Shown here: piece by piece, positions 1 through 64,000 of the stretch | Layout of the letters: each line of letters starts with the position of its first letter | Position numbering within the stretch: position 1 is the stretch's first letter | Assembly: GCA_038064975.1 (NCBI GenBank) | Contig: JBBTRX010000002.1 | Coordinates: 64,880 to 128,879 of the forward strand | Direction of reading: 5' to 3' | Length of the DNA stretch: 64,000 nucleotides | Source of the DNA: Patescibacteria group bacterium | Lineage (GTDB): Bacteria; Patescibacteriota; Minisyncoccia; UBA6257; 1-14-0-10-40-38 | Notes under the pieces: model-generated | What the model was told of the DNA's origin: nothing | What the model saw: only the letters and a program-made list of their open reading frames with translations | Databases searched by the model: none | Program-made: the position numbers and the translations under genes

Positions 1-105
1 GCAATGGTTAGTATAGCCATCACCCGTGACAGGAGCGCCGCAGTGCTCGCAAATAAAATCCTCTGTAGTGCGCTGAAATCGTTTTGTGTCCATGCCAAAA
101 AGAAA

Positions 106-471
106 TTAATTCTGTTCCTGATGGAGAGACAAAAAGAGCAATGCTCCCGCAAGACCAATATCCCGTACGCCGATGGGAGTGAGCCCTACTTCTATAACAA
201 TACCCGTCATGTGTAAGAAGAGTAAAAAAGCGATAACTCTCGTGGCTATACCAAGTGCTAAAAGTGAACCCAAAATTATTTCTGCCGCACCATTCAGATA
301 AATAAAAGTTACAGGATCAAAACCCACGTCTGTAATCCACGCAGGCACAAATCCCGTCCACGATTCCGGATTTAAAACTTGATTCAAACCAAACCACAGC
401 ATTACAAAACTTATCGTAAGTCGTAACACGAGTGGCGCGAAAGGAGAAAGTTTTGAAAATAGATTTGTCAT
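106..471 (-). CDS. DoxX-family small membrane protein
   Basis: 121 aa with 3-4 predicted TM helices. The layout is DoxX-like. Confidence 0.5.
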   Translation of the reverse strand: MTNLFSKLSPFAPLVLRLTISFVMLWFGLNQVLNPESWTGFVPAWITDVGFDPVTFIYLNGAAEIILGSLLALGIATRVIAFLLFLHMTGIVIEVGLTPIGVRDIGLAGALLFLSLHQEQN

Positions 472-595
472 AATTATTAGTTAGAACTCTTTTCCTAGGT
501 TCAAAATAGGCTACATTCCAGAAAAACTCAAGCTATCGGAAAAGTAGCTATTCATAAAGGATTCATTTACAACACCCTATCATTTCTATAACTAT

Positions 596-1057
596 ATGGG
601 ATTCCCTAGAAAAATTCCTCTCGCACAAAAAGTAAAATGGCAGGCAGACAATGGCGATGGCGTAGCCGGGATATCCTTCTCTAATGAAGGTAATGATACG
701 GAGGACTTTATTCCCTGGGAATTACTTCAGCCAGAGCTAAACCGTGAGTTGCTTACCAAACTCTTTGCAAACCCGCAGGGCTATACATTTGAAGTACACG
801 ATCATCACGGAAAAAAGAATTGGGTTATGATTGTGGTTGATAGTTCAGAAAATGAAATATGCGACGTGTGGTTTGGCGGAGATCCGGACAACGGCTGGGG
901 TTTCGACGGCTTAATCCGCGTAGGAAACGCACTCGCAAAAGAACCACCCCATGTCTGGCAAATCTATCAGCGATATTCCGACGGAACGTATCAGCGTTTG
1001 CCGAGCCGCTATGGATCTCTGGAAAAAGTTCCATCCACGGAAAAGAAAAAGGTATAG
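596..1057 (+). CDS. hypothetical protein
   Basis: 153-aa ORF with no recognisable motif. It is not opposed by a better ORF on the other strand. Confidence 0.4.
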   Translation: MGFPRKIPLAQKVKWQADNGDGVAGISFSNEGNDTEDFIPWELLQPELNRELLTKLFANPQGYTFEVHDHHGKKNWVMIVVDSSENEICDVWFGGDPDNGWGFDGLIRVGNALAKEPPHVWQIYQRYSDGTYQRLPSRYGSLEKVPSTEKKKV

Positions 1058-1111
1058 AAAGCTTTTCATAACCATGAAGGCCAATGCTATAATTCTCAAA
1101 TACTCCCCCAC

Positions 1112-1717
1112 ATGGAATTCAACGAACTCCCCCTTTCCTTGGAATGGCTTAGCCCACTCAGTACTATTTTCACGAGCTATCCGTATGCCTTTCTATTTGT
1201 AGGATTGCTCATCGGAGGAGAGACCATCCTCCTGCCCGCTCTTTATTTAGGGATGACGGGAGTATTTAATACTCTATATGTAGTCCTCGTGATGATTGTC
1301 GCCACTATCATATCTGACATTTTTTGGTATGCACTTGGGCGCGGAGCGGTACCTACGACGCTTAAACATTTCTTCAAAAATAAATTAGCATCACAGGCGG
1401 ATCGCCTTCATGAGGCAATACAAGGAAAAGAACTGTTGATTTTATTTTTTTCTAAATTTGTATACGGAACACGCATTGCAGCACAAGTATTATGCGGCAT
1501 ACGCAAAGTCTCTTTTTGGCGTTACCTCGGTGTAAATATCGCCGGCGTTCTCGCCCTCGCAGCTGCATATGTGCTTATTATCCGTACAGCTTTTATATTT
1601 TCTTATAATGCACAAAGCTTACAGAATAAATTTGCGATAATCGCATCCATTTTGATTCCATCATTGGTAGTCTTACATCTTATATTCAAGAGAATAATCA
1701 AGCGAGAAGAAGTATGA
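1112..1717 (+). CDS. DedA/SNARE-associated family membrane protein
   Basis: 201 aa, multi-TM. The G-rich motif LLIGGETILLPALYLG is typical of DedA. Confidence 0.5.
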   Translation: MEFNELPLSLEWLSPLSTIFTSYPYAFLFVGLLIGGETILLPALYLGMTGVFNTLYVVLVMIVATIISDIFWYALGRGAVPTTLKHFFKNKLASQADRLHEAIQGKELLILFFSKFVYGTRIAAQVLCGIRKVSFWRYLGVNIAGVLALAAAYVLIIRTAFIFSYNAQSLQNKFAIIASILIPSLVVLHLIFKRIIKREEV

Positions 1718-2397
1718 TATCCGCAATTATTCCTGCGTTTAATGAGGAAAGTACAATTGCAGAAGTTGTTACTTCAGTTATTGGGCATCCTGATGTTAAT
1801 GAGGTCATCGTCGTAAACGATGGTTCAACCGATACCACAGAAGCTCGAGCACGTGAAGCAGGAGCAAAAGTGATCACGCTCACAAAAAATAAAGGCAAGG
1901 GAGAGTCTATGGAGGTAGGAGTCCGTAGCGCCAAGAACGATATTATTTTATTTATGGACGCAGACGTAACAGGATTCACTCATGAAAAAATATCAAGAAT
2001 AATAAATCCGGTAATAAACGGCAGGTATAAAATGTTTGTAGGAGTACGGGCACGAAGCATTATATTTTTTAACCGCTATTTTCGTCTTTTCCCAATCCTT
2101 TCCGGTGAGCGAGCGCTCGTAAAATCATTATGGTATGAGGTGCCACTGAATGACAAAAGAGGATTTAAAATAGAGATCGCTCTTAATTATGCTTCTAAAC
2201 AAACTGATCTTGGTATGGGCTTTACTCTTATAGGTGGCATTAAACATCTAATCAAAGAGAAAAAATATAAGTTTTTTGATGGATTCTCAAGAAGAATATA
2301 TATGATTTTCGATGTCCTGAGTATTTCTATAAAGCTTTACGTAATTAAGCCCTTCCTAAAAAAAGTAGATAGAGTATTAAGAACTCTAAATGCATAA
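1714..2397 (+). CDS. family 2 glycosyltransferase (dolichol-phosphate mannosyltransferase-like)
   Basis: The N-terminus SAIIPAFNEE..VIVVNDGSTD...DAD matches the GT2 DXD fold. It overlaps the upstream gene by 4 nt, which suggests an operon. Confidence 0.75.
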   Translation: MISAIIPAFNEESTIAEVVTSVIGHPDVNEVIVVNDGSTDTTEARAREAGAKVITLTKNKGKGESMEVGVRSAKNDIILFMDADVTGFTHEKISRIINPVINGRYKMFVGVRARSIIFFNRYFRLFPILSGERALVKSLWYEVPLNDKRGFKIEIALNYASKQTDLGMGFTLIGGIKHLIKEKKYKFFDGFSRRIYMIFDVLSISIKLYVIKPFLKKVDRVLRTLNA

Positions 2398-2413
2398 TAA
2401 GAAATTTCTAATG

Positions 2414-2484
2414 TGGACCCAGGGAGAATCGGACTCCCGTCTCGTCATTGCGAACGACGCGTCTTGCCACTGGACCATGGGCCC
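2414..2484 (-). tRNA. tRNA-Ala (anticodon CGC)
   Basis: Hand-folded cloverleaf. The acceptor pairs GGGCCCA with TGGGTCC and has the G3:U70 alanine identity pair. The anticodon loop is TTCGCAA and the T-loop is TCCGATT. Confidence 0.8.
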
Positions 2485-2648
2485 ATTGTATGGGGATGCT
2501 ATGGCGAAATATAGTATGGGATAAAAATGTGCGCCTGGACTTTATCCGGCTTTGCCGGAACTGAACCAGGGACCCTTTTAAACTTCACTTATAGTACAAA
2601 ATCTGACGCCAAGAATCCAGTAATTACAAAAATTATTAAAAAAGAAAG

Positions 2649-2690
2649 CTCCGATCCGCGCGAACGCGAACTGGAGCTCTGACTACTCAT
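2649..2690 (-). terminator. rho-independent terminator for the 2683..3042 gene
   Basis: Hairpin AGCTCC...GGAGCT containing an inner CGCG aa CGCG hairpin. It is followed on the minus strand by a T-run (TTTCTTTTTT). Confidence 0.5.
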
Positions 2691-3042
2691 CATTGAGTAG
2701 GTTAGGAATTCTTTTTTGCCTCCGCTTCTTCAGGTACGCCATGCCAGAAACGATAAGGATTGAACCCCAGAACACAGCCAAGACCATGTAATTGTTCCAA
2801 TCCTCAAGATTCCGCTCCCCCTCAATCCCAAGTTTTGAGAACAAAGGATAAGAGAGATACTTCGTCAGAGGTCCAAGAAGAAGTGCTGGTAGGAAAAAGA
2901 CAAATATCACGATGAGGAACAGCACTAGAGTCCCCAGTATGTTTTCCAGACAACCCCCCTTCTCATATGATTCAAATCTTTCTTCCAAGCCCTGCACCCT
3001 TGTTTCAAGGTCATCTTGCTCTGTCATTACATCCTCCTCCAC
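2683..3042 (-). CDS. hypothetical membrane protein
   Basis: 119 aa with an acidic N-terminus followed by two hydrophobic helices. Confidence 0.4.
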   Translation of the reverse strand: MEEDVMTEQDDLETRVQGLEERFESYEKGGCLENILGTLVLFLIVIFVFFLPALLLGPLTKYLSYPLFSKLGIEGERNLEDWNNYMVLAVFWGSILIVSGMAYLKKRRQKRIPNLLNDE

Positions 3043-3124
3043 ATGTTAGGATCGTGATGAGAAGCACGCTTGTTTGAGAACTTTTTTAATAATAGCACAT
3101 CTAATATATTTGTCAAGTTCTAGC

Positions 3125-4594
3125 TTAAAGCCGTTGGAAAAGAGGCTCTCCTTTTTTGATAGTGAGCGGATGCACTTTGGGAGTGCGAAGCTGTGCGATT
3201 GTAAGACCAAATCTACTTACTATATTTTCGGCAGTTTCCGGCAAAAAGATATGTAAGATATTGGCAATATTCAAAATAAGAGAAGCAAGGTCGGCAAGAA
3301 TAATTTTCTGGTCGTCTCCCGATTTCTCCCATGGTTTTGTTTCGTTTACATACTTATCCCCCAGTGCAACGAGCTGCCATACTGCCTCAATCGCGAGATG
3401 GAATGCGTACTTTTCTAATGCCTCGCGAACTGCTTCCTTTACACGCTTCACTTCAGGCTCAAAGACACCAGTCGCAATCGTAATGTCCGTGAGGTGTGCA
3501 GACTCTCCCAGTGTCGTCACGCGTTGTACAAGATTACCCACACCGTTTGCAAGATCAGCGTTATAGATTTCTTTGAATCGTGCCTCGCTCCAATCCCCGT
3601 CTTCATACGCATGGATTCCGCGCAAAAGAAAATATCGCACAGCATCCGTGCCATACTTTTCTGTAAGATCAATTGGGTTTACCGTATTGCCGAGCGACTT
3701 AGAAATTTTCTGTCCCTCGTGCGTAATGAATCCGTGAATAAAAATTTGTTGCGACGGTGGGAGTTTTGCCGAGAGTAACATTGCCTGCCACATTGCGGAT
3801 TGCTGGCGCAGATTATCTTTTCCCGCAACCTGCACTCCGGGCCAGAACTGTTTAAACTTTGAAGTATCATCGGGCCAGCCGAGAGCTGACACGTAATTTA
3901 CAAGCGCATCAAACCACACATACATCACATGATCTTCGTCCCCCGGCACGGGTACGCCCCATGGCATTTTTGATTTCAACCGTGAAACACTGAAATCATC
4001 CAATCCGCGCTCAACGAATTTTTTGATTTCATTCAAGCGAAAATCCGGCACCACAAAATCCGGATGTTTCGCATACAACTCTAACAACGGTTTTTCATAT
4101 TTAGAAAACCGGAAAAAGTAATTCTCTTCTTCAATAAATTCAATATCCTGATTGGGATGGATAGCGCAGCGGTTATTCACGAGCTCAGATTCTGTCTTTT
4201 CCAATTCACACCCCACGCAATATTTAGTGGTATATATTTTTTTATAAATATCTCCGCTCTTCTCACATCGTTTCCAAAATTCTTGCGCGGCAGCAACATG
4301 GTGCGGATCAGTCGTGCGGATAAAATTGGTATAGCTTACGTTAAGCGCGTTCTTGAGCAAATCAAATTTCGCGGCATATTCATTAACATATACCTGCGGA
4401 TCTTTTTTCTCTTCAAGCGCTTTCCGATAGATTTTGAGCCCATGTTCGTCCGTACCGGTATTAAAAAATATTTCCTCGCCCCGAGACTGGTGCAGGCGCG
4501 CGATAACGTCCGCTTGGACAAGCTCAAGAGCGAATCCGATGTGCGGATCCGCATTCACGTACGGAAGTGTAGTTGTAATATAGAACTTCTCCAT
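3125..4594 (-). CDS. metG: methionine--tRNA ligase (MetRS, no C-terminal tRNA-binding domain)
   Basis: Class I HIGH motif (PHIGF), KISKS motif and the MetRS zinc knuckle CVGC..C..H. The N-terminus YITTTLPYVNADPHIGF is typical of MetRS. Confidence 0.9.
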   Translation of the reverse strand: MEKFYITTTLPYVNADPHIGFALELVQADVIARLHQSRGEEIFFNTGTDEHGLKIYRKALEEKKDPQVYVNEYAAKFDLLKNALNVSYTNFIRTTDPHHVAAAQEFWKRCEKSGDIYKKIYTTKYCVGCELEKTESELVNNRCAIHPNQDIEFIEEENYFFRFSKYEKPLLELYAKHPDFVVPDFRLNEIKKFVERGLDDFSVSRLKSKMPWGVPVPGDEDHVMYVWFDALVNYVSALGWPDDTSKFKQFWPGVQVAGKDNLRQQSAMWQAMLLSAKLPPSQQIFIHGFITHEGQKISKSLGNTVNPIDLTEKYGTDAVRYFLLRGIHAYEDGDWSEARFKEIYNADLANGVGNLVQRVTTLGESAHLTDITIATGVFEPEVKRVKEAVREALEKYAFHLAIEAVWQLVALGDKYVNETKPWEKSGDDQKIILADLASLILNIANILHIFLPETAENIVSRFGLTIAQLRTPKVHPLTIKKGEPLFQRL

Positions 4595-4629
4595 AACAAA
4601 CCAATCCTAGCGCGGAACTTCCTCTCGCG

Positions 4630-5244
4630 CTATTTCTTATTATTCCATTTCCGCAGTTTCGGATTTCTATTCACAAACCACTTATCTTTCTCGTCAAACC
4701 ACCATGCATCCGGATGCGTCGTGAGCAGTAACTTTCCAAGCTGTTTTCCCGCGGGAGTTTTAAGCCGTTCATACGCAGTCTTACCCCAAACTTTCGCTTT
4801 CTTATTCCCTTTCACTTCTTCTTCCCGCATCGTCGCGAGCCATTCTAAAGTATCCGCTTCTTTCGCAATTTTTCCTTCCAGCGTTGTTTTCGCTTGCTCC
4901 TCAATGTACGCCTCACGGATTTCGTTTCCAAACGGCAAGCTCTTTGCGATATCTTCCACCGCCTGATTTTCTGCCAAACGTCCGTATTTCTGGTGTACGT
5001 AGTTTAGATCAGATGTTCTTCCCTCTCCTAAGTCATGCATAAGGCAGAGAAAGATAATGCGATGCATATCAGCTTTCGGAACAATTTTAGAAAGAAGATA
5101 ACCGATAAAAACCGTGCGAAGAGTGTGTTCCGCAACCGATTGCTGTCCTGTCCCTAAAAACCATAATCCTGATCGCGGCGTTTTCGCGAGAATGCCGGTT
5201 TCATAAATAAAGTTAGTGATTGATTCTAAATCTTTTTTCTTCAT
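4630..5244 (-). CDS. HD-domain phosphohydrolase (YfbR-like 5'-deoxynucleotidase)
   Basis: H..HD..D metal-binding motifs (LMHDLGEGRTSD). Confidence 0.7.
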   Translation of the reverse strand: MKKKDLESITNFIYETGILAKTPRSGLWFLGTGQQSVAEHTLRTVFIGYLLSKIVPKADMHRIIFLCLMHDLGEGRTSDLNYVHQKYGRLAENQAVEDIAKSLPFGNEIREAYIEEQAKTTLEGKIAKEADTLEWLATMREEEVKGNKKAKVWGKTAYERLKTPAGKQLGKLLLTTHPDAWWFDEKDKWFVNRNPKLRKWNNKK

Positions 5245-5254
5245 TTTTTTATTC

Positions 5255-5380
5255 TGTCGGGGTGCCGGGAGATCTCACGTCGTCCGGCAATGCCGGACTC
5301 CTTGAAACCCAGCGGTTTCAACAACTTCCGCATCGGGAAAACTCCCGATTTTTCCGACCCCTTTCCCGTTCGATTTTCCG
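5255..5380 (-). repeat. tRNA-3'-end-associated structured repeat, copy A (subtype 2), downstream of tRNA-Pro
   Basis: It begins (plus strand) with 19 nt identical to the tRNA-Pro 3' end plus trailer (ttctgtcggggtgccggga). The conserved core runs GATCTCACGTCG...CCGACCCCTTTCCCGTTCGATT, and the far end carries an inverted T-loop copy. It is about 90% identical to copies C and G. Confidence 0.8.
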
Positions 5381-5440
5381 AAAAGGATTTTTATTATCAT
5401 ATCACGCCGCACACTGGATTAATGGCGATTATCTGTTCTG

Positions 5441-5511
5441 TCGGGGTGCCGGGAATCGAACCCGGCCTTTACGCACCCGAAGCGTACGTACTGCCGATAT
5501 ACTACACCCCG
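5441..5511 (-). tRNA. tRNA-Pro (anticodon CGG)
   Basis: Cloverleaf with the C1:G72 and A73 identity elements typical of bacterial tRNA-Pro. Anticodon loop TTCGGGT, T-loop TTCGATT. Confidence 0.85.
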
Positions 5512-5599
5512 CCTTCACTAAAGTTACGGCGGGCAGGCCCGCTTTCGCCTTGGCATCCACTATAGATTACCCTTATAGCTATTGGCTAGTCCCTAGTGA

Positions 5600-7078
5600 T
5601 TACTTAACAAAATATTTCTTCTTGATCTCCTCATCGATGCGATGCTGCGCAGCGGATGCACTTTCTTTTGCCTTTCGTGCAAAATCCTCAAGCTCCTTAT
5701 CGGTCATCTTGCCCAATTCCTGAATTCTCTTTTCCAACACCTTTTTAGTATTGTATTTTGGATCTTCCAAAACTTCTTCCAAAAGCACCGCAAGAATTTT
5801 TCCAATCCGCGGTCCAGGAGACATCTTAAGGACGCGCATCACGTCTTCTCCATTCGCCTTCAACATCTTCGGGCTTACTGGATCTTTCTGTACTTTCTCA
5901 ATCATCGCGCGCAGATAGCGTAATCGATACGGTTGAGCCTTGGGCACACCGGATCCGATGCGATCCGCTTCGCGAAGTTTTAAAAGCGCATCTACATTGT
6001 CTTTACCAACACGCGCAATAAGCCGGCGTACACCCGCAAGAGTTACCGCTTCTGGATCGTATACAAACATATGCTCGCGCACTAAGAGAGCTACAGTCTC
6101 CGTAAGCGTTTTTGAGAAACGGAGGCGATCCATAATAGTTGCCGTCATCCGTTCGCCAACAACTTGATGTCCGTAAAAGGTAGAGTCCGGTCCATCCCCT
6201 TTTTTTGAACGCGGCTTTCCAACGTCATGAAAAAGTGACGCAAGGCGGATATGGAGCGGAAACCGTTCTGCTACCGCGTATTCCAATGATCGAAGATTAT
6301 GTTCAAAGACAGTATAGATATGATGCTTGTTTTGCGTTACGCTGATCCCCTCTTCAATTTCAGGAGCGATATGAATGAGAAGTTTGTGTGCGAGAAGCAT
6401 ACGCACACCCTCTGCAGCACGGTCGGTCAGCATGAGTTTTGTAAACTCATCGCGTATACGTTCCTTGGAAACATATGCCAAAAGCCCGCTCTGTTTTGTA
6501 ATCGCTTGTGCGGTCTTTTCTTCGATCGCAAATCCAAGCTGCGCACTAAACCGAATCGCCCGCAAAAGACGAAGAGCGTCTTCTTCAAATCGCTGCTCAG
6601 CCTTTCCTACGGCGCGAATAATTTTTTTCTTTAAATCTTCCTGTCCGTGATAAGGATCAACAATCAACTCTCTACTTGCATCGGTTATTTTTAATGCCAT
6701 CGCATTCACTGTAAAATCTCTGCGCGAGAGATCTTCTTCTATTGTAGAAGCGAAAGTTACCTCGTCTGGGTGACGCTTGTCACTATATTTCCCTTCAATA
6801 CGAAATGTCGTAACTTCAATTACTTTTAGTTTTGGATCTTCCGAATCCGTTTTTACTCCCACGGTGCCAAATTCATTTTCATATACTGAATCTGAGAATA
6901 ACTTTTGAATTTCTTCTGGCTTTGCATTCGTTGCGACGTCCCAGTCACTCGGACCTTCCGCAGGAGAATTCTCCATCATAATGTCCCGAACGCATCCGCC
7001 CACAAGATACGCATCAAAACCGCCCTCGTTTAAGCGTTCGGCGATCATTTTTACCTCTTTTGGGATGCGGCTTTTCAT
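5600..7078 (-). CDS. cca: CCA-adding tRNA nucleotidyltransferase with HD domain
   Basis: Pol-beta-like nucleotidyltransferase N-terminus (GGCVRD) plus a C-terminal HD domain (HDVGK). Confidence 0.8.
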   Translation of the reverse strand: MKSRIPKEVKMIAERLNEGGFDAYLVGGCVRDIMMENSPAEGPSDWDVATNAKPEEIQKLFSDSVYENEFGTVGVKTDSEDPKLKVIEVTTFRIEGKYSDKRHPDEVTFASTIEEDLSRRDFTVNAMALKITDASRELIVDPYHGQEDLKKKIIRAVGKAEQRFEEDALRLLRAIRFSAQLGFAIEEKTAQAITKQSGLLAYVSKERIRDEFTKLMLTDRAAEGVRMLLAHKLLIHIAPEIEEGISVTQNKHHIYTVFEHNLRSLEYAVAERFPLHIRLASLFHDVGKPRSKKGDGPDSTFYGHQVVGERMTATIMDRLRFSKTLTETVALLVREHMFVYDPEAVTLAGVRRLIARVGKDNVDALLKLREADRIGSGVPKAQPYRLRYLRAMIEKVQKDPVSPKMLKANGEDVMRVLKMSPGPRIGKILAVLLEEVLEDPKYNTKKVLEKRIQELGKMTDKELEDFARKAKESASAAQHRIDEEIKKKYFVK

Positions 7079-7194
7079 ATCTACGATAATACGGGAAAAT
7101 CAGAATTGACTCCAGAGCATAGAAAAAGCGCCCTCACAAAAGGGCGCTTTTTTTAGCCTTATTCCGCCGGCTTGCGAATTTACCTTTTACAAAA

Positions 7195-7674
7195 CTACTG
7201 ATTCTTAATCTCCAATTTTCTTGCTTTTGCCCGATTTCGTTTAGGAAGCTTTATTTTTAAAACTCCGTTTTTGATCGTTGCCTCTGCGCCTTCAGGATCA
7301 ACTTCTTCCGGCAAAGAAACTGAACGAGCGAACTTTCCCCAATAGCATTCATGGTAAACATAATCTTCGTGACGTACGTCATGCTCCCGCTCTCGCTTTC
7401 CTCGGATCGTAATCCCATCCGCAGTAATCACGACATCAATATCTTCAGGATCAACTCCGGCAATCGGCGACTCAACGATAACGTCTCCCCCTTTGTTATA
7501 TACATCAATCGTAAGCTGCCCCTCATCTTCACCGATATGCGGATCAGAAGTCACATCTATTTCCGTTTTTACTTTTGTTGCCGACGCGCGCGTAAGACCA
7601 ATATCAAAAGGCGCCGGAGGTATTTCGGAGCTCGCACGTAATTCTTCTAAAAATTTTCTTGTTTCGTCGCTCAT
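7195..7674 (-). CDS. Hsp20/alpha-crystallin family small heat-shock protein
   Basis: Alpha-crystallin domain with GVLKIKLPK near the C-terminus. Confidence 0.8.
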   Translation of the reverse strand: MSDETRKFLEELRASSEIPPAPFDIGLTRASATKVKTEIDVTSDPHIGEDEGQLTIDVYNKGGDVIVESPIAGVDPEDIDVVITADGITIRGKREREHDVRHEDYVYHECYWGKFARSVSLPEEVDPEGAEATIKNGVLKIKLPKRNRAKARKLEIKNQ

Positions 7675-7680
7675 GTTGTA

Positions 7681-8397
7681 TTACGCGTCTTCTTTTTTTA
7701 ATTTTTCAAAATCATTGAGCAGGAAGAAAGCGAGGATGACCACAAAGAGAATCGCGATACTCGCAGGTCCAGACATAATTATAAGTTTATTAAAGATTGC
7801 ATGCAATACAGTCGCAAGCCCCAGACCGGCAAAAAGAATATGAAATTCACTCTTATGAACGAGTAAAAATTCTCCCTTGCTCCGTATGAACGCGTGTGCC
7901 CAATAATAGCCAACAATGCCGGACGCAAGCGTATGCAAAAGAGTTGCACCGATTGCGCGGAGTGTGATTGCCTCAAATATCGCGATATTAAATACCGTAC
8001 CGTTCGCGACATTGATGACGGATGCTACGTTTTCCACCGCGGCAAAGCCAAGTCCTGCAACAATCATATAAATCATCGCGTCTAACGGCTCATCAAATTC
8101 CCGCCGCTTATGAATAAAAAGCAGAACAGTAAAAAATTTTGTGAGTTCTTCCGTAAACGCGAGAAAAACGAACGCCGTAAAGCTATGCCCGTCTATACCC
8201 GCACTCATAATGGTCCTGCTCAAAAAAAGCTGGATGGGAATTAGCGCGAGCGTCATGAGCCCGCTTACAAGAAACGTAAAGAGAATCAGCCGCTTCGGTT
8301 CCGGATGCTTATAATCTTCCCGCAAATAAAAGAGGAGCCAAACAAAACTTGGGATGAGTCCGAGAAATATCAATGTCGTGTTAACGAGAACCGGCAT
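7681..8397 (-). CDS. PrsW-family intramembrane protease
   Basis: Multi-TM protein with an EExxK motif (TEELTKFF) and an FxxxE..H..N arrangement. Confidence 0.55.
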   Translation of the reverse strand: MPVLVNTTLIFLGLIPSFVWLLFYLREDYKHPEPKRLILFTFLVSGLMTLALIPIQLFLSRTIMSAGIDGHSFTAFVFLAFTEELTKFFTVLLFIHKRREFDEPLDAMIYMIVAGLGFAAVENVASVINVANGTVFNIAIFEAITLRAIGATLLHTLASGIVGYYWAHAFIRSKGEFLLVHKSEFHILFAGLGLATVLHAIFNKLIIMSGPASIAILFVVILAFFLLNDFEKLKKEDA

Positions 8398-8418
8398 GAA
8401 GAGCGTATGCTCTTTATC

Positions 8419-11181
8419 TTACCACGCCTCCACCATTAAAAATGATTTCTGTTTTTCCCCAGCGAAGAGTTTTTGATATACCGCCTCCGTAACAAAAGGC
8501 ATAAAGGGATGGAGAAGTTTTATACATCCCAAGAAAATATCTTTTAGCATAGCAAGCGCCGCAGCTTTTTCCTGACTGTTTCCATTCTGGAGAGCAGGCT
8601 TTACTTGTTCAATAACAATGTCCGCAAACGTGTGCCATATATAGTGATAGCTTTCATTGGCCGCCTCGTGTAGTTCAAATGCCTCAATTTTCTCCGTAAC
8701 GAGTTTCTTAATATCGTTAAATCCGTCGTAATACGCTTGATATTCCTTCGGCATCTTTACTGACCGAGAAAGAGTTGGATCGTCATACATAGAAATAAAA
8801 CGTGCGATATTCCAAATCTTGGTCGCAAAGTTTCGATATCCGCGGATTTTGTCTTCAGAAAGTTTTATATCGTTTCCCGGCGCGGCACCCACAATAAGCG
8901 AAAGACGCGTCGCATCAGCTCCGTATTTATCCGCCATCTCTAATGGATCAATGCCATTTCCAAGTGATTTAGACATCTTTCTTCCCTTTTCATCACGCAC
9001 AAGCCCATGGAGATATACCGTCTTAAAGGGAACATCACCAATAAGAAATCCGGTCATAAGAATCATGCGCGCAATCCAGAAAAATAAAATATCGTATCCT
9101 GTTTCCAAAACACTTGTCGGATGAAATCCTTTTAAGTCTGCCGTTTTTTCGGGCCATCCGAGAGTTGAGAGCGTCCACAGCCCGGAAGAGAACCACGTGT
9201 CCAACGTGTCGGAGTCTTGGAGAAAAAGATGGTTACCGCATTTTTTACATTCCTCTAAAATATCGAATTGAATCGTTTCAGTGTTTTTTAGTGCAGATCC
9301 TGACAACGCCTGTTCTGGTGTCCAATTGTTAATCCTCTTCATAAGCATGCGGATTGTTCCGCCATGTGTCATGATGACAACGTTTTTGTGAGCATGCTTC
9401 TTTTTGTGACGCTCAAATGCCTCCACTACCCGATCTTCGAGTTGTTTATAGCTTTCGTCGTTTTCAATATTTATGTCATATCCAAACCTATCCTGATATT
9501 TCGCGATCATTTCTTCTTTTAGCATTCCCTCATATCCCCCATGATTTCTTTCGCGAAAACCTTTTTCATATATAATTTCTGCTCCGGTTACTTCGTGTAT
9601 TATTTCTGCAGTTTCTTTCGCGCGTTTAAGATCCGAACTTATAATGAGATCAATATTTTGATTTTTCAGCGCATGAGCCATTTCCCGCGCCTGTTCTCTT
9701 CCTTTTTCATTTAAGGAAGTATCCAGCCAGCCCTGTTGTCTTCCTTCTTTATTAAAATCAGTTTCTCCATGCCGAGCAAAAAACCATTTCCCCTTTCTTA
9801 GGGGGTTAATTTTTTCGTCTTTACAGCTAGTGCAGTACCACGCCGGAATCCGATGCCCATACCAAAGTTGGCGCGAGATGCACCAGTCGCGAAGATTTTC
9901 TATCCAATGGAAATAGGTCTTATCAAAATGTTCGGGAATGATTTTAATCTGCCCGCTCTTCACTACCTGAAGCATCATTTCTTTAAGCGTCACCATCTCC
10001 CCTTTCTTAATGCCTTGCAGCTTATCCGTTTTCGCTTCGAATTTTTTATTCACGTCCACAAACCACTGACGCATAATTTGCGGCTCAATAATTCCCCCAC
10101 CCCGTGTTGAAACAGTAACGCGATGCGCGTATTCCTCATCAACTTTCACGAGCAATTTTTTTTCTTTTAATTTCTCAACAATAGCAGGACGGGCTTTCGT
10201 GATATGCATTCCCGCAAATTCCCCGGCAATGGGGAGCAGTTTCCCTTTAAGATCAATAATTTGTTCTTTATCCAGGTTATGTCGTTCCGCGATTTCAAAA
10301 TCCATCGCATCGTGCCAGGGCGTAATCGTCATCACGCCAGTTCCGAATTCCGGATCAGCGGCCTCATCTTTAATAATCGTCGCCGTTATTCTTCCGTTGA
10401 TCCATTCAACTTCAAGTGTTTCGCCGTGTTTATATTTCGCATACCGTTCATCGTTCGGATGCATAACAACGTATTTATCTCCGAATTTCGTCTCCGGCCG
10501 GGCAGTACCGATAACAAAGGGGCCGTACTGTATATAATAGAAGACGCTTTTTTCATCCTTCCATTCCACCTCGTCATCAGAAACCGTGGTTTGCAGTTTC
10601 GGATCCCAATTCACGATTCTATCACCGCGATAGATGAGTCCGGCCTCGTGCATTTCTTTAAACGCAGTTTTGACCGCAAGACTTCGCGATTCATCAAGAG
10701 TAAACGCTTCGCGCGACCAATCTAAAGACGCTCCTAATCGTTTCATCTGATGCACGATAGTGTCATGACTTGCGCTCGCAAATTCTTCCACCTGTTTTAA
10801 AAATGTCTCGCGCCCCAGATCATGACGGGTTTTCTTTTCTTTTTTATAGAGCTCCTTCTCCACTTTTTCCTGCGTTGCAATTGCGGCATGGTCCGTACCA
10901 GGAATCCACAAGGTCTTAGCCCCACTCATACGCCGGTAACGGATAATAATGTCTTCTACCGCAATCATAGCTGCGTGTCCCATATGGAGCGTCCCCGTTA
11001 CGTTCGGCGGAGGAAGCACAATAGAGAAAGCTTCTTTATGCTTCCCCGGAAGTTTGTCCGGATTAAAAAAACCGGATTCTTCCCAGTTCCGATAAATAGC
11101 ATCTTCATGCGCTTTCGGGTCGTATGTTTTCTCGAATTCGGAATTCATATATATACTGCTTACTTTGTGTTCCTTCATCAT
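8419..11181 (-). CDS. valS: valine--tRNA ligase carrying an inserted histidine-phosphatase (PGAM-like) domain
   Basis: PPPNVTGTLHMGHA and KMSKSLGN motifs identify ValRS. About 190 aa are inserted between HRIPAWY and DTLDTWFSSGLW. The insert contains a split zinc knuckle (CTSC...CKKC), an RHGETDF motif and a later THGG motif. Confidence 0.9.
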   Translation of the reverse strand: MMKEHKVSSIYMNSEFEKTYDPKAHEDAIYRNWEESGFFNPDKLPGKHKEAFSIVLPPPNVTGTLHMGHAAMIAVEDIIIRYRRMSGAKTLWIPGTDHAAIATQEKVEKELYKKEKKTRHDLGRETFLKQVEEFASASHDTIVHQMKRLGASLDWSREAFTLDESRSLAVKTAFKEMHEAGLIYRGDRIVNWDPKLQTTVSDDEVEWKDEKSVFYYIQYGPFVIGTARPETKFGDKYVVMHPNDERYAKYKHGETLEVEWINGRITATIIKDEAADPEFGTGVMTITPWHDAMDFEIAERHNLDKEQIIDLKGKLLPIAGEFAGMHITKARPAIVEKLKEKKLLVKVDEEYAHRVTVSTRGGGIIEPQIMRQWFVDVNKKFEAKTDKLQGIKKGEMVTLKEMMLQVVKSGQIKIIPEHFDKTYFHWIENLRDWCISRQLWYGHRIPAWYCTSCKDEKINPLRKGKWFFARHGETDFNKEGRQQGWLDTSLNEKGREQAREMAHALKNQNIDLIISSDLKRAKETAEIIHEVTGAEIIYEKGFRERNHGGYEGMLKEEMIAKYQDRFGYDINIENDESYKQLEDRVVEAFERHKKKHAHKNVVIMTHGGTIRMLMKRINNWTPEQALSGSALKNTETIQFDILEECKKCGNHLFLQDSDTLDTWFSSGLWTLSTLGWPEKTADLKGFHPTSVLETGYDILFFWIARMILMTGFLIGDVPFKTVYLHGLVRDEKGRKMSKSLGNGIDPLEMADKYGADATRLSLIVGAAPGNDIKLSEDKIRGYRNFATKIWNIARFISMYDDPTLSRSVKMPKEYQAYYDGFNDIKKLVTEKIEAFELHEAANESYHYIWHTFADIVIEQVKPALQNGNSQEKAAALAMLKDIFLGCIKLLHPFMPFVTEAVYQKLFAGEKQKSFLMVEAW

Positions 11182-11242
11182 AGCTAAAGAACGGGTGTTT
11201 TGACAAAAAAGGCTCCCGATGGAATCGGGAGCGTTCTCGCGG

Positions 11243-12154
11243 TTACGACGGCGTTCCAGCAGTCGTGAGGTGGCGATCGTAGCCTATGGAGCGGTAGATC
11301 TCATCTGCCTTTTCTTGCATGCCAAGCTCTTGAAGCGCATCTGCTTCTTCGCGTTTCCATCCGCCCTGGCGCGCAACACGCAAGCTCTTCTGAAAGTATT
11401 CATTGGCAACGTTCGGGTCATATTCAGGATTTTCTGGAGTGTTGTACAAGCGTCCGAGCCGTACAAGTTGAGCGGGCAAAGCATATTGATAGTATTGCTC
11501 TGCGCGATCACATGCTTCTCTAAGAAGCTCCCTTGCTACACGCCAACTTTTTTCATCGAGAGCAATCCGCGCAAGATCACCCAGAATAGTTACCTCACGC
11601 TCTTTGAATTGCGCATCTTGCGCAATCTCCATCGCACGACGATATGCGCGCTTCGCCTCAGATAAATTACCTTCAGTGTGAAAGTAATTTCCCAAACTTG
11701 CATAGCAATTCGCAGCAACAATAAGAACTTCGCGAGAATTATCTTCTCTAAGTATTCTCGTTATGACGATAACAGACTCATCAATGAGAATACGTGCTCT
11801 TTCCAAACTTCCTTTCTCCGTATGAAGAAGTAAGTAGCCCCATTTGCGCAGAACATCAGCGAGAACGAGATGCTCTCCTAGTGCTCGCGCCCTTTTCTCT
11901 GCAAGACGAAACATTGTAAACGAGTCAGCTGTCCGACCCATATCTACATAAATATGGGCGAGTAGCAGACACAATTTTGGCGTACATAGCCTGGTCGGAA
12001 CGAAATCAATGTAGAATCCCAAAACTTTGGCGACGATATATCGCACGCCCTTGTTATTACGAAGGTGTTGAATTCTTTCGAACACGTCATCCTCCTTGGT
12101 TGGAAAAGTACTGAAACCGTCGAAAATAATACAACGTTTTTTAAATAAATACAA
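11243..12154 (-). CDS. TPR-repeat protein
   Basis: Repeated TPR-like helical hairpins (ALGNYF..EGNLSEA..Y). Confidence 0.6.
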   Translation of the reverse strand: MYLFKKRCIIFDGFSTFPTKEDDVFERIQHLRNNKGVRYIVAKVLGFYIDFVPTRLCTPKLCLLLAHIYVDMGRTADSFTMFRLAEKRARALGEHLVLADVLRKWGYLLLHTEKGSLERARILIDESVIVITRILREDNSREVLIVAANCYASLGNYFHTEGNLSEAKRAYRRAMEIAQDAQFKEREVTILGDLARIALDEKSWRVARELLREACDRAEQYYQYALPAQLVRLGRLYNTPENPEYDPNVANEYFQKSLRVARQGGWKREEADALQELGMQEKADEIYRSIGYDRHLTTAGTPS

Positions 12155-12166
12155 CCACTAAGAAGA

Positions 12167-13333
12167 TTAGAGACTCAAGCTCGCGTCAGCTTCCAAAGGA
12201 TACGTATTCTTCCGCAAGACCCCCATATATGCAGCAGCCGCAATCATTGCCGCATTATCAGTATTAAATTCAAACTCAGGAGCGAAAAAAGTTTTCTTTT
12301 CACGCAACGCTTCTTCAACTAACCGTTCCCGAAGGGGCTTATTTGCAGCAACGCCTCCGCAGAGAATAATAGATTTTGCATCATATTCTTTTGCAGCTCG
12401 CATAGTTTTACCCACGAGCACATCAATCACCGCCTTTTGAAATGAAGCGGCGACATCAGCAGCTAGGGTATGGGGTATAGATTTTTTATCATCGCCTTCT
12501 CCCAATTCTCCTGTATGCGTAAACCCTCGATCTCGCAGATAGTAGAGGACCGATGTTTTAAGACCGGAAAAACTGAATTCATAATTTTTATCTTGGAGCA
12601 TGGGACGCGGAAATTGAATCGCTGTAGCATTTCCTTTCTCAGCAAGTTTTTGAATCTCCGGCCCGCCAGGGTATGGAAGTTTTAGCATCCGAGCTACTTT
12701 ATCAAACACTTCTCCGGCAGCGTCATCCCGTGTCTCGCCAAGTTTTTCCCAACTCGTAAATGAATCCATCTTAAGAAGAATGGTATGCCCACCGCTTACT
12801 ACGAGTACGACTGCGGGAAACACATTGTTGAGATTTGAGATTTGAGATTTTACAGCTTCTTTTTGAGATTGCAAAAGGAAGCTGTAAAGGTGCCCTTCCA
12901 TATGATTTGCACCAACTACAGGAATGTTTTGTTCAACGCTAAGTTTTTTAGCAAATTCAATCCCCGTCCAAAGCGCGGGCTCAAGCCCTGGACCGACCGT
13001 CACGGCTATTAAATCGAAAGGTGATGGGTTGATGGGTTGATGGGTTGATGGGTTTGATTTTTTAACTGTAGACGGATGTCGTAACTCATTAACTGTAGCT
13101 TTTGCGTGACTGTTTAACTTTTGAAGAATCTCCTCGTAAATAATAGGGAGATTCTTCAGATGCTCTCGTTTCGCAAGATTTGGAACTACACCACCGAATG
13201 GACGGTGGATCTCAATCTGCGAAGAAACAATATTTTGCAGAATAGTAAATTGCGGATTTTCTAAGCTTCCACTCGCTTCAACGTACGCAAAAGCAGTCTC
13301 ATCGCAACTAGTTTCAATAGCAAGAATACGCAT
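12167..13333 (-). CDS. tsaD: tRNA N6-adenosine threonylcarbamoyltransferase TsaD (Kae1/Gcp)
   Basis: MRILAIETSCDETA N-terminus and the ASKH fold pattern. The gene contains an internal low-complexity insertion. Confidence 0.85.
   Translation of the reverse strand: MRILAIETSCDETAFAYVEASGSLENPQFTILQNIVSSQIEIHRPFGGVVPNLAKREHLKNLPIIYEEILQKLNSHAKATVNELRHPSTVKKSNPSTHQPINPSPFDLIAVTVGPGLEPALWTGIEFAKKLSVEQNIPVVGANHMEGHLYSFLLQSQKEAVKSQISNLNNVFPAVVLVVSGGHTILLKMDSFTSWEKLGETRDDAAGEVFDKVARMLKLPYPGGPEIQKLAEKGNATAIQFPRPMLQDKNYEFSFSGLKTSVLYYLRDRGFTHTGELGEGDDKKSIPHTLAADVAASFQKAVIDVLVGKTMRAAKEYDAKSIILCGGVAANKPLRERLVEEALREKKTFFAPEFEFNTDNAAMIAAAAYMGVLRKNTYPLEADASLSL
13019..13052. repeat. tandem octamer repeat (GATGGGTT)x4 inside the tsaD coding sequence
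   Basis: Four direct perfect 8-nt repeats. The period is not a multiple of 3. They encode a Pro/Ser/Thr/Asn-rich insertion in TsaD. Confidence 0.8.
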
Positions 13334-13342
13334 ACCGTTGAT

Positions 13343-13951
13343 TTACCGCATCTTACTGGAAGCCATCACCTGATCTTTACCGCTCTTCTTTGCGTGATAC
13401 ATCGCTTGGTCCGCTCGCTTAACGAGATCAGTAATAGATTCCTTACCATTAAACGATGCGACGCCGACACTCACTGTCACTTTCCAATTTTTATCCTTAG
13501 GAATAACCACGCGACTTTTAATCGCTTTACGAATCTCTTCTGCTTTCTGGATGCTATCTCGTTCTCCCGCTCCTACGAGTGCCGCCACCATCTCTTCACC
13601 ACCGAACCGTGCAACAAAATCAGCATTGCGGATTTTATCGCGAATAATACCTGATACGAATTTTAAAATCTTGTCGCCAATTTCATGGCCAAACGTATCA
13701 TTAATTTTTTTAAAGTTATCAATGTCAAAAAACAAAACCGTAAGCGAATCAATAAAATAATGTTCGCGCTTCGTATTTTCCTTATTCAGAATCCACCTAA
13801 TATCTACAGCGAGCTTTTCCGCGAGCTCCATAAATCCTCGGCGGTTGAGCAATCCTGTGAGCGGATCTTTCGTAACAGCGTTTTCCAATACGCGAATGCG
13901 TACATCACGGTCCCGAATTTCTTTTTTCAGTTTTTTAAGTTCTTCAGTCAT
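13343..13951 (-). CDS. GGDEF-domain diguanylate cyclase (GGEEM variant) with N-terminal coiled coil
   Basis: FFDIDNFKKINDTFGH...RFGGEEM are the core motifs of a GGDEF domain. Confidence 0.75.
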   Translation of the reverse strand: MTEELKKLKKEIRDRDVRIRVLENAVTKDPLTGLLNRRGFMELAEKLAVDIRWILNKENTKREHYFIDSLTVLFFDIDNFKKINDTFGHEIGDKILKFVSGIIRDKIRNADFVARFGGEEMVAALVGAGERDSIQKAEEIRKAIKSRVVIPKDKNWKVTVSVGVASFNGKESITDLVKRADQAMYHAKKSGKDQVMASSKMR

Positions 13952-13976
13952 GATAAATTGTTTTGTTTTAAGAGTG

Positions 13977-14100
13977 TGCTCCCAAGGGGAGTCTCACGTC
14001 GCTTCACTCTTTAAAAACCGTCGGTTTTTAATATTTTCCTCCACGGGAGGAACCCGGCAGCTTTCCTCCCGACCCCTCCTTCGTTCGATTCTCTCTTGGG
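13977..14100 (-). repeat. tRNA-3'-end-associated structured repeat, copy B (subtype 1), downstream of tRNA-Glu
   Basis: It starts with a 14-nt copy of the tRNA-Glu 3' end (tgctcccaagggga). The subtype-1 core contains TTAAAAACCGTCGGTTTTTAA, CCTCCACGGGAGGA and CCTCCCGACCCCTCC. It ends in an inverted T-loop copy. Confidence 0.8.
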
Positions 14101-14170
14101 ATGATTTGCGTTCATATTATTATTCTAAACTGAAAACTCTTCAACTCATCAACGGTTCAACTGTGTTCGG

Positions 14171-14242
14171 TGCTCCCAAGGGGAATCGAACCCCTCTTTC
14201 AAGGATGAAAACCTTGTGTCCTGACCACTAGACGATGGGAGC
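14171..14242 (-). tRNA. tRNA-Glu (anticodon TTC)
   Basis: Sequence resembles E. coli tRNA-Glu (TCGTCTAG..GG.CAGGACAC). Anticodon loop TTTTCAT. Confidence 0.85.
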
Positions 14243-14291
14243 GGTGTGGATAATCCGTGAAGTTCCCATACTATAATATGGTACACTCCAA

Positions 14292-14585
14292 TTGACAAGA
14301 AATATGAGCCAAAAACGCATTTGGGGCATTCTAAGCCTCGTTATCCTTATTGCCGCTATTGCCCTAGCGGTGTATTGGAAGCAAAACCAGCTTATCCGGG
14401 AGAAACGATCAGAGATTAATGAAGAGCAGAAATTGATTGAAAGTTTGAGCAAATCATTAGATGAAAGCTCAATTTCCGGAATTGATATTCCGACCACAAA
14501 TCCGTTAGGAGAAGTTACGTCTGAAACAAATCCATTGGAAAATACCAATCCTTTTGATGAGCAGTATGAAAACCCGTTTCAGTAA
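14292..14585 (+). CDS. small membrane-anchored protein
   Basis: 97 aa with a single N-terminal TM helix. Confidence 0.35.
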   Translation: MTRNMSQKRIWGILSLVILIAAIALAVYWKQNQLIREKRSEINEEQKLIESLSKSLDESSISGIDIPTTNPLGEVTSETNPLENTNPFDEQYENPFQ

Positions 14586-16050
14586 GCTAGTTCTTATTTT
14601 CGGTATTTTGATTTTAAACATAGGTTTCGCATCTGCGGCATCCGCGCAACAAACGCCATCCGTTTCATTCCCCATCGCTGAACTCGGTGATTGTTCTGAT
14701 ACTTCAGAATGCAAAATATATTGCAACGCGGCTGGACATCAATTAGCATGCACCGCTTTTGCCGAACGAAATCATCTAAAGGTAGTATCTCCCGAGCATG
14801 AAGCAAAACTTTATGCCGTCGCCGCTGACGGCGGCCCCAATGGAACGTGCGGGTTTGAAGAAAATCCGATCAAAGCATGTGGGTCATTTTGTGCTTCGGC
14901 AGATAATCTGCCCACATGTGTGGACTATGGCGAAAAGCACGGACTCCTCACAGGGGAACGTTTGAACGAAGCACGCAAAGTACGAGACGCAGTGCGAAGC
15001 GGTATTCCCCTTCCAAAGGGATGCACCGATGCCACGTCTTGCGAAAAATTGTGCAAGCGCCCAGAAAATCTTGAAGTGATGCGCTCATGTTTCTCATTCG
15101 CAGAATCAGCGGGCATATTACCTACAAACATCACGCGAGAAAAGGCGGAAAAAATGTTTGATTTAATCCAGAAAGGATTCGCATTTTTTAAATCCGTAAA
15201 AGATTTTGATCGCTGCGAAGATCCTAAAGACGCAGACACACTTGAACGCTGTATCGCATTTGGAATAGAAAGCGGCGTTATCACTGAAACCCAAGCAGAA
15301 GCAATTAAAAAATCTGGAGGTAAAAGGCCTGGCGCGTGTGCCAATAAACAAGAATGCGAACGCTACTGCAACAGTGCGGAGCATGAGGACGAATGCTATC
15401 GCTTCGCGATAGAACACAACTTACTCTCCCACGAAGACATGCAAAAACTTAATGAAGGAACAACGAGAATTCGCGAAGGATTACAACAAGCTTCTCCCGA
15501 AGCGTCCGCGTGTCTTCGCGCCGCAATCGGCTCTGAAAAATTTGATAATATTGTGGCGGGAATAGAAATTCCTCCACGCGAACTCGTGGAAAAGATGAAG
15601 CTTTGTCTCACAACAGGAACTATAGAAGAATATAAACGGCCGCCGCTTCCTGCGGCAATAGAGAAATGTTTAGAAGAGCGCGGGACGTTGGAACAATTCA
15701 AAACACATATGGGACCGTTTACCGAAACCATGCGCCGCATGATGGAATCATGCTCTACCGTACGGACGCAAACCAACGACACTCCATTCAATGACCAAGG
15801 AATCCGACAACAAACCATACCGCAAGAAAAAGAACTTATAATACCTAAAGAATTCAACGAAGATTCGACGCTCTATGATATTTATGAAGCTGATACTAAC
15901 GAAGAATTATTACAACTTAAATTTAAATGCAGCTCAGTAGGAGGACTTTGGAAAAATGACACCTGTCTCGTGAAAAAAAATCCTCAATCATTACTTCTCC
16001 CCCCTTCCCTACAAGAATTTTTGGGGAATCTGTTCTCCATTCTGAAATAA
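14554..16050 (+). CDS. secreted cysteine-rich repeat protein
   Basis: Signal peptide (FASAASAQQ), then at least four repeats of about 45 aa with spacing C-x5-6-C-x3-C...C-x2-FA (for example CSDTSECKIYCNAAGHQLACTAFAE). Confidence 0.6.
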   Translation: MMSSMKTRFSKLVLIFGILILNIGFASAASAQQTPSVSFPIAELGDCSDTSECKIYCNAAGHQLACTAFAERNHLKVVSPEHEAKLYAVAADGGPNGTCGFEENPIKACGSFCASADNLPTCVDYGEKHGLLTGERLNEARKVRDAVRSGIPLPKGCTDATSCEKLCKRPENLEVMRSCFSFAESAGILPTNITREKAEKMFDLIQKGFAFFKSVKDFDRCEDPKDADTLERCIAFGIESGVITETQAEAIKKSGGKRPGACANKQECERYCNSAEHEDECYRFAIEHNLLSHEDMQKLNEGTTRIREGLQQASPEASACLRAAIGSEKFDNIVAGIEIPPRELVEKMKLCLTTGTIEEYKRPPLPAAIEKCLEERGTLEQFKTHMGPFTETMRRMMESCSTVRTQTNDTPFNDQGIRQQTIPQEKELIIPKEFNEDSTLYDIYEADTNEELLQLKFKCSSVGGLWKNDTCLVKKNPQSLLLPPSLQEFLGNLFSILK

Positions 16051-16112
16051 AGAACTCCCTCAACATTCAAGCTTTTTCTGTATTCTAGGTTCTATTTTCT
16101 AGCTTCTAGATT

Positions 16113-16367
16113 CTAGTTCGTTGCCCACTCCTTCAGGTCGTCATATGAGGTTGATCCGCAAATAAACTTTTTTGTTTCCGTATTGAAAAAGAAGGGTACC
16201 CCTCCACAAAGGCCGATATCATACTCCTCCATTTTCTTCGCGTTCTCCGGATTGTGCCACGTCTCATATTGCCCAACTTCTATGTGAAGCTCGGACTTTA
16301 ACCGATCAACAAGCGGCGCCATAGTCACACAGTGCGGGCATTCACGCCCATAAAATTCTAAAAGCAT
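16113..16367 (-). CDS. thioredoxin/glutaredoxin-like small redox protein (CPHC)
   Basis: 84 aa with a CPHC active-site motif in a thioredoxin-fold context. Confidence 0.65.
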   Translation of the reverse strand: MLLEFYGRECPHCVTMAPLVDRLKSELHIEVGQYETWHNPENAKKMEEYDIGLCGGVPFFFNTETKKFICGSTSYDDLKEWATN

Positions 16368-16410
16368 AGGACTATCATAACTAAAATAGGCGAAAAAACA
16401 TAAGAAAATG

Positions 16411-16482
16411 TGCCCTCGGAGGGAATCGAACCCCCACCTTCTGGTTCGAAGCCAGATATGATATCCATTTCACCACAAGGGC
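16411..16482 (-). tRNA. tRNA-Arg (anticodon TCG)
   Basis: Cloverleaf with acceptor GCCCTTG/CGAGGGC, anticodon stem TCTGG/CCAGA, anticodon loop CTTCGAA and T-loop TTCGATT. Confidence 0.75.
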
Positions 16483-16510
16483 AGCTAACCATTTTTTCGA
16501 AAAAACCACT

Positions 16511-16540
16511 TTTTCACTATACCCCTCATTCTAGCTTCCT
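16511..16540 (-). promoter_or_regulatory. sigma70-like promoter for the tRNA-Arg(TCG) transcript
   Basis: On the minus strand: TTGCAG, a 17-nt spacer, then TATAGT, about 30 nt upstream of the tRNA 5' end. Confidence 0.4.
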
Positions 16541-16586
16541 GCAATGCCAAAAAGCCCTTATTTTAAGCCATTTTTAGCCCTTTTCC

Positions 16587-16615
16587 TTGACAAACGGGTT
16601 CCAATCTGCTAGACT
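16587..16615 (+). promoter_or_regulatory. sigma70-like promoter (TTGACA-17-TAGACT)
   Basis: Consensus -35 with a near-consensus -10, located upstream of the 16735 gene. Confidence 0.5.
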
Positions 16616-16734
16616 GTCTGTACAACTTAATAGTGAAGAAGTCGAAAGTACTATGATCCCGAAGCGGGGTTTTTTATTGGCTAGGGGTAAATGCACCGCA
16701 CACAAGCAGTGCCATACACCATCTAGTTATATCT

Positions 16735-17190
16735 ATGAAATTATCCGCACTCTTTGCACTGATTTCTGCCTTTCAGATAGCCGTTGCCGCAGCTCCTGCA
16801 GTGGGTCCTGTCGCGCAAACATCAGAATCGCTCTTCAACATAACGTCATTCATCGCGCAGTCTCCGTTTGAAGATAATCGACAAACGATGACCGCAACGA
16901 TTACCGCATATTCGTCTACTCCAGACCAAACCGACGATACGCCGTGCATCACGGCGAGCGGATACGATGTATGTGAAAATCCTTATAATAGAAATGTAGT
17001 AGCTGCAAACTTCGTTCCTATCGGAACTAAGATGCAGATTCCGGCATTGTTCGGAGATAAAGTCTTCACGGTAGAAGACAGAATGCATGAACGATTCAAT
17101 GACCGCATTGACGTATGGTTTCCGGATCGGTCTTCCGCAAAGAAATTCGGAAAACAAAGTGAAGTTACCGTCATAGTATTTGAAGGATAA
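16735..17190 (+). CDS. secreted 3D-domain (MltA/RlpA-like barrel) protein
   Basis: Signal peptide followed by TAYSSTPDQTDDTPC...DRIDVWFPD, which matches the 3D-domain signature. Confidence 0.6.
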   Translation: MKLSALFALISAFQIAVAAAPAVGPVAQTSESLFNITSFIAQSPFEDNRQTMTATITAYSSTPDQTDDTPCITASGYDVCENPYNRNVVAANFVPIGTKMQIPALFGDKVFTVEDRMHERFNDRIDVWFPDRSSAKKFGKQSEVTVIVFEG

Positions 17191-17250
17191 ATCATTATCA
17201 AAAACACCTCGCACATGCGAGGTGTTTTTGTGCTGCAACGCAAAAACCAT

Positions 17251-17778
17251 TTACGCGTTGTTATGCAGCGCCTTTAGCTTCTCGAGCCCCCGGTGCGTTT
17301 GCACGGCAAGAGCGTTTCGCGATTGCCCGACAATAAGAGCCATTTCTTTGAGTGATAAGTCTTGTATATACCGCATGCGCATTACTTTCTGATATTTTTC
17401 GGGAAGGCGCTGGATTAAAATAAGTGTTTCTTTTCTGTCTAAGCTACTAAGCAGGCGTTCGGGATTTGGGTTGCTCGGCTCAAATCCTTTTTCCAAGAGA
17501 ACATCCAGCGAGAGTGTTTTGCGCTTCCGATATTCATCCACAATGAGATTATTCAAAATGTGATAGAGAAAGGCTTTCATAGTATTAATCTTCCCTCCTC
17601 GCACCAAATAAGCCCATGTTTTAACAAACGTCGTCTGCACTAAATCCTCCCCCATCGCGTGGTCATGGAGTTTGAAAAATGCATGTGCGTTAAGACCCTT
17701 CTCGTAGTCGTGGTGAGCTACGGTAAGTAGTGCTTGTTGTTTTGTCTTATTTTTACGATCCATATCTTTTAAAACCAA
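17251..17778 (-). CDS. ECF-type RNA polymerase sigma factor
   Basis: Sigma-70 region 2, plus a region 4 helix-turn-helix (LSLKEMALIVGQSRNALAVQTHRG). Confidence 0.75.
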   Translation of the reverse strand: MVLKDMDRKNKTKQQALLTVAHHDYEKGLNAHAFFKLHDHAMGEDLVQTTFVKTWAYLVRGGKINTMKAFLYHILNNLIVDEYRKRKTLSLDVLLEKGFEPSNPNPERLLSSLDRKETLILIQRLPEKYQKVMRMRYIQDLSLKEMALIVGQSRNALAVQTHRGLEKLKALHNNA

Positions 17779-18014
17779 ATTGAAAGCGCCTTCATTACAT
17801 GAGCATTACAGCCACACCGTGACCCCCATAATAACTACAAATAACGGAGACGTGTCCGTTTCCATTCACCTGGGGAGGAGGGGCTTTCTTCACTACATCG
17901 CCATTACGTATAAGAGATACTGAACCCAAGGAGGAGTTGCTCGCGCCCTACTATAACACGCCGAGCGCTATAAACGAGTTGTAATAACTTACGCTCTTGT
18001 AAAGGCTTATAACT

Positions 18015-18572
18015 ATGGACACACCAATCAAAAACGGAGGAACCAATTTTTTTGACCGCTTATGGGAAGAAAGCTGGACCTACATCAAAACAGTGGTAGA
18101 TGTAGTGCGAGAACCGGTTTTAATCCTTAATAAGGATTTGTGTATTATGGCTGCAAATGAACCTTTCTATGAAATGTTCCAAGTGGGACAAAAAGACACC
18201 GAGAAAAAATTAATCTATGAACTCGGAAATGGCCAGTGGGATATTCCTGCCTTGAGAAAACTCCTTGAAGATATTCTTCCAAAAAGCACTTTCTTTAAAG
18301 GGTTTGAAGTGGATCACGAGTTTCCCTTTATTGGACGCAAAATAATAATTTTAAACGCCCGTCAAATCCATAAAGGCGGCTCGAGCGGATCAGTCTTTCC
18401 TCCTATTATATTACTCGCCATGGAAGACGTTACCGAGATGATGAATGTTGCCGAAACGCTCGCAACCCACACAAACCAATTTGAAGCAAAGCTCATGGAC
18501 CGGACAGGGGCCTTAGAGATTCAGATCGGGAAATTAGAGAAAGAAATTATCGCACTTAAAAAGAAAGTTTAG
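18015..18572 (+). CDS. PAS-domain protein with C-terminal coiled coil
   Basis: PAS-like core (VLILNKDLCIMAANEPFYEMFQ) and a heptad-rich tail. Confidence 0.5.
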   Translation: MDTPIKNGGTNFFDRLWEESWTYIKTVVDVVREPVLILNKDLCIMAANEPFYEMFQVGQKDTEKKLIYELGNGQWDIPALRKLLEDILPKSTFFKGFEVDHEFPFIGRKIIILNARQIHKGGSSGSVFPPIILLAMEDVTEMMNVAETLATHTNQFEAKLMDRTGALEIQIGKLEKEIIALKKKV

Positions 18573-18614
18573 GCTCCTTAGAGATATCATGAGTCTTCTT
18601 TTTATTTCCATACC

Positions 18615-19274
18615 CTAGCTTCGCTCCTCCACCTCCACCAGTTCAGTGAATACGACGATTCTCTTGTCGTAGAGTTTTTTGCTTTTAATCCAGTTTCCTC
18701 CGCAGGTAATTAAATTAAGTCGAGCTTTGGTAGAATCACCAGAAAAGATATCACCCGCAGGAGCATTGTAGTCATAGGTTTTTATCTCTACGACCATAAA
18801 TTTAAATATTCTCCCCTCTTTATCTATCACCTCTACCAGATCGTCCGGCTTGAGGTTTTTAAGATTATAAAAAACAGCTTGCGGGACTTTTATACCATCC
18901 AAGTGCCCCGCGATAACCGCGCTTCCCGGTGTCCCTGGGCGGACGCCTCCGTTGTACCACGCAACATCCGTAAAGTTTGAAGGGATACCCATCGTACCGT
19001 TACCGGTTTTAGAAAGCCCTACACTTTGAATTGCGGCATCTACACCGATAATAGGAATGGAAAGCCGTATGGGTTCGGCAGGCTCCTGGAAGGAAAAGCC
19101 AAGGCCACCCGGGAGCGAACCGGTTATTGGCTTTAGTCCTCCTCCCAGAAAATCGTACACCGTCCCGCCGCGCGTTTGGAGAAAAACCGAAAGGCCTGCG
19201 GAAAGCAGGCCCACCCCAAGCGATATGAGAATCACTGTTTTCCAAGAAAATATTTTTTTAGAAGTAGTGTTCAT
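18615..19274 (-). CDS. sortase family transpeptidase
   Basis: N-terminal TM helix, catalytic His region (AGHLDG) and the TLITCGG cysteine motif. Confidence 0.8.
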   Translation of the reverse strand: MNTTSKKIFSWKTVILISLGVGLLSAGLSVFLQTRGGTVYDFLGGGLKPITGSLPGGLGFSFQEPAEPIRLSIPIIGVDAAIQSVGLSKTGNGTMGIPSNFTDVAWYNGGVRPGTPGSAVIAGHLDGIKVPQAVFYNLKNLKPDDLVEVIDKEGRIFKFMVVEIKTYDYNAPAGDIFSGDSTKARLNLITCGGNWIKSKKLYDKRIVVFTELVEVEERS

Positions 19275-19304
19275 ATCGTTTGAGAATTTCGGTAGTTTCT
19301 AGAT

Positions 19305-19907
19305 TTACTGATTGTAGCCACCTCCAGTGTTTGGAAGGCCTGGAGTTCCTGCAGCAGACAAGACGTTTACTGCGCAAGTTGAGCTAAGCTCTCCACTTCG
19401 TACCGTGATCGTTTTAGATCCGAGTGACGCAAAATTCGCGGTAAAGTTTGTGCCATTCGGATTCGTAATTACGAGATCCGGAGATGACCAAACATACGCA
19501 CCATTACCCCCTGTTGCTGAGAACGTAGCAGTCCGTCCCAAGACGACATTCTGCGATGTTGGCAAACACATAAGGTTACCTGTTGAAGTCGCTGTCGTGA
19601 CAGTCACACCACATGTTGCAGTTTGATTGCCGCTCGTTACGACTACTGAATAGGTTCCCGGATTCGGATAGCTCACGCTAAATTGGCTGCCCGTTGGGTT
19701 GGTAACATTTAAGTTCTGTCCGGACCAAACATAGGATCCTGTGCCGCCTGTCGCGGTCAAGGTTGCTGATTGATTGGTCATCACAGAAGATGCTGACATG
19801 TTACATGCGAGTGGAGTTGCCGTTTGCGCGAAAACGAAACTACCAAGACTCATAGCACCAATCGCAAGAATTGCTGCGATCGATAAAAACAAATATTTTT
19901 GATTCAT
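19305..19907 (-). CDS. secreted tandem-domain protein with a C-terminal LPNTG sortase motif
   Basis: Signal peptide (start trimmed to MNQKYLFLS), two roughly 75-aa repeats rich in T/S/G, and a C-terminus of ...GLPNTGGGYNQ followed by a stop. It sits immediately upstream of the sortase gene. Confidence 0.6.
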   Translation of the reverse strand: MNQKYLFLSIAAILAIGAMSLGSFVFAQTATPLACNMSASSVMTNQSATLTATGGTGSYVWSGQNLNVTNPTGSQFSVSYPNPGTYSVVVTSGNQTATCGVTVTTATSTGNLMCLPTSQNVVLGRTATFSATGGNGAYVWSSPDLVITNPNGTNFTANFASLGSKTITVRSGELSSTCAVNVLSAAGTPGLPNTGGGYNQ

Positions 19908-20209
19908 ATGAGTAAATTTGATTGTGTTAATAAACGTTAATGTAATATGGATTTTCCGACCTTTACCACGAAACAATGAAGTCGAAATAGGACTCTCATT
20001 GTTACGGAAGATCATGTGCGCGCCCCTAAGGACTGCCGGACACACAATTCACTTCATTAACTAATAGCACCAGGCATATGAACATGCCGTGAAAAGAATG
20101 CTTCTTTTCGTGGATAAAAAATATACCCATGGCTTTGGGTATATTTTAGTCTCGTGATAATGAGGCGGAGATGAATTAGAACAAATTCTCGCTCCACCTT
20201 CGTATTTTC

Positions 20210-20485
20210 CTATAATGGCTCTACCACATCTAAGTTCTGTTGCTCGTAATCCTTATACGGCTCAATGTCCTGAATTTTCAAGTTAAGCATTTCACGAGCT
20301 CTCATGCGCGAGATATTCAACGATTGCCATTTCGAGAAATAGAGAGAATGAAGGTCTTGCACGTGCCAATACAATTCTCGAGCAAAGCCCTTTCTTAAAT
20401 CTTCATTTGAAATATCTAATACTATTAAAGTATTGGATTGTGAGTTTTGGGTATCCATAACTATTAGCAACACCCGAGAACCCAA
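20210..20485 (-). CDS. hypothetical protein
   Basis: 91-aa ORF downstream of tRNA-Leu with no recognisable motif. Confidence 0.35.
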   Translation of the reverse strand: MGSRVLLIVMDTQNSQSNTLIVLDISNEDLRKGFARELYWHVQDLHSLYFSKWQSLNISRMRAREMLNLKIQDIEPYKDYEQQNLDVVEPL

Positions 20486-20498
20486 AAAAGTTTAATAG

Positions 20499-20583
20499 TG
20501 GTGCCCGGGGTGGGACTCGAACCCACAAGCCTTGCGGCACATCATCTTAAGTGATGCGCGTCTGCCAATTTCGCCACCCGGGC
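20499..20583 (-). tRNA. tRNA-Leu (anticodon TAA), class II with long variable arm, CCA encoded
   Basis: Perfect acceptor GCCCGGG/CCCGGGC, 3-bp D-stem, anticodon loop CTTAAGA, variable stem-loop and a genomically encoded CCA. Confidence 0.85.
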
Positions 20584-20590
20584 ATTGTAT

Positions 20591-21070
20591 TTATTTTTTT
20601 CTTCCGCCTCTTCCCCTGTGACGGGGTGTCAAACTATGACAATTTGGACAAAGAACTCTAAGGTTCTCTAATCGATTATCCGTACGATCCCCATTGATAT
20701 GATCAAGCTCCAAAGGGAGATATCCATCTTGAGTTTTCTCTGCCCAATTGCATTGTTCGCAATATTCTGGCTTCAATTTAACACTAAAAAGACGTTTCTT
20801 CAATTTAAAGCTTTGAAATAAACTATTCTTAACTAAAATCTTTTCTAGAGGAATAATTGGCTTCCCAATTCCACGCAATCCTTTATTCCACGCCTTTCCG
20901 GTAAAATGACTTATATTTAAATTATATTCTTTAATATATCGTTTGATTTGAGCGTAATTTCCTCCCGCATCACGCAAATTTAGCTTAACTAAAATTTGCC
21001 GAAAGCTCTTTGAGCTTTTTACTGCATTCTTTAATTGAATAGCGGTCCAACCTCTTGTTCGTCCCGGCAT
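20591..21070 (-). CDS. HNH endonuclease (homing-endonuclease-like)
   Basis: LELDHINGDRTDNRLENLRVLCPNCH is an HNH motif with a zinc-binding Cys pair. The gene is wedged between tRNA-Cys and tRNA-Leu. Confidence 0.75.
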   Translation of the reverse strand: MPGRTRGWTAIQLKNAVKSSKSFRQILVKLNLRDAGGNYAQIKRYIKEYNLNISHFTGKAWNKGLRGIGKPIIPLEKILVKNSLFQSFKLKKRLFSVKLKPEYCEQCNWAEKTQDGYLPLELDHINGDRTDNRLENLRVLCPNCHSLTPRHRGRGGRKK

Positions 21071-21146
21071 ATTATAAATATATCAAAACGGTAAACGCAT
21101 ATCAATGCGCTATTTTATACGTCTACCATATAAAAGTTATCCACTG

Positions 21147-21218
21147 AGGCACGGGCGGGAATCGAACCCGCGTATAGAGATTTTGCAGATCTCAGCCTTA
21201 CCACTTGGCTACCGTGCC
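21147..21218 (-). tRNA. tRNA-Cys (anticodon GCA)
   Basis: Perfect acceptor GGCACGG/CCGTGCC with U73, anticodon loop CTGCAAA and T-loop TTCGATT. Confidence 0.85.
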
Positions 21219-21326
21219 ATATTAAATTATTTATTTCTATTTAGCGAAATCCACCCTTGCCTGGACCCTGTCCGCCTTCGGCGGAACTTGGCTACCGTGC
21301 CGAAAACACTTACTACTAAGACTCGC

Positions 21327-21695
21327 CTAGGAGGCAGCCTGTTCATTATTATCCTCCTCAAGAAGCGCTTTTTCAACAGCAGCAGAATTTTCATTTCCGC
21401 GATCAAGTTCAAATGCTATCTGTGGCATAGGCCGTATGTTCATATCGCGATATAAAATAAACTGCAACTTTCCCTGCATAGCTTTCAATTTTTTGTATGC
21501 CTCGTGCTCCCGTTCGTTCGGGATTACGCTTACATATACTTTTGCGGTTTCAAATTTCTTACCAACTTCCACACGCGTAATTGTTACGAGAGCTCCATCA
21601 AATTCAACCTCGCGCATAATAATAAGAGACAATCTGCTCGCGATTAAACTTTCCGCGCGCTCTTTTCTGAAGAATTGCATAGCTCTATCGGGCAA
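21327..21695 (-). CDS. rbfA: ribosome-binding factor A
   Basis: KH-like RbfA core (ETAKVYVSV...) immediately downstream of infB. Confidence 0.75.
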   Translation of the reverse strand: MPDRAMQFFRKERAESLIASRLSLIIMREVEFDGALVTITRVEVGKKFETAKVYVSVIPNEREHEAYKKLKAMQGKLQFILYRDMNIRPMPQIAFELDRGNENSAAVEKALLEEDNNEQAAS

Positions 21696-23181
21696 TAAGA
21701 CGATCGCCTACCTTGATTGCAACAGTTGTCTTTACGAGCAAGCCACCCTCACTCCCTTCCGGAATCTCAAGGACATTCGCGCGATCTTTTTGAAGATTGA
21801 TAATTTCCGCAGTTCCCAACTCCGATCCGCGGCGCGTAATCGTAAGCCGGGATGTTTTTTCAATTTTGCCTTTTGCAACCTTTCCTCCGATAATCTGTTC
21901 GCCAGGATTTTTCCCTCCAAACACGCCTAAGATTTCCATATCGCTTTTCACGATATCTTTGTTCAAGTTTTTAATTTCAGCCTCTAACATTTCAATGAGC
22001 GTATATACGACATCGGAATAAAACATGGTGATGTTGTGCGTTTTTGCGAGTCCCTCTGCTGCTTTGTTCGGTTTCACGTGAAATCCTAAGATAAACGCGC
22101 CCGAAGGAATAGCGAGCTTTACGTCGCCGTCTGTAATCGCGCCAACACCTTCATCAATAACATGGAGTGCAACGGTTTTCGGCACCGGAAGAGATTCTAA
22201 AATATGTCGAAGCGATTCGAGCGATCCAGAGACATCACTGCGGAGAATGAGTTTGATAAGTTGTTTACCTCCACCGACATCAGTTCCTGCCTGTTTCATA
22301 CCGAGATTGTGCCGTTCAGAAACCGCACGAGAAACTTCTGTTGTCGTCGCGTCGCCTCCTGAATTAAACGTGTCTCCCACGCCCGGCAAGGATTCAAATC
22401 CAAAAATACGTACAGACATAGATGGCGTAGCCTCCTTCACACGCTCGCCTGCTACATTTTCAATACTCTTCACTTTTCCTGCGACACTTCCCGCACAAAT
22501 GCGGTCGCCCACGCGGAGTGTTCCGTTTTTTATAATAACCGAAGCAATGATGCCGACTTTGCTGTCGCGTTTTGATTCAAGAATAATTCCGTTCCCTGGA
22601 AGATTTGTGTCCACCGAAAGATCAGTCATATCTGCTGCAAGGAGCACCAGATCCAAAAGTTCATTTACGCCTTGGCCAGTCTTCGCTGATATTTCTTGAA
22701 AACTTACGCTGCCACCGTAGCCTTCCAAAAGCACGCCTTCCGTTGTAAGTTCGTTTTTAATGCGCGTCACTTCTTCCGGGGCAGTATCAACTTTATTAAT
22801 CGCGACAACAAACGGAATATTGGTTTCCGTAAGCATTTGAATTACTTCCTTGGTTTGAGGTTGTACGCCGTCATCCGCCGCAACAACAAGAATCGCGATA
22901 TCTGCAACACCCGCACCTCGCTTGCGCATCTTGGCAAACGCTTCGTGCCCCGGCGTATCAACAAATGTCATCTTTCTACCCGATTTTTCGCCACCGGAAA
23001 GATGTTCAATTTCATACGCCCCGATAGACTGTGTGATTCCCCCCGCTTCGCCTCCGGCAACATTCGTTTTGCGGATATAGTCCAACAGAGTTGTTTTGCC
23101 ATGATCAACATGCCCCAGAATAGTAACAATGGGAGGACGGCTTACAACCGGTGATTTTATTGGGGTTTGCTTGGGCGACAT
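21685..23181 (-). CDS. infB: translation initiation factor IF-2 (short N-terminus)
   Basis: G-domain motifs [14 protein letters not shown] and NKVD, followed by the IF-2 domains. Confidence 0.9.
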
Positions 23182-23350
23182 AATGTTTCAAAATACCAGG
23201 AAAACAAGGAAAAGGCAAGGAAATATTGATAAAACAAGCCAATTCTTCTATGCTGTCTTGGCATGGAGGCGTGGCTGCCTGTCCGACAAAGCTTAAGCGA
23301 CGGCGGAAGCGGTGAAACCCAAAGCCACGCTTTCTAAAAAATAATAGTAT

Positions 23351-23437
23351 GGAGGCGTGGCTGAGCGGTCTAAAGCAACACACTGCTAATGTGTTGGCCG
23401 GGAAACCGGCCCGAAGGTTCGAATCCTTCCGCCTCCG
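23351..23437 (+). tRNA. tRNA-Ser (anticodon GCT), class II
   Basis: Acceptor GGAGGCG/CGCCTCC, anticodon loop CTGCTAA and a long variable arm GGCCGGGAAACCGGCCC. Confidence 0.85.
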
Positions 23438-23448
23438 CAGTAGCAAAA

Positions 23449-23482
23449 AATAGCACTCCTTGTGAGTGCCATTTTTGATATA
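23449..23482 (+). terminator. rho-independent terminator after tRNA-Ser
   Basis: Hairpin GCACTCcttgtGAGTGC followed by ATTTTTG. Confidence 0.5.
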
Positions 23483-23599
23483 GTGAAGTGAATGATTCGA
23501 ACCGCGGGCCGCAGACTCCGAAGAGGAGTCGAAGGTTTCGAGATCAGCAGACCGAGAGGCGAATCCAATTCCTTGATCAAAATTTAAAAATCCAATTCT

Positions 23600-23827
23600 A
23601 TGAAAGAAGAAAAACGAACAGAATATATTAAAAAGATTACTTCATTCTTTTTAGACCATAGAAGCGAAGAGATAGGTGTTATCGCCGCTGGAGAGGTATT
23701 GGATTTTTTTGCAGAAGATATAATAGCAAAAGATTTCTACGAACAAGGTATTAGAGATGTAAAGAAATTACTCAAAGAAAAGATGGAAGACTTAGAGATG
23801 GAAATGGATTTAATATCTGAGCAATAA
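23600..23827 (+). CDS. hypothetical small acidic protein
   Basis: 75-aa ORF with RBS-like purines upstream. Confidence 0.4.
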   Translation: MKEEKRTEYIKKITSFFLDHRSEEIGVIAAGEVLDFFAEDIIAKDFYEQGIRDVKKLLKEKMEDLEMEMDLISEQ

Positions 23828-23860
23828 TACAGGAGTAAGAAATAATACCCACAAAGGGTA

Positions 23861-24592
23861 TTATTTCTTCACATCCCCTCCTAAGCCAACAGTGCCGGGA
23901 GCAATACTTTTCATAATACCTTTTTCAGTGCTTTGCAGAGGATTCGCTTTCAAGAGACGCGCATAGTATACAAGATTCCGCGCCATAACACGTGCCATAG
24001 CAGTAGTGGATTTTTGTTTGCGAAAAAATTTGAGCAGTTTTGTTTTGTTTTCCGAATACGGACCAAGGTAGGAAAGCGAACATGCGGGCGGAAGCGTGAG
24101 GCCATTCCACAGCATGAAATCGCACAGATTGCCGATCACGTGCTGCGCTCCGTCTTCAGCGCCAGTAATTACCATGCCTCCAATTTTGTTTGCCAGCTCT
24201 GATTTGCCGGTTTCTAAGAGTTCGTCATTTAACGCATCCATGCGCTCAATACATCGCTGTAACAGCGACGAATGAGTCCCCCACCAAATAGGCGTGGCAA
24301 AAATAATTATATCTGCGGCAAATATTTTAGCGAGAATTTTTGGCCAGTCATCCCCTTTTCCTTCATTACTTTCTACACCTGGCTTGATGCGATAATTAAC
24401 AAGGCGCACTACTTCGCCCTTCACGTTGTAGGGACTCAAATGTTCCAGAAGAATCTCGGAAAGTGCTTGAGTGTGTGAGAACGCTGGAGCAGACTTCAAT
24501 GTGCCGAGCAAAACAAGCGCACGCAGAGTTTTGTTCTGTGGATCTAAAAATTCTTCTGTACTATGAGCCCGAGATTTTTTATTTATTTGCAT
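23861..24592 (-). CDS. flavodoxin-like NAD(P)H-dependent oxidoreductase
   Basis: Flavodoxin-like fold signature (IIIFATPIWWGTHSSLLQRCIERMD). Confidence 0.55.
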   Translation of the reverse strand: MQINKKSRAHSTEEFLDPQNKTLRALVLLGTLKSAPAFSHTQALSEILLEHLSPYNVKGEVVRLVNYRIKPGVESNEGKGDDWPKILAKIFAADIIIFATPIWWGTHSSLLQRCIERMDALNDELLETGKSELANKIGGMVITGAEDGAQHVIGNLCDFMLWNGLTLPPACSLSYLGPYSENKTKLLKFFRKQKSTTAMARVMARNLVYYARLLKANPLQSTEKGIMKSIAPGTVGLGGDVKK

Positions 24593-24708
24593 TCGTTAAT
24601 CTCCTATTAACTACGGATCTCGGTGAAAAGCATATGAAGAATGATGCGTTTTATTCGTATTGTATGATACTCTTTTTCTAGAACCCCTCACTACAAAGGA
24701 AGTGAACC

Positions 24709-25176
24709 ATGAAATTATCCACACTCTGCTTCTGTGTGCGCGACGACCAGGTTCTCCTGGCCATGAAAAAGCGCGGTTTCGGACAAGAAAAATGGAATGG
24801 ATATGGCGGTAAAGTTACCGAGAAAGAAACTCCGCGAACTGCCGCTGTTCGGGAAATCAAAGAAGAGTCTGACTTATCCGTCTCCGAAGAAGCGTTGAAA
24901 CAAGTTGGTTTGATAAATTTCTACTTTGATGGCGATCACGCTTTTGAGTGCCATGTTTTTCTCGTACGAGAGTGGCAGGGAGAACCTCAAGAATCAGATG
25001 AAATGAGGCCGTGCTGGTTTTCAGCCTCACAACTCCCCTTTGAAAAAATGTGGGTGGCTGACGTGTTGTGGCTCCCTCTTGTTCTTGCCGGGAAGAAACT
25101 GAAAGCGGAAGTGAATTTCAACAAAGATGGGAGTGAAGTAAAATCTTTCTCCTACGAAGAAACAGAATTTAATTGA
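24709..25176 (+). CDS. NUDIX hydrolase (MutT-like)
   Basis: Nudix box GGKVTEKETPRTAAVREIKEESDL. Confidence 0.75.
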   Translation: MKLSTLCFCVRDDQVLLAMKKRGFGQEKWNGYGGKVTEKETPRTAAVREIKEESDLSVSEEALKQVGLINFYFDGDHAFECHVFLVREWQGEPQESDEMRPCWFSASQLPFEKMWVADVLWLPLVLAGKKLKAEVNFNKDGSEVKSFSYEETEFN

Positions 25177-25372
25177 ATCGGGTCTCGTGATTACCGTCAC
25201 CGAGGCCCGTTTTTTTATGGCAAGAAATTGGAGTGGATCGCTTACGGAGCGAGTTAGTGAACGACGTTAGAACCTATTATGGCAGTGTTGAAGAAAGATT
25301 TTTGTGCCCAGCTTTATATATAAAAACCGCCGCAAGGCTGATACCTTGGGCGGTCTTGAGCGCTGATCGTTG

Positions 25373-25720
25373 CTATCTCGTTTTAACTTCCCGAAATAAT
25401 TCTCTCTCAAAGCAATGCTTCAGGAGAGCGAGGAGTTTCTCTCGGTAGGGATAACTACCGAGATAGATCTCGGTATTGCATTTGGGGCATTGAATGTCAC
25501 AAACGTCACGTTCTGAAAACAACCAATCACCCCCACCATGTGGTCTTGGACGCATATAGGTTCTTTGGATAAAAATCCACGAAGACACTTTGCTCTTTTT
25601 GCCACACTTCGTGCAGAGGATAAGCGTGTTTCGGATGATATTCCGATGCTCTTCTCTAAGGTTCTTTTGATCCTGTTTGAGTTCATGAAGCTTACGCTCC
25701 ACAGCGACGATCCTTCTCAT
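25373..25720 (-). CDS. hypothetical zinc-ribbon protein
   Basis: Two CxxC pairs (CTKCGKK and CPKCNTE) plus an N-terminal coiled coil. Confidence 0.4.
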   Translation of the reverse strand: MRRIVAVERKLHELKQDQKNLREEHRNIIRNTLILCTKCGKKSKVSSWIFIQRTYMRPRPHGGGDWLFSERDVCDIQCPKCNTEIYLGSYPYREKLLALLKHCFERELFREVKTR

Positions 25721-25910
25721 ATAAACCTCCTTTCAAGGTTCTAAAGAAAACAATACACCATTGCTTTAATAATCACAAAATTGACAATTACTTGTTAAAT
25801 CGCCTTAGGGCTTTTTTAGAATAAAAACGATAATTTTTATAAAATTTGAAATATAATTAACAGGCGAGCCTCGCCCAAAGCTGAACTATTTAAAATTAAT
25901 AAGGAAGCTT

Positions 25911-26032
25911 TGAGCGGGGTAGAGAGTCTCACATCGTCCGGCTCTGCCGGACTCTTTGAAACCCAGCGGTTTCAACAGCTTCCGCATCGGGGAAACTACC
26001 GATTTCCCCGACCCCCTTCCCGTTCGATTCTC
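25911..26032 (-). repeat. tRNA-3'-end-associated structured repeat, copy C (subtype 2), distal tandem copy at tRNA-Gly
   Basis: It starts with tgagcggggtagaga (a tRNA-Gly 3'-end mimic) and its core is about 90% identical to A and G. Confidence 0.8.
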
Positions 26033-26085
26033 TTCTTACTCATTCCAAATAAAATGACTCACTATCACGGTGAGTCATTTTACGT

Positions 26086-26246
26086 TGAGCGGGGTACGAG
26101 AGTCTCACGTCGTCCGGCTCTGCCGAACTCCTTAAAACCCATCGGTTTTAACTCGCTCACTTCGTTCGCTTTTCCGCCTCGGAGAAACTTCCGTTTCCCC
26201 GACCCTGCCTACCGGTAGGCAGGCCCCTTCCTGTTCGATTCTCTCT
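26086..26246 (-). repeat. tRNA-3'-end-associated structured repeat, copy D (divergent subtype 2 with palindromic insert), proximal copy at tRNA-Gly
   Basis: It starts with tgagcggggtacgaga, which is 16/16 identical to the tRNA-Gly 3' end. It shares the core 5' part with subtype 2. It shows the compensatory hairpin change TTGAAACC/GGTTTCAA to TTAAAACC/GGTTTTAA. It carries an extra 20-nt perfect palindrome CCTGCCTACCGGTAGGCAGG. Confidence 0.75.
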
Positions 26247-26300
26247 TTACTCATTCATAACAAAAACAACCCATCGCAAGAATGGACTGTTTTTGTTATG

Positions 26301-26371
26301 AGCGGGGTACGAGAATCGAACTCGCGGCTCGACCTTGGCAAGGTCGCGTATTACCACTATACTAACCCCGC
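26301..26371 (-). tRNA. tRNA-Gly (anticodon GCC)
   Basis: Close match to E. coli tRNA-Gly(GCC) through the anticodon arm (CGACCTTGCCAAGGTCG), with U73. Confidence 0.85.
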
Positions 26372-26587
26372 AAAATTACTTTATTTATTGTGGAGGAAGT
26401 CCTTGTGGACCTTTGACGTAAGGATCTCCCGTAGGACCAATGAAGCCGTTTGTATCGGTTGGTGCCGCAGACTCTTGAGGTCGGAATAACACTACCACTA
26501 GTAGCGCCCCCACGATGACAAGCGCAAGCACAATAACAATTGTCTTCATGTAAGTTATTTAACTATATTTGAGCTTCGAATGCAAAT

Positions 26588-26614
26588 AAAAAACGGACGC
26601 CGGTTAGGGAGTCC
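26588..26614 (-). terminator. rho-independent terminator downstream of the RT gene
   Basis: On the minus strand: hairpin CGGACtccctaaccggcGTCCG followed by TTTTTTATTTGCATT. Confidence 0.55.
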
Positions 26615-26659
26615 GTTGTTGGGAAGGTGGGCTACTCAAAACTGATTCGCCCATTTGTA

Positions 26660-27598
26660 TTAGCGTTGGTATGAGTGGTAGGTGTTGAGCAGTTTCTTTT
26701 CGGTCTGATTCAGTTCCAAGCCATTATCTTTGTAGAATTGGGCGATATAGAGGAAGAGACTCATCATCCCCTGGATTTTTGCCGACGAGACTTCGCCTTT
26801 TCTCATTGCCAGATTGAGAGCTCCCCGCACTCTCCGAAAATATGCGCGAGGGACGAAGATTCTACCATCTTCTGCAATCCCGATACCTGTTACGACAACA
26901 GGTCTTTTTGTAAGATCCACGCAATCAGATTTCCAGTGATTAATTATGAATCCGGCTTGGTCCGCAAGTATTCGTATCTTGCGACGCGTACTCGCCACAA
27001 TGGGATTTGGTGAAGAGAAGGTCAGGTCATCAATATAGCGCGTATACGTAATCCCAAATTCTTCACATAGATCACCAATATCTCCATCCAAGAGCGATCC
27101 CACCGAGAGATTGAAAAGATCTTGTGAGGCAGGACCGCCCGTGACCAATCCATGCTCCTTGTGAAAAAAATATTGAATGAGAAAAGCGACCAGCTCTTCT
27201 CTTTGCGACGCAAGCTTTTCATCAAGCGCAATCAACGTGTCGGCGACATGCGAGGGGAGAACGCTCCGATATGCATGGCGGAAATCAACAAGATAGAAAA
27301 ACCTATTCTCTCGATGTATGAGTGCATTATTGAGAGGAGATGATTTCGGCAATGCAGCAGTTGCATAGCGCAGAAATTGAGACCGTATCTGCTCATTGAC
27401 GTGCATAGGACTGCGCAAATGACCCAAAAATTCTCTTTGCAAATGAAGCATGCTGTTATTGGGCGCAAAAACGATACGACGCTTCGTGTGTCCGCTTAAA
27501 GGATTTTCATCGCGGATAGGAAACATCGTAAAACGAGGAGATTCCCCGTACTCGCGCTCCAATTGAGCCACGAGACTTTTCAGATTTTCAACGAGCAT
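26660..27598 (-). CDS. reverse transcriptase, retron-type (start trimmed to MLVENL; good SD AAGGAGG)
   Basis: RT motif 1/2 (FPIR..RRIVFAPNNSMLHLQ), motif A (LVDFRHAYRSV), motif B (LVTGGPASQDLFNL), motif C (YIDD), and a downstream VVVTGIGI that matches the retron-characteristic VTG motif. At 312 aa it has no maturase or endonuclease domain. Confidence 0.75.
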   Translation of the reverse strand: MLVENLKSLVAQLEREYGESPRFTMFPIRDENPLSGHTKRRIVFAPNNSMLHLQREFLGHLRSPMHVNEQIRSQFLRYATAALPKSSPLNNALIHRENRFFYLVDFRHAYRSVLPSHVADTLIALDEKLASQREELVAFLIQYFFHKEHGLVTGGPASQDLFNLSVGSLLDGDIGDLCEEFGITYTRYIDDLTFSSPNPIVASTRRKIRILADQAGFIINHWKSDCVDLTKRPVVVTGIGIAEDGRIFVPRAYFRRVRGALNLAMRKGEVSSAKIQGMMSLFLYIAQFYKDNGLELNQTEKKLLNTYHSYQR

Positions 27599-27655
27599 GG
27601 AAACCTCCTTGTTTTGTAGTTCTGGGGTTGGGTTTTGACTATAGTTCCTGAACTG

Positions 27656-27690
27656 AAGAAATGCAAATAAAAAAGGACCCCACAGAGATG
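27656..27690 (-). terminator. terminator-like hairpin plus T-tract between the candidate ncRNA and the RT start
   Basis: On the minus strand: GCCCCACAtctcTGTGGGGtcc followed by TTTTTTATTTGCATT. The T-tract is identical to the one after the RT gene. Confidence 0.5.
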
Positions 27691-27704
27691 TGGGGCGATC
27701 AGCG

Positions 27705-27960
27705 GTATCCGAAGGTGAGTTTTGCGACAGAAAAGTGAAATGTGCTGATCTAGTGGCCGGTCGTCCGCACTCCGCCCGCGCGCGCGGCCCGGAAAGGCTG
27801 GTTGTAAGGAAAACCCGTTGCCGGATTCTCATTCCGCTACGTGAGTAGCGAAGGGAACAGGAAAAGAAGTAGAGAGATTAACGAACTCTCCATCCGAGAG
27901 CTTTTGGTCAAGTGCTCCAGACTCGCTTTTCCATCTCCTCACCTTCGGATCGTTCCTGAC
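27705..27960 (-). ncRNA. candidate retron-like structured ncRNA (msr/msd-like) upstream of the RT
   Basis: A 13-bp terminal inverted repeat ATCCGAAGGTGAG/CTCACCTTCGGAT brackets about 215 nt. AGCGAG follows the 5' repeat. The region has GC-rich hairpins (CCGCGCGCGCGG, CGCTACtcacGTAGCG, CTCTCggatgGAGAG) and is driven by its own promoter. The function is unproven. Confidence 0.35.
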
Positions 27961-27998
27961 CTGTGTCAGGAACACTAGGCCGCTAACCCAGTGTGGAT

Positions 27999-28028
27999 AC
28001 TATATCATTTCAATATTTTATGAGTCAA
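27999..28028 (-). promoter_or_regulatory. sigma70-like promoter (TTGACT-18-TATAGT) driving the ncRNA/RT unit
   Basis: On the minus strand: TTGACT cataaaatattgaaatga TATAGT. It lies about 40 nt upstream of the 5' inverted repeat. Confidence 0.45.
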
Positions 28029-28039
28029 TTAGATATATA

Positions 28040-28075
28040 AAAAAGACCCGACGTTCAAAAACGTCGGGATAGTGG
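28040..28075 (-). terminator. rho-independent terminator (minus strand)
   Basis: Hairpin CCCGACGTTtttgAACGTCGGG followed on the minus strand by TCTTTTTTATATA. Confidence 0.5.
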
Positions 28076-28281
28076 CGTACCCGTCATGGTGGGAGAAATC
28101 ACGGAGCTCTACGACGGGAGCGAGCGATGAATTGGCGTCATCGCTGGTTGCAACACCTGCGACCTTGTCGCCTTGCGCTCTCCTCCTCCATACCATGACG
28201 AGTACGTGTGGAGTGTAATCAAATCATCGTCATTCCGCAAGTTATGCGAACTGGTCGATTCCTCTCTCGTAAAACACAAAA

Positions 28282-28319
28282 AAGAAAAACCGCCCATAGA
28301 GGACGGCCTTTTCTTTTTG
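28282..28319 (-). terminator. terminator immediately after tRNA-Arg(GCG)
   Basis: On the minus strand: hairpin CCGTCCtctatGGGCGG followed by TTTTTCTTTTTT. Confidence 0.5.
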
Positions 28320-28391
28320 TGCGCTCGAGAGGAATCGAACCTCTATTACGGGATCCGCAATCCCGTGTCCTATCCGTTGAACGACGAGCGC
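28320..28391 (-). tRNA. tRNA-Arg (anticodon GCG)
   Basis: Perfect acceptor GCGCTCG/CGAGCGC with A73, anticodon stem CGGGA/TCCCG, loop TTGCGGA and T-loop TTCGATT. The GCG anticodon is unusual for bacterial tRNA-Arg, so the call is uncertain. It could be a variant or a pseudogene. Confidence 0.65.
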
Positions 28392-28404
28392 ATACAATGC
28401 TTTT

Positions 28405-28881
28405 TTAAAATCTAAGAATTCTCGCGATGTGGCGGATAAACGAATCTTCGTATTCTATTTCCGGCAAGACGTCTGTAAGGAATGTATGTACAGCTTCTTT
28501 GCGTTGTTCGGCAAGAATGACGATAAGCCACGGCTCAATATGACTCTTGGTTTTGAAGATAAGTTCCGCAAGTTCCGGATCTTCCGGTGCGGGAATAATA
28601 GCAAATCCTTCCAAATTATCATAGGGGTGGAAGTGATGTTCGCCGATAGCGATTCCTTTCTCCGAAAGAGTGAAGTCAATGTCCTTCGGCCTCCGCATAC
28701 CCCAAGCAAGCACGAGTAAGGCGGCAATGGCTATAAAAACCGCGAAAAGAAAATTACGTTGAAATACGGCAACACTCGCAAGAACGATACTAGAACCAAT
28801 GACGATCCAGTACCATCCAAAATTCTTATGATAGTAATGAAATTCCGGAGCAGTCCACTGAATTTCTTTTTTCGTTTCCAT
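28405..28881 (-). CDS. two-TM membrane protein with C-terminal bPH-like domain
   Basis: Two N-terminal TM helices followed by a roughly 90-aa soluble domain. Confidence 0.45.
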   Translation of the reverse strand: METKKEIQWTAPEFHYYHKNFGWYWIVIGSSIVLASVAVFQRNFLFAVFIAIAALLVLAWGMRRPKDIDFTLSEKGIAIGEHHFHPYDNLEGFAIIPAPEDPELAELIFKTKSHIEPWLIVILAEQRKEAVHTFLTDVLPEIEYEDSFIRHIARILRF

Positions 28882-28886
28882 ATTTG

Positions 28887-29708
28887 TTAATCTCTAAATA
28901 ATAAACTCACAAAGAAAAATACTGCCGCGACTGCGATAATAGAAGGCCCGATCTCAAACGCAAAGCGGTTCGCAATGAGCCAACCGACTAATACTGAAAG
29001 AGAAGAGATAAGTGCAGAGGCAAATAAATCTCCTTTAAAACTTTTTGCCACATTTTTTGCCGTTGCGGCCGGAACGATAATAAGAGAGCCCATGAGGAGA
29101 ACACCTAAGAAGTTAAGCCCGAGGAGTACAGTGATCACAAAAAACATGAGGAATAAAAATTCCAAAAACTCTCGCCTGATTCCCGTAACAGCCGCGAGAT
29201 CAGCGGAGAGAAAAGAAATCGCAAACCGTTCTTTAAGCGAAAGAATGAGCCCGATAATGACGAGCCCCGTAACCATTCCCACGATCGCCTCTCCCCAAGT
29301 GAAGAGCGTCTCTCCACCAAAGAGAAGTTCAAGGAGTTCATGGTCAGGAGAAAGGAGCGCTCCCACAGCAAGCGAGGTAGAAAACACAACACCCACGATT
29401 GTTTCCGTCGCTATCTTCGTTTTAAGTTCAAGCCGCCACACTAAAACCGCGCCAAGGAAAAGTGCGATCGCTCCCCCAATGAGCGGATTAATACCGATCA
29501 GCATCGCCGCTCCCAACCCCGGGAGCGCAACGTGAGACATCGCGTCTGCCGCGAGTGTCATCCTGCGCATAAGTGCGAAAGCACCGACAAGTCCCGAAGC
29601 TGCTGCTACCACGAGCATCGCAACGAGCGAAAAAAATTCCAAAGTATTCATATCCTTATTTTTTAGCGTGAATATGTTCAAAAGGAAGCGAGCCGTACAA
29701 CTTATCAA
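28887..29708 (-). CDS. ABC-3 family metal (Zn/Mn) transporter permease
   Basis: Eight-TM ZnuB/MntB-like permease that overlaps the upstream ATPase gene. Confidence 0.75.
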   Translation of the reverse strand: MISCTARFLLNIFTLKNKDMNTLEFFSLVAMLVVAAASGLVGAFALMRRMTLAADAMSHVALPGLGAAMLIGINPLIGGAIALFLGAVLVWRLELKTKIATETIVGVVFSTSLAVGALLSPDHELLELLFGGETLFTWGEAIVGMVTGLVIIGLILSLKERFAISFLSADLAAVTGIRREFLEFLFLMFFVITVLLGLNFLGVLLMGSLIIVPAATAKNVAKSFKGDLFASALISSLSVLVGWLIANRFAFEIGPSIIAVAAVFFFVSLLFRD

Positions 29709-30381
29709 CCACTTCGGGCGTAAGCGTTTCTTTTGGTGGCCCAGCGCAGAAGAGCGAACTACTTACGCAAATAACCGTGTCCGCATAGCGTGTCACTAAA
29801 TTTAAATCGTGTGAAATAAAGAGTATCGTCATGTCACGCTCATTTTGCAATTTATGAAGCGTCTGATAAATATGCTCTTCGCCGGGAGCATCCAAATTTG
29901 CCGTCGGCTCGTCAAAGAGAAGTACATTTGGGTTACCGATCAAGGCAAACGCAATAAGTCCGCGCTGAAGTTCTCCTGCCGAGAGTGAAGAGAGTGGGAG
30001 CTTAAGCTTACCCTCATCAATGTGGAGCATTTGTGCTACATCATTAACAGCAGTATCGGGGAGATTTAACACACGGGATTTTAATTGGAGAAAATCCTGA
30101 AGCGTAAGCGCAAGATGCCGATCCAAATCAACATGCTGGGGAACGTATCCTATTCGAGCATCTTTCGCCCACACGACAGTGCCGCCATGGGGAATGCTCC
30201 CGATGAGCGCACGAAACAGAGTGGTCTTACCCGCTCCGTTTGGACCAATAATCGCGGCGAAGTCCCCCCGTTTCACGGAAAAACTAATATCATGAAGAAT
30301 TACGCGATCCCGAATCGTCACTTCCATCTTAGAAACCGTAAAAAAATTGTCTGGAGAGCTTGTAGTAGATAATTTTGACAT
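29656..30381 (-). CDS. ABC transporter ATP-binding protein (ZnuC/MntA-like)
   Basis: Walker A GPNGAGKTT, signature LSAGELQR and Walker B LLFDEP. Confidence 0.8.
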   Translation of the reverse strand: MSKLSTTSSPDNFFTVSKMEVTIRDRVILHDISFSVKRGDFAAIIGPNGAGKTTLFRALIGSIPHGGTVVWAKDARIGYVPQHVDLDRHLALTLQDFLQLKSRVLNLPDTAVNDVAQMLHIDEGKLKLPLSSLSAGELQRGLIAFALIGNPNVLLFDEPTANLDAPGEEHIYQTLHKLQNERDMTILFISHDLNLVTRYADTVICVSSSLFCAGPPKETLTPEVVDKLYGSLPFEHIHAKK

Positions 30382-30486
30382 TATGAAGGAAAAATAGTCA
30401 CACTATGGGCTAACTAACCGCTTTACCCTATACTAACATATATAGGGAGTTTACTCGGTAACTAATACCCATTTTATTCGTTTCCT

Positions 30487-31053
30487 ATGATAGACGGAGA
30501 AGAAAAACTCATAGCCGCGGCAAAACAAGGCGATTCTGCCTCTTTTTCGAGGCTTTATCACCACTACCTTCCTTCAATTTATCGGTTTATATATATGAAG
30601 GTGAGTAGTAAGCACGAAGCCGAAGACCTAAGTCACGAGGTTTTCCTCTCGGCATGGCAAAATCTTCCACGCTACGAATCGCGGGGATTCCCCTTTTCCA
30701 GCTGGCTCTATAAGCTCGCGCGGAACAGAGTTATTGATTACTACCGCCTCGCCAAACCGAATGTTGACTTGGAACGTGCCGAGTCATTAGTCGCTGAAGG
30801 CATATCTGTAGAGGCAGTGATTGATAATGCTCTGGAGTTTGAAACGGTGCGCAGTGCGCTCCGCACGCTCTCCGAAGACCAACAGGACGTTCTTATTTTA
30901 AAATTTTTGGAAGATTGTTCCCACAGCGAAATCGCCGTGGCACTGGGAAAAACAGAAGGGTCAGTGCGTGTTATCCAGCATCGCGCCCTCCAGCAATTAA
31001 AGAAACTATTATCTACCCATGACGGAAGAGAAACTCATCCATATATTGCGTAG
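30487..31053 (+). CDS. ECF-type RNA polymerase sigma factor
   Basis: Region 2 (FSRLYHHYLPSIYRFIYM) and a region 4 HTH (CSHSEIAVALGKTEGSVRVIQHRA). Confidence 0.75.
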   Translation: MIDGEEKLIAAAKQGDSASFSRLYHHYLPSIYRFIYMKVSSKHEAEDLSHEVFLSAWQNLPRYESRGFPFSSWLYKLARNRVIDYYRLAKPNVDLERAESLVAEGISVEAVIDNALEFETVRSALRTLSEDQQDVLILKFLEDCSHSEIAVALGKTEGSVRVIQHRALQQLKKLLSTHDGRETHPYIA

Positions 31054-31447
31054 CGCGAGCGGCATAGAGCCGAGCGAGGAAACCCGCCACCGATTGCATC
31101 GGCTTATTCTTTCTACCCCGCAAAGGCCGGCGACATTCGCGCTCGCCACAAAAGCAAAATTAGTGGAGTACATGACTCTCGGCTTCGCTCTCGGACTCGC
31201 TTCCCTCTTATTAGTCACCTTTGTTTCCGGGCCGCCGTTGTGGCAGAAGTTTCTCCCTGCATCCAACAGTTCCCAGGCACTCCGCGCAGAAGTTGAAAAT
31301 ATTGATTTCACGATCCAACTCAAAGAAGCAAAATATTATAACGAATCAGCCCAAGAAGTGGCATCTCTCCTCGGTGAGATTGACCATGAGTCCCCTACGA
31401 GCCGTGATTCCGGGGTTGACGAGATGCTTGAAAAGATCATCTTTTAA
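31019..31447 (+). CDS. putative anti-sigma factor (single TM)
   Basis: It overlaps the sigma gene's 3' end and has one central TM helix, as expected in an ECF sigma/anti-sigma operon. Confidence 0.4.
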   Translation: MTEEKLIHILRSASGIEPSEETRHRLHRLILSTPQRPATFALATKAKLVEYMTLGFALGLASLLLVTFVSGPPLWQKFLPASNSSQALRAEVENIDFTIQLKEAKYYNESAQEVASLLGEIDHESPTSRDSGVDEMLEKIIF

Positions 31448-31464
31448 TGCTATAGTTTGACCCT

Positions 31465-32334
31465 ATGAAACTAAGGTATCTAATAGCCATTTGTATCGCA
31501 TTTTCTGGTCTTTACACAGCGACGGCGTTTGCCCAATCGGACGCCATTAAGTCCGCACGGGAGGAGGTTATTACGAGCATTGAGAAGTTAAACGCTCTGG
31601 ATTCCGTAACCTTAAAGCCTGAAGAACGGGCCGAACTTGAGCTTTCTTTAAAACGGGTAGCTTTAGGCAAGATACTTACCCTTTCTACATTAGAAACAAG
31701 CGAATTGCGTGATAAATTTATCGCAATAGAAGTACCGGAAGGTGATTTTTCCGACCTTCAAATACTTATTGCAGACGAGCTCAAAGCATCCATTGCCGTA
31801 TTTGCCGCACAAGAGAAAAAAACGGTTGCCGCAAAGAGCATTACCGAAATCCAAACCATTGCCACAGAAATCAAGACATGGCGGGAAACGAAATACAATC
31901 CTGAAATCAGAAAAACAATTGATTTCATGCTTGTGTTCCAAAATGGAGCGGTACTCAAAACAGCAGAAGATCGCTTGCTCAAAATAGAAGTAAACCTTGA
32001 AAAGACGAACGCAACGAAATCAAAATTTGCCGAGTCGTTATTAGAAGAAGCACGAGAGAAAATCCTTGAAGCAAAAGATCTCCACGATAATGCGTTACAA
32101 CTATTACTCGCGCATCTCCCCAAGAAAGCTGTAACAGCGACCACGATTGAGATTGAAATACCAGTAATCGAAGAGGATGTGTCCACTACGACAGAAGACG
32201 GAACAGTGGTTGAACTCCCTGAACCAGAGATAGAAAAACCGATTCTTACTATCCGAGAACTCGTTGAGTCCTCAATTCGTAACATCAAAGACGCATACAA
32301 AAACTTTATCGCCCTTAGTGAATTCCTAAAGTAA
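31465..32334 (+). CDS. secreted coiled-coil protein
   Basis: Signal peptide followed by extended helical/coiled-coil sequence. Third gene of the sigma operon. Confidence 0.4.
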   Translation: MKLRYLIAICIAFSGLYTATAFAQSDAIKSAREEVITSIEKLNALDSVTLKPEERAELELSLKRVALGKILTLSTLETSELRDKFIAIEVPEGDFSDLQILIADELKASIAVFAAQEKKTVAAKSITEIQTIATEIKTWRETKYNPEIRKTIDFMLVFQNGAVLKTAEDRLLKIEVNLEKTNATKSKFAESLLEEAREKILEAKDLHDNALQLLLAHLPKKAVTATTIEIEIPVIEEDVSTTTEDGTVVELPEPEIEKPILTIRELVESSIRNIKDAYKNFIALSEFLK

Positions 32335-32339
32335 GTAAG

Positions 32340-32378
32340 TAAACAAAAAGCCCGGTGTTGCCGGGCTTTTTGTTTTGC
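32340..32378. terminator. bidirectional rho-independent terminator
   Basis: AAACAAAAAGCCCGGtgttgCCGGGCTTTTTGTTTT sits between convergent genes. Confidence 0.6.
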
Positions 32379-32412
32379 ATGCAATATCAGAATGCAATAT
32401 CAGAGAAGTTCG

Positions 32413-32688
32413 TTACTTTACTGCCTCTTTCAAGAGCTTTCCAGCGCGGAACTTCGGTTTGACGGAAGCTCCGATTTGGATCTTTTCACCAGTCATAGGA
32501 TTCCGACCTTCTCGTGCAGCGCGACGCATTACACGGAACGTGCCAAACCCTGTCATTGCGACTTCTTCGCCGCGTGCCAAAGTCTTCATGATAGTGTCAA
32601 AAACCGCTTCAACTGCCTGTTGTGCCTGCTTTTTTGTCTCAATTCCTGCAGCCTGCATGACTGCTTCTACTAATCCATCTTTTTTCAT
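32413..32688 (-). CDS. hup: DNA-binding protein HU
   Basis: The 91-aa HU/IHF fold, with the conserved arm MTGFGTF...GRNPMTGEKI. Confidence 0.85.
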   Translation of the reverse strand: MKKDGLVEAVMQAAGIETKKQAQQAVEAVFDTIMKTLARGEEVAMTGFGTFRVMRRAAREGRNPMTGEKIQIGASVKPKFRAGKLLKEAVK

Positions 32689-32812
32689 AGCTGTAAAATT
32701 TCGTTATCTCCTCGACCTTTCTCCAAAATGCCTTGTATTTATTATATCAAATCACTCTCCAAGAGCAAGCCGAGGGGCTTACAGCTCCCTCATGGGTGCC
32801 CGCCCTACTTCC

Positions 32813-34342
32813 CTATTTTGCGTATTCTACCGAGCGAAGTTCCCGAATAACGTTTACTTTGATTTCTCCGGGATATTTCATTTCTGACTGGATTTTCGCC
32901 GCTATATTCTTAGCCATTTGAAGGGCCGCGAAGTCATCTACCTTCTCTGGTACAACAAATACGCGGATTTCCCGACCTGCGGAAAGCGCGTACGAATTTT
33001 TAACACCGTCAAAGGTGTTTACAATGCGTTCCAGGTCTTCTAAGCGCTTTAGATAGTTCTCTACCGTATCGCGTCGTGCGCCTGGGCGTGCCGCAGACAA
33101 GGCATCCGCCGCAGTAACAATGAAGGACTCGGGTGTCGCGAACGGATACTCCTCGTGGTGCGATTCCATCGCGTGAATGACCGCTTGGTCAACGCCGTAT
33201 TTTTTGAGTATCTTCCTTCCTAAATCAACATGCGTTCCTTCAACCTCGTGACTGATCGCTTTGCCGATATCGTGAAGAAGCGCGCCTTTCTTAGCCACTT
33301 CAACGTTAGCGCCAAGCTCGCCTGCAATAATTGCGGAAATATATGCCATTTCTACAGAGTGGATCAGTACGTTTTGCCCGTAACTTGTCCGGAAATGGAG
33401 CCGTCCTAAAAGTTGTGTAATCTCTTTCGGAAGATCGTAAATACCAAGCTCATGAGCAGACTCTTCTCCAATTTGGCTCATCCGTTTAGTAAGCTCGGAC
33501 TCCGCTTCTTTTACTTTCTCTTCTATTTTTGCGGGATGGATTCTACCGTCTTTAATGAGTTTTTCCAAAGCCGCTTTAGCGATCTCTCTCCGCAGAGGAT
33601 CAAACGATGAAAGGATGATCGCCTCCGGAGTCTCATCTACGATTACTTCTACGCCAGTTAAACGCTCTAAGGTGCGGATGTTCCTCCCCTCACGGCCAAT
33701 AATCTTGCCTTTCAAATCTTCGTTAGGAAGCGTAAGTACTGAAGTCGTAATATCCGCAACATGAGAGCGAGCATACCGATGAAGCGCAGTCGTGATGACA
33801 TCAACAGCGCGCTTTTCAAGCTCAACCTCACGATCCTTTGCGAGCCGCTGAATCGTGCGAATAAGATCATCCCGATGCGTTTCTTCAGTTTTTTGGAAGA
33901 GTTCCTTCTTTGCCTCTTCTGCGCTAAGTCCTGCTACGCGTGCCAGTTCGTGCACTGTTTTTTCCCGCGTTGCCACAGCTTCATCACGAATCCCAGCAAT
34001 CTTATCTAATTCCGCCTTTAGCGCCTCGTCCCTCTGCCGCGCTTCTTTCCCTTGGCGTTCAATATCCTCTTCTTTCCTAATAAGCCGCTCTTCAGCGCGC
34101 TGGATCTGCTGTAATCTGTTCTTTTCCTGCTCTTTTGCTTCTTCTAAGATAGCGACTGCCTTGTCTTTCGCATCAACAAGGATTGATTTCGCTTCTGTCT
34201 TCGCCTCTTCAGTTTGAAGTTTGACCCGCTCCTCAAGAGAGCTTGCCTTCTGACCTGCGATAAATCTGCGTCCGACATAGCCCACGCCAATTCCCAGCGC
34301 GAGCGTGATGCCCGCGATCAATAATTCTGTCATAGTAGTCAA
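32813..34342 (-). CDS. rny: ribonuclease Y
   Basis: N-terminal TM helix, coiled coil, KH domain and HD domain (HSVEMAYISAII..LLHDIGKA). Confidence 0.85.
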   Translation of the reverse strand: MTTMTELLIAGITLALGIGVGYVGRRFIAGQKASSLEERVKLQTEEAKTEAKSILVDAKDKAVAILEEAKEQEKNRLQQIQRAEERLIRKEEDIERQGKEARQRDEALKAELDKIAGIRDEAVATREKTVHELARVAGLSAEEAKKELFQKTEETHRDDLIRTIQRLAKDREVELEKRAVDVITTALHRYARSHVADITTSVLTLPNEDLKGKIIGREGRNIRTLERLTGVEVIVDETPEAIILSSFDPLRREIAKAALEKLIKDGRIHPAKIEEKVKEAESELTKRMSQIGEESAHELGIYDLPKEITQLLGRLHFRTSYGQNVLIHSVEMAYISAIIAGELGANVEVAKKGALLHDIGKAISHEVEGTHVDLGRKILKKYGVDQAVIHAMESHHEEYPFATPESFIVTAADALSAARPGARRDTVENYLKRLEDLERIVNTFDGVKNSYALSAGREIRVFVVPEKVDDFAALQMAKNIAAKIQSEMKYPGEIKVNVIRELRSVEYAK

Positions 34343-34483
34343 TTCCCAAATTCTTCCAAAAAGAGAGTTCTTCAGGAATTGCGTTGGTTAGTAATTGCAT
34401 TACGATCATATTAATACACTTGTATTGTAGCTCCTCCCTGAAAACCATGTCAAAAGAGACATGCTTCCTCTATAATAAACACC

Positions 34484-36040
34484 ATGAGGCGCAAATTAGT
34501 TCTTGTTATTCTTGACGGATGGGGAATCGGAAACAATGACGGGTCCAATCCCCTCTATGTCTCCCAACCGCCCAATATTATGGCGATAAAAAGGAGCTAT
34601 CTTGCGGGAGCACTCCAATCTTCGGGCATTGCCGTAGGGCTTCCCTGGGAAGAAGAAGGTAACAGCGAAGTCGGACACCTTACGATCGGTGCAGGCAAAG
34701 TCATTTACCAACACTTTCCCCGCATCACAATGAATATCCAGAGCGGAGACTTTTTCAAAAACAAGGCATTTGTGGGAGCATGTGGCCATGTAAAACAGTA
34801 TGGAAGCGCGCTCCATATTGCAGGATCACTTACCCAAGGGAATGTGCACGCTTCTTTAGAGCACGTACGTGCGCTTATCCGCCTTGCGAAAGAGCAAGGT
34901 GTAAGTAAGGTATATTTTCATTTCTTTACCGACGGCAAAGACAGCCCGCCGAAATCCGCACCCGCACTCTTAGGCGAAGTACGAACATATGCCAAAGAAC
35001 AAGGAGTGGGAGAGGTTGCGAGTATTGCCGGAAGATTTTATGCCTTAGACCGAGACGAACACTGGGATAGGACAGAGAAGGCATATCGCGTAATGACGGG
35101 CGAAGGACTAAAGAGCGTAAGTGCCGAGGCACGCATTCAAGAAGCGTACGCCAAAGGATTAGGAGACGAATTTATAGATCCAGCATCGGTTCAAGACCCA
35201 CCGCACACAATTGCAGAAAATGATGCACTTATTTTCTTTGATTTCCGCGAAGATAGTATTCGGCAAATTGCGAGCGCGTTCGGCGTTCAGAATTTTTCAA
35301 AATTTCCCGTGCGCCCGATACCGAATCTGTATCTCGCGACCATGACGCAGTACACCGAAAAGATACAGGCGCATATTGCCTTTCCCGTGGAGTCGGTAGA
35401 AAATCCGTTAGGCAAAGTACTCTCGGACAATGGACTTATCCAACTCCGCATCGCAGAGACGGAAAAATACGCTCACGTTACTTTTTTCTTCAACGCATAC
35501 CGTGAACAGCCGTTTCCGAATGAATATCGCGTCCTCATCCCCTCTCGGAATGTTTCCCGCGCGGATCTCCACCCAGACATGATGGCGAACGAAATCGGAA
35601 CGAGAATTCTTGAGTCCATCGAAGAGGGTGGGTTTGATGTTATCATCGCGAATTTCGCGAACCCTGATGCAACGGCACATACGGGAAATTTTGAAGCAGC
35701 GCTCTCCGCGATCAAAACCGTTGACGAAGAGATTGGACGCATCGCGAAAGCATGTAAAGAACAGAATGCAATTCTCATGGTTACCTCCGATCATGGAAAC
35801 GTTGAACGCATGACAAACCCGCTTACTGGTGCAATAGAAACGAAACATGACGCAAATATTGTGCCTATATATATTGTAGGCAACGGATTTGAGCGGCATA
35901 AGAGCGACATGGAAGCCGCGATGATAGAGAGCGAGGCGGTTGGCATTCTTTCCGATGTTGCACCGACCATATTGGAACTCCTGGAAATCCCTAAGCCCGC
36001 CGAGATGACTGGCGAAAGTCTGCTAAAAGTGCTTCGATAG
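34484..36040 (+). CDS. gpmI: 2,3-bisphosphoglycerate-independent phosphoglycerate mutase
   Basis: LVILDGWGIG N-terminus and the metal-binding motifs of iPGM. Confidence 0.85.
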   Translation: MRRKLVLVILDGWGIGNNDGSNPLYVSQPPNIMAIKRSYLAGALQSSGIAVGLPWEEEGNSEVGHLTIGAGKVIYQHFPRITMNIQSGDFFKNKAFVGACGHVKQYGSALHIAGSLTQGNVHASLEHVRALIRLAKEQGVSKVYFHFFTDGKDSPPKSAPALLGEVRTYAKEQGVGEVASIAGRFYALDRDEHWDRTEKAYRVMTGEGLKSVSAEARIQEAYAKGLGDEFIDPASVQDPPHTIAENDALIFFDFREDSIRQIASAFGVQNFSKFPVRPIPNLYLATMTQYTEKIQAHIAFPVESVENPLGKVLSDNGLIQLRIAETEKYAHVTFFFNAYREQPFPNEYRVLIPSRNVSRADLHPDMMANEIGTRILESIEEGGFDVIIANFANPDATAHTGNFEAALSAIKTVDEEIGRIAKACKEQNAILMVTSDHGNVERMTNPLTGAIETKHDANIVPIYIVGNGFERHKSDMEAAMIESEAVGILSDVAPTILELLEIPKPAEMTGESLLKVLR

Positions 36041-36044
36041 AGAT

Positions 36045-36395
36045 ATGAGACGCATCATCTTTTCATTCTTGGGAAATATTCTTGGACTCACTATCGCAAC
36101 CATGATTGTTACAGGTTTTATGGTGGAGCAAGGAATAGCTAATTTCTTGATCGTAGGAGGGCTTTTAACGCTTCTTAATGCCTTTATACGGCCCATTATC
36201 AAGCTTTTTGTGCTCCCGCTCATCATTCTTACGTTGGGGCTTTTCTCCCTTATTGTGAACGCAGGAATGCTCGCATTTCTTGACTTTCTATCAAAAGAGC
36301 TTACAATAAGTGGACTCATTCCACTCGCCTTTGCAACGCTCATTCTAACGCTCGCGAACCTTATCGCGCACGCCCTAGGAAAACAAAACTCATAA
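36045..36395 (+). CDS. four-TM membrane protein (YvlD/holin-4-like family)
   Basis: 116 aa with four TM helices. Confidence 0.45.
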   Translation: MRRIIFSFLGNILGLTIATMIVTGFMVEQGIANFLIVGGLLTLLNAFIRPIIKLFVLPLIILTLGLFSLIVNAGMLAFLDFLSKELTISGLIPLAFATLILTLANLIAHALGKQNS

Positions 36396-36398
36396 CCT

Positions 36399-36623
36399 AT
36401 GAATTCTATTATCACCATTGCTCAAGTTGTTGTTTCTATTGCACTTATTGTACTTATTCTTCTCCAAGAACGATCTTCTGGTTCCGGAGGGCTTTTTGCC
36501 GGATCAGGTGATGGTGGTTTTTATCACGCACGGCGTGGTTTGGAAAAAATAATGTTCAACACGACAGTTGTACTCGTCGGCCTTTTCGCTTTGCTTTCCA
36601 TTGCAAATCTTTTAATTGTCTAA
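36399..36623 (+). CDS. secG: preprotein translocase subunit SecG
   Basis: 74 aa with two TM helices and a Gly-rich loop (SGSGGLFAGSGDGG). Confidence 0.7.
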   Translation: MNSIITIAQVVVSIALIVLILLQERSSGSGGLFAGSGDGGFYHARRGLEKIMFNTTVVLVGLFALLSIANLLIV

Positions 36624-36655
36624 GACGGGGGCGCGGAGGTACTAGGGTTTAGGGC

Positions 36656-38329
36656 ATGTTTACAGAACTCCATAAAACATTTGATACGTTTACTGAACGG
36701 GAACGCGCTATCTTCAAAGGAGCCGCTCTCGTCTTTTCCGTTTCGCTTATTTTAAATAGCGCAAATATTTTTTATAAATCAACCGAACTCGCTCCTGTAG
36801 AAGGAGGAATTTACACCGAAGGCGTCGTTGGTCAGCCCATTGCATTAAATCCCTTGATCGCGGGGGCAAACGAAGCGGACAAAGATATTACGAAGCTCTT
36901 GTTTAGCGATTTAACCGATCTTATGGAAACGCACACTATAAGCGCGGACAATCGGACATGGACAATAACGCTCAAAGAAAATCTTACATGGAGCGACGGG
37001 AATAAATTAACGAGCGACGATATTATCTTTACACTGGAAACCGTGCAGGATCCTGAAGCTCACTCTCCCCAATTCGCGACATGGCAAGGAGTAAATGCCG
37101 AGCGGCTGAGCGAACGAGAAGTTCGTTTCATATTAAAAACGCCGTACGCATTTTTCCTTGATAATCTTTCTAATTTCCAAATCGCTCCCCAGCATATTTT
37201 TGGATCAATTCCGAGCGCGAATCTCCGCCTCTCCGATTACAATCTTGAACCCGTGGGAAGCGGCCCGTATAAATTTGAGGAATACATTAAGGGCAAAGAC
37301 GGCTTTATTACCGAATACAAGTTCGCAGTAAATCCAAACTACGCTGACCGATCCCCACTCATTAAGGAAATACGAATAAAATTCTTTCCGAGTTATGACG
37401 CGGCGATTCAAGGATTCAATCGCAGAGAGATTGACGGCTTGGGAGGGCTACGGGCACAAGACGTATCTGAAATCAAAGTGGGCTATCAACTGAAAGAACT
37501 TATCGTTCCCCGCTACTACGCCGTGTTCCTGAACCAGAATACGTCGCTCCAACTGCGAGATGATGCAGTGCGTGAAGCTCTTGCGCTTGCGACGAATCGC
37601 GACACAATTGTAAAAGACGTTTTTGAAAAGCGAGCGATTCCGGTATACGGTCCGATTTATCCGGGCATAGAAGGATACGAATCCGATGTTGCGGACGCCT
37701 ATCCATTCTCTTTGGAAAAAGCAGCGGAGTTGCTTGAAAAAGGCGGATGGGTAAAAGGAGCTGAAGGAATTCGGACAAAAATAGTGCAGGGTTCGGAACT
37801 TTCTCTTTCGTTTGAGTTAGTTGTTCCTGATATTGATTTTCTCGTAGAGACAGCAGAGATTCTCAAAAAAGATTGGGCAGAAATCGGCGTCGTCATAACT
37901 CCGATCGTCCTCTCCACACAAGAGATAGCGCAAAACGCAATCCGCACCAGAAATTACCAAATGCTGATTTTCGGTAACATCCTTAAAAATAATCCTGACG
38001 TGTTTTCGTTCTGGCACTCCACGGAACGATTCCGCCCAGGACTCAATTTGTCTCTCTATGAAAATTCAAAGGTTGATAGTATCCTAGAAGCAATCCGAAA
38101 GAACTTTAATCCGGAATCCCGTATTACGGAAGTAAAGAGTCTTCAAACCATGATAACGAATGATATTCCCGCGGTTTTCCTGTTCGCGCCGAACTATCTC
38201 TATGCGGCACCACGGCAGTTAGGAGGATTTTCAGCATCAGCAATACCTACGCCTTCGGATAGATTTGAACATGTAAGCGAGTGGTATTTGAAAACAGCTA
38301 GAGTGTTTAATTTACAGTCTCAAGAATAA
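36656..38329 (+). CDS. ABC transporter substrate-binding protein, family 5 (peptide/nickel)
   Basis: The size and motifs match an SBP_bac_5-like protein, with an N-terminal anchor. Confidence 0.65.
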   Translation: MFTELHKTFDTFTERERAIFKGAALVFSVSLILNSANIFYKSTELAPVEGGIYTEGVVGQPIALNPLIAGANEADKDITKLLFSDLTDLMETHTISADNRTWTITLKENLTWSDGNKLTSDDIIFTLETVQDPEAHSPQFATWQGVNAERLSEREVRFILKTPYAFFLDNLSNFQIAPQHIFGSIPSANLRLSDYNLEPVGSGPYKFEEYIKGKDGFITEYKFAVNPNYADRSPLIKEIRIKFFPSYDAAIQGFNRREIDGLGGLRAQDVSEIKVGYQLKELIVPRYYAVFLNQNTSLQLRDDAVREALALATNRDTIVKDVFEKRAIPVYGPIYPGIEGYESDVADAYPFSLEKAAELLEKGGWVKGAEGIRTKIVQGSELSLSFELVVPDIDFLVETAEILKKDWAEIGVVITPIVLSTQEIAQNAIRTRNYQMLIFGNILKNNPDVFSFWHSTERFRPGLNLSLYENSKVDSILEAIRKNFNPESRITEVKSLQTMITNDIPAVFLFAPNYLYAAPRQLGGFSASAIPTPSDRFEHVSEWYLKTARVFNLQSQE

Positions 38330-38335
38330 AAGAAA

Positions 38336-38421
38336 GGGCGAGTGGCGGAACGGCAGACGCGCTGGCTTCAGGAGCCAGTGGGAGCAATCCCGTGGAGGTT
38401 CGAATCCTCTCTCGCTCACCA
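38336..38421 (+). tRNA. tRNA-Leu (anticodon CAG), class II, CCA encoded
   Basis: 3-bp D-stem, anticodon stem CTGGC/GCCAG, loop TTCAGGA, a long variable arm and a T-loop TTCGAAT. Confidence 0.8.
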
Positions 38422-38535
38422 AGCTAATACTTTCGCGTATTTAATAATCACCGTCGAACGCAGGTATTAACTAACGCACAATACACATCATACAGACAAT
38501 CATTATTCATTAACCATTAATTAAACAGTCAAAAC

Positions 38536-40254
38536 ATGACACAACACAAACGTACGCGTCCCGTACAGAAAAAGGACGAAATTAAAAAGGATGAAAACGC
38601 AGTTCGCTTTATTCCTTTAGGCGGATTGGAAGAAGTTGGCAGAAATTGCTCACTCTTAGAATACAAGGACGAGATTATCGTTATCGACGTCGGTATTCAA
38701 TTTCCCGAAGAAGAAACTCCGGGTATTGATTACATCATTCCAAACATAACTTATTTGGAACCTCGAAAGCAGAATATCAGAGGGATTATCTTCACCCATG
38801 GCCATTACGACCACATCCATGCACTCCCATATTTGCTTGAGAAATTAGGGAATCCAGTCATCTATACAGCTCCATTCACAAAGGCATTAATTGAAAAGCG
38901 CCTCGTAGAATTTCCAAATCTTCCTAAGGCAAAGTTCATCATCATAAAAAACGGTGATCGCTTTAAGATTTCCGAAAATTTTGAAGCAGAATTCTTTGAT
39001 ATCAGTCACACCATCTACGATGCAATGGGAATGATAATTCATAGTCCTGCAGGAAAGCTTGTCCATTTTGGAGACTTTCGTCTTGATATAGATCGCAATG
39101 GAAAGCCAGTTAACTTAGAAACATTTGAGCGCTTGGGAAAAATGGGAGATATTCACACCATTTTCCTTGATAGCACAAACGCAACCAAGCTTGGTCACGC
39201 TATTTCCGAAGAATTGATTACTGAGAATCTTGAGGAATTACTCAAAAAAGCAAAGGGCCGGCTGATTATAGCAACATTCGCTTCCCTCTTAACACGCCTT
39301 AAGGCAATGGTTGCAATCGCAGAAAGAATAGGACGTAAGGTTGCTCTCAATGGACGCTCCATGAAAGACAATTTTGCCATTGCTCAATCTTTGGGATACA
39401 TAAAACCAAATCAGGGAACGATCATCACCGTAGAAGAGGTAAATAAATATCCGGACGAAAAGATTATGATTCTTACGACCGGCGGGCAGGGAGAACCGAA
39501 CGCAGGGCTTATGCGCATGGTAAACGGCGAGCACAGGCACGTAAGCCTTAAGACGAAGGATACCGTCGTCTTCTCTTCCTCCGTCGTTCCGGGTAATGAA
39601 CGGAGCGTACAAGCATTGCAAGACAATATTTCCCGCAAAGTTGATGAACTCTACAACTATTCATTTCTAGACATTCATGCTGGAGGACATTGTCACTCAG
39701 AAGACTTGAAACTCGTTATGAAGTTGGTAAAGCCAAAATACATCATTCCAATTCACGGCTATTACTTCATGCGCAAAAGCGTAATGAAGCTTGCCGAAGA
39801 AATTGGACTTAAACGGGAGCAAGTAGTTGTAATGGACAACGGAGAAGTAGCTCAGATTACGAAAGATAACTTCACAATTACTTCTGAAACTGTGCCGGCA
39901 TCTTACGTTATGGTGGACGGCCTTGGCGTCGGAGACGTTGAAGAAGTAGTGCTCCGCGATCGCAGAATGCTTTCCGCGGAAGGCATGATCGTTATTATCA
40001 TGACGCTGGAGCGCAAAACCGGGCGCATCGTAAAAAATCCGGATATCATTTCACGGGGATTTATTCTCATTAAAGACAATAAGCACCTCTTAGATGAAAT
40101 CCGAAAACGCCTGCGCAATCTTGTAGAGAGAATCCCCCGCCAAGAAGCGGAACCAGATTACGTAAAATCTCTTATTCGCGATCAGATTGGGCAATTTGTA
40201 TACTCAAAGACAAAACGCCGCCCAATGATTCTGCCGGTACTGATTGAAATCTAG
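38536..40254 (+). CDS. rnj: ribonuclease J
   Basis: Metallo-beta-lactamase HxHxDH motif (HGHYDHIHA), a beta-CASP domain and a C-terminal domain. Confidence 0.85.
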   Translation: MTQHKRTRPVQKKDEIKKDENAVRFIPLGGLEEVGRNCSLLEYKDEIIVIDVGIQFPEEETPGIDYIIPNITYLEPRKQNIRGIIFTHGHYDHIHALPYLLEKLGNPVIYTAPFTKALIEKRLVEFPNLPKAKFIIIKNGDRFKISENFEAEFFDISHTIYDAMGMIIHSPAGKLVHFGDFRLDIDRNGKPVNLETFERLGKMGDIHTIFLDSTNATKLGHAISEELITENLEELLKKAKGRLIIATFASLLTRLKAMVAIAERIGRKVALNGRSMKDNFAIAQSLGYIKPNQGTIITVEEVNKYPDEKIMILTTGGQGEPNAGLMRMVNGEHRHVSLKTKDTVVFSSSVVPGNERSVQALQDNISRKVDELYNYSFLDIHAGGHCHSEDLKLVMKLVKPKYIIPIHGYYFMRKSVMKLAEEIGLKREQVVVMDNGEVAQITKDNFTITSETVPASYVMVDGLGVGDVEEVVLRDRRMLSAEGMIVIIMTLERKTGRIVKNPDIISRGFILIKDNKHLLDEIRKRLRNLVERIPRQEAEPDYVKSLIRDQIGQFVYSKTKRRPMILPVLIEI

Positions 40255-40255
40255 A

Positions 40256-40290
40256 AAAAAAACTCCCGAAATTCGGGAGTTTTTTGTTTG
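40256..40290. terminator. bidirectional terminator
   Basis: AAAAAAACTCCCGAAATTCGGGAGTTTTTTGTTT sits between the convergent rnj and ileS genes. Confidence 0.6.
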
Positions 40291-43200
40291 CTATTTTGCT
40301 CGGCGGATACCGACAACGATCGTTTCCTGATCAAGTTTTGTTTCTTGTTTTGCATCAAATGGCCGAGTCTCCATCCATGAGGCAGCGGCAAAATCCATTT
40401 CCTTCGCGCCAACCATACGAAGAAGCGTATCTTTATTCTTTTCAATCTGCTCCTGTAGTAATACAGACGCGGCAATCGTGATCATTACCGTATCTTTAAT
40501 GTCATATCCGGCATCTTGGCGAAGTTTTTGAATCATACGAGAAAGTTCGCGCATGAGCCCCTCGGCGCGCAATTCCGGAGTAATCGTGGCGTCCAATACA
40601 GTGTCCGCCCCTTGATCCTTTGAAAATACAATGTGCTTAACATTCACTTCGTCAGCTAAAATCGCGAGCAAAGCAGAATCTTTCACGGAAAGGATTTTTG
40701 TAACAATAGAGAGAGTGGAGAGCGGCTGGCGGATTTTTATTCCCAACTTTTCCCGTTCTGCGAGTGCAAGGTTCGCAAGGCGGCGCACTTCTTCCATGGC
40801 TTGGATCATTTTTTTATCGCTCACGCTCATAGTAATTTTTGGCCACAGAGCGATATGTACAGAATGCGATCCGGTCTTCTCCTTCTTCGTCGCGACAGCT
40901 TGGTATAGTCCTTCGCTGAAAAACGGAGCGAAAGGCGCCATATATTTTGAGAGCGTTACTAGAACAGTCTGAAGTGTTTTTGGCGAAACATTTTTTCGGC
41001 TCCTGCGAATATACCAGCGAGAAAGATCGTCGAGAAAAGTCTCCAGCGCCTTTGCTGCCGAATATACGTCGTATACATCCAGCTTCTTTGAAACCGTAAG
41101 TCCTACTTCGTTCAGACGGGCAAGAATCCACTGATCAAGTGCGGGAAGCGGATTGTGCTTTTCATGCTCGTACATTTTAGAAAACGCGAATGAGTTGTAC
41201 GTAATCAAGAAAACTTTACGGAACACCGTCTTCAAATCATCTTCGTTAAACCGCTTTGGCTCTCCTGGATCATTTAACGTAAAGAAATACCAGCGCACTG
41301 CATCAACGCCATGCGTCCCAATAAGCTGCCATGGATCAATAACATTGCCTTTGGATTTAGACATCTTCGCCCCATGCTTATCCAAAATATGCCCCAGAGA
41401 GATTACATTCTTGTATGGTTCTTTTTTGCCGAGAAGCGTTGAAACGGCAAGGAGGGTATAGAACCAACCGCGCGTCTGATCAACCGCTTCAGTAATATAA
41501 TCCGCCGGGAACTGTTTTTTACCATCCACCATCCCTTTGTGTTCAAACGGATAATGCCATGACGCAAAAGGCATTGCTCCGGAATCAAACCATACGTCCG
41601 CGACGTCAGGAATGCGTCTCATAGTTTTCCCGCAATCAGGACACTGTAATACTATTTCATCAATAAATGGCCGATGAGGGTCAATGGTCCCCGTCTCGTT
41701 ATAGGGAAGGTTCATAACTGTACGACTGATCCATTTTCCAGGCAGGATATACTCCGCTTCTTTAATCTCTGCCGTAAGGTTCATGCCATCCAAAATTGCA
41801 CTCAAAACCCATAAAGGATCGCCGTGGCTCACAACCGCGATACGCTTGCCAGCGTACTGTGCACGGACATCTTTCATAAAACTCGTAACACGCCGGGCAA
41901 GATCAATGAGCGTTTCCCCTCCTTCGGGCGTTTTCGTGAACCGTTCCTCAAAGCTATTAAAGAATGCATGGTAATCATCTACGGGAGCCCGATTAAAAAC
42001 TCCGACATTAATTTCCCGTATGCGCTCGTCGTACACAATTTCCGCTCCCGTTGCTTCACTTACAATTTCCGCCGTTTCTTTAGCACGAGCGAAAGGCGAT
42101 GAGATAATAAGATCAATCTTTTTCTTTTTTAAATCTGCACCAGCTTTCTTTGCTTGTGTTTTCCCTTTAGCCGTAAGGAGCGAAGGACGCTCGTCATCCC
42201 CTGCCATTTGATTCTTCGTATTATGTTCCGCCTCGCCGTGGCGGATCAAGAAAAATTCCGCTTGAGGAAGCGCATGTTTTTCTAAGTCTTCAAACGATCC
42301 CGCAACAAACGTATGTACACATATCTCGCCCTTCCAAATTGGAAGCGGCGTTCCCCAATACCGGTTGCGGGATATTGCCCAATCTTTCAGTTCCTTTAAC
42401 CACTCACCAAACCTTCCCTCGCGCACATGGCTTGGGATCCAATTCACGCGAGCATTCTCTGCAATAAGCTGACTCTTCAATTCACTCATGCGGATGAACC
42501 ATGAATTCCGTGCGTAATAGATAAGAGCAGTCCCGCATCTCCAGCAATGCGGATACTCGTGGGTATACTGTTCGGTTTTTAAGAGCAGATTTTTTGACTG
42601 CAGATATTCAATAATTGTCGTTTCCGTCAATTTTGCTTTTACAAAACGTCCCGCAAGATCTTTTACTTCGTCAGTGAACTTTCCTTCCTCCGTTACGGTA
42701 TGTTTCTGTGGCAAGCCAATTTTGACGCCAAGTTCATAATCGTCTTCTCCGTACATGACTGCGGTATGCACAACACCCGTGCCATCTTCAGTTGTTACAA
42801 AATCAGCCGCATATACGCGGTGCGATTTCTCACTCCGGAGCGATGGAATATCAAAAAGCGGCTCGTATTCCAATTCTATTAAGTCTTTTCCCTTCACGGT
42901 TACAACAACCTCTCCCAATACCTCTTTAAGTGAGGAGTCGTGAGCAACTACAGCATATTCTCCGTTTTGGGAGCGCACGACATAGGAGATATTTTTCCCT
43001 ACCGCGAGAGCGACGTTGCCCGGCAAAGTCCACGGCGTTGTAGTCCACGAGAGAATATAGGTATTGTCTGTTGTTTTCCAATTCCCTATTTTTTGGCCCG
43101 GCTTTAATTTGAACTTTACATAGACTGACGTATCAGTCACTTCCTTGTATCCTTGGGCAAGCTCGTGAGAAGAGAGCGCGGTTCCGCATCGCGTGCACCA

Positions 43201-43734
43201 CGGAATAATCTTATGCCCTTCGTAGAGTAGTTTTTTCTTCCAGACTTCTTTAAATATCCAAAATAAAGATTCAATATATGATGAATCCGAGGTTACATAC
43301 GCGTTCTCCCTATCCAACCAAAATCCAATGCGTTCGGTAAAGTTTTCCCACTCCGTGCGATATCTCCAAACGGAAGCGCGCGCTTTTTCATTAAACTGCG
43401 CGATGCCATACCGTTCTATATCCTGTTTGTTCCGAAGTCCCAGTTCTTTTTCCACTTCAATTTCAACCGGAAGCCCATGAGTGTCCCATCCTGCTCTCCG
43501 TAAAATAGAATGCCCGCGCATCGTTTTGTAGCGCAAAATAATATCCTTAAACGCACGGACAAGAATATGATGCGTGCCGGGACGGCCATTTGCAGTCGGA
43601 GGGCCTTCAAAAAAACGGAATGGCTTCCCCCGCTTTCGTGCAGCGGTCGTTTTTGGAAAGATTTGATTTTCTTTCCAGAATTTCAGAACTTGCTCCTCAA
43701 GTTCCGGTAAATTGAATTTATCTTTTTCAAGCAT
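40291..43734 (-). CDS. ileS: isoleucine--tRNA ligase carrying an inserted histidine-phosphatase (PGAM-like) domain
   Basis: PTANGRPGTHH and KMSKSKGN motifs identify IleRS. About 230 aa are inserted between WGTPLPIW and DVWFDSG. The insert contains RHGEAEHN, IDLIISSPFARAKETAE, SHGD, and a CPDC zinc knuckle. Confidence 0.9.
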   Translation of the reverse strand: MLEKDKFNLPELEEQVLKFWKENQIFPKTTAARKRGKPFRFFEGPPTANGRPGTHHILVRAFKDIILRYKTMRGHSILRRAGWDTHGLPVEIEVEKELGLRNKQDIERYGIAQFNEKARASVWRYRTEWENFTERIGFWLDRENAYVTSDSSYIESLFWIFKEVWKKKLLYEGHKIIPWCTRCGTALSSHELAQGYKEVTDTSVYVKFKLKPGQKIGNWKTTDNTYILSWTTTPWTLPGNVALAVGKNISYVVRSQNGEYAVVAHDSSLKEVLGEVVVTVKGKDLIELEYEPLFDIPSLRSEKSHRVYAADFVTTEDGTGVVHTAVMYGEDDYELGVKIGLPQKHTVTEEGKFTDEVKDLAGRFVKAKLTETTIIEYLQSKNLLLKTEQYTHEYPHCWRCGTALIYYARNSWFIRMSELKSQLIAENARVNWIPSHVREGRFGEWLKELKDWAISRNRYWGTPLPIWKGEICVHTFVAGSFEDLEKHALPQAEFFLIRHGEAEHNTKNQMAGDDERPSLLTAKGKTQAKKAGADLKKKKIDLIISSPFARAKETAEIVSEATGAEIVYDERIREINVGVFNRAPVDDYHAFFNSFEERFTKTPEGGETLIDLARRVTSFMKDVRAQYAGKRIAVVSHGDPLWVLSAILDGMNLTAEIKEAEYILPGKWISRTVMNLPYNETGTIDPHRPFIDEIVLQCPDCGKTMRRIPDVADVWFDSGAMPFASWHYPFEHKGMVDGKKQFPADYITEAVDQTRGWFYTLLAVSTLLGKKEPYKNVISLGHILDKHGAKMSKSKGNVIDPWQLIGTHGVDAVRWYFFTLNDPGEPKRFNEDDLKTVFRKVFLITYNSFAFSKMYEHEKHNPLPALDQWILARLNEVGLTVSKKLDVYDVYSAAKALETFLDDLSRWYIRRSRKNVSPKTLQTVLVTLSKYMAPFAPFFSEGLYQAVATKKEKTGSHSVHIALWPKITMSVSDKKMIQAMEEVRRLANLALAEREKLGIKIRQPLSTLSIVTKILSVKDSALLAILADEVNVKHIVFSKDQGADTVLDATITPELRAEGLMRELSRMIQKLRQDAGYDIKDTVMITIAASVLLQEQIEKNKDTLLRMVGAKEMDFAAASWMETRPFDAKQETKLDQETIVVGIRRAK

Positions 43735-43747
43735 ACGAGTTTTGGTT

Positions 43748-45460
43748 TTACATTGTTTCTACGGTTTGAATTCCTAAAAGAGTAAGACCAGTATTAAGGG
43801 TTTCTGCAGCGGAAGCAACGAGTGAGATGCGTGAACGTCGCATTTCCTTTTCTGCTTTTAAGACCGGGATATTTTCATAAAATGAATTTACGGTTTTCGC
43901 GAGCTCGTAGAGATATTCCGCAAGGTAATGAGGAAAGAATGTCTCCCGCACCTTATCTAAAACTCCCGGGAACCGCATAACCATAATGGCGAGATTACGC
44001 TCCGCATCGTTTGTGAATACTACTTTACCGCGAGAAAACCTCCCCGCCTTGCGGAGGATGCTTTTGATACGAGCATAGGAATAGAGCAAGTATGGAGCGC
44101 TATTCCCTTCAAACGACAGCATAGCATCCCAGCGGAACGTAATATCACTCTGCCGATTCTGGGAAAGATCGTTATATTTCAATGCTGCAATGCCGACAGC
44201 TTTCGCTATTTTTTCCCGCTTCCGTTTCGTGATATCAGCTCGCTTTTCATCAACAATCTTTTGCGCTCGATCTACCGCCTCGTGAATTACTTCAAGAAGC
44301 GCGACGTGTCTGCCCGCGCGCGTGGAAAGCTTTTTCATATCTTCTGCGAGCACGAGACCAAACTTTACGTGCATGAGTTGCATAGACCCTACAAACCCTA
44401 ACTTCTCTGCAGATCGAAATAATTGTTCAAAGTGCAAGCTTTGCCCGTTATCTACAACATAGAGAACGGTATCCGCTTTGAATTTTTCTCTGCGATATTT
44501 AATCGCGGCAAGATCAGTCGTGGAATATAAAAACGCCTCATCGCTTTTCTGAATAACAAACGAAGGAATCCCCTCGTGCGGGATAATAACCGCTCCTTCG
44601 CTCCGCTCTGCGATTCCCCGATAGAGAGCTTCCTGCACTATTTCAGGAAGCATAGATTTATAAAAACTTTCTCCTAAGTAATAATCAAACGAAACGCCAA
44701 GCAGAGAGTATGCTTTTTTGAATTCAGCAAGACTGATTTTATAAAACAGTTTCCAAATCGCCGTGTTTTCGCGGTCTCCTTCTTGTAGTTTTTTTGTCTC
44801 TCTGCGCGCACTCTCTTCCAATTCAGGATTCTCTTTCATCCTCGCCGTATAATCTACATACAGCACCAGCAAATCTTCTATCTTTATATTTGATTTTTTA
44901 TTTTTGAGATTTGAGATTTCTTTGTATGCCGCGATCAAAACACCGAATTGCTTTCCCCAATCTCCTAAATGGTTATCGCCCACAGTTTTCCATCCTGAAA
45001 AGGCGAACACATTATAAAGCGCAGCTCCGATAATCGTGGAACGCAAATGCGCCACGCTCATCGGCTTTGCGATATTAGGATGCGAATAATCAATAACAAT
45101 CGTCTTTTTCTCATTCTTTGTGGGCTTGCCCGACCCAGCTCGAGAGGCGGGTCTGCCCCATTTCTTTCCTGCGCTAAGCACGCCCTTCATTCCTTCTTCT
45201 AGTGCAGAATCTGAAAGCCAAAAATTAATAAATCCGGGACGAGCAACCTCAACCCGCGAGAGAAGATGCATCCCTTTTTCCCTCGCGTCCTTTGCAATCT
45301 GTTCCGCAATCGTAAGCGGTGCTTCACCGCGCACGCTAGCAAGTTTCATCGCAACGTTTGTAGCATAATGACCAAAATCAGGACGCGCGGATGGCTCCAC
45401 CGAAAAATCAATTGATTCAGGGATTAGTGATTTCAAAAAAAGATTCAACTGTTCTTCCAT
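43748..45460 (-). CDS. argS: arginine--tRNA ligase
   Basis: Class I Rossmann core, and the C-terminal anticodon-binding DALR domain of ArgRS. Confidence 0.85.
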   Translation of the reverse strand: MEEQLNLFLKSLIPESIDFSVEPSARPDFGHYATNVAMKLASVRGEAPLTIAEQIAKDAREKGMHLLSRVEVARPGFINFWLSDSALEEGMKGVLSAGKKWGRPASRAGSGKPTKNEKKTIVIDYSHPNIAKPMSVAHLRSTIIGAALYNVFAFSGWKTVGDNHLGDWGKQFGVLIAAYKEISNLKNKKSNIKIEDLLVLYVDYTARMKENPELEESARRETKKLQEGDRENTAIWKLFYKISLAEFKKAYSLLGVSFDYYLGESFYKSMLPEIVQEALYRGIAERSEGAVIIPHEGIPSFVIQKSDEAFLYSTTDLAAIKYRREKFKADTVLYVVDNGQSLHFEQLFRSAEKLGFVGSMQLMHVKFGLVLAEDMKKLSTRAGRHVALLEVIHEAVDRAQKIVDEKRADITKRKREKIAKAVGIAALKYNDLSQNRQSDITFRWDAMLSFEGNSAPYLLYSYARIKSILRKAGRFSRGKVVFTNDAERNLAIMVMRFPGVLDKVRETFFPHYLAEYLYELAKTVNSFYENIPVLKAEKEMRRSRISLVASAAETLNTGLTLLGIQTVETM

Positions 45461-45472
45461 ATATATGAATGT

Positions 45473-46156
45473 TTATGCCGTCTGCAAAGCTCGATTTTGC
45501 CATGCGCAAAACTGGCATGCGCTTCCGATATCAGGAATATCACGTTCAATTGTTTTCACTGCATCGCGAAATGCTTTCCGTGCGTCATCAGCAGATGTTT
45601 TTACTTCCTTTACTTCAACGGTGAAATTAACTTGCCCGCCCGGCTGAAGCTCTTTGGGAATAAAATAAATAAGATAGGCGTACCCTGGTTGTGGCAGATT
45701 ATTTTCTTCAAGGAGTAAAGAGTAGCAATTCAGCTGATTTTTATAGAATCCTTCCCCTCCCTCCTTAAGCTCAAAGCCTCGCGTTTTATAATCCACCGGA
45801 ATATAGCCGTCTTCGTTTACGATACAGTCATCGAGCGCCCCCACCATAACAGCGTCCAAAGATTTTTCATAAAAGCTAAGTCCGCCCTTCCATCCACGCC
45901 ACCGGTTCAAAATTTCAGAGTCCGCAAAAAGCTTACCTTTAACCTGCCCGTCAATTTCCGGAGGAAGCTTACCGACGGCCCGATAGCGATCAAAATATTT
46001 CTTTATTACGATATCCATGCCGCTCGGGAGCGAAGGAAAAGGCCCGCGAGGGCGTGGACGCTCTGCTCGATATTCCAGCCAAAAGCACCGGGGACAATCC
46101 AGAAATACATTAAGAGAGGATGGAGAAAGTCGCAATTTGCCGCTTGATGTAGTCAT
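45473..46156 (-). CDS. PD-(D/E)XK nuclease with Fe-S cysteines (Cas4/AddB-like)
   Basis: An N-terminal Cys (LDCPRCFWLEY), a D..(D/E)YK core (IPVDYKT) and a C-terminal C..CxxC. There are no cas genes nearby. Confidence 0.55.
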   Translation of the reverse strand: MTTSSGKLRLSPSSLNVFLDCPRCFWLEYRAERPRPRGPFPSLPSGMDIVIKKYFDRYRAVGKLPPEIDGQVKGKLFADSEILNRWRGWKGGLSFYEKSLDAVMVGALDDCIVNEDGYIPVDYKTRGFELKEGGEGFYKNQLNCYSLLLEENNLPQPGYAYLIYFIPKELQPGGQVNFTVEVKEVKTSADDARKAFRDAVKTIERDIPDIGSACQFCAWQNRALQTA

Positions 46157-46207
46157 TTCAGGTAGTGGGAATCCAACTGCTATAACGTGTAGTATATCAT
46201 TTTTACC

Positions 46208-46681
46208 TTGATTTTCGGTATACTTCCAGAGATGAATACCCTATCAGAAAACAAACGAGCCCGCTTTGATTATGAGGTGTTAGATACCTACGAAGCAGGG
46301 ATCGAGCTTAAGGGCTTTGAAGTAAAGTCCGTAAAGAACGGCAGGATGAATCTTGCCGGTACGTTTGTAGTACCTAAAGGGAATGAGCTCTATCTCTTAA
46401 ACGCCGACATTTCACCCTATCAGGCAAACAATACGCCGAAAGACTATGATTCCAAACGTTCCCGTAGAATACTTTTGAAACACGCGGAGATCAAAGAACT
46501 CATCGGGAAAATCACTTCCACAAGCTTGACATTAGTCCCATTAAGAGTGTATAATAAAGGTCGCCTCGTGAAAGTTGAGATTGCGCTCGTAAAACCGAAA
46601 AAGAAGTATGACAAGCGCGAAACTACAAAAAAACGCGAAGCGAAACGGATGATCGGGAGAACATTGAAAAGGGAACAATAA
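46208..46681 (+). CDS. smpB: SsrA-binding protein SmpB
   Basis: RARFDYEVLDTYEAGIELKGFEVKS N-terminus and a basic C-terminal tail. Confidence 0.85.
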   Translation: MIFGILPEMNTLSENKRARFDYEVLDTYEAGIELKGFEVKSVKNGRMNLAGTFVVPKGNELYLLNADISPYQANNTPKDYDSKRSRRILLKHAEIKELIGKITSTSLTLVPLRVYNKGRLVKVEIALVKPKKKYDKRETTKKREAKRMIGRTLKREQ

Positions 46682-46746
46682 ACGATAGATAATGGACGAT
46701 GTATAATTTGTCTCATTATTTATTGTTCATCGTTAATCATTAGTAT

Positions 46747-47088
46747 GGGGATGCCGGGCTTCGATAAGGCATATTCTCTACAGATGGCATGCCGAGCCGC
46801 AATATCTCGTTAACCTGTTGCAAACTATAACTGCAAACCACAAAGTTGCAGCACCAGCATTTGCCTTTGCGTAAGTGCGTGGTGTCCCCTTCCATTAATG
46901 GAAGGGCATCGGTCCTGACGCTTCATAGGGATTAACCGGTGTTATATCTGATGCTCAAGATGCGCGAAGATTAGGATTCGTCGGCACGCATTCGAAAACC
47001 AAATGAATTCTTTGTTTCTTTTGAAACTAAGCATGTAGAAGTTTGTTCTGAACATCCTTAGATGTGGGTTCAACTCCCACCATCTCCA
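46747..47088 (+). ncRNA. ssrA: transfer-messenger RNA (tmRNA, ssrA)
   Basis: 5' GGGGATG pairs with 3' CATCTCC and includes a G3:U pair. There is a tRNA-like T-arm (GTGGGTTCAACTCCCAC). An internal tag ORF, with resume codon GCA, encodes ANHKVAAPAFAFA followed by a stop. The gene lies next to smpB. Confidence 0.8.
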
Positions 47089-47098
47089 CAAATAAAAA

Positions 47099-47130
47099 TA
47101 GCTCGCCGTTATGGCGAGTTGTTTTTATTT
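47099..47130 (+). terminator. rho-independent terminator after tmRNA
   Basis: CTCGCCgttatGGCGAG followed by TTGTTTTTATTT. Confidence 0.6.
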
Positions 47131-47276
47131 CATGGTGGGAGTTGAACTGAAAGGAGGGGTCGGGAGGAGAGGTATTCCTCCCGTGGAGGAAAAAATCCAG
47201 CAACGCTGGATGAGTTAAAAACCGACGGTTTTTAAAAGGAGTGAAACGACGCGTGAAATTCCCACCATCTCCACCA
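47131..47276 (+). repeat. tRNA-3'-end-associated structured repeat, copy E (subtype 1), downstream of tmRNA
   Basis: The 5' end catggtgggagttgaac is the antisense of the tmRNA T-arm. The 3' end ttcccaccatctccacca mimics the tmRNA 3' end. The subtype-1 core motifs are present, with a variable hairpin TCCAGCgttGCTGGA. Confidence 0.8.
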
Positions 47277-47349
47277 TTTTGACACCCGCGCAGAAACTAG
47301 GGTATTTTGTGTTTAGTTCCCTCCCTAGTTCATCGACAAGGAGATAGCC

Positions 47350-47964
47350 ATGACAGAAGTAGTTAAGCTTGAAGGTCGTGTTCGACTGTTGGGATATGGA
47401 CCAGACGAAGTTCGTATCGGTGATCTCTTGGAACAAGAAGTGGATCTCGTTCAAGGTATGGTAAATGGTCATCAGTGGATCACGGTCCAAGATGGACGGA
47501 TACAATCCACGCCAACGAGAGAAGAACTCCCCTGTCCTACGGAAGACGAAAACATGCTTCCGTTTTGGAGGAGACATCAAGAAAGCGACGAGTCTCATCG
47601 CATGGAGCAATTGACGTTCGTAGATGACTTACAAGGAATTTATTCACCATCGTTTTCCATTCAACATTTGTGCGGATATTACTACACGAGAGAGAAATAC
47701 GAACAAGAAGCAGTAAAGCTCGAGAGCTATGGATTCCAATGTCTGCGCTCAAGACGCGACGTAAGCGGGAGATACTGGGAAATCTGGTATCTGCCTAGCC
47801 TCTTCTCTTCAGCTCAAGGCGAGCTGAAAGAAACAATCAAAGGTTTGAAGGAAGAAAAAGCGCAAACGGCGCGTGCAATTCAATTCCTTTGTAGAAACAT
47901 TTCTTTTGGAACGCTTGATGTATCCATCCAGCGAGCAGCAATGACTATGGACGATTACTGGTAA
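47350..47964 (+). CDS. hypothetical protein
   Basis: 204-aa ORF with its own terminator at 47974..48014. No recognisable domain. Confidence 0.4.
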   Translation: MTEVVKLEGRVRLLGYGPDEVRIGDLLEQEVDLVQGMVNGHQWITVQDGRIQSTPTREELPCPTEDENMLPFWRRHQESDESHRMEQLTFVDDLQGIYSPSFSIQHLCGYYYTREKYEQEAVKLESYGFQCLRSRRDVSGRYWEIWYLPSLFSSAQGELKETIKGLKEEKAQTARAIQFLCRNISFGTLDVSIQRAAMTMDDYW

Positions 47965-47973
47965 GCCAAGCAG

Positions 47974-48014
47974 AGACCCCTATTCGTCTTCGGACGAGCA
48001 GGGGTCTTTTTTTC
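47974..48014 (+). terminator. rho-independent terminator
   Basis: AGACCCCtattcgtcttcggacgagcaGGGGTCT followed by TTTTTTT. Confidence 0.6.
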
Positions 48015-48295
48015 ATCTTTTGACACCTCCGTAAAAACCCGATACGTTATGCTTAGTTCTTCGACAGCCCAAACCAAAAGGAAGTCCTATGTCTGCCCTT
48101 ACCGTGATCGAGGTCATACTTTTCCTCTTTGCGATCCCTGGTCCATTTTTGATTGGTTTTAGAATTGGTCATCGTGATCACCTACACGGAACAGCTACGA
48201 GAATTTTTTACGTATCTGCTCTCTTTTTCGTAGCAGCAGCGACACTTCATATCCTGCGGATGTAGTCCCTCAAACCCAACAAAAGGAGAAGACTC

Positions 48296-49048
48296 ATGAA
48301 CAGTTCTACTGTTCTCGCTCTACTTGAACGCTTTGGCGCGATTATTACAAATGACCATATTGTCTATACATCGGGTCGACACGGTGATATGTACATCAAT
48401 AAAGATGCGATCTATCCCCATACCGAAATAGTATTCTCCCTTTGTCGTGAACTTGCCAATCGGTTTCTTGAAGAACCTGCGGATGTCGTCGTTGCTCCTG
48501 CGCAGGGAGGCATCATCCTTTCCCAATGGGTAGCACGTCACTTAAGTGTCATGCTTAAGAGAGATGTGCTCGCCGTTTACGCCGAAAAGTCCGCGGACGG
48601 TACGACGTTCGTTTTGAGACGCGGGTATGATAACCTCGTTGCTGATAAACGAGTTCTGGTTGTGGAAGATATTCTTACAACCGGCGGTTCGGTACGCAAA
48701 GTAGTGGAGCTCGTACGCAAGCATGGTGGCGACGTTTTTGGCGTGGGTGCACTCGTGAATCGTGGAGGAGTTACTACTCGCGATGTAGGCAATGTGCTGG
48801 ATCTCGTTTCACTCCTGAAACTTGATCTTGATACATGGAGCGAAGAGCAATGCCCGCTCTGCCAAAAAGGGACTCCTATTAATACAAATGTAGGCAAGGG
48901 ACTGGAGTTTATGGAACGCAAATACGCTCGTAGTCGCTGGACATGTGACGGATGCGAAACGGAAATGACGCCATCCACATCAGAGAAACGACCCAACAAA
49001 CTTCTTTGTTCGCGTTGTATCGGAGAAGCAGGAGACTCTTTCGGTTAA
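48296..49048 (+). CDS. type I phosphoribosyltransferase (OPRT-like) fused to a C-terminal zinc ribbon
   Basis: PRPP-binding motif VLVVEDILTTGGS, followed by CPLC...CDGC...CSRC. Confidence 0.6.
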   Translation: MNSSTVLALLERFGAIITNDHIVYTSGRHGDMYINKDAIYPHTEIVFSLCRELANRFLEEPADVVVAPAQGGIILSQWVARHLSVMLKRDVLAVYAEKSADGTTFVLRRGYDNLVADKRVLVVEDILTTGGSVRKVVELVRKHGGDVFGVGALVNRGGVTTRDVGNVLDLVSLLKLDLDTWSEEQCPLCQKGTPINTNVGKGLEFMERKYARSRWTCDGCETEMTPSTSEKRPNKLLCSRCIGEAGDSFG

Positions 49049-49061
49049 GCCGTAGCTCCAC

Positions 49062-49101
49062 AAGAACCCTTATCATCCCAAGAGATACGGGTTCTTTTTA
49101 T
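49062..49101 (+). terminator. rho-independent terminator
   Basis: GAACCC...GGGTTC stem followed by TTTTTATTT. Confidence 0.5.
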
Positions 49102-49178
49102 TTGACAGTCCCCTAAATCTTCAAGCATAATCCCCACGTATTCAGTCCCCGTTCATTTACAAGCAAAAGGAGACCATC

Positions 49179-49679
49179 ATGAGCCCGTTTCTGGAAGAAG
49201 AGCATAAAGAACATATCAACTACGCCCCTCACCAATTCACATCTCAAGAGATGCAGGAATTAGAACAAATCATCATTGCGTCGGAAGACGCGACTGATTA
49301 TGCGAAAAGACTTTTTGTCTGGCTTCTCCGTGAGACGAATCATTTCACCCGTCGCGTCGCCGTATCGCTCCGAAACGCAGCCGTGGGCGAACAACTCGTG
49401 AACGAAGTGCGCCAAAGCGCCCGAGCAATCATGGGATGCTACGGCACAACCGATCTTTTTAGAAAAATTGGGATTTATGGAACGCAAATGAATTTCACAC
49501 ACCATCAAGGATGTTTCAATGCAGAAGGGTTTGACATGATGGAAGATGGGCACACTTTCTGGTACACGTTCATCTATCACGATAGCCGTGCAACGGTTCT
49601 CCCCCTTCCGTCACAAGAAGTATTGGAAGCGATCTCACTAGAATCTAAATCCTCCAAAGAGGACGAGGATGAGTCATAG
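49179..49679 (+). CDS. hypothetical protein
   Basis: 166-aa ORF with a TTGACA-18-CATAAT promoter upstream at about 49099..49128. Confidence 0.4.
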   Translation: MSPFLEEEHKEHINYAPHQFTSQEMQELEQIIIASEDATDYAKRLFVWLLRETNHFTRRVAVSLRNAAVGEQLVNEVRQSARAIMGCYGTTDLFRKIGIYGTQMNFTHHQGCFNAEGFDMMEDGHTFWYTFIYHDSRATVLPLPSQEVLEAISLESKSSKEDEDES

Positions 49680-49810
49680 ATCTAAAGCGCACGACCCCCC
49701 GGTACGGCGCCTTTTCTTTTTCCATAATTTTCGCTAGTGTTGTTTTAGTACTCGTCCTCATCACCCAATACCAATCCGGATTTGCCGGACAAGGAGAAAG
49801 GACACGAAAG

Positions 49811-50047
49811 ATGACACCTGAAGAACAGAAAGGGCATCTGTTACGTATTGCAAATTCTTACTGCAAAACAAGACACCCCGACTACTACAAATCTTTGATA
49901 TATAGTGGACCAGGCGAAGGACCGCCATGCTCAGATTGCCGCGCAGAAGTGCGGCGCGATTATGAACTGAAGCAGGCAAAATTTCGGGGAAGAATCCTTT
50001 CCCCCGAGGAGGCAAGGGCGGTACGAAATAGCCATCGACTTCCCTAG
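49811..50047 (+). CDS. hypothetical small protein
   Basis: 78 aa, followed by a terminator at 50077..50117. Confidence 0.35.
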   Translation: MTPEEQKGHLLRIANSYCKTRHPDYYKSLIYSGPGEGPPCSDCRAEVRRDYELKQAKFRGRILSPEEARAVRNSHRLP

Positions 50048-50195
50048 GCCATGAATCTCTTGAGATTTTGCGACCCAGTCCCCGTATTGCTTTCACGAGC
50101 AGAACGGGGCTTTTTTTCGCGACACTTGATACGATTTCTAAAACATGGTAATATAATCCCTTCGTTCCTTTACATAACCGTTCTTTAGGGAGGAG

Positions 50196-50477
50196 ATGCC
50201 TGTGACGCTTACGGAAGAGTGGACCGTAGATCGTGTCTTGGAAGAAACGGGAAGAGACCCTCGCAACAAGGGATATACCGCGGAGATTTGCGGTAATTCT
50301 CGTTGTAACGGAAAGGCAAACGTTTTGAGACGCCTTCCTTCGTGGCAATGTGAGTGTGGAAGATGGAATCTCATTCCCACCGAGCGCGCGAATGTGAATC
50401 TGCATGAAGAACCCACGATCGGCCCCCCCGCTCAACTCATTTATGCCGCCAACATGAGAAGAGCGCGCCATGGCTAG
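50196..50477 (+). CDS. hypothetical small zinc-ribbon protein
   Basis: 93 aa with the spacing C..C...CxC. A TTGATA-17-TAATAT promoter sits upstream at about 50093..50121. Confidence 0.35.
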   Translation: MPVTLTEEWTVDRVLEETGRDPRNKGYTAEICGNSRCNGKANVLRRLPSWQCECGRWNLIPTERANVNLHEEPTIGPPAQLIYAANMRRARHG

Positions 50478-50654
50478 TGCAGAGAAAGAGCCGAACACTC
50501 GACCTTTGGTACGTGACCTCTTGATGCTCTGCAAGATTAAGGAGCATGAAGGTTGTCCGCGAATCATGAGCACCCCTTCGGCAATGATCCGATGTAACTG
50601 CACCTGCCACGAAAAACCCAAGAGAAGAAAGATTTGGGGATAGTGCTAAGACCC

Positions 50655-50690
50655 GAGCCCCTTTGCTTTCGCAAAGGGGCTCTTTTTTTA
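50655..50690 (+). terminator. rho-independent terminator
   Basis: 12-bp stem GAGCCCCTTTGC/GCAAAGGGGCTC followed by TTTTTTT. Confidence 0.65.
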
Positions 50691-50721
50691 CAAGCGATTT
50701 ACATAATCTCAAAAATTCAAT

Positions 50722-51159
50722 ATGTGGGAATTTTATTTTTCATACCCCCTGCCTTATACTAACTCCAGCAGTTTGATTCACTCATACGCCGAACATCTCA
50801 AGGAGACTACAGTGGCGAAGAAAACCCGAACCAAGACTCCCCCGTCCCCCTTCATAAGAGTAGAGCCGCTCAACAAACGAGAGCTTACAGTAATAAAAAA
50901 GAGCCTTATGAAGAAGGATGAGAAAGAAAGCGCTAGAATAAAAAAGGTTGGTGAATGCACGGCCTGCTATGGAGAAGTTGTAAAAGAAACCATCCAAATC
51001 TTCCCACGCACAGACTTCATAGGGCACCAAGCTAGTTATCCCGAAACAACCTACCACTGCAACATGTGTGGTCTCATGTACAAGTACCCACCGAAGAAAG
51101 GCACGATTAGACGGCAAGCCGTACAAAACCCTATTTATAGACACGACATAGAAGATTAA
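50722..51159 (+). CDS. hypothetical protein with Cys cluster
   Basis: 145 aa with CTACYG...CNMCG, followed by a terminator at 51166..51197. Confidence 0.35.
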   Translation: MWEFYFSYPLPYTNSSSLIHSYAEHLKETTVAKKTRTKTPPSPFIRVEPLNKRELTVIKKSLMKKDEKESARIKKVGECTACYGEVVKETIQIFPRTDFIGHQASYPETTYHCNMCGLMYKYPPKKGTIRRQAVQNPIYRHDIED

Positions 51160-51213
51160 GTAGGTCCGCCCCCCCCGCAAAACGGGGGTCTTTTTTATCT
51201 CTTTACAAGTTTC

Positions 51214-51753
51214 ATGAAACCGCATATACTAACCCTACCCTTGAAAAACCAGCCAAAACTTAATCATCAAATCAAAGCATCTGAAGTCCGGGTACTCACC
51301 GATTCGGGAGAAAACTTGGGCGTGATGGAACTTCCGAAAGCTCTCACTATGGCCCGCGAACAGGGCCTTGATCTTATTGAAGTAAGCGACAAAGCGAAGC
51401 CGCCTGTCGTCCGCATCATGAGCTTTGATAAGTACCGCTACCAAGAAGAGAAGAAGCTCAAAAAACAGCGGTCCGGAGAAAAGGTGAAGGAAGTAAAACA
51501 GGTGCAAGTCTCTGTTCGTTCCGCGAAACATGACCTTGGGGTCAAGGCAAAACGGGTAAATGAATTCCTTGAAGCGGGACATCCGGTAGCGCTTGTTATG
51601 ACGCTCCGCGGAAGAGAGAAGGCAAACAAAGATTGGGCGAAGAAAAAACTTGAAGAATTCCTCGAACTTATCACTACCCCTTTCCAACGAATCTCAAATA
51701 TTCATCCCGGCGGAAGAGGTCTTGTAATGCAAATTGTTCCGACCAAAAAATAA
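51214..51753 (+). CDS. infC: translation initiation factor IF-3
   Basis: IF-3 N- and C-domains (VRVLTDSGENLGV..., KQVQVSVRSAKHDL). A TTTACA-17-TATACT promoter sits upstream at 51196..51226. Confidence 0.85.
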   Translation: MKPHILTLPLKNQPKLNHQIKASEVRVLTDSGENLGVMELPKALTMAREQGLDLIEVSDKAKPPVVRIMSFDKYRYQEEKKLKKQRSGEKVKEVKQVQVSVRSAKHDLGVKAKRVNEFLEAGHPVALVMTLRGREKANKDWAKKKLEEFLELITTPFQRISNIHPGGRGLVMQIVPTKK

Positions 51754-51759
51754 GTATAT

Positions 51760-51933
51760 ATGAAACGAAGTATTCAGAGCCGATTTACACTCACCGGTAC
51801 TGGTAAACTCAAACGCCAACCGATGGGCAAAGGCCACAACAAAGCAAAAAAGACGGGAAAACAAAAACACGGAAAGCGCGTTGCCCTTCACGTACACGGA
51901 GCTGACCGCAAAAACATTTTGAAATACTTCTAA
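51760..51933 (+). CDS. rpmI: 50S ribosomal protein L35
   Basis: 57-aa basic protein (MKRSIQSRFTLTGTGKLKRQ...HGKRVALHV) in the canonical infC-rpmI-rplT position. It was absent from the ORF track because it is under 60 aa. Confidence 0.6.
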   Translation: MKRSIQSRFTLTGTGKLKRQPMGKGHNKAKKTGKQKHGKRVALHVHGADRKNILKYF

Positions 51934-51937
51934 ATCT

Positions 51938-52282
51938 ATGACACGAGTAAAACGAGGCGTTACTGCCAATAAACGGAGAAAGAATGTTTTAAAAGCGGCA
52001 AAAGGATTCCGCTGGAGCAGAAAATCCAAAGAGCGCGCAGCTAAAGAAGCTTTGCTTCATTCGCTTACGAATAAATTCCGTGGCAGAAAAGAAAAGAAGC
52101 GCGTGAATCGCGCCCTCTGGCAAGTCAAAATCAATGCAGCTGTCCGACCCGAAGGAATGAAATATTCAACCTTCATCGGAGCACTCAAGAAAAAGAACAT
52201 TATCATTGACCGCAAAGTACTCGCTGATCTCGCGGAACATGAACCGAAAGTATTTAAGAAAATAGTGGAAAGCGTGAAATAA
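51938..52282 (+). CDS. rplT: 50S ribosomal protein L20
   Basis: MTRVKRGVTANKRRKNVLKAAKGFRWSR is the classic L20 N-terminus. Confidence 0.85.
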   Translation: MTRVKRGVTANKRRKNVLKAAKGFRWSRKSKERAAKEALLHSLTNKFRGRKEKKRVNRALWQVKINAAVRPEGMKYSTFIGALKKKNIIIDRKVLADLAEHEPKVFKKIVESVK

Positions 52283-52394
52283 TAAAAAAGTATAAGGTAG
52301 TAGGTATAAGGTATAAAGCAAAAACCGCCTTTCGGCGGTTTTTTAGTGCAATTTTTTACTTAAAAACTGTTCAACTGATTAACTCTTTAACTCA

Positions 52395-52655
52395 TTAACT
52401 GGAAAAAGAAACGCCTTCCTTTTTGAGGATGCGTTTCTTTTTTGCTGTTCCCCACGCGAAACCACCCGGATTTCCATCCGCGCGAATAACGCGATGACAA
52501 GGAACTTTAGGATCCCGATTTTTGTTCAGAATGTTCCCCACCGCTCGGTAGGCTCGGGGATTCCCCGCGATGCGCGCTATTTCTTGGTACGTGCGCGTTT
52601 CGCCTCGGGGGATTCTTTGGACCGCCTGATATACCTTTCTCCTGAAGGAAGTCAT
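52395..52655 (-). CDS. methylated-DNA--protein-cysteine methyltransferase, C-terminal (DNA-binding/active-site) domain only
   Basis: PCHRV active-site motif and the YQEIARIAGNPRAYRAVG helix-turn-helix. Confidence 0.7.
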   Translation of the reverse strand: MTSFRRKVYQAVQRIPRGETRTYQEIARIAGNPRAYRAVGNILNKNRDPKVPCHRVIRADGNPGGFAWGTAKKKRILKKEGVSFSS

Positions 52656-53094
52656 AAGCCCGATCTAATATTTGCAAACTATCTTTGTATCTTGCCAGTA
52701 TTCGTTTCGCTTCCACATAGGTGAACCATCCATATCCCTCGTGCTCATCTGAAACCGCGATTTGCACGATACTAGTTTCCGCAAGGTAGAGAATGACTAC
52801 TTTAAAGATTTTTTCCTTGCCTCGACGATAGGAAAACCGCTCACGCGCTTTGAATCCCCGAACGAAGTGGAGTTCAGAAGCTTTGAGTCCTGTTTCTTCC
52901 TGGACTTCGCGAAGTGCCGTTTGCCAGCTCCGCTCTTCTGATTCCATCTTTCCCTTCGCGAAATTCCAATAGTTTCCGCCGTGATAGAGAATGAGAAATT
53001 TTGGGCCCTCCTTTGTTCTCCGAAAGACGATGATACCGGCGGATATAATCCGCTGCATGGAAAGTAGTTTACCACGCCTAAGGTTTTGGTTCAA
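52507..53094 (-). CDS. NUDIX hydrolase with low-complexity C-terminal tail
   Basis: Nudix box GKMESEERSWQTALREVQEETGL. The last 49 or so codons overlap the MGMT gene in another frame. Confidence 0.6.
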   Translation of the reverse strand: MNQNLRRGKLLSMQRIISAGIIVFRRTKEGPKFLILYHGGNYWNFAKGKMESEERSWQTALREVQEETGLKASELHFVRGFKARERFSYRRGKEKIFKVVILYLAETSIVQIAVSDEHEGYGWFTYVEAKRILARYKDSLQILDRAYDFLQEKGISGGPKNPPRRNAHVPRNSAHRGESPSLPSGGEHSEQKSGS

Positions 53095-54867
53095 TTAAGC
53101 CCGATTTTTCAGTAATTTCAACATTTGATCAACTGGATACGTATTAATAATACCCCCCTTTGTCACCCAACCTCTCCTTGCCTGTGAGATACCAAATTCA
53201 AGTACAGAAAAATGGCTTACGCTATGTGCGTCGGAATCAATAGACATTTTTACACCCGCTTTCACACATTTTCTGATATGATCGTCTTTCAAATCTAACC
53301 GATCAGGAAATGCATCTATCTCTAAAATAGTCCCCGTCTTTTTCGCTACCGCAATAATCTCTTCCATATCTATAGGATACGCCGGTCGCTTCCCTATCCT
53401 ACGCCCCGTCGGATGAAATAAAATATCGGCATGCGGATTATGCATTGCTTTTACTACACGCGCTGTCTGCTCTTCAATCGGAAGATTGAAATAGGAATGC
53501 ACGGAGATACCAACGACATCCAACTTCGCGAGCACGTCGTCCGAAATATCCAGCGATCCGTCTTTTAAAATATCACATTCGGAACCCGCAAGAATTCTGA
53601 ATTTCTTTTTTTCTTTCTGCAAATCCCCGTTAATTTTTCTAATCTCTTCAATTTGCTCTAAAATCTTTTTCTCATCCAATCCCCCCGTCATCGCAAGGCG
53701 TTTGGTATGGTCAGTAATCACGATGTATTCAAGTCCTGCTTTCATTGCGGCATCCGCCATCGCGCGGATAGAATCCGCCCCGTCCGTCCAATTAGTCTGG
53801 GTTTGCAAATCCCCTTTCAAATCGCCGTAATCAATAAGCTTCGGAAGCTTCTTTTCTTCGGCAAGTTCAACTTCACCCGCGTCTTCACGCATTTCCGGAG
53901 GAATGTATTCCAATCCAAGTGCTGAATAAATTTCTTCTTCAGTTTTCCCCGCTACCAACTTCCATTCATTGTCGTTAGTTGTTAGTTTTTTGTTGTTAGT
54001 TTTCTTATAGAGCCCATATTCATTAAGCTTCATACCCTTACTGATGGCGATTTTTCTCAAATGCACATTATGATCTTTTGATCCTGTAAAGTAATTTAAA
54101 GCCGCACCGTAGGACTCCGGTGGCACTACGCGGAGATCAGCATCAATGCCGGCTTTGAGCCGAACCATCGATTTCGTGGGTCCTTTGGCATAGACGCGCG
54201 CCACTTCCGGCATTGCAGTAAACGCATCCATCACGGTCTCTGCGTTCTTCGCGACAACAAGAATATCAATATCTCCTACAGTTTCTTTGCGCCTACGAAT
54301 TGAACCTGCAACCGCGAAATGTTCAACCGCTTTCACTTTACGTAATCGCTCTTCAATGCTTCGCACTTCGGGCACGATATTCCCCAAGAGCATTCTTCCG
54401 CCTGATGCACGCACGAATTCAATCCCTTTCAAAATATTCTCTTCACTCTTTTTTCCAAATCCTTCCAAAACTCCAATCGTTCCGGCTTTTGCAGCTTTTT
54501 CTAAATCATCCAGATTTTTAATCTTGAGCTTCTCGTACAACCGTTTTATTTTTTTCGGGCCCAACCCTTCAACTTTTGTAAGTGTCGCAAGATCAACAGG
54601 CGTTTCGAGTTTTAACTGTTCGTAATACGCGAGCTTTCCAGTTTTTATAAGTTCTTCAACATGATCAGCAATAGATGCCCCAACACCAGGAATGGTTAAA
54701 ATCGCGGCTCGTCCGCCTCTTTTGTAGAGACCAGAAATTTCTTCATCAAGCGCAAGCACGCTTTCGGCTACCTTCTCATATGCGCGTGGCTTAAACGGAA
54801 TATCCTCCATCGCTAAATATTCGGCAATGTTGGTCAATATTTCTGCGATTTCCTTATTGGTAAGCAT
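53095..54867 (-). CDS. polX: DNA polymerase X family protein with PHP domain
   Basis: Pol-beta-like HhH and palm N-terminus, and a C-terminal PHP (His-rich) domain. Confidence 0.8.
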   Translation of the reverse strand: MLTNKEIAEILTNIAEYLAMEDIPFKPRAYEKVAESVLALDEEISGLYKRGGRAAILTIPGVGASIADHVEELIKTGKLAYYEQLKLETPVDLATLTKVEGLGPKKIKRLYEKLKIKNLDDLEKAAKAGTIGVLEGFGKKSEENILKGIEFVRASGGRMLLGNIVPEVRSIEERLRKVKAVEHFAVAGSIRRRKETVGDIDILVVAKNAETVMDAFTAMPEVARVYAKGPTKSMVRLKAGIDADLRVVPPESYGAALNYFTGSKDHNVHLRKIAISKGMKLNEYGLYKKTNNKKLTTNDNEWKLVAGKTEEEIYSALGLEYIPPEMREDAGEVELAEEKKLPKLIDYGDLKGDLQTQTNWTDGADSIRAMADAAMKAGLEYIVITDHTKRLAMTGGLDEKKILEQIEEIRKINGDLQKEKKKFRILAGSECDILKDGSLDISDDVLAKLDVVGISVHSYFNLPIEEQTARVVKAMHNPHADILFHPTGRRIGKRPAYPIDMEEIIAVAKKTGTILEIDAFPDRLDLKDDHIRKCVKAGVKMSIDSDAHSVSHFSVLEFGISQARRGWVTKGGIINTYPVDQMLKLLKNRA

Positions 54868-54872
54868 AGTGC

Positions 54873-55634
54873 CTAGCTATGATGCGCTGTTCTCCGATGC
54901 GGACGCTCGGGCAAAACCCGAACAGGAGATCCCTTTTTTCTAATAAGACTGGGTTGGATAAAAAGAAGAAGAAAAGATCCTAAAACAGCTAGGACTCCTG
55001 CGCAGAAAAATAATGTTTGGAATCCAAATGTTTCGGCAATATATCCTCCCAAGGCAGAAGCGCCCGCTGTCGCAAACCCTACTGAGAACACGCTCTCTAA
55101 GCTCCATTCAAAACTAATGCGCCATTTATCTACGTGCCGCGTAAAAATGCTGTACCACGCGGGAACCGCGATCGCCATAGAGACGCCAAGAAAGGCTTGA
55201 GCCATATAGAGATGCCAAGGCTCCGTAATAAACATATACATAAAAGGAACGAGACCGCTCATGAAGAAACCCAAAAACATGGCCCAAAAATCATCGGTTT
55301 CGCCGTCCGTTTTGTCTAAAAAGCGTGCAATGGGAAGCTGGATGAGAGATTTTATAATCCAATAGACCGAGGTCGCAAAACCGGCAATCTGCACCGATCC
55401 ACCCGCAATCTGGTTAGTAATAAAAATAGCAAAGATCGGAGCAAAGGATCCAAACGCGGAATTCACAAAGAAATCCGTGACTACCATAATTTTGACAACC
55501 CGATTAATAGATAAAAACATAGTTTTCCTTATTATACCCCAGAGCTCGTTAAAAACCCCGTGGTACCCGTGCAAAAATCGATCTCGCCCGTGACGAGAAT
55601 ACGAGTCGGAGGATGAAATGTGCTGGGAGCACAT
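54873..55634 (-). CDS. MFS-like six-TM membrane protein (possibly a half-transporter or truncated)
   Basis: Six TM helices. The true start is probably the internal MFLSINR. Confidence 0.4.
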   Translation of the reverse strand: MCSQHISSSDSYSRHGRDRFLHGYHGVFNELWGIIRKTMFLSINRVVKIMVVTDFFVNSAFGSFAPIFAIFITNQIAGGSVQIAGFATSVYWIIKSLIQLPIARFLDKTDGETDDFWAMFLGFFMSGLVPFMYMFITEPWHLYMAQAFLGVSMAIAVPAWYSIFTRHVDKWRISFEWSLESVFSVGFATAGASALGGYIAETFGFQTLFFCAGVLAVLGSFLLLFIQPSLIRKKGSPVRVLPERPHRRTAHHS

Positions 55635-55693
55635 TGAATCCGAGACGAAGTTTTGAGTAGGACGAGGTTGATTTTGGCATGGGGGAGAGTTAT

Positions 55694-58234
55694 TTATCGA
55701 GCTCCAAGAACAATTTCCCCGTTTTTCATTTCCGCGAGAATAGTTCCTCCCCGTTCTAACGTTCCGCGAAGCATGATGTCTGCAAGCGGACTCCTTAACC
55801 GTTCTGAAATTGCTCTCTTGAGCGGACGCGCCCCAAGAGAAGGGCTGTAACCTAACCGCGCCATTTCTTGAAGCACCTCATCGGTGTAGTGAAAAGTAAT
55901 TTCGTGCTCATCGCGAAGCATGCGGGTGAGTTCTTCTAGTTGAAGCTTCGCGATCGCGAGAACATCCTCACGAGAAAGCGGACGGAACATAATGATGTCG
56001 GAGAACCGATTTAAAAGTTCAACACGGAATAGTGTGGAGAGACGAGTTTTAAGTTCCACAGCAATCTCTGTATATGACGCTTGGTTTTGAATTTTTTCCT
56101 GGATAAAATCTGAATGCGCGTTGGAAGTTGCGATCACAACCGTATCTTCAAAACTCGCCACTCTTCCTGCAGTATCAGTAAGACGCCCGTCATCCAGAAC
56201 TTGGAGAAAGATATTTAAAATATTCGGATGAGCTTTTTCAAATTCGTCTAACAAAATTAAGCTATACGGCTTTTCGCGCACAGCATCTACGAGAGTACCG
56301 GTCGTGACACCCTCTCCGGAACCTATAAATTTCGCCACGCTTTGGAGGGTTTGATATTCCGACATGTCAAAGCGGATCATCTGACGCTCGCTTCCGAACT
56401 GCATTTCCGCGAGTACTTTCGCGAGCTCGGTCTTCCCTACCCCCGTGGGACCGACAAAAAGAAAACTCGCAATTGGACCTCCCCGGCGCGTGAGCCCTGC
56501 CCGATACTCGCGCATAACGCGAGCAAGCGCGTGGACTGCCTCTGTCTGGCCAATAATTTTTAGTTTCATCTCTTCCTCCAAGTGAAGAAGTTTATCGGAT
56601 TCATGGCGCTCCGCCTCATGAATAGGAATATTTGATTTCCGTTCTGCAACAGCAACGACTGATTCTCCGCTTACTATTTTTTCTCCCCGCCCCACGGCAT
56701 ACGCAGCAGCTTCGCTTAAAAGCTCTTCCGCACTGCCAGGAAGCAAACGATTCCGGAAATAGCGCTTTGCAAGCTTCACCGCTTCCTGAATAGCGCGGTA
56801 TCCAACTTTCACGTGCTCGTTGGATTCAATAAGCGGAGCCCGCCATGCAAGGATAATCGCCGCTTCTTCCGGAGTGATTTCCTGGATTCTAATTGTTTCA
56901 AACGACTCGGCAAATTCTGAAACACGCTCAATGTTCACGCGAAACTCCTGCGGAGTCGTAGCCCCAATGACAGAAATAGATTCATCCGCAATAAGAGGGA
57001 GTATAAATTCCGCAACAGAAAGTGAATTTCCCGAGCGCGAGAGTAAATGAATGTCGGGAATATAAAAAACGATATTTCCTGAAGAACGGATCTCCCGCAT
57101 GATGACACGAAGACGTTCTTCCAGTTCGCCAGGACCCGCTCCGGCAAGAAGTCGTGCAAGCGAAAGGCGTACGAGCCGCTTATCCAAAAGCTCACTCGGC
57201 ACACGATCTTCTGTCATGAGGAGCGCTAAATGGTGAGCGATAGCGCTTTTGCCGGAACCAACTTCGCCCACAAGAAGAGCATTCCGCCTTCCCTCTTTCG
57301 TAAGTACATCAATTAATTCTCCCGCTTCCTTATGATGCCCCACGAGAAGCCCGACCGCTCCTGCTCGCGCCCGATCTGTCATATCATCGCTTACGCTATC
57401 CAATATTGGCGTAGGACGCGCCGTCCACGCGCGATTCATTACTTTATGAGAAACTCTCCTCGGCTCGCCTAAGAGCCGGCGGATATGGAAACGATGAGCC
57501 TCGCGTGAGCGCCGTGCCAAAAGCAAACTGTTTTCCAAATCATCACCGTGAATAGTGAAACTGCTTAAAAGTTTTTGTACTCGATTATCCTCGGAAACGG
57601 AAAGGGACGCAAAAATATCTTCGGGCTCCACATAGAGCCGCCGATACGCTATGGCATGCCGCGTCGCCGCAATCATAATGAGTGCAATTTCACGTTCAGC
57701 AGGGACCCACCCCCGCTCAGGAGCTTGCTCAATAAACGTATTTGTTTTTGCAATGAAAGCGGCGAGGTCAATTCCCATACGAAGCAACCCCTGCATAACA
57801 CGTTTGTTTTCAGCAAGTCGTGCCGCGAGAAGGAGTATAAATGATCCAGGGGGAGCCATAGTAGATTGCTCAAGTGCAATTTCCAAAGAACGTAGAGCAT
57901 ACGGTGTGGAATAATCATGAGCATTCATTGACCCCCTCGCGTGAGATCCATGATGCCAAAACTGCCGAAGCGATACATCCCCTTTGCCGATATGGAATAC
58001 GCTATCTAGAATAAATAACACGATGAGCATGCCGAGCGATCGAAGCCACGGTATGTCGGAGAAAGAAAAAATGAGAGCTGCAGATCCGGCAATGCCATAC
58101 GCCGCGTGCCCTAATACGCGAATAAAAAAACGCTCCCCATGCGACATGCGGATTCTCCGCGACTGAAATGATATAGAAAGTGGTTGTTCCATTAGATTCC
58201 AGAAAGGATAATAACAATCGGAATGCCTGCCCAC
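55694..58234 (-). CDS. Clp/Hsp100 AAA+ ATPase (ClpA/ClpC-like) with unusual N-terminal hydrophobic extension
   Basis: A Clp_N repeat. NBD1 Walker A is the atypical GEVGSGKS, and NBD2 Walker A is GPTGVGKT. There is a sensor-2 region. The real start may be internal. Confidence 0.8.
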   Translation of the reverse strand: MGRHSDCYYPFWNLMEQPLSISFQSRRIRMSHGERFFIRVLGHAAYGIAGSAALIFSFSDIPWLRSLGMLIVLFILDSVFHIGKGDVSLRQFWHHGSHARGSMNAHDYSTPYALRSLEIALEQSTMAPPGSFILLLAARLAENKRVMQGLLRMGIDLAAFIAKTNTFIEQAPERGWVPAEREIALIMIAATRHAIAYRRLYVEPEDIFASLSVSEDNRVQKLLSSFTIHGDDLENSLLLARRSREAHRFHIRRLLGEPRRVSHKVMNRAWTARPTPILDSVSDDMTDRARAGAVGLLVGHHKEAGELIDVLTKEGRRNALLVGEVGSGKSAIAHHLALLMTEDRVPSELLDKRLVRLSLARLLAGAGPGELEERLRVIMREIRSSGNIVFYIPDIHLLSRSGNSLSVAEFILPLIADESISVIGATTPQEFRVNIERVSEFAESFETIRIQEITPEEAAIILAWRAPLIESNEHVKVGYRAIQEAVKLAKRYFRNRLLPGSAEELLSEAAAYAVGRGEKIVSGESVVAVAERKSNIPIHEAERHESDKLLHLEEEMKLKIIGQTEAVHALARVMREYRAGLTRRGGPIASFLFVGPTGVGKTELAKVLAEMQFGSERQMIRFDMSEYQTLQSVAKFIGSGEGVTTGTLVDAVREKPYSLILLDEFEKAHPNILNIFLQVLDDGRLTDTAGRVASFEDTVVIATSNAHSDFIQEKIQNQASYTEIAVELKTRLSTLFRVELLNRFSDIIMFRPLSREDVLAIAKLQLEELTRMLRDEHEITFHYTDEVLQEMARLGYSPSLGARPLKRAISERLRSPLADIMLRGTLERGGTILAEMKNGEIVLGAR

Positions 58235-58604
58235 GCGACATATATCATGGCAACGGTAAGTGCTATTCCCGCATAGAGAAGTCCTGCCAAAGCAACGCGG
58301 AAACTTCTAAATACAATGCCCAGTGTGTGGCCGATGGGCGTATGGTCCTGATACAAAGGCTGGAAAAAATTTCGCAACGTTACGCGAAGCGCCAACTTTT
58401 TATCAAGCAAAGTAAGCACCTCAGTTGTATATGTAAGAAGCGCAAAAAAAGAATCGTAATACCAATGCCGCACAAAAGCTTTGATGCGACTTATAACTTG
58501 TTCCCCGATATAGAGAGCGGACTCGTATCCCATATCTCCATTATAGAGTCGTTTTTTAAAGAATGCGAAAAAAATCCCGCACACGACCTGTGATGTGCGG
58601 GTTT

Positions 58605-59252
58605 TCAGTGCACGTGATGGGTATGCCCGTGACTGTCGGAAGACGAATATTTGAGAAGATGTATCGCTCCCCATACCATCCAAAACGCAATAGCAATGGA
58701 AACGACGGGGTCAAAGAGCGTGATACCCGTAATCCAAATCACGGGAGCAGTCACAATAACCACAATGCTCTGCAGAAAATCAAAACGAATATGTTGTCGC
58801 ATGCCTTCGCGAGTTGCATGGGCACTGCTTTGCATAAGAATGCGATGTTGAATCATATTTCCACACGCTCCCACCACGGCAACAGACAACATTATGAAGG
58901 GAGCAACGTGAGGCGTGCCGTGCATTCTATGCACTGCCTCCAGAAAAACAACCACTGCAATAACGAAGAGAAGTGCGCTATGTGCATACACGCCCAGTTT
59001 TCTCATGAATCCTTCCCAATGGGAATGTAGATACACGAGATACGCGATAACAATCGCAACGATGATCGCGATGAAGTCACCAAAAACGTGACCCGCATCC
59101 GATAAAAGAGCCAAGCTTCCCGAAGCAATGCCACCCGCGATTTGAAAGACGAGAATAGCAAGCGTTACCGAGAAGATAATCCAATATCGTTTGAAATCGC
59201 AGAGACAATTCCCTATCTCTATCCTACAAGTTCTGAAATGCCCGCTTCGCAC
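58605..59252 (-). CDS. cation diffusion facilitator family transporter (TM domain only, His-rich tail)
   Basis: CDF TM signature (SLALLSDAGHVFGD, HxxxD) and a C-terminal SHGHTHHVH. There is no cytoplasmic C-terminal domain. Confidence 0.7.
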   Translation of the reverse strand: MRSGHFRTCRIEIGNCLCDFKRYWIIFSVTLAILVFQIAGGIASGSLALLSDAGHVFGDFIAIIVAIVIAYLVYLHSHWEGFMRKLGVYAHSALLFVIAVVVFLEAVHRMHGTPHVAPFIMLSVAVVGACGNMIQHRILMQSSAHATREGMRQHIRFDFLQSIVVIVTAPVIWITGITLFDPVVSIAIAFWMVWGAIHLLKYSSSDSHGHTHHVH

Positions 59253-59416
59253 GGAGCACCCCCTTTCTTTTTGTTTAGAAGACTGTGAAAGAGCATATCT
59301 GAAACCAGAGTCACCCTATGCCAAAATGACTACGACGTCAATCATCGAGGCGATAGAAATTTTTGATATGAAAAATCCACGGCAGAAAAATGAGGATATT
59401 TTTTTATTTTACGGAG

Positions 59417-59552
59417 TGCTCCCGGCAGGAGATCTCACGCGTCGCTTTGCTCATGCTTAAAAACCGTCGGTTTTTAACATTCCGCCTTTCGGCGGATTTT
59501 CCTACACGGGAGGAGTACCTCTCCTCCCGACCCCTCCTCTCAGTTCGATTTC
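59417..59552 (-). repeat. tRNA-3'-end-associated structured repeat, copy F (subtype 1), distal tandem copy at tRNA-Arg(CCG)
   Basis: It starts gtgctcccggcagga, a tRNA-Arg 3'-end mimic. The subtype-1 core is present, with a variable hairpin CCGCCtttcGGCGG. Confidence 0.8.
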
Positions 59553-59603
59553 TAACGGGAGAAAGTATAAAAATAAATAACCCCGATGGGGTCATTTATT
59601 TTT

Positions 59604-59726
59604 GTGCTCCCGGCAGGAGGTCTCACGTCGTCCGGCTCTGCCGGACTCTTTGAAACCCAGCGGTTTCAACAGCTTCCGCCTCGGGGAAACTTCCGTTTCC
59701 CCGACCCCTTTCCCGTTCGACTCCTG
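59604..59726 (-). repeat. tRNA-3'-end-associated structured repeat, copy G (subtype 2), proximal copy at tRNA-Arg(CCG)
   Basis: It starts gtgctcccggcagga. The core is about 90% identical to A and C. It folds into a closing stem GCAGGAG/CTCCTGC with three internal hairpins. Confidence 0.8.
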
Positions 59727-59737
59727 CTACAGGAAAA

Positions 59738-59775
59738 CAAAAAGACAAAAACTGCCTCGCATTCGCGAGGCGCTT
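59738..59775 (-). terminator. terminator after tRNA-Arg(CCG)
   Basis: GCCTCGCattcGCGAGGC is flanked by an A-run and a T-run, forming an extended AT-rich inverted repeat. Confidence 0.55.
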
Positions 59776-59782
59776 TTTGTCT

Positions 59783-59857
59783 TGGTGCTCCCGGCAGGAA
59801 TCGAACCTGCACCACCTCCTTCGGAGGGAGGCGTTGTATCCATTCAACTACGAGAGC
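59783..59857 (-). tRNA. tRNA-Arg (anticodon CCG), CCA encoded
   Basis: Acceptor GCTCTCG/CGGGAGC, anticodon stem CCTCC/GGAGG, loop CTCCGAA and T-loop TTCGATT. Its 5' end overlaps the last 14 nt of the upstream ORF. Confidence 0.85.
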
Positions 59858-61199
59858 GAAGATGAGCAAAAGCGATTCCTATAACTAGCCACAGCATAAG
59901 CTGTCCCTGCCATAAGTCCCATAAGAAATGATCAAAAAAACCAAACACGATAAAGCTGATCAATAACACGCTCACCCAGATATTTTGGAGCGTAACTGCA
60001 CGATACATGACTGCAAAAGTAAGCGCAACAAGAAAGAGTAATAATGATATTCCCCCTAAGACGCCGATCTCAACTGCCGCAAGAAGATAAATATTGTGTA
60101 CCGGCTGCCACTTCCACGATTCACGAACACCGTAATCACCATACAGGCCGCTTCGTACACCAGAAAATATCTGATTTCCTAATCCCACTCCCATAGGATT
60201 TACCTTAATCATCTCACGCGCAATCTGCATATAGCTCACTCGTTCAGAAACCGAGCGCTCCACGGGAGAAACTCCCACGCGTGGAATAATCCAAAAAGAA
60301 AAAATAGAAAAGAGTATCCATGCTGTAACACCAAGCACCACAAAAAATTTCATCGCCTGCTTTCGTAAGACACTATAAAAAAGAGCCGCGAACGGAACGA
60401 TAAGTAAGATCGCGCTAGTTACCCATGCCGAGCGCGAAAAGGTAAGAACAAGCCCCAGCGATAAAACAAAAAACGCGATGGAAAGAATAATAGTCGTGAG
60501 AAACACGGGTCGGTAGCGGCGGAACGCATCTTTCCAATTCCTACGCGTAACATTCAACTTTGGAATACTCACAGAAAACCATAAGTAAATGAGCGCCGCA
60601 AAACTTAAGACCAGAAAAGCGCCGAGAATATTGGGATGCGGGAACGTGCCATACCCACGGAGAACATGTAAACCATCTACAATAATTCTACTTGAGGCAG
60701 GGTCCGTAACTGATATTGGCGATTCGCCAAAGAATGAAAGCCCAAGGGCATGTTGTATTTTGAATTGGAGAAACGCAATCACAGACTCAACGACTCCAAG
60801 TACAACTAAAACCGTAGCTGCAATAGTAAGATGTTGTTTACCGCGAAGAACGGTCCCAACCGCGTATGCAAAGAGAATAAGGAAAATAAGCCGGAGAAAG
60901 CGATACATAGCGAGTGCCGAAATTGGAGCGCTCATAAGTGAGAGCAAAGAACTCCCTACGACAATCGCGAGGAGAACAATAAGTATTCGAGAAATAGAAA
61001 CACCATCTTTTCTATTTATAAATAGAACACTCGCTACAAGCGCAATAACTATAAAATCACTCGCGTATAAAAAAGCGGCTTCGTATTCATGAAAGCCGGT
61101 TGTGAAAAGCCCGAGCAAGATTCGCGTACCGAGAGGGATGCCAAAAATCGCCGCAATAATAATTGGAAATCGCACATGCTCCGCAAACCGCGCCATCAT
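59844..61199 (-). CDS. O-antigen ligase/polymerase family membrane protein (Wzy_C-like)
   Basis: Multi-TM protein, with TFSRSAW and a periplasmic loop characteristic of the O-antigen ligase family. Confidence 0.55.
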   Translation of the reverse strand: MMARFAEHVRFPIIIAAIFGIPLGTRILLGLFTTGFHEYEAAFLYASDFIVIALVASVLFINRKDGVSISRILIVLLAIVVGSSLLSLMSAPISALAMYRFLRLIFLILFAYAVGTVLRGKQHLTIAATVLVVLGVVESVIAFLQFKIQHALGLSFFGESPISVTDPASSRIIVDGLHVLRGYGTFPHPNILGAFLVLSFAALIYLWFSVSIPKLNVTRRNWKDAFRRYRPVFLTTIILSIAFFVLSLGLVLTFSRSAWVTSAILLIVPFAALFYSVLRKQAMKFFVVLGVTAWILFSIFSFWIIPRVGVSPVERSVSERVSYMQIAREMIKVNPMGVGLGNQIFSGVRSGLYGDYGVRESWKWQPVHNIYLLAAVEIGVLGGISLLLFLVALTFAVMYRAVTLQNIWVSVLLISFIVFGFFDHFLWDLWQGQLMLWLVIGIAFAHLRSRS

Positions 61200-62356
61200 A
61201 AGAATTGAATAAGCTGGCCTACGAGCGCTGCGGAGAAAATAAACGCCGCGAATCCAATAGCAAGATTGCTAATATGTTTAGCAAAAATCGGTTCATTACC
61301 CAAGACAGCGTTCGCTCTTTTCCACATAAGGATCACGAGGAGTCCTTCAATGCTTAAAAATATTCCTCCGGAAACCGCAACAAGTCGGACAAATGAAGTG
61401 AGTCCAAAAAGGTAAAAGAGAAGTGGGGCTAAAATAACGAGAAGAAATCTCCCCTCTCGCCGGATATGAAGGTCATAGTGCAAACTGGAAATGATATCTA
61501 TACCCACCGTAATATAGGAACTCCATATACTAAGAAGTCCCAAGATACCTAGAGCAATAAGCACTGCGGGATGGACACTGCCCACAAGACTGCTTACCGC
61601 GTCCTCCGCAACCGTACCCGAAAGAGCGATGATTGCCAAAATGAAAATGGAGTACAAAGTAATCGGCACGATAACGCCATAGGCTAGTATCTTTTTCATC
61701 CATACGCGCCCATTCCCCTGCTTCAATGCTTTAAAATAACCGAGAATTTCAGGAATAGCGGCACGTCCCGAGAGGGAAAATAATATCGCTCCTAAGGGAA
61801 CTAAAATGCCCACCGAAAGCGGATGCGAGAGCGTGAGCTTATCTACCGAAAGTTCTGGCAAACCAATCGCTCCCAGGAAAAGAATAATAGCCGCGATTGC
61901 TACCATGACAAGAAATTCCGAGAGTGCGATACTTTTCACTCGGAAGAAGACGGCCATGGAACCGATCGCCCAAAAGATCATAGCTTTCGCGAGCGGCGGG
62001 CCTGCCGGAAAAATAAGATCAATAAAACTCACAGAGAGCACGAGATAGATCGTAAGCGAAAAAACCATTCCCAAGATACTCGTTGCAACCGCAATATAAG
62101 AGGCGTTCTGCCCGAGATACATCCGCGCGTATCCGATAAACCGATGCTCGCCCTTAGTGCGAACTACGATATCGGCGTAGAGAAAATAAAAAATCGTATA
62201 CGCGAGCCCGGCGAGCGCAAGAAGAAGAAAACCAAGCCCTATGCCAATACTGCTAAAAAAATACGGTAGAGAGAAAAACCCAGCGCCAATAATGGTCGCG
62301 GCCAAGATACCGAGAGGAAGAAGAAAATGAGTATAAAAGATCTTATGCCGATGCAT
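61196..62356 (-). CDS. polysaccharide flippase-like multi-TM protein (MOP/Wzx-like)
   Basis: About 12 TM helices. It overlaps the downstream membrane-protein gene by 4 nt. Confidence 0.45.
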   Translation of the reverse strand: MHRHKIFYTHFLLPLGILAATIIGAGFFSLPYFFSSIGIGLGFLLLALAGLAYTIFYFLYADIVVRTKGEHRFIGYARMYLGQNASYIAVATSILGMVFSLTIYLVLSVSFIDLIFPAGPPLAKAMIFWAIGSMAVFFRVKSIALSEFLVMVAIAAIILFLGAIGLPELSVDKLTLSHPLSVGILVPLGAILFSLSGRAAIPEILGYFKALKQGNGRVWMKKILAYGVIVPITLYSIFILAIIALSGTVAEDAVSSLVGSVHPAVLIALGILGLLSIWSSYITVGIDIISSLHYDLHIRREGRFLLVILAPLLFYLFGLTSFVRLVAVSGGIFLSIEGLLVILMWKRANAVLGNEPIFAKHISNLAIGFAAFIFSAALVGQLIQFL

Positions 62357-62361
62357 ACTGA

Positions 62362-63315
62362 TTACGCTCCACGCTTTTTAGTGTAATGATCAACTCTCTC
62401 TTTTTCCACGACGGCATGGAAGTTTTGCGCGAGCGCTCCGAGATCGGCATGGTTTCTCCCGTAATTTTCTTTTTTCACTCTCTCCATAACTACATGAAGT
62501 TTTTTAACTAACGTTTCCGGATCGCTGTCGTAGACGATATGCCCGGGTCCCCGATGGGAATCTTTCACGATACCCTCAAGCTTATCTGCTATCCCCCCGG
62601 TTCCGGTTAAGACGCCAATAGGGGTTTTATTTTCAAACGCAATCGTAAATTCATTTAATGTCCCTATTCTTCCGCAAAGAATAATAACAGCATCAGCGGC
62701 GCGCGTGAGCAATAAGTTTCTTCCCGTATAATCAAAGCCCGTATAAATAATGATGTCGTGATAATCAACGGGGAGGCGATACGATTTAATATGAGCCATC
62801 TCAGATGCCGCAGGAGAAATGCCGATAACAAGCCCCCCTTCCTTTTTCGCGCCCTTCGCTACCCAATACGGCATGCCGGTTGTCGCTCCCGTTACCGTTA
62901 CGATTCCCATGCGCGCCATAATCTGTCCCAACTGTTCCGCTTTTTGTACCGCATCTATCGCGCAATGTCCGGTTTCTGCTGCACCTGAAATTGCGATCTT
63001 ACATTTCAAGTGATTCAAGTTTGTGAGAACGTCTTCGTGATGATTTGTGCGTGCCATAGATTTATAATACCACTTCATCGCCGCGGGATGGAACACTTGC
63101 ATGGACAGCAAACTTGTCCACGATACGAACGCGGAGTGCTTCCGCCGCTTCTTCCTCTCCTTGGACGATAAAAACTTTTTTAAGCGAACCGCGAACAGGA
63201 TATATCCAGTGCAAAAGTTGGTTTTGGTCCGCGTGAGCAGAATATCCTCCGATCGCTTTAATGTGTGCGCGAACGGGAACCGTCTCTCCATGAATAGTAA
63301 TCGTTGGCACTCCAT
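62362..63315 (-). CDS. LOG/SLOG family Rossmann-fold protein (probable N-terminal ORF over-extension)
   Basis: GATTGMPYW and the PGGxGTxxE-like motif CGRIGTLNEF. Confidence 0.55.
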   Translation of the reverse strand: MECQRLLFMERRFPFAHTLKRSEDILLTRTKTNFCTGYILFAVRLKKFLSSKERKKRRKHSAFVSWTSLLSMQVFHPAAMKWYYKSMARTNHHEDVLTNLNHLKCKIAISGAAETGHCAIDAVQKAEQLGQIMARMGIVTVTGATTGMPYWVAKGAKKEGGLVIGISPAASEMAHIKSYRLPVDYHDIIIYTGFDYTGRNLLLTRAADAVIILCGRIGTLNEFTIAFENKTPIGVLTGTGGIADKLEGIVKDSHRGPGHIVYDSDPETLVKKLHVVMERVKKENYGRNHADLGALAQNFHAVVEKERVDHYTKKRGA

Positions 63316-64000
63316 CTAAAATTTGCCGCCCCAACGAATTACGCGCCTGATAACCAACGATAAGGAGCGTGCTGTTCGGATCCGGAAGATAACGTTTTGC
63401 GTGATGCAAAATCCGCCCGCCATGCATCATACCTGATCCTGCAACGATAACTTTCGCTCCCCGCACTTCATTAATAGATCGTGATTCCGCCGTCGTAATC
63501 GTCTGCCGCAAACTAGAAAAAGAAAAGTCGTGTTCTCCGCGATGCTGTTTTCCCTTAGGATGGTCAAAATAATTGTCGTACTTTTTATATACCGCTGTAA
63601 GTTTGATCGCGAGCGGACTATCCAGGAAAACGGGAATGTGTGGAATTCTGCCGCGCGTTACTAAATCGTCAATTTCAAAAAGAATTTCCTGCGTCCGTTC
63701 CATCGCGAATGCGGGTATCATGAGTGTGCCTCCCCGCTTGATCGTCTCTTCTATTACATCTTCTAAAATTTCTTTGCGCCTTGGCAAATCTTCGTGGATC
63801 CGATCACCATATGCCGATTCAATCACGCAGTAATCTGCTTTTGGCATCAGCTCAGGGCTTCCCAAGAGCGGCATAGGAGCGTTCCCCATATCTCCGGAGA
63901 ATATTATTTTTTTACCTTCCGCCTCCACGAGAAGAAAGCTGGATCCAAGAACGTGCGCGGAATTCATTGCCGTAACCGTAAAAGGTCCGACGTGAACGGA
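63062..64000 (-). CDS. metallo-beta-lactamase/beta-CASP family hydrolase, partial (continues beyond the window end)
   Basis: Beta-CASP-like motifs (GDMGNAPMP, IESAYGDR, HAHADQ). The reading frame stays open to coordinate 64000, so the N-terminus lies outside the window. Confidence 0.55.
   Translation of the reverse strand, partial: SVHVGPFTVTAMNSAHVLGSSFLLVEAEGKKIIFSGDMGNAPMPLLGSPELMPKADYCVIESAYGDRIHEDLPRRKEILEDVIEETIKRGGTLMIPAFAMERTQEILFEIDDLVTRGRIPHIPVFLDSPLAIKLTAVYKKYDNYFDHPKGKQHRGEHDFSFSSLRQTITTAESRSINEVRGAKVIVAGSGMMHGGRILHHAKRYLPDPNSTLLIVGYQARNSLGRQILDGVPTITIHGETVPVRAHIKAIGGYSAHADQNQLLHWIYPVRGSLKKVFIVQGEEEAAEALRVRIVDKFAVHASVPSRGDEVVL

What the first reader, a model, noticed from the sequence alone, without database searches (positions are those of the whole stretch)
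26577..28040. Retron-type reverse transcriptase with an upstream promoter-driven structured ncRNA
The 312-aa RT has motifs 1-7, YIDD, and a VTG-containing segment (KRPVVVTGIGIAEDG) of the kind seen in retron RTs. Upstream on the same strand is a TTGACT-18-TATAGT promoter. It is followed by a roughly 250-nt GC-rich, hairpin-dense non-coding stretch bracketed by a 13-bp inverted repeat, ATCCGAAGGTGAG ... CTCACCTTCGGAT, which resembles retron a1/a2. AGCGAG follows the 5' repeat, much like the branch-G context of known msr. Oddly, a hairpin plus T-tract lies between this RNA and the RT start. The RT cassette is also flanked by two terminators sharing an identical 15-nt T-tract, TTTTTTATTTGCATT. 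No canonical effector gene is adjacent. The nearest candidates are a two-TM membrane protein at 28405-28881 and a zinc-ribbon protein at 25373-25720, each separated from the RT by a tRNA gene.
Basis: partly seen in the sequence, partly recalled or inferred. Interest (0 to 1): 0.8.

Follow-up and report, generated by a model that had tools for sequence, protein, structure and literature searches.

The report
Effector-less retron of CPR bacteria
This is a real retron-type reverse transcriptase with its own conserved structured RNA; it belongs to a large lineage found here only in ultra-small "candidate phyla radiation" bacteria, and that lineage has no toxin partner gene next to it and an unusual RNA layout.

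Summary
Window 27598-26660 (-) encodes a 312-aa RT with YIDD, NAxxH and VTG. Its best sequence and fold matches are all retron RTs, but it sits in no described retron type. Upstream lie a sigma-70-like promoter, a ~320-nt structured RNA (z = -5.5) closed by a perfect 13-bp inverted repeat, and a terminator.

About 100 homologous loci from Patescibacteria MAGs carry the same RNA plan: a1, a variable hairpin, two covarying hairpins (H1, H2), a variable hairpin region (M), then a2. A covariance model of H1-H2 finds it in 52 loci. It is always on the RT strand, either upstream of the RT or about 100-200 nt downstream of its stop. It gives no hit with E below 0.1 in 40 loci of distant RTs.

Features not expected of a canonical retron:
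- No neighbouring gene is conserved (stand-alone cassette).
- The RNA gene is mobile relative to the RT and is probably transcribed separately in the window.
- At least four loci have two RNA genes per RT.
- A covarying helix (b1:b2) crosses a1:a2.
- No conserved branch G can be placed.

msDNA synthesis is inferred, not shown.

The parts
28047..28068 (-). Terminator-like hairpin plus T-tract that closes the preceding non-coding unit, just 5' of the retron promoter
   Evidence: 9-bp stem, 6 G-C pairs, TCTTTTTTAT tail
27999..28028 (-). Promoter-like site of the ncRNA: TTGACT, 18 nt, TG-TATAGT. The start of transcription is inferred near 27992.
   Evidence: read
27675..27992 (-). Predicted ncRNA transcript (msr-msd-like), about 320 nt, from promoter to terminator
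   Evidence: z = -5.5; no Rfam family matches it
27980..27989 (-). 5' leader GGGUUAGCGG. In the window's minimum-energy fold it pairs with the 3' tail CCGCUGAUC. This pairing was not seen when the leaders of the closest relatives were read.
   Evidence: reading the sequences; no count was made
27952..27973 (-). Hairpin H-1 (GUUCCUGAC-ACAG-GUCAGGAAC) directly 5' of a1. A hairpin at this position recurs in many loci of the ncRNA-upstream type.
27938..27950 (-). a1, the 5' arm of the 13-bp closing inverted repeat (AUCCGAAGGUGAG)
27854..27937 (-). H0, a long imperfect hairpin between a1 and H1. It is variable in the family and unusually long in the window.
27833..27852 (-). H1, a conserved hairpin (UUCGCUAC-UCAC-GUAGCGGA). 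The family loop consensus is YCAYG.
   Evidence: 9 pairs, 93% of cells paired, all 9 with changes on both sides
27809..27830 (-). H2, a conserved hairpin (GAGAAUCCG-GCAA-CGGGUUUUC)
   Evidence: 10 pairs, 87% paired, all 10 with changes on both sides. The CM hit in the window is 27856-27804, 34.3 bits, E = 7e-5, and is the only hit in 64 kb.
27751..27808 (-). M, the variable GC-rich region that occupies the place of the msd stem-loop. It is weakly structured in the window itself.
   Evidence: family: 39-233 nt, median 80, median z = -2.1; window: z = +1.3
27744..27750 (-). b1 (GAUCAGC), the window's version of the family motif CYUCAGCG. It is complementary to b2.
27720..27743 (-). 24-nt spacer between b1 and a2. 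Under the retron model these are the first bases to be copied.
   Evidence: 15-35 nt in most loci, up to about 50; the template role is inferred
27707..27719 (-). a2, the 3' arm of the closing inverted repeat (CUCACCUUCGGAU)
27697..27703 (-). b2 (GCUGAUC), the window's version of the family tail motif (C)CGCUGA, which lies 0-4 nt 3' of a2. It pairs with b1, and this pairing crosses a1:a2.
   Evidence: (CGCTG within 10 nt of a2 in 23 of 44 ncRNAs; background 0.6%)
27660..27696 (-). Intrinsic-terminator-like hairpin (27696-27677) plus the T-tract and 15-mer TTTTTTATTTGCATT (27674-27660)
   Evidence: A similar terminator followed by TTTTTTTATTTGCTTTTC sits in relative L144.
27638..27667 (-). Second promoter-like site, TTTGCA-18-TATAGT. 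It overlaps the T-tract and is placed to drive the RT separately.
   Evidence: 9 of 12 matches; function inferred
26660..27598 (-). Retron-type reverse transcriptase, 312 aa, with RBS AAGGAGG at 27610-27604
26579..26616 (-). Weak hairpin (ACGGAC, 12-nt loop, GUCCGU) plus the second copy of TTTTTTATTTGCATT. TATAGT and the 54-aa ORF 26549-26385 follow.
   Evidence: The terminator scan did not call it because the loop exceeds 8 nt.

Best explanation
The locus is a retron in the structural sense: a retron-type RT plus a cognate msr-msd-like ncRNA. It belongs to an RT lineage found here only in Patescibacteria (CPR) that is stand-alone, with no conserved partner gene.

Shown here:
- The RT has the retron hallmarks and a retron RT fold.
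- The RNA has a conserved plan: a1, H0, H1, H2, M, b1, a spacer (15-35 nt in most loci, up to about 50), a2, b2.
- H1 and H2 covary strongly. The a1:a2 sequences differ between loci but stay complementary.
- The RNA gene always lies on the RT strand, either just upstream of the RT or just downstream of it.

Inferred mechanism:
- In the window the RNA is made from its own strong promoter and ends at its own terminator. The RT is made from the weaker promoter that overlaps the T-tract.
- The RT recognises H1-H2 (the msr-like part).
- a1:a2 brings a priming guanosine 2'-OH next to the base 5' of a2.
- The RT then copies the spacer, b1 and M, which is up to about 89 nt in the window (27720-27808). 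It stops at the foot of H2.
- RNase H trims the template, leaving a branched msDNA-RNA bound to the RT.
- The b1:b2 helix stacks on or competes with a1:a2. It would clamp the 3' end of the free-standing transcript before copying and would be destroyed by copying.

Biological role: not known. My working guess is a phage-sensing RT-msDNA particle that acts with an unlinked partner or by itself. A domesticated non-defence role is the main alternative.
For: RT identity
- NAxxH, VTG and YIDD are present. H95, G238 and D190/D191 are invariant in 22 of 22 aligned family members, and N91 in at least 90%.
- All 22 members match every retron RT model of PADLOC, with best E-values per model between about 1e-21 and 1e-33 and no clear favourite.
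- PDB profile hits and Foldseek hits are led only by retron RTs.

RNA
- Fold z = -5.5.
- Long-range perfect repeats of at least 12 bp occur in 20 of 68 loci against 8 of 257 control windows.
- The H1-H2 covariance model hits 52 of the 99 family loci searched in that call, at E below 0.04. All those hits are on the RT strand, at -81 to -553 or at +1048 to +1389 relative to the RT start.
- It gives no hit with E below 0.1 in 40 loci of distant RTs, about 350 kb.
- Covariation: 90% of cells are paired against 45-58% when the partners are slid. There are 350 cells with changes on both sides against 42-76.
- Loci with the RNA downstream of the RT have their own a1/a2 bracket and a TATAAT box about 20 nt before a1.
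- The two RNA genes of L021 share H1-H2, b1 and b2 but have different, compensated a1/a2 arms and a different M.

b1:b2
- Both motifs are enriched about 60-90-fold over background.
- Compensatory variants are seen.
- Each b1 pairs better with its own tail than with permuted tails: 5.38 against 4.50 +/- 0.14, 0 of 5000 permutations as high.

Stand-alone status
- No neighbour cluster is shared beyond local synteny.
- The window's neighbours are housekeeping genes.
- No small membrane ORF recurs downstream of the RT.
- The closest relatives sit after infC-rpmI-rplT.

Family size: 484 clusters at 50% identity with E <= 1e-30, most of the 150 best being about 290-350 aa.
Against: - No msDNA data exist.
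- No conserved G, and no pair of opposing Gs, is found at the inner end of a1:a2. The priming nucleotide therefore cannot be placed.
- In the window itself, M is not a convincing long hairpin (z = +1.3).
- b1:b2 crosses a1:a2. The two may be alternative folds rather than coexisting, and I know of no counterpart in canonical msr-msd RNAs.
- RT motif 4 reads GGPASQ rather than the GAPSSP seen at this position in the aligned Ec83 RT.
- Without an effector, the usual retron logic (a toxin held in check by msDNA) does not apply, so the function is a guess.
- The covariation alignment was fitted to the model, so the counts lean towards the modelled structure. Permutation tests ignore the relatedness of the loci.
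Confidence: 0.72

Rival explanations
1. The RT uses the RNA, but not in the canonical retron way. One option is priming at the conserved G that follows b1, with b1:b2 acting as the primer-template duplex; the RT would then copy a2 and the spacer to give a very short cDNA. Another option is 3'-OH or protein priming, or repetitive synthesis as in DRT2 or DRT9.
For: - b1 and b2 are the most sequence-conserved parts of the RNA, and they covary.
- A G often follows CAGCG.
- No branch G is conserved next to a1.
- RT-plus-ncRNA two-part systems exist; DRT2 and DRT9 structures appear among the weaker fold matches.
Against: - H1-H2, the likely RT-binding hairpins, would then lie 5' of the primer, the reverse of retron order.
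- M varies freely in length and sequence, as msd does.
- M differs between RNA paralogues that share everything else, as expected of a template or product region.
- The RT is far closer to retron RTs than to DRT2 or DRT9.
- No repeated template ends or open reading frame are seen in M.
Confidence: 0.15
2. The RNA is an independent small RNA or a cis-regulatory leader that merely travels with the RT gene and is not a template.
For: - It has its own promoter and terminator in the window.
- It can lie on either side of the RT.
Against: - Strict co-occurrence, strand and spacing with one RT lineage in 52 loci, and no hit with E below 0.1 in 40 loci of distant RTs.
- A retron-like a1/a2 closing stem.
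- A leader cannot act from downstream of the gene.
Confidence: 0.05
3. It is a decaying retron remnant that lost its effector and no longer functions.
For: No effector gene is nearby. M is weakly structured in the window.
Against: - There are hundreds of diverged clusters. In the 22 aligned members the catalytic and retron motifs are intact, and most of the 150 best hits are full-length.
- Compensatory changes maintain four helices.
- RNA gene duplications retain the conserved modules.
- The ORF is intact and has a strong RBS.
Confidence: 0.05
4. It is a diversity-generating retroelement (the dominant RT class in CPR) or a group II intron RT.
For: - DGRs make up about 80% of CPR RTs (PMC8632793).
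- Motif 4 has SQ, as I recall DGR RTs do (own knowledge; the motif itself is).
Against: - No template/variable repeat pair was found in 11 kb around the RT. No copy of the RNA occurs elsewhere in the 64-kb window or in the other loci, apart from RNA paralogues.
- DGR and group II RTs are distant by sequence and by fold.
- No intron RNA family was found.
- NAxxH and VTG are present.
Confidence: 0.02

Closest known systems
Stand-alone (msr-msd)-RT cassettes: the Retron-Eco5 (Ec107) branch of RT clade 2 (Gammaproteobacteria) and RT clade 11 (Actinobacteria), described in Mestre et al. 2020, PMC7736814
   Same: - An RT plus ncRNA with no conserved third gene.
- A lineage-restricted distribution. 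Those authors suggest this may reflect vertical inheritance and a possible non-defence role.
- Here, local synteny is kept between the window and L007/L008, and between L144 and L146.
   Different: - Different phylum.
- The PADLOC RT_Ec107-like model scores no better (83 bits) than the models of six other types, so this is not a member of that branch.
- The RNA has extra helices (b1:b2, c1:b1), may lie downstream of the RT, and may be duplicated.
- I could not compare it with clade 11 sequences.
Canonical tripartite retrons, such as Retron-Eco1 (Ec86) and Retron-Sen2 (St85) of type II-A, and Ec83/Ec78 of type I-A
   Same: - RT size, fold and the motifs NAxxH, VTG and YxDD.
- An RNA closed by terminal inverted repeats, with short conserved hairpins followed by a variable hairpin region.
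- These are the best HMM, PDB and fold matches.
   Different: - Only 15-21% identity over the fold alignments.
- No effector gene.
- No recognisable branch-G context.
- In the window the RNA and RT are separated by a terminator and a promoter.
- Gene order is variable.
- A helix pairs the tail 3' of a2 with the template region.
DRT2 (UG2) and DRT9: defence RTs that work with only an ncRNA
   Same: A two-part system of RT plus structured ncRNA with no separate effector gene.
   Different: - The RT class is different (Drt2 NCBIfam E = 0.002; Foldseek TM 0.57, rmsd 13 A).
- Those RTs are larger.
- Their RNAs are not closed by a1/a2, and, from my own knowledge, they make concatemeric or homopolymeric cDNA.
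[quoted passage not shown]
   Same: Retron RTs recovered from metagenomes that retain NAxxH and VTG but lack the fused effector domain. They come from Bacteroidota and Bacillota. The most distant relatives found here are also from Bacteroidota (L038-L063).
   Different: - Those lineages have recurrent separate accessory genes.
- A text search of that paper finds no mention of Patescibacteria or CPR.
- The type XI PADLOC models are not the best match.

Membership tests
Retron (RT + msr-msd ncRNA) | RT with region X motif NAxxH | tested here: met
   NNALIH at residues 90-95. H95 is invariant and N91 at least 90% conserved in 22 family members. The motif definition is from PMC7736814.
Retron (RT + msr-msd ncRNA) | RT with region Y motif VTG in RT7 | tested here: met
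   VVVTGIG. G238 is invariant in the family.
Retron (RT + msr-msd ncRNA) | RT groups with retron RTs rather than with group II, DGR, Abi/UG or CRISPR RTs | tested here: met
   HMM matches, PDB profile search and fold search of a pLDDT 94.7 model. No tree with reference clades was built.
Retron (RT + msr-msd ncRNA) | Contiguous ncRNA whose ends pair through inverted repeats a1/a2 | tested here: met
   13 bp in the window. Brackets of 10-18 bp, with different sequences, enclose H1-H2 in about 45 ncRNAs.
Retron (RT + msr-msd ncRNA) | One to three conserved short hairpins (msr) after a1 | tested here: met
   H1 and H2: 19 pairs, all with changes on both sides, 90% of cells paired.
Retron (RT + msr-msd ncRNA) | Long stable stem-loop (msd) before a2 | tested here: inconclusive
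   Family: M closes end to end in most loci, with median z = -2.1, and is a single hairpin in 17 of 37. Window: weak, z = +1.3.
Retron (RT + msr-msd ncRNA) | Conserved branching G at the 3' end of a1, facing a G before a2 | tested here: not met
   The bases flanking the inner end of the stem vary and are rarely G/G. No conserved G lies in the a1-H1 spacer. The window's AGCGAG is 10 nt away and is not conserved. The stem may extend through mismatches, so a branch G is not excluded.
Retron (RT + msr-msd ncRNA) | Production of msDNA (branched RNA-DNA) | not testable with these tools
   Needs expression and nucleic-acid analysis, or raw reads.
Retron (RT + msr-msd ncRNA) | msr-msd and ret transcribed as one RNA | tested here: not met
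   Window: a terminator (27696-27677) and a promoter-like site (27667-27638) lie between them. Family: 20 loci have the two adjacent, at least 5 have a hairpin and T-tract between, and 13 have the RNA downstream of the RT. All of this is prediction from sequence only.
Tripartite retron defence system (types I-XIII) | A conserved effector gene or a fused effector domain | tested here: not met
   No shared neighbour within +/-5 kb in 38 loci. Most of the 150 best family hits are 290-350 aa. No conserved small ORF.
Type IV retron (Ec48-like) | A two-TM protein gene just downstream of, or overlapping, the RT | tested here: not met
   ORF 28405-28881 is upstream, beyond a tRNA, abuts an ABC-3 permease gene, and is not conserved near the RT.
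Ec107-like stand-alone retrons (clade 2 branch) | RT scores best, and strongly, against the Ec107-like model | tested here: not met
   83 bits, equal to I-C and below II-A (87.8). The same flat profile is seen for all 22 members.
Diversity-generating retroelement | Template repeat and variable repeat pair near the RT | tested here: not met

The most novel reading that the evidence does not exclude
CPR bacteria carry an old, largely vertically kept retron lineage that works with no toxin. The RT-msDNA particle would itself be the functional unit. It might act as a nucleic-acid decoy or sensor, or have a housekeeping role in cells with minimal genomes. One RT can serve two or more RNA genes with different msd regions. 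A pseudoknot-like b1:b2 / a1:a2 arrangement would gate priming on a free-standing transcript.
Probability: 0.25. Interest if true: 0.8.

Novelty: new variant of a known kind. Interest (0 to 1): 0.62.

Why it matters
Retrons are now understood as three-part toxin-antitoxin-like defence systems. What effector-less retrons do has been an open question since Mestre et al. 2020.

This locus represents a large lineage (484 clusters at 50% identity) that was found here only in Patescibacteria MAGs and unassigned environmental contigs. I found no mention of CPR or Patescibacteria retrons in the papers I could search. The lineage offers many natural variants of one RT-RNA pair, including RNA genes up- or downstream of the RT, duplicated RNA genes and compensated stems. 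These variants make the recognition rules testable.

Its presence in organisms with very small genomes argues that an RT plus msDNA alone can be useful.

Practically, it supplies compact RTs (about 300 aa) with defined cognate RNAs for RT-DNA production tools.

Tried and rejected
- Rfam scan of 25000-29500 at E <= 10: only the two tRNAs; nothing on the ncRNA.
- nhmmer and blastn of the window ncRNA against the 63 loci then held: no primary-sequence similarity. The comparison therefore had to rest on structure.
- Search for an effector. Clustering ORFs of at least 70 aa within about +/-5-6 kb gave only the RT, antisense ORFs inside it, and local synteny. A search for 25-90-aa hydrophobic ORFs after the RT found them in only 3 of 74 loci, one being the window. 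Pfam on eight window neighbours gave ABC-3, an ABC ATPase, NUDIX, FMN reductase and an ECF sigma factor, and nothing for the two reader candidates or the 54-aa ORF.
- Association with tRNA genes: not general.
- Phage origin: no family member in IMG/VR.
- DGR reading: no TR/VR repeats.
- A conserved 5' leader motif [CT]TCAG before a1: not enriched (7 of 44 against a 10% background), so dropped as a family feature.
- Leader:tail pairing in the window: not seen when the leaders of the closest relatives were read.
- Placing the branch G from the bases flanking a1/a2 and from the a1-H1 spacers: no conserved G.
- A MAFFT alignment of b1+b2 mini-sequences came out unregistered. It was replaced by a permutation test.
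- Supplementary tables of Mestre et al. are not held, so I could not check whether any CPR RT was in their data set.
- Literature searches for retrons in Patescibacteria, CPR or Saccharibacteria returned nothing relevant.
Full report
**1. What is in the window**

On the minus strand, reading 5' to 3', the elements are:
- a terminator-like hairpin (28068-28047);
- a promoter-like site, TTGACT-18-TG-TATAGT (28028-27999);
- about 320 nt without a credible ORF;
- a hairpin with a T-tract (27696-27677, then CCTTTTTTATTTGCATT);
- a second promoter-like site, TTTGCA-18-TATAGT (27667-27638);
- AAGGAGG (27610-27604);
- a 312-aa ORF (27598-26660);
- a weak hairpin followed by the same 15-mer TTTTTTATTTGCATT (26593-26579).

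The 390-aa ORF listed from 27832 is an upstream extension of the RT frame. It runs through the structured RNA. I take the RBS-preceded ATG at 27598, where homology to the family begins, as the start.

The 15-mer occurs exactly twice in 64 kb. Both copies are followed 15-17 nt later by TATAGT. They read as terminator/promoter junctions rather than as a special flank of the cassette.

**2. The protein**

Sequence matches:
- Pfam sees only a sub-threshold RVT_1 match.
- The 25 PADLOC matches shown, of 38, are all retron RT classes. RT_II-A scores 87.8 bits, I-C 83.2, Ec107-like 83.0 and III-A 80.2.
- NCBIfam gives retron St85 (6e-26), Ec67 and the TIR-RT, all far below their cutoffs. Drt2 comes in at 0.002.
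- A profile of 22 family members hits PDB retron RTs first: Ec83 3e-29, Ec86 2e-25, Ec78, Ec67 and Kva2. DRT2, group II and DRT9 follow at 1e-7 or worse.

Structure: an AlphaFold model (pLDDT 94.7, pTM 0.88) has its 18 best Foldseek PDB matches all on retron RTs, with TM 0.64-0.71 over the full length. DRT2, group II and DGR RTs come next.

Motifs: the retron hallmarks named by Mestre et al. (PMC7736814) are present and conserved. These are NAxxH (NNALIH), VTG (VVVTGIG) and YIDD.

Placement: all 22 aligned members match all retron classes about equally, with best E-values per model of about 1e-21 to 1e-33. The family is therefore retron-type but lies inside none of the typed classes.

One oddity: motif 4 reads GGPASQ, where the aligned Ec83 RT has GAPSSP.

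**3. The family**

- The exact protein is annotated as hypothetical in a Patescibacteria MAG.
- Word-indexed search found 24 relatives at 35-49% identity, which sources name as Kaiserbacteria or Parcubacteria. Similarity then drops to 27-30% for proteobacterial retron RTs.
- Scans of species-representative genomes and of metagenomes gave 37 and about 66 loci.
- The genome hits are labelled as Patescibacteria lineages: Saccharibacteria, Paceibacterota, Wildermuth-, Harrison-, Vogel-, Zambryski-, Kerfeld- and Andersenbacteria. Several are labelled only 'bacterium', and two TPA contigs are labelled Gammaproteobacteria. I did not verify those labels.
- A profile search of 1.84 billion representatives found 484 clusters at E <= 1e-30. 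Most of the 150 best are about 290-350 aa, so there is no fused domain.
- No member was found in IMG/VR.

**4. The RNA: closing repeat**

The 336 nt from 27995 to 27660 fold with z = -5.5. They are closed by the perfect 13-bp repeat at 27950-27938 and 27719-27707.

There is no primary-sequence similarity to the other loci and no Rfam family. The architecture, however, recurs. Perfect long-range inverted repeats of at least 12 bp lie upstream of the RT in 20 of 68 loci, against 8 of 257 control windows. Their sequences differ from locus to locus.

**5. The RNA: conserved core**

Single-sequence folds showed two consecutive hairpins in the same place in most loci. H1 has a 9-bp stem and a YCAYG loop. 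H2 has about 10 bp and often a GAAA-type loop.

A covariance model built from 11 copies gave these results:
- Hits at E below 0.04 in 52 of the 99 family loci searched in that call, all on the RT strand. The only minus-strand hit lies among nine weaker ones (E 0.12-0.63).
- A single hit in the 64-kb window (27856-27804).
- Hits at two stereotyped positions: -81 to -553 from the RT start, or +1048 to +1389, which is about 100-200 nt after the stop for the first copy.
- In 40 loci of distant RTs (about 350 kb), no hit with E below 0.1. The three newly fetched close relatives each gave a hit at the expected place.

On the 61 distinct hits, 90% of cells pair, against 45-58% when the partners are slid. 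All 19 pairs show changes on both sides, and there are 350 such cells against 42-76. The alignment was fitted to the model, so these counts lean towards it, but the margin is large.

**6. The RNA: full plan**

I searched around each H1-H2 hit for the best enclosing helix. An a1 of 10-18 nt (G-rich, loosely GGGUYYRGGG) lies about 45-60 nt before H1 in most loci. The matching a2 lies 170-380 nt further on. The same holds in the loci with the RNA downstream of the RT, where a TATAAT box lies about 20 nt before a1.

Between H2 and a2 there are three parts:
- M, a region of 39-233 nt (median 80). It usually closes end to end and is a single hairpin in 17 of 37 loci, with median z = -2.1. In the window it is weak, z = +1.3.
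- The motif CYUCAGCG(G), called b1, found 12-50 nt before a2 in 25 of 44 ncRNAs (background 0.9%).
- A spacer of 15-35 nt in most loci, up to about 50.

Right after a2 comes (C)CGCUGA, called b2. CGCTG lies within 10 nt of a2 in 23 of 44 ncRNAs (background 0.6%).

The order a1, short conserved hairpins, variable hairpin region, a2 is that of msr-msd (PMC7736814).

**7. Extra helices**

b1 and b2 are complementary and change together:

| b1 | b2 | Loci |
|---|---|---|
| UCAGCGG | CCGCUGA | most |
| UCAAC(AU) | (AU)GUUGA | L013, L065, L144, L146 |
| CAGUGGC | GCUACUG | L003 |
| UUAGCG | CGCUA | L088 |
| CAGCU | AGCUG | L011 |
| CAGCGU | ACGCUG | L098, L109 |
| GAUCAGC | GCUGAUC | window |

Each b1 forms a longer Watson-Crick helix with its own tail than with permuted tails. 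The means are 5.38 and 4.50 +/- 0.14, with 0 of 5000 permutations as high. This test ignores the relatedness of the loci.

Because b2 lies outside a1:a2 and b1 lies inside, the two helices cross. They form either a pseudoknot, with the spacer running along a1:a2, or two alternative folds.

A third pairing is less certain. YUGARG (c1), 2-9 nt before H1, pairs with the 5' half of b1. A helix of at least 5 bp is found in 21 of 38 ncRNAs, against 16% of control windows. Examples are CUGAGG:CCUCAG and UUGAAGG:CCUUCAG. It is not evident in the window's own subfamily.

**8. Gene order, transcription and copy number**

Among well-bracketed, non-redundant RNAs:
- 20 end within 70 nt of the RT start;
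- at least 5, including the window, are separated from the RT by a hairpin and a T-tract;
- 13 loci have the RNA after the RT.

The close relative L144 (Kaiserbacteria, 48% RT identity) also has a terminator followed by TTTTTTTATTTGCTTTTC between RNA and RT.

At least four loci carry two complete RNA genes: L001 and L004 (tandem upstream), L013 (tandem downstream) and L021 (one on each side). In L021 the two copies are nearly identical in H1-H2, b1 and b2. Their a1/a2 arms are different but compensated, and M is unrelated.

**9. No partner gene**

- All-against-all clustering of ORFs of at least 70 aa within about +/-5-6 kb of the RT in 38 loci gave one family-wide cluster, the RT itself. The next cluster is antisense ORFs inside the RT gene. 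The rest reflect local synteny in at most five loci.
- The window's neighbours are an ABC-3 permease and ATPase, a NUDIX hydrolase, an FMN reductase and an ECF sigma factor.
- The two-TM ORF abuts the transporter genes. Neither it nor the zinc-ribbon ORF recurs next to the RT.
- The 54-aa membrane ORF after the RT is a one-off. Hydrophobic small ORFs follow the RT in 3 of 74 loci, the window included.
- The closest relatives sit after infC-rpmI-rplT.
- L007 and L008 share tRNA-Arg, tRNA-Gly and four neighbour genes with the window, in a rearranged order.

This looks like long residence within sublineages rather than a defence island.

**10. How it probably works**

The RT identity, the RNA plan, the covariation and the linkage are shown. 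The rest is inference from the established retron pathway.
- The RT binds H1-H2.
- a1:a2 juxtaposes a priming G 2'-OH and the base 5' of a2.
- The RT copies the spacer, b1 and M, which is up to about 89 nt in the window (27720-27808).
- RNase H trims the template.

Copying would destroy b1:b2 (and c1:b1). These helices could therefore hold or protect the precursor and make priming a one-way switch.

The priming G cannot be placed. The bases at the inner end of a1:a2 are variable, and no G is conserved in the a1-H1 spacer.

The biological role is open. Mestre et al. raised the same question for the Ec107 branch and for clade 11.

**11. Rivals**

Four alternatives were considered:
- non-canonical priming at b1:b2, or a DRT-like use of the RNA (0.15);
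- an unrelated small RNA or leader (0.05);
- a dead remnant (0.05);
- a DGR or group II element (0.02).

The DGR reading was tested and rejected: there are no TR/VR repeats, and the DGR RT is distant by fold.

**12. Novelty**

Stand-alone retrons are known (PMC7736814). I found no paper in the held library that describes retrons in Patescibacteria/CPR. A text search of a 2026 metagenome survey of retrons finds no mention of the phylum. The review PMC8632793 notes only that about 80% of CPR RTs are DGRs.

I rate this a new variant of a known kind. It is a separate RT lineage with a distinct, well-supported RNA architecture, a flexible gene order, RNA gene duplications and no effector.

Limits:
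- no experimental data;
- no reference phylogeny;
- peptide-pattern scans under-sample the family;
- some statistics ignore the relatedness of the loci.

Noticed in passing
window 5255-5376, 13975-14092, 25918-26046, 26089-26245, 59605-59730 (all - strand): At least five copies of a conserved structured element of about 115-130 nt. Each lies 55-80 nt downstream of a tRNA gene (Pro, Glu, Gly twice in tandem, Arg-ccg). Each starts with the reverse complement of that tRNA's T-loop/T-stem (for example GAGAATCGAAC). Each ends with an exact 15-nt copy of that tRNA's 3' end (for example TCTCGTACCCCGCTC). Hairpins covary between copies. One copy folds at z = -3.5, and the Gly copies have no Rfam hit. 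It is either a tiny integrative element with a 15-bp att duplication or a tRNA-tethered small RNA.
   Followed up: partly
window 28040-28282 (-): A 240-nt non-coding stretch between the tRNA-Arg(gcg) terminator and the terminator preceding the retron promoter. It is strongly structured (z = -4.5), with a 15-bp long-range stem that includes one G-U pair (GTACTCGTCATGGTA / TACCATGACGGGTAC). It begins with a T-arm complement (GAGAGGAATCGA), like the tRNA-linked elements, but lacks the 3' tRNA copy. The H1-H2 model does not hit it.
   Followed up: partly
window 26385-26549 (-): A 54-aa ORF with one hydrophobic helix and a Pro/Gly-rich tail. It is preceded by the second copy of TTTTTTATTTGCATT and by TATAGT. 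It is not conserved next to the RT in other loci.
   Followed up: yes
RT residues about 153-159 (window about 27140-27120, -): RT motif 4 reads GGPASQ. S is invariant, and Q (sometimes P) follows it in the family. The aligned Ec83 RT has GAPSSP at this position. As far as I recall, SQ is typical of DGR RTs, the dominant RT class in CPR. It may bear on fidelity or substrate choice.
   Followed up: no
L021 5721-5938 and 7038-7277; L001 5434-5645 and about 5785-5985; L004 5423-5618 and 5731-5984; L013 7020-7216 and about 7314-7620: One RT gene with two complete ncRNA genes. The copies share H1-H2, b1 and b2 but carry different compensated a1/a2 arms and different M regions.
   Followed up: partly
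window, whole: The window is rich in small RNA genes: 11 tRNA genes and a tmRNA (46747-47089) in 64 kb. The retron cassette sits between tRNA-Arg(gcg) and tRNA-Gly(gcc). L007 and L008 have tRNA-Arg(ccg) and tRNA-Gly(gcc) directly upstream of their cassette.
   Followed up: partly
L006, L017: Two family loci come from TPA MAG contigs labelled 'uncultured Gammaproteobacteria'. All other taxon-named genome hits are labelled as Patescibacteria lineages, and several are labelled only 'bacterium'. These two are either mislabelled bins or rare members outside CPR.
   Followed up: no

Follow-up and report, generated by a model that had tools for sequence, protein, structure and literature searches.

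Few enzymes are more conserved than the aminoacyl-tRNA synthetases, and the accessory domains that they carry are usually terminal. In cyanobacteria, class I synthetases including ValRS and IleRS have repeatedly and independently captured CAAD, a domain also found on its own as a separate protein; this capture used more than one insertion point and took place within a single phylum (PMC4893482). Among IleRS enzymes themselves, the hyper-resistant IleRS2 bear a G/AXHH signature motif (PMC10485003), and the IleRS described here is itself an IleRS2, with GTHH instead of HxGH and with P. megaterium IleRS2 (8C8W) among its best structural matches. The domain nested within it belongs with the PhoE/PspA/CobC-type branch-1 phosphatases (PF00300; 1H2E, 4IJ5, 4PZ9, 9MMH), with which it shares the fold and the catalytic residues. 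The present case stands apart: throughout a major bacterial radiation, two synthetases harbour within their catalytic core a second enzyme whose active site is intact.

A type 2 IleRS and a ValRS with an insert in the CP3 zinc knuckle

The open reading frame was found exactly at the position given by the initial annotation, on the minus strand and encoding 1147 aa (Table 1), and its product (NCBI MEK7611905.1) scored 846.5 bits in a search with the curated ileS profile TIGR00392, for which the cut-off is 621.4. Besides His_Phos_1, Pfam assigned tRNA-synt_1, Anticodon_1 and a C-terminal DUF5915 to it, and a motif scan recovered the CP1 editing motifs TTTPWT and GTGVVH together with the KMSKS loop and a non-canonical signature motif, the consensus of which is GIHH across the clade. 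The AF2 model (pLDDT 92.9, pTM 0.87, with linkers above 90) matched the IleRS2 structures 8C8W/8C8V and 1ILE best in the PDB, with a TM score of 0.92 when normalised to 1ILE. The equivalog score, signature, KMSKS, editing motifs, anticodon-binding and C-terminal domains show that the gene encodes what is predicted to be a working type 2 IleRS. NCBI labels this protein, like many of its fused homologues, merely as 'class I tRNA ligase family protein'.

Table 1. Features of the IleRS and ValRS loci, in positions of the window (the whole stretch of 64,000 nucleotides that was analysed).
Feature	Coordinates	Strand	Evidence
ileS, type 2 isoleucyl-tRNA synthetase, 1147 aa, nested phosphatase	40291..43734	-	ORF, TIGR00392, Pfam, AF2
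Class I signature motif, non-canonical GTHH, aa 53-56	43567..43578	-	motif scan
CP3 first half, aa 466-486 (IWKGEICVHTFVAGSFEDLEK), degenerate knuckle half: G469, C472, H474	42277..42339	-	
Segment of 194 aa (aa 490-683) absent from canonical IleRS	41686..42267	-	alignment to 1ILE; translation check
His_Phos_1 (PF00300) core, aa 495-654; R498, H499, R550, E574, E607, H637	41773..42252	-	Pfam E = 5.4e-37
CP3 second half, aa 684-712 (IDPHRPFIDEIVLQCPDCGKTMRRIPDVA), CPDC 698-701, then DVWFDSG	41599..41685	-	compared with Tth 488-516
KMSKS loop, aa 790-794	41353..41367	-	motif scan, coordinates checked
argS, 13 bp upstream of ileS	43748..45460	-	Pfam tRNA-synt_1d/DALR_1
valS, valyl-tRNA synthetase, 920 aa, own nested phosphatase	8419..11181	-	valS equivalogs, Pfam
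ValRS CP3 knuckle first pair CTSC, aa 450-453	9823..9834	-	motif scan
ValRS insert, aa 457-643, His_Phos_1 at aa 467-641	9253..9813	-	Pfam E = 3.8e-49
ValRS CP3 knuckle second pair CKKC, aa 645-648	9238..9249	-	motif scan

In the alignment, IleRS residues ~490-683 take the place of loop 481-488 of Thermus thermophilus (Tth) IleRS (1ILE; a 6-residue surface loop), which is flanked on either side by one half of the CP3 zinc knuckle; canonical IleRS and ValRS, the Tth pair included, have a loop of 6-13 residues where the inserts sit. The CxxC that had been noticed behind the insert (CPDC) belongs to the synthetase itself and forms the second half of its native CP3 knuckle. The first half, IWKGEICVHTFVAGSFEDLEK, aligns to WVCQACGKEEAIGSFQEL of the Tth enzyme and is degenerate, reading GEICVH with C472 as its sole cysteine, so that the four CP3 Cys positions are occupied by G469, C472 (with H474 nearby), C698 and C701. 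All four cysteines, C469/C472 included, are kept in just 37-38 of 64 homologues.

The valS product scored 819.9 bits with TIGR00422 (cut-off 612.1) and 874.2 bits with NF004349 (cut-off 704), and HMGH, KMSKS and the CP3 CxxC...CxxC were all found in it by motif scan. Its insert replaces Tth ValRS residues 423-437, between CTSC and CKKC. Because the PF00133 profile is broken at position 264 in IleRS and at position 256 in ValRS, the two insertion sites are equivalent, in agreement with the initial annotation, which had likewise been right that MetRS (3125-4594) and ArgRS lack the domain (Pfam). A six-frame HMM scan of the 64 kb found no His_Phos domain beyond those of IleRS and ValRS.

Both inserts are branch-1 histidine phosphatases

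Against a PF00300 gathering score of 21.7, the IleRS insert reached 127.8 bits and the ValRS insert 167.4, which places both in the same family, as had been proposed. Searching the PDB with IleRS by phmmer returned PspA (2.9e-16) and PhoE (~1e-13) over residues 493-654. The ValRS insert was modelled by AF2 at pLDDT 93.0, and its nearest structures were PspA (4IJ5/4IJ6; TM 0.80-0.82) and PhoE (1H2E; 1.7 A rmsd, TM 0.80), a match to both at TM ~0.8; the IleRS insert was modelled at pLDDT >90, with an order of strands and helices that matches the phosphoglycerate-mutase-like fold.

The active site is intact, as claimed at the outset: across the 64 homologues of the loci set no substitution occurs at R498, H499, R550, E607 or H637, and 62 retain E574. 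The same conservation was seen in 104 homologues collected with the whole protein and is therefore not an effect of the search pattern. It extends to the ValRS inserts, the free zinc-knuckle forms and nearly all tandem copies (77 sequences), the exceptions being a few copies in ValRS arrays that have lost catalytic residues (P0178 d2, P0189 d2 and P0186 d1), so that catalysis is not needed in every copy. Taken together, these data show both inserts to be complete branch-1 histidine phosphatases with, judging by their residues, intact catalytic machinery, and the nested domain is apparently active.

The description of the insert as 'PGAM-like' holds at the level of the superfamily (PF00300) but not for dPGM proper. 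With dPGM_arch the IleRS and ValRS inserts scored 95.6 and 70.2 against a cut-off of 225, and with pgm_1 the ValRS insert scored 70 against 81.7, while the IleRS insert had no match at E <= 1e-12. Scores for CobC (TIGR03162; 93.5 and 116.7 for the IleRS and ValRS inserts, cut-off 162.9) and PspA (NF045917; 86.6 and 107.8, cut-off 350) also fell short, and the inserts lay under every curated NCBIfam phosphatase or mutase cut-off (CobC, PspA, GpmB, dPGM); a substrate can therefore not be transferred by homology. Since the window encodes a cofactor-independent PGM (iPGM) at 34484-36040, the insert is not the glycolytic mutase.

The domain is widespread and occurs at several sites

PF00300 was present in all of the best 120 IleRS homologues, and among the matches listed at least about 70 of 80 GTDB species loci had a fused ileS, which answers the initial call for a survey of related genomes. 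The identical in-frame architecture recurs in more than 180 independent assemblies and thereby excludes an artefact of misassembly. These results show that the fused form is no one-off and represents the standard IleRS of a large Paceibacteria/Parcubacteria radiation within the CPR (Patescibacteria), a group of ultra-small bacteria.

As in the window, argS lies directly upstream of ileS in 42 of 53 fused loci. Relatives with an insert-less IleRS encode the matching phosphatase as an ORF of its own, placed between argS and ileS; this order was found in L085/L086, L087/L088, L067 and L076, with a 10-bp overlap in L085 and a partial locus in L078, and the SmpB|argS synteny is shared. In a tree of the IleRS body, L085 and L067 are basal and L087 and L076 are nested in the fused clade (100 of 100 replicates). 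From synteny and trees we infer that the 'neighbour gene' and 'CP3 insert' states interconverted at least twice.

Across the two enzymes the domain occupies at least four sites (PF00133 positions ~198, ~256-264, ~318 and ~412), in up to three or four tandem copies per protein, and no fused LeuRS was present among 35 classified fused representatives.

These observations bear on the idea that the domain is a regulatory or structural module, either a sensor of ligands such as glycolytic phosphometabolites (through its phospho-histidine state) or a CP3-stabilising scaffold, for which turnover would not be selected. As all four CP3 zinc ligands are lost in many homologues, the insert may have assumed the structural role of the knuckle, and in the AF2 model the domain is rigidly docked (pTM 0.87). 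The few array copies devoid of catalytic residues fit as well, and deletion of CAAD leaves the kinetics of cyanobacterial ValRS unaltered (PMC4893482). However, the full catalytic set is invariant or nearly so over more than 200 sequences at only 30-45% identity, a pattern difficult to account for if the domain did not catalyse a reaction. The free-standing operon form is unable to scaffold the IleRS fold, and the varied insertion sites speak against a specific allosteric path. We therefore regard such a module as improbable.

The IleRS and ValRS inserts have different closest relatives

The split between IleRS and ValRS predates the last universal common ancestor. The initial annotation had explained the presence of the insert in both enzymes by an ancient acquisition before they diverged or by transfer between them, and several features could be taken that way: the two inserts belong to one superfamily, sit in the same CP3 loop, co-occur in one genome and share a near-identical local block (IDLIISS..RAKETAEI..E.TGAEI.Y), and the deep nodes of the domain tree have almost no bootstrap support. 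The inserts are only 30% identical to each other, however, whereas the IleRS insert is 40-47% identical to the free-standing proteins P0002/P0004/P0006 and the ValRS insert 45-48% identical to P0046-P0053. The group means point the same way: window-type ValRS inserts share on average 29% identity with IleRS inserts but 33% with generic free phosphatases. An exclusive clade of IleRS and ValRS inserts, which the annotation had suggested looking for in a phylogeny with free phosphatases, appeared in 0 of 300 bootstraps, in a test whose free groups were defined after the fact. Moreover, a neighbouring gene corresponds to the IleRS type and offers it a local source or sink, and several other sites have demonstrably been hit by independent insertions. 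Synteny and trees thus suggest that the ValRS insert is a different subfamily, captured independently of the IleRS insert, and recurrent independent capture fits the data better than shared acquisition or transfer between the synthetases. A single acquisition or a direct transfer now looks extremely unlikely, with some room kept for a very old transfer because the domain tree is poorly resolved.

Candidate roles of the nested phosphatase

Independent captures, adjacency to ileS when unfused and tandem amplification indicate a real functional coupling of the phosphatase reaction and aminoacylation. In the literature open to search we found no published description or explanation of such a coupling. 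By a slight preference, and with low certainty as to how it would work, we propose a predicted active phosphomonoesterase of PhoE/PspA type that is selected for co-localisation with the synthetase. The IleRS-type domain would be the same gene as the separate argS-ileS ORF of relatives with an insert-less IleRS, and in other lineages the domain would have been inserted elsewhere in the catalytic body and multiplied into tandem arrays. As a predicted phosphomonoesterase of the PhoE/PspA/CobC type, it would form a phospho-histidine intermediate on H499, with E574 as the putative general acid, and would hydrolyse a phosphorylated compound whose removal helps IleRS or ValRS. Selection would then keep physical and stoichiometric co-localisation with either enzyme and not an exact geometry to the aminoacylation site.

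The most probable substrate is a small phosphorylated metabolite or nucleotide. This type is favoured because every one of the closest experimental structures is that of a small-molecule phosphatase (PspA 4IJ5; PhoE 1H2E, at 1.7 A rmsd; HFP 9MMH of the riboflavin pathway; and GpgP), because the inserts are not basic (median pI 6.2-7.3) and because the gene of one free relative stands between G6PD/6PGD and PGI; the genomic context of free relatives of the ValRS-type phosphatase is inconsistent. Against it, a small-molecule substrate gives no reason for the restriction to IleRS and ValRS, with LeuRS absent from the 35 fused representatives.

That the target of the phosphatase is instead macromolecular, be it the 3' end of the tRNA bound to the synthetase or the synthetase itself once phosphorylated by a toxin kinase, is a doubtful but serious candidate. 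For the tRNA, the phosphatase would strip a 2'/3'-phosphate, or the last phosphate after trimming of a pyrophosphate, from the CCA end, and would restore a chargeable end in cis after blockage by nucleases or by pyrophosphorylation of the toxSAS type. ToxSAS enzymes pyrophosphorylate tRNA CCA ends. All known insertion sites lie in or beside the catalytic body, where the acceptor arm is bound, and the free form lies within a neighbourhood of translation genes (SmpB, IF3, L20, argS, ileS). NUDIX genes adjoin ileS in L087, L076, L033 and L058, a NUDIX domain is nested inside the L076 IleRS, and the two activities could together trim pyrophosphate to phosphate to hydroxyl; in L087, AAA_33/zeta-type kinases also flank ileS. 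Yet the NUDIX adjacency is just occasional, and a domain in only two synthetases would leave other tRNAs damaged. Non-basic inserts and close structural relatives that all act on small molecules are likewise hard to square with a tRNA substrate, the CCA-adding enzyme of the same window bears its own HD domain, and we know of no branch-1 histidine phosphatase with polynucleotide 3'-phosphatase activity. Healing of the acceptor end is accordingly an unlikely role.

The histidine phosphatase superfamily also includes the protein phosphatases SixA, PGAM5 and Sts-1, and the domain could act in cis on the synthetase itself or on a partner such as EF-Tu, and thereby protect the cell from HipA-, HipT- or Doc-type kinase toxins, which inactivate class I synthetases and translation factors, by a built-in resistance. 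A tether would work from several insertion sites, and extra copies would raise the local concentration. Fic-domain genes flank one free relative, and in L087 ileS has the zeta/AAA_33 kinases beside it. By sequence and by structure, however, the domain comes closest to small-molecule phosphatases and not to SixA, PGAM5 or Sts, and no kinase gene was consistently linked across loci in the neighbourhoods compared, which makes a protein substrate quite improbable.

If the substrate were nonetheless macromolecular, CPR IleRS and ValRS would be the first aminoacyl-tRNA synthetases with built-in repair or immunity, and an arms race over translation would lie behind the recurrent capture (at least four sites, up to three or four copies, free forms linked in operons). 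The domain is open to mutation, deletion and assay and so offers a directly testable way into CPR-specific translation biology. On the practical side, our data bear on the naming of the fused IleRS at NCBI.

Comparison with known systems

The likeness to CAAD is an analogy of evolutionary mode only. Pfam gave just synthetase families and His_Phos_1 and no Curt1/CAAD transmembrane domain (IleRS E <= 0.01, ValRS E <= 1e-5), and unlike CAAD the domain captured in CPR is itself an enzyme, its active site intact, and lies mostly in CP3 of the core, sometimes in tandem. The IleRS2 enzymes of PMC10485003 are without a phosphatase insert, and that paper makes no mention of one. An unrelated enzyme domain is likewise nested in IleRS in NF040702 (isoleucine--tRNA ligase, N-acetyltransferase domain-containing) and in the NUDIX-IleRS of L076, which differ from the window IleRS in enzyme family (GNAT, NUDIX) and in site; the window IleRS is not an NF040702 member (304 bits, cut-off 1999). 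PhoE, PspA and CobC enzymes are free-standing and act on small molecules, whereas the CPR domain is nested in a synthetase and falls under every equivalog cut-off. Finally, a CobC/PhoE-like phosphatase is also fused to a nucleic-acid enzyme in the Rv2228c-type RNase H/acid phosphatase (NF005567), which was consistently among the top NCBIfam matches of the inserts (88-91 bits, cut-off 326); there the phosphatase is joined end-to-end with RNase H, whereas in CPR it is nested in the synthetase.

A histidine phosphatase domain is nested in the catalytic core of IleRS and ValRS

With 846.5 bits, the IleRS of the window clears the curated ileS equivalog cut-off (621.4), and Pfam detected tRNA-synt_1, Anticodon_1 and DUF5915 in it, together with a histidine phosphatase domain (His_Phos_1, PF00300) that interrupts the tRNA-synt_1 profile (PF00133). 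Since its alignment with Thermus thermophilus IleRS (1ILE) splits in two (query 6-489 with chain 7-481, query 684-999 with chain 488-821), we conclude that a 6-residue loop has been replaced by about 194 residues. This loop lies within CP3, which in the Thermus enzyme is a subdomain with a zinc-binding motif (PMC7191050). In ValRS, the insert takes the place of residues 423-437 of T. thermophilus ValRS, between the CTSC and CKKC pairs of the CP3 zinc knuckle. The points at which PF00133 is broken in the two proteins and the alignments with both Thermus enzymes show that the sites are equivalent, which confirms the initial annotation of a PGAM-like insert at corresponding loops; its statement that MetRS and ArgRS of the window lack the domain also held (Pfam), and a six-frame HMM scan of the window found no third His_Phos copy. 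The coordinates of all parts were verified by translation. Misassembly was ruled out as the source of the fusion, the same architecture being present in independent homologues.

Both host synthetases look functional. IleRS contains KMSKS (790), the editing motifs TTTPWT (231) and GTGVVH (318) and the signature in the form GTHH, and ValRS contains HMGH and KMSKS and passes both valS equivalog cut-offs. The domain is rigidly nested in its functional host: the AlphaFold2 model of IleRS, computed with 104 homologues (pLDDT 92.9, pTM 0.87), has no segment below 50 and linkers above 90 on either side of the insert, and among PDB entries it most resembles type 2 IleRS, namely 8C8W, 8C8V, and 1ILE (TM 0.92 normalised to target).

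Three further features of the IleRS were recorded. GTHH stands in place of the class I 'HIGH', the clade consensus being GIHH, and G/AXHH appears, from the sequences compared, to be usual throughout this CPR clade; in type 2 IleRS, this motif was found by experiment to confer mupirocin hyper-resistance (PMC10485003). All four CP3 zinc ligands (IleRS aa 469/472/698/701) are retained in 37-38 of 64 fused IleRS and jointly lost elsewhere, the window protein having three Cys and a possible His at these positions; the zinc site may have become dispensable through the insertion. Finally, the protein is listed at NCBI as MEK7611905.1, encoded on a 381,697-bp contig, under the name 'class I tRNA ligase family protein', despite 846 bits against a cut-off of 621, and many fused homologues likewise bear only this name.

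Coordinates of the features discussed, in the window and in loci of relatives (L numbers)
Feature	Sequence	Position	Strand	Remarks
fused ileS	window	40291-43734	-	continuous ORF, 1147 aa; His_Phos_1 at aa 495-654 (E = 5.4e-37); PF00133 broken at position 264
GTHH signature of IleRS	window	43567-43578	-	aa 53-56
fused valS	window	8419-11181	-	His_Phos_1 at aa 467-641 (E = 3.8e-49); PF00133 broken at position 256
cofactor-independent PGM	window	34484-36040		
PD-(D/E)XK nuclease-family gene	window	45473-46156	-	directly upstream of argS, same strand as argS and ileS
SmpB	window	46208-46681	+	divergent from the nuclease-family gene
NUDIX gene	window	52507-53094	-	directly after the PolX-family gene
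PolX-family polymerase with PHP domain	window	53095-54867	-	
fused IleRS in three ORFs	L070 (CAZDWR010000005)	4582-8061		phosphatase ORF 5968-6720
multi-copy IleRS	L082	3718-8217		
free zinc-knuckle phosphatase P0050	L003	8001-8657		between rpsJ and rplC, S10 ribosomal operon
free zinc-knuckle phosphatase P0048	L089	5001-5636		between G6PD/6PGD fusion and PGI
IleRS with nested NUDIX domain	L076 (JBBTWT010000041, Patescibacteria)	8057-11506		NUDIX at aa 327-452 (E = 6e-18), in CP1/editing region
free NUDIX gene	L076	7539-8051		just upstream of ileS
free His_Phos gene	L076	5959-6552		just upstream of ileS

Conservation and specificity of the phosphatase domain

Among 64 fused IleRS from species-level genomes, R498, H499, R550, E607 and H637 were present in every protein and E574 in 62, the remaining two having Asp; positions 550-556 belonged to the search pattern for this set, and conservation there is therefore biased. 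A second, independent set of 104 sequences from a whole-protein search gave the same picture, with the first five residues invariant and E574 present in at least 90%. The ValRS inserts and the free relatives likewise keep the catalytic set intact, and so do almost all tandem copies; those without the full set are single copies in three ValRS homologues (P0178 d2, P0189 d2 and P0186 d1). Judged by these residues, the insert has an intact and conserved phosphatase active site.

Modelled together with its knuckle (pLDDT 93.0), the ValRS insert overlays PhoE (1H2E) with an rmsd of 1.7 A and matches PspA (4IJ5/4IJ6) with TM 0.80-0.82, and phmmer yielded the same structural neighbours for the IleRS insert. 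Neither insert reached any curated NCBIfam cut-off (bits for IleRS insert/ValRS insert: CobC 93.5/116.7, cut-off 162.9; PspA 86.6/107.8, cut-off 350; dPGM_arch 95.6/70.2, cut-off 225). The earlier term 'PGAM-like' is thus apt for the superfamily but, given the dPGM_arch scores, not below that level. A glycolytic role for the insert is not needed, since the window encodes a cofactor-independent PGM.

The fusion is widespread in CPR bacteria and arose at several sites

Searches with the bare inserts returned almost exclusively free proteins, plus two fused fragments, suggesting that the fusion was near-unique; this proved to be an artefact of the word index, as scanning genomes and searching with the whole protein uncovered hundreds of fused proteins. 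In a scan of one genome per species, we found at least 80 loci, of which at least about 70 encode an IleRS 1100-1240 aa long that carries the domain where the window protein has it (63 ORFs exceed 1000 aa, and contig ends cut the others). Among the matches listed, fused IleRS occur in many Patescibacteria/CPR lineages, including Paceibacterota, Yanofsky-, Lipton-, Yonath-, Jorgensen-, Wildermuth-, Taylor-, Nomura-, Vogel- and Zambryskibacteria and Sungiibacteriota, and the best 120 homologues of the full IleRS all combine PF00133 with PF00300 (120/120). An exhaustive search with the ValRS junction gave about 45 fused ValRS-type sequences, full-length and fragments. Classification of 35 long fused representatives by NCBIfam assigned 25 to ValRS, nine to IleRS and none to LeuRS, with one below threshold; this genome encodes its LeuRS outside the window.

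Flanking motifs and Pfam profile coordinates place the domain at no fewer than four positions of the class Ia body.

Insertion sites of the phosphatase domain, by position in the PF00133 profile
PF00133 position	Site	Proteins
~198	CP2, after QWF	P0176, P0178, P0186, P0198
~256-264	CP3	majority, including both window enzymes
~318	after DTWFSS...TLGWP	P0207, P0245
~412	catalytic/anticodon-binding domain junction	P0284, P0195, P0232

Moreover, some synthetases carry two to four phosphatase copies, in tandem or at two sites, and reach lengths of up to 1538 aa. These are the ValRS P0176, P0178, P0186 and P0189 and the IleRS P0185, P0197, P0202, P0221 and that of L082. P0176 combines a single CP2 copy with two or more, plus a truncated further one, in CP3; P0197, P0202, P0221 and the L082 protein each have two tandem CP3 copies, and the two of P0185 are split between CP3 and the region downstream of the DxWFDS motif. 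Recurrent insertion and amplification point to repeated selection for attaching the phosphatase to these synthetases, and argue against a need for one exact geometry.

The phosphatase is linked to ileS whether fused or free

In genomes with an insert-free IleRS, the argS-ileS junction contains the genes for the free proteins closest to the IleRS insert (P0004 and P0006, 40-41% identity). The order in L085/L086 is argS, a small ORF, His_Phos (198 aa) and ileS (955 aa), with the phosphatase stop overlapping the ileS start by 10 bp; in the Moranbacteria loci L087/L088 it is argS, His_Phos (203 aa), NUDIX, an uncharacterised ORF and ileS (1035 aa). L067 and L076 share the order argS, His_Phos, ileS, and L078 ends after argS and His_Phos. 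In the window, 13 bp separate the end of argS from the fused ileS, and argS lies immediately upstream of fused ileS in 42 of the 53 loci with room for it; SmpB is divergent and upstream in the window as well as in L085 and L087. The phosphatase is hence genetically linked to ileS in both states, and the two form a Rosetta-stone relationship, fused in some genomes and neighbours in others. We took out the insert and built a tree of the IleRS body (874 columns, ValRS root). In it, unfused L085 and L067 were basal, and unfused L087 and L076 fell within the fused clade in all 100 replicates; the tree therefore requires two or more switches, in either direction, between the 'neighbour' and 'insert' states. 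Separately, the fused IleRS of L070 is present as consecutive N-terminal, phosphatase and C-terminal ORFs, reflecting either frameshift errors or a truly split gene.

The IleRS and ValRS inserts probably have separate origins

The initial annotation had offered a choice between acquisition before the two synthetases diverged and transfer of the domain between them. Neither is supported by comparison of the window's inserts, which share 30% identity (E = 7e-28). The ValRS insert has its best relatives among fused ValRS (47-52%) and among free proteins of about 215 aa that bear CxxC pairs at both their N and C termini (45-48%). Deep bootstrap support in a 416-taxon neighbour-joining tree of all domains was near zero, permitting a coarse reading only, and we used group identity matrices and a reduced-taxon bootstrap instead. 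Over 187 aligned columns, mean identity was 38% among IleRS inserts and 42% among window-type ValRS inserts; the latter showed 42% to the free zinc-knuckle proteins, 33% to other free phosphatases and 29% to IleRS inserts. In 300 bootstraps, with the free groups defined post hoc, a near-clade united the IleRS inserts with their free relatives in 73% and the ValRS inserts with the zinc-knuckle proteins in 49%, and one joining the two kinds of insert was never recovered (0%). Convergent, recurrent capture of the phosphatase by the synthetases is the better reading.

The free zinc-knuckle proteins are genuine separate genes that do not adjoin valS, and they terminate '...CGGDLYE' where fused ValRS runs on '...CG.DL[FY]EQDPDTLDTWFSS'. 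Because the knuckle is native to ValRS, their sequences are best read as those of excised CP3-plus-phosphatase modules. Their contexts vary (S10 operon, as for P0050, rpoA-L17 region, G6PD/PGI, as for P0048, and Fic genes), and such inconsistency allows no functional inference.

Proposed function and comparison with known systems

We infer that the insert would act as a PhoE/PspA/CobC-like phosphomonoesterase, with selection favouring its co-localisation with the synthetase. A small-molecule substrate is favoured because all close structural relatives are small-molecule enzymes, because insertion geometry varies and because the gene of one free relative is flanked by G6PD/6PGD and PGI. As rival roles, the nested domain may heal tRNA ends, dephosphorylate the synthetase itself, or act as a sensor or scaffold. 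Using charge as a proxy for RNA binding, we found no basic bias in the inserts (median pI 6.2-7.3), which again favours a small molecule, and the literature searched contained no description of CP3-tRNA contacts. The small-molecule reading leaves the restriction to IleRS and ValRS unexplained.

A NUDIX association was also noticed. The L076 IleRS has a normal CP3 knuckle without phosphatase and a nested NUDIX domain, and NUDIX genes directly adjoin ileS in L087 (GCA_013336285.1), L033 and L058; in L087, two AAA_33/zeta-toxin-like kinase genes follow ileS with a NUDIX gene between them. A strict Nudix-box scan showed weak, occasional enrichment next to ileS, and we therefore regard this as a side observation only. 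The PolX-NUDIX gene pair of the window recurs in L085, indicating conserved synteny in these CPR genomes.

In the literature covered by full-text searches, we came across no account of a histidine phosphatase within IleRS or ValRS, and neither recent papers on IleRS evolution (which do not mention CPR bacteria either) nor AARS Online mention the insert. The fused sequences are public and automatically annotated, and the architecture itself appears undescribed. The phosphatase-bearing enzymes are synthetases with a captured accessory domain, and the capture matters in that this domain is, by its predicted active site, an intact enzyme within the catalytic core. Other enzyme-bearing IleRS are the one with a nested GNAT domain, already recognised as NCBIfam NF040702, and the L076 protein. 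In its mode of evolution, the insert most resembles CAAD of cyanobacteria, a domain that class I synthetases took up several times from Curt1, a stand-alone protein (PMC4893482); CAAD, however, is a membrane anchor located elsewhere in the protein, whereas the CPR insert is an enzyme domain in the catalytic core.

Follow-up and report, generated by a model that had tools for sequence, protein, structure and literature searches.

Which process placed about 4 kb of additional genes between the tmRNA gene (ssrA) and infC in the genome of a member of the Paceibacteria (CPR) from the Hainich groundwater? In the window, i.e., the whole 64,000-nt stretch of DNA analysed, this block occupies 47.28–51.20 kb, from the side of the ssrA terminator and element E to the side of the infC promoter. 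All its ORFs lie on the plus strand (as do the features described below unless stated otherwise) and continue up to infC at 51214.

The ssrA–infC junction and element E

The upstream anchor of the block is ssrA at 46747..47089 (ARAGORN tag ANHKVAAPAFAFA; Rfam RF00023, 122 bits), found to be complete by both tools, so that one end of the island carries an intact tDNA in the sense of Islander. It is followed by its intrinsic terminator (47099..47129, a hairpin of −13 kcal/mol and then a T-run) and by element E (47131..47274; model R1, 105 bits), a copy of a structured element trailing tRNA and tmRNA genes; the placement of the gene block after these two features in the earlier note agrees with these coordinates. 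The downstream anchor is infC, encoding IF-3 (51214..51753; PF05198 and PF00707), with rpmI and rplT next to it; infC was found at the same position in 59 related loci.

Element E, 144 nt long and not counted in the island proper, has a 5′ arm (47132–47149) in which the T-loop, T-stem and first acceptor bases of the tmRNA recur in inverted orientation, and a 3′ arm (47260–47274) that repeats the tmRNA 3′ end in direct orientation and is situated 171–185 nt past ssrA. Elements of this type measure about 130 nt and lie 20–70 nt past a tRNA or tmRNA gene, both their ends being copied from that gene. Six further copies were detected in the window and more than 80 in relatives and metagenomes; tRNA-Gly and tRNA-Arg are trailed by tandem copies, and the family has no Rfam entry. 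Cargo is usually missing from these occurrences: in other species (L040, L061, L068), the element adjoins ssrA on its own. The relative L004 has two copies whose ends match the tmRNA, with 2.4 kb harboring NlpC/P60 and NUDIX genes between them. Copy E was initially taken for a boundary of the island. The two copies of the tmRNA end enclose only the 144-nt element upstream of the island, and the island is therefore outside that repeat pair.

Compositionally, the block stands out to a different extent depending on the measure. The higher local GC content claimed before was found, placing the island in the top 5% of windows, but the rise is modest (0.4725 vs. 0.4504 ± 0.0133). The tetranucleotide distance (0.224 vs. 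0.153 ± 0.013) deviates by 5 sd, making the island the most deviant 4-kb window of all; this deviation may partly stem from the large share of intergenic signal sequence. The codon-usage check proposed earlier gave a divided picture, since the scores of P1–P4 are host-like and those of P5–P8 are weak and not host-like.

Proposed expression units and their products

The block comprises eight plus-strand ORFs in six units: P1, P2+P3, P4, P5, P6+P7 and P8. The earlier note had listed six genes of 78–250 aa; the plus-strand run stands, and the count rises to eight with two short ORFs, P2 (58 aa) ahead of P3 and P7 (57 aa) overlapping the last bases of P6. There are six hairpin and T-run terminators, one per unit and each 7–32 nt past the stop codon: 47975..48014 (−21 kcal/mol, T7 run), 49064..49102 (−11.8 kcal/mol), 49687..49719 (weak, −10.7 kcal/mol), 50080..50118 (−16.6 kcal/mol), 50655..50690 (12-bp stem, −23 kcal/mol, T7 run) and 51172..51198 (−11 kcal/mol), the last one forming the distal edge of the island. 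Hence, the strong terminator formerly ascribed to each gene is to be ascribed to each unit, at a density only ~2.3 times the background (P ~0.05).

The claim of several near-consensus promoters holds for P1 (47279..47308, TTGACA-18-TATTTT, 10/12), where the site begins 5 nt past element E, and for P4 (49102..49131, TTGACA-18-CATAAT, 11/12). It is weaker for P6 (50126..50154, TTGATA-17-TAATAT with TG in front, 9/12) and P8 (50687..50716, TTTACA-18-AAAAAT, 9/12). In front of P2, only a −35-like TTGACA (48021..48026) was read from the sequence, with no good −10 hexamer behind it and no call in the promoter scan, and the scan of the region upstream of P5 revealed no promoter. The promoter-like sites occupy appropriate intergenic places and are no commoner than in shuffles (12 vs. 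13.1 ± 3.6), i.e., the calls match the consensus no more often than chance would give. We infer from these signals six units, each equipped with a ribosome-binding site and an intrinsic terminator of its own; four of them have a recognisable sigma-70-type promoter, and all six would be transcribed as drawn here.

P1 (47350..47964, 204 aa, codon score 0.13) belongs to a family conserved in CPR genomes and IMG/VR contigs. Its 138 homologues are 40–50% identical, all of them devoid of a Pfam domain, and their genomic surroundings differ from case to case; a fold search with its AF2 model (pLDDT 79) returned no match. The viral-database relatives come from nine IMG/VR contigs, in one of which the gene stands beside genes for RecT, a PD-(D/E)XK nuclease and DnaB. 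At the opposite end of the block, P8 (50812..51159, 115 aa) is basic, carries a C4 zinc ribbon and belongs to a sparse family; its 10 homologues, all of them distant (E 1e-8 to 8e-4), have in common the pattern GxCxxCxG...YHCxxCGxxYxFPP. Its start at GTG 50812 is favoured because of the N-termini of the homologues and an AAGGAG 7 nt upstream; P8 relatives occur in three IMG/VR contigs. Judging from their homologues, both families, that of P1 and that of P8, are real and conserved; given the relatives in viral contigs, an origin from a decayed phage is still conceivable.

The second unit encodes P2 and P3. P2 (48089..48265, 58 aa, codon score 0.14), unnamed in the ENA, Logan and NCBI gene calls, is a putative membrane peptide, its translation revealing by eye two hydrophobic helices with a His-rich loop between them; it is predicted to be co-transcribed with P3. 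P3 (48296..49048, 250 aa) combines a PyrE-type orotate phosphoribosyltransferase (OPRT; residues 1–210) with an appended C-terminal zinc ribbon. The phosphoribosyltransferase (PRTase) domain matches PF00156 at 2e-15 and the OPRT structure PDB 4paw at 5e-13, and 4594 homologues at 55–64% identity cover 84% of the query; all 57 invariant columns of an alignment of 13 rows (A1), of which P3 itself is one, are retained. P3 resembles the Thermus-type PyrE (TIGR01367) in its fold, in its PRPP loop, VLVVEDILTTGGS, and in the CPLC...GKG motif conserved at the C-terminus, as well as in the pyrF–pyrE pairing of its close homologues, two of which (P0026 and P0007) directly follow the gene of OMP decarboxylase (pyrF) and are translationally coupled to it. 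It departs from this type by its score (134.2 bits, under the curated equivalog cut-off of 150.25), by the lack of pyrF anywhere in the 64-kb window, by the extra ribbon of ~45 aa and by the 58-aa putative membrane partner. The earlier label "OPRT-like" can thus be sharpened to PyrE on the grounds of the pyrF-linked homologues, and P3 is best read as a PyrE-type OPRT that is, at least within these 64 kb, detached from pyrF. The ribbon, formerly described as a fused triple-CxxC one, is limited to the last two pairs (C217/C220 and C238/C241), since the first (C186/C189) is invariant throughout the enzyme family of ~210 aa.

The remaining products are less tangible. P4 (49179..49679, 166 aa, codon score 0.17) is an acidic ORFan matching only itself among 5.8 billion proteins, with no relatives in the viral and metagenome scans and a single-sequence AF2 model of pLDDT 42. 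P5, P6 and P7, all small and Cys-containing, are doubtful as real proteins. P5 (49811..50047, 78 aa, codon score −0.03) is a putative basic protein with one CxxC; a ribosome-binding site (GGAG) and a separate terminator accompany its ORF, and its sequence is missing from the protein collection. P6 (50202..50477; 91 aa from GTG 50202, or 93 aa from ATG 50196; NCBI AAB407_01050) displays the pattern Cx4C...CxC, a GGAGG 8 nt ahead of the GTG, a codon score of 0.06 and a GC content of 0.53; no relatives were found in viral contigs. P7 (50470..50643, 57 aa, codon score −0.11), putative and basic with five Cys, starts 8 nt before the end of the P6 stop. Annotated in none of the sources compared, lacking homologues and scoring poorly in codon usage, P5 and P7 could be non-coding. 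A minus-strand ORF of 286 aa (49761..50621; 268 aa in ENA and Logan), rich in R, S and L, was considered as well; it is probably spurious, since it crosses two plus-strand terminators, has a codon score of 0.00 and is replaced in PGAP by a call of P6 on the opposite strand.

Comparison with relatives and the probable origin of the block

The junction was compared in 80 related Paceibacteria genomes (SmpB identity 49–68%), in which the gene order IleRS–ArgRS–(PD-(D/E)XK)–SmpB–ssrA–IF3–L35–L20–NUDIX–PolX is kept. Conservation of the island in all relatives, with matching composition, would have spoken against the reading of the earlier note; in the 80 relatives, which keep the flanking gene order, not one of the eight genes was found between ssrA and infC, and by this comparison the block is a lineage-specific island. 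In about 28 relatives, ssrA abuts infC (18 loci with a called tmRNA and an ssrA-to-infC gap of ≤160 bp, and 10 more with a SmpB-to-IF3 distance of 320–400 bp). In about 24 others, the gap amounts to 0.26–5 kb (4125 bp here) and is filled with unrelated cellular genes, e.g., those of BipA, PabA/B, dUTPase, GT2, an AIRS-like protein, SDR, SNase, an HTH-M78 protein, NlpC/P60 and peptidase S51. No integrase was found among these fillers and no att repeats in the enlarged gaps, most of which also lack the element.

Since relatives mostly have almost nothing between ssrA and infC, the block looks like an ordinary lineage-specific accessory insertion. It is, in our judgment, fairly probable that it represents a species-specific cluster of accessory genes accreted at an insertion-tolerant junction, flanked by the ssrA terminator on one side and the infC promoter on the other. 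The genes would have arrived one by one, some of them from the gene pools of phages or other CPR bacteria, through recombination of the illegitimate or homologous type and without a tDNA integrase. The resulting cargo would be mixed: the PyrE-type P3 with P2, a P1 family member, the rare P8 ribbon, the ORFan P4 and the small P5–P7. Horizontal gene transfer and genomic islands are on record for aquifer Patescibacteria, with other Patescibacteria among the exchange partners (PMC12455944). The present block shares with the variable regions described there the small CPR genome and the acquired or lineage-specific, often hypothetical genes; it differs in that the site was compared here across 80 species, and in that ssrA–infC is a recurrently enlarged junction with different genes in different lineages.

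Alternative origins and the significance of element E

Phage morons are autonomous promoter–gene–terminator units, and the short island genes with their own terminators, often their own promoters, and atypical composition bear a likeness to them. The block could accordingly be what is left of a phage or integrative element that entered at the tmRNA 3′ end and lost its integrase and distal att site, only the moron-like cargo persisting; we consider this origin rather unlikely. Like the islands integrated into tRNA and tmRNA genes as defined by Islander/TIGER (PMC4383910), the block sits directly past ssrA, a classic integration target (PMC4383910), is missing in relatives, is atypical in composition and carries function-unassigned cargo, but it possesses neither a tyrosine integrase nor a distal tmRNA fragment. 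The search for a nearby integrase proposed in the earlier note found none in the eight ORFs (Pfam, PHROGs, NCBIfam) or within ±10 kb (Pfam), and no displaced tmRNA fragment matched over ≥10 nt in 47300–52500. The sole displaced fragment is the one bounding element E, which stands alone beside ssrA in the other species mentioned above. Unlike morons, the island genes are not inside a prophage: no capsid, terminase, portal, tail, integrase or repressor gene was detected, nor an excisionase or replication gene, and the PHROGs matches concern only generic PRTase families. The P1 and P8 relatives in IMG/VR, including the P1 relative next to the RecT–nuclease–DnaB module, favor a phage source, but the large contigs of IMG/VR may actually be CPR DNA that was misclassified, and the enlarged gaps of relatives hold ordinary cellular genes free of att repeats.

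Two further readings assign the active role to element E. It is improbable, in our estimate, that the element serves an integrase-independent site-specific system as its recombination or guide module, with the ssrA–infC island and the 2.4-kb segment of L004 as captured cargo. Even more doubtful is an integron-like cassette array at element E, in which the hairpin mimicking the T-arm would recruit single-gene cassettes. The start of the island 5 nt past a structured, widespread element, the L004 segment between two tmRNA-end-matched copies and the tandem elements behind tRNA-Gly and tRNA-Arg all fit it, as does the arrangement of single-gene units in series beside a hairpin. At the same time, the units differ from integron cassettes by carrying their own promoters and terminators and by the lack of intI and of a repeat resembling attC in each unit. 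Unit boundaries have no repeat family in common, there are no further R1 matches between or after the units, and even an unfiltered covariance-model scan detected no second element or third copy of the tmRNA end near 51.2 kb. Moreover, most enlarged gaps of relatives lack the element, the elements are mostly without cargo, and the neighbours of 78 metagenomic copies include no recurring recombinase family. Finally, some defence effectors employ a PRTase domain, but the formerly suggested anti-phage defence island or stress-peptide locus is very improbable in spite of the small Cys-rich proteins, the PRTase domain and the variable locus: the sole PADLOC hit was ShosT, matched weakly (E 0.018) through a generic PRPP motif, the PRTase is 55–64% identical to pyrF-linked PyrE enzymes, and neither nuclease, ATPase or sensor domains in the island ORFs nor defence genes within ±10 kb were found.

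If the block is an accessory cluster accreted gene by gene, its self-contained units would allow new genes to be expressed without disturbing ssrA or the infC–rpmI–rplT operon. Of the objects at this locus, we regard as more interesting than the gene block itself the family to which element E belongs, whose ~130-nt structured elements trailing tRNA and tmRNA genes are widespread and as yet undescribed.

Setting and layout of the ssrA–infC island

The junction between the tmRNA gene (ssrA) and infC, the gene encoding IF-3, was compared in 80 species-representative genomes retrieved via SmpB (best SmpB identity 68%). They represent Paceibacteria-type Patescibacteria (Wolfe-, Jorgensen-, Harrison-, Kaiserbacteria and others), and the gene order IleRS-ArgRS-(PD-(D/E)XK)-SmpB-ssrA-IF3-L35-L20-NUDIX-PolX is widely conserved among them. 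The proteins of the island of small plus-strand ORFs (P1–P8) found at this junction gave no tblastn match in the loci of the relatives. The GC content of the island (0.4725) exceeds that of other 4-kb windows (0.4504 ± 0.0133), placing it in the top 5%, and no other window deviates as strongly in its strand-symmetrised tetranucleotide profile (0.224 vs. 0.153 ± 0.013). Conservation in the relatives along with matching composition, named as refuting in the earlier note, was not observed; the island is lineage-specific. The isoleucyl-tRNA synthetase of the window (40291-43734, minus strand, 1147 aa) features a histidine-phosphatase domain (PF00300, RHGE motif) inserted between the two tRNA-synt_1 halves.

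Among the loci with called tmRNA and IF-3, the ssrA–infC gap is at most 160 bp in 18, 0.26–1 kb in nine and 1–5 kb in 13; in ten further loci, where the tmRNA was missed by ARAGORN, the SmpB-to-IF3 distance is 320–400 bp. The gap of 4125 bp in this genome is among the largest. Overall, the junction is enlarged in approximately 24 of the 52 comparable Paceibacteria genomes (L003–L082), independently and with different contents each time. The fillers are unrelated cellular genes, e.g., those for BipA, PabA/PabB with dUTPase, a GT2 glycosyltransferase, an AIR-synthase-like protein, a saccharopine-dehydrogenase-like protein, a trypsin-like protease, SDR, SNase and HTH-M78, or, in the locus L004, for NlpC/P60, NUDIX and peptidase S51 proteins; there is no integrase among the fillers of the relatives.

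In this genome, the tmRNA gene (46747-47089, plus strand; ARAGORN and Rfam) is followed by its terminator (47099-47129, plus strand), by a 144-nt repeat element termed copy E (47131-47274, plus strand) and by eight plus-strand ORFs between 47279 and 51198. The stops of P1, P3, P4, P5, P7 and P8 each lead, 7–32 nt on, to a compact plus-strand hairpin with a T-run terminator. Six terminators thus delimit six units: P1 (47350-47964, 204 aa), P2 (48089-48265, 58 aa) with P3 (48296-49048, 250 aa), P4 (49179-49679, 166 aa), P5 (49811-50047, 78 aa), P6 (50202-50477, 91 aa) with P7 (50470-50643, 57 aa), and P8 (50812-51159, 115 aa). Promoter-like hexamers stand right behind the preceding terminator in four units: P1 (TTGACA/TATTTT, 10/12), P4 (TTGACA/CATAAT, 11/12), P6 and P8 (9/12 each). 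Hence, the notion of individually terminated genes with near-consensus promoters holds for the six terminators and for the promoter-like sites of P1 and P4; it fails for P2, preceded by the -35 hexamer TTGACA only, and for P5, where the consensus-hexamer scan found no recognisable promoter. Promoter-like sites are overall as numerous as in shuffles, and terminators are about 2.3 times as dense as in the background (P about 0.05). The regular layout of the island is real, but largely a consequence of short, monocistronic genes.

Coding status and protein families

A codon log-odds model, for which 45 long ORFs from the window served as the training set (0.228 ± 0.08), assigns P1–P4 in-frame scores of 0.13–0.22, clearly exceeding the other five frames. 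The scores of P5–P8 (-0.11 to 0.06) are not distinguishable from those of the antisense frames. In the ENA and Logan gene calls, P5–P7 are overlain by a 268-aa minus-strand ORF (49761-50621); it is R/S/L-rich, scores 0.00, crosses two plus-strand terminators and is probably spurious. The NCBI pipeline calls P6 (AAB407_01050) on the opposite strand. Judging by codon scores (P1–P4), the NCBI call (P6) and distant homologues (P8), these six are credible genes; P5 and P7, lacking annotation in the ENA, Logan and NCBI gene calls, are plausible only. No paralogy was found among P1–P8 or with the ORFs in the islands of relatives. The window corresponds to a 227.8-kb contig from the 0.1-µm fraction of Hainich groundwater well H51 (ENA ERZ1292627), and the proteins recur on contigs as long as 382 kb as well as in an NCBI MAG with AAB407_ locus tags.

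P3 possesses a phosphoribosyltransferase domain (PF00156, 2e-15); its best NCBIfam match is the Thermus-type PyrE TIGR01367 (134 bits, below the cut-off of 150). Of its 4594 homologues, the best are about 210 aa long with 55–64% identity at 84% query coverage, the top ones coming from the candidate phyla radiation (CPR), Deltaproteobacteria, Verrucomicrobia and Elusimicrobia. Two CPR homologues are located directly behind, and overlap, the gene for OMP decarboxylase, so the P3 family is PyrE; pyrF itself was not found within the 64-kb window. The fusion of an OPRT to a triple-CxxC ribbon, proposed earlier, is borne out as to the PyrE-type enzyme. The ribbon has to be redrawn: in the family alignment, C186/C189 (CPLC) are part of the invariant core, so the appendage, found in P3 alone, comprises only residues 211–250 (CDGC...CSRC). 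Other zinc modules in the family include an N-terminal CxxCxGxG pair (P0035, P0113) and a rubredoxin-like C-terminus (P0042). Within this PyrE clade, small zinc-binding modules of differing kinds have been gained repeatedly at either terminus.

P1 has 138 homologues of about 200 aa (40–50% identity) with strongly conserved motifs and without a Pfam domain. Those named by source are all of Patescibacteria type (Moranbacteria, Parcubacteria, Paceibacterota); their gene neighbourhoods share nothing with one another. Relatives also occur on nine IMG/VR contigs. In the locus L088 (8001-14242), a P1 relative is followed by a PD-(D/E)XK nuclease, RecT and DnaB, a set credible as a phage module. In L089 and L091 (8001-9073, IMG/VR), a PolX/PHP-like ORF directly follows the P1-family gene. 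The AF2 model of P1 is good (pLDDT 79) and combines a small beta domain with a ferredoxin-like one; neither PDB nor BFVD gave a significant fold match. P4 is an ORFan, without homologues in the protein database, viral contigs and metagenome contigs, and its single-sequence AF2 model is uninformative. No relatives of P6 were found in viral contigs. P8 belongs to a sparse C4 ribbon family; its distant homologues carry the invariant ribbon GxCxxCxG...YHCxxCGxxYxFPP and back the GTG start at 50812.

The trailing element and the origin of the island

Copy E is a member of a family of structured elements, each about 130 nt long, that lie 20–70 nt behind a tRNA or tmRNA gene and derive both ends from it. 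The 5' arm is an inverted copy of the T-loop and T-stem 3' strand of the element's own tRNA, the middle is a conserved hairpin core, and the 3' arm repeats the T-stem 3' and acceptor 3' strands in direct orientation, ending at the discriminator base; a terminator usually lies between tRNA and element. The window holds seven copies, all behind tRNA/tmRNA genes (Pro, Glu, two Gly, two Arg-ccg and tmRNA); the six others are on the minus strand, at 5256-5384, 13976-14099, 25910-26038, 26085-26249, 59416-59559 and 59604-59731. Copies outside the window were found in the loci L004, L006, L022, L061, L068 and L102–L181. A search with the core pattern gave at least 119 matching stretches from metagenome contigs, but none from IMG/VR. 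Of 80 retained stretches, 55 directly follow a tRNA on the same strand (16 amino-acid types) and 33 display the 3'-end repeat. The match between the 5' arm and its own tRNA averages 11.7 nt, that with other tRNAs 6.9 nt. Pairing holds in 95.5% of cells over 82 copies, and double-sided compensatory cells number 112, compared with 28.6 ± 5.4 in shuffles. In one helix, G-C and G-U are the only alternatives, a pattern that points to folding of a single strand of tRNA sense. Rfam contains no family matching the island or the element, and nothing relevant to the latter was found in the literature.

A retro-origin of the tmRNA copy, suggested by the CCA at 47275-47277, was rejected: in 33 copies, the triplet behind the repeat reflects that behind the tRNA gene, with AAA as the commonest and CCA outside the twelve commonest. 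CCA is not encoded by the tmRNA gene and most tRNA genes here. A gene for a CCA-adding enzyme (5600-7078, minus strand) adjoins tRNA-Pro and the element trailing it.

By definition, an Islander-type island combines an integrase with a regenerated tDNA and, at its far end, a displaced piece of the tDNA (PMC4383910). In this genome, the displaced tmRNA fragment CCCACCATCTCCAC (47261-47274) lies 172 nt past ssrA, ahead of the island. Exact and three-mismatch searches for the tmRNA 3' end revealed nothing distal to the island, and within 47.3–52.5 kb no other stretch of at least 10 nt matches the last 50 nt of the tmRNA. The tmRNA, element and fragment also occur without any island in other species, e.g., with the fragment at +154 nt, immediately before infC (L040), or at +191 (L061), and matches to the element's covariance model were obtained in L068 and L022. 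Copy E is therefore not the boundary of the island, contrary to the earlier suggestion of a flanking integration copy. Nor did an integrase turn up nearby: the eight ORFs (Pfam, PHROGs, NCBIfam) and the flanking ±10 kb (precomputed Pfam calls) contain no integrase, transposase or phage hallmark. A decayed integrated element, against which these negative results and the lack of a distal tmRNA fragment argue, is thus unlikely.

Capture of cassettes linked to the element is a considerably more doubtful explanation, kept alive by L004, the closest relative with long flanks. There, ssrA is followed by two or three copies of the element whose ends match the tmRNA (3880-6710); two of these enclose a 2.4-kb segment with genes for NlpC/P60 and NUDIX proteins, and the next 10 kb downstream do not contain infC. 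Against such a platform stand the unfiltered covariance-model scan, finding no second copy near the island, and the lack of a protein family recurring beside the element (223 downstream ORFs clustered, no family of three or more members). A defence or stress locus is very improbable, as PADLOC gave nothing meaningful; a prophage was rejected on negative PHROGs searches.

The explanation favored here, with some confidence, is accretion at a permissive junction without evidence of integrase-mediated capture. The site between the ssrA terminator and the infC promoter would tolerate insertions, and many Paceibacteria would have enlarged it independently; six insulated expression units, drawn from the accessory genes of CPR and phages, would have accumulated there in the present lineage.

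Significance of the junction

By itself, the island adds one more example of a streamlined CPR genome gaining lineage-specific genes. What makes it valuable is that the case is clean and datable: since the flanks are conserved over 80 species and the junction has been filled independently many times, it offers a natural "landing pad" for studying gene gain and insulation in ultra-small genomes. Structural and biochemical work is merited by P1, of a CPR and IMG/VR family without a fold match, by P8, of its sparse C4 ribbon family, and by P3, the product of a pyrE separated from pyrF and extended by a zinc ribbon. Perhaps the more important lead is the family of tRNA/tmRNA-trailing elements to which the adjoining copy E belongs.
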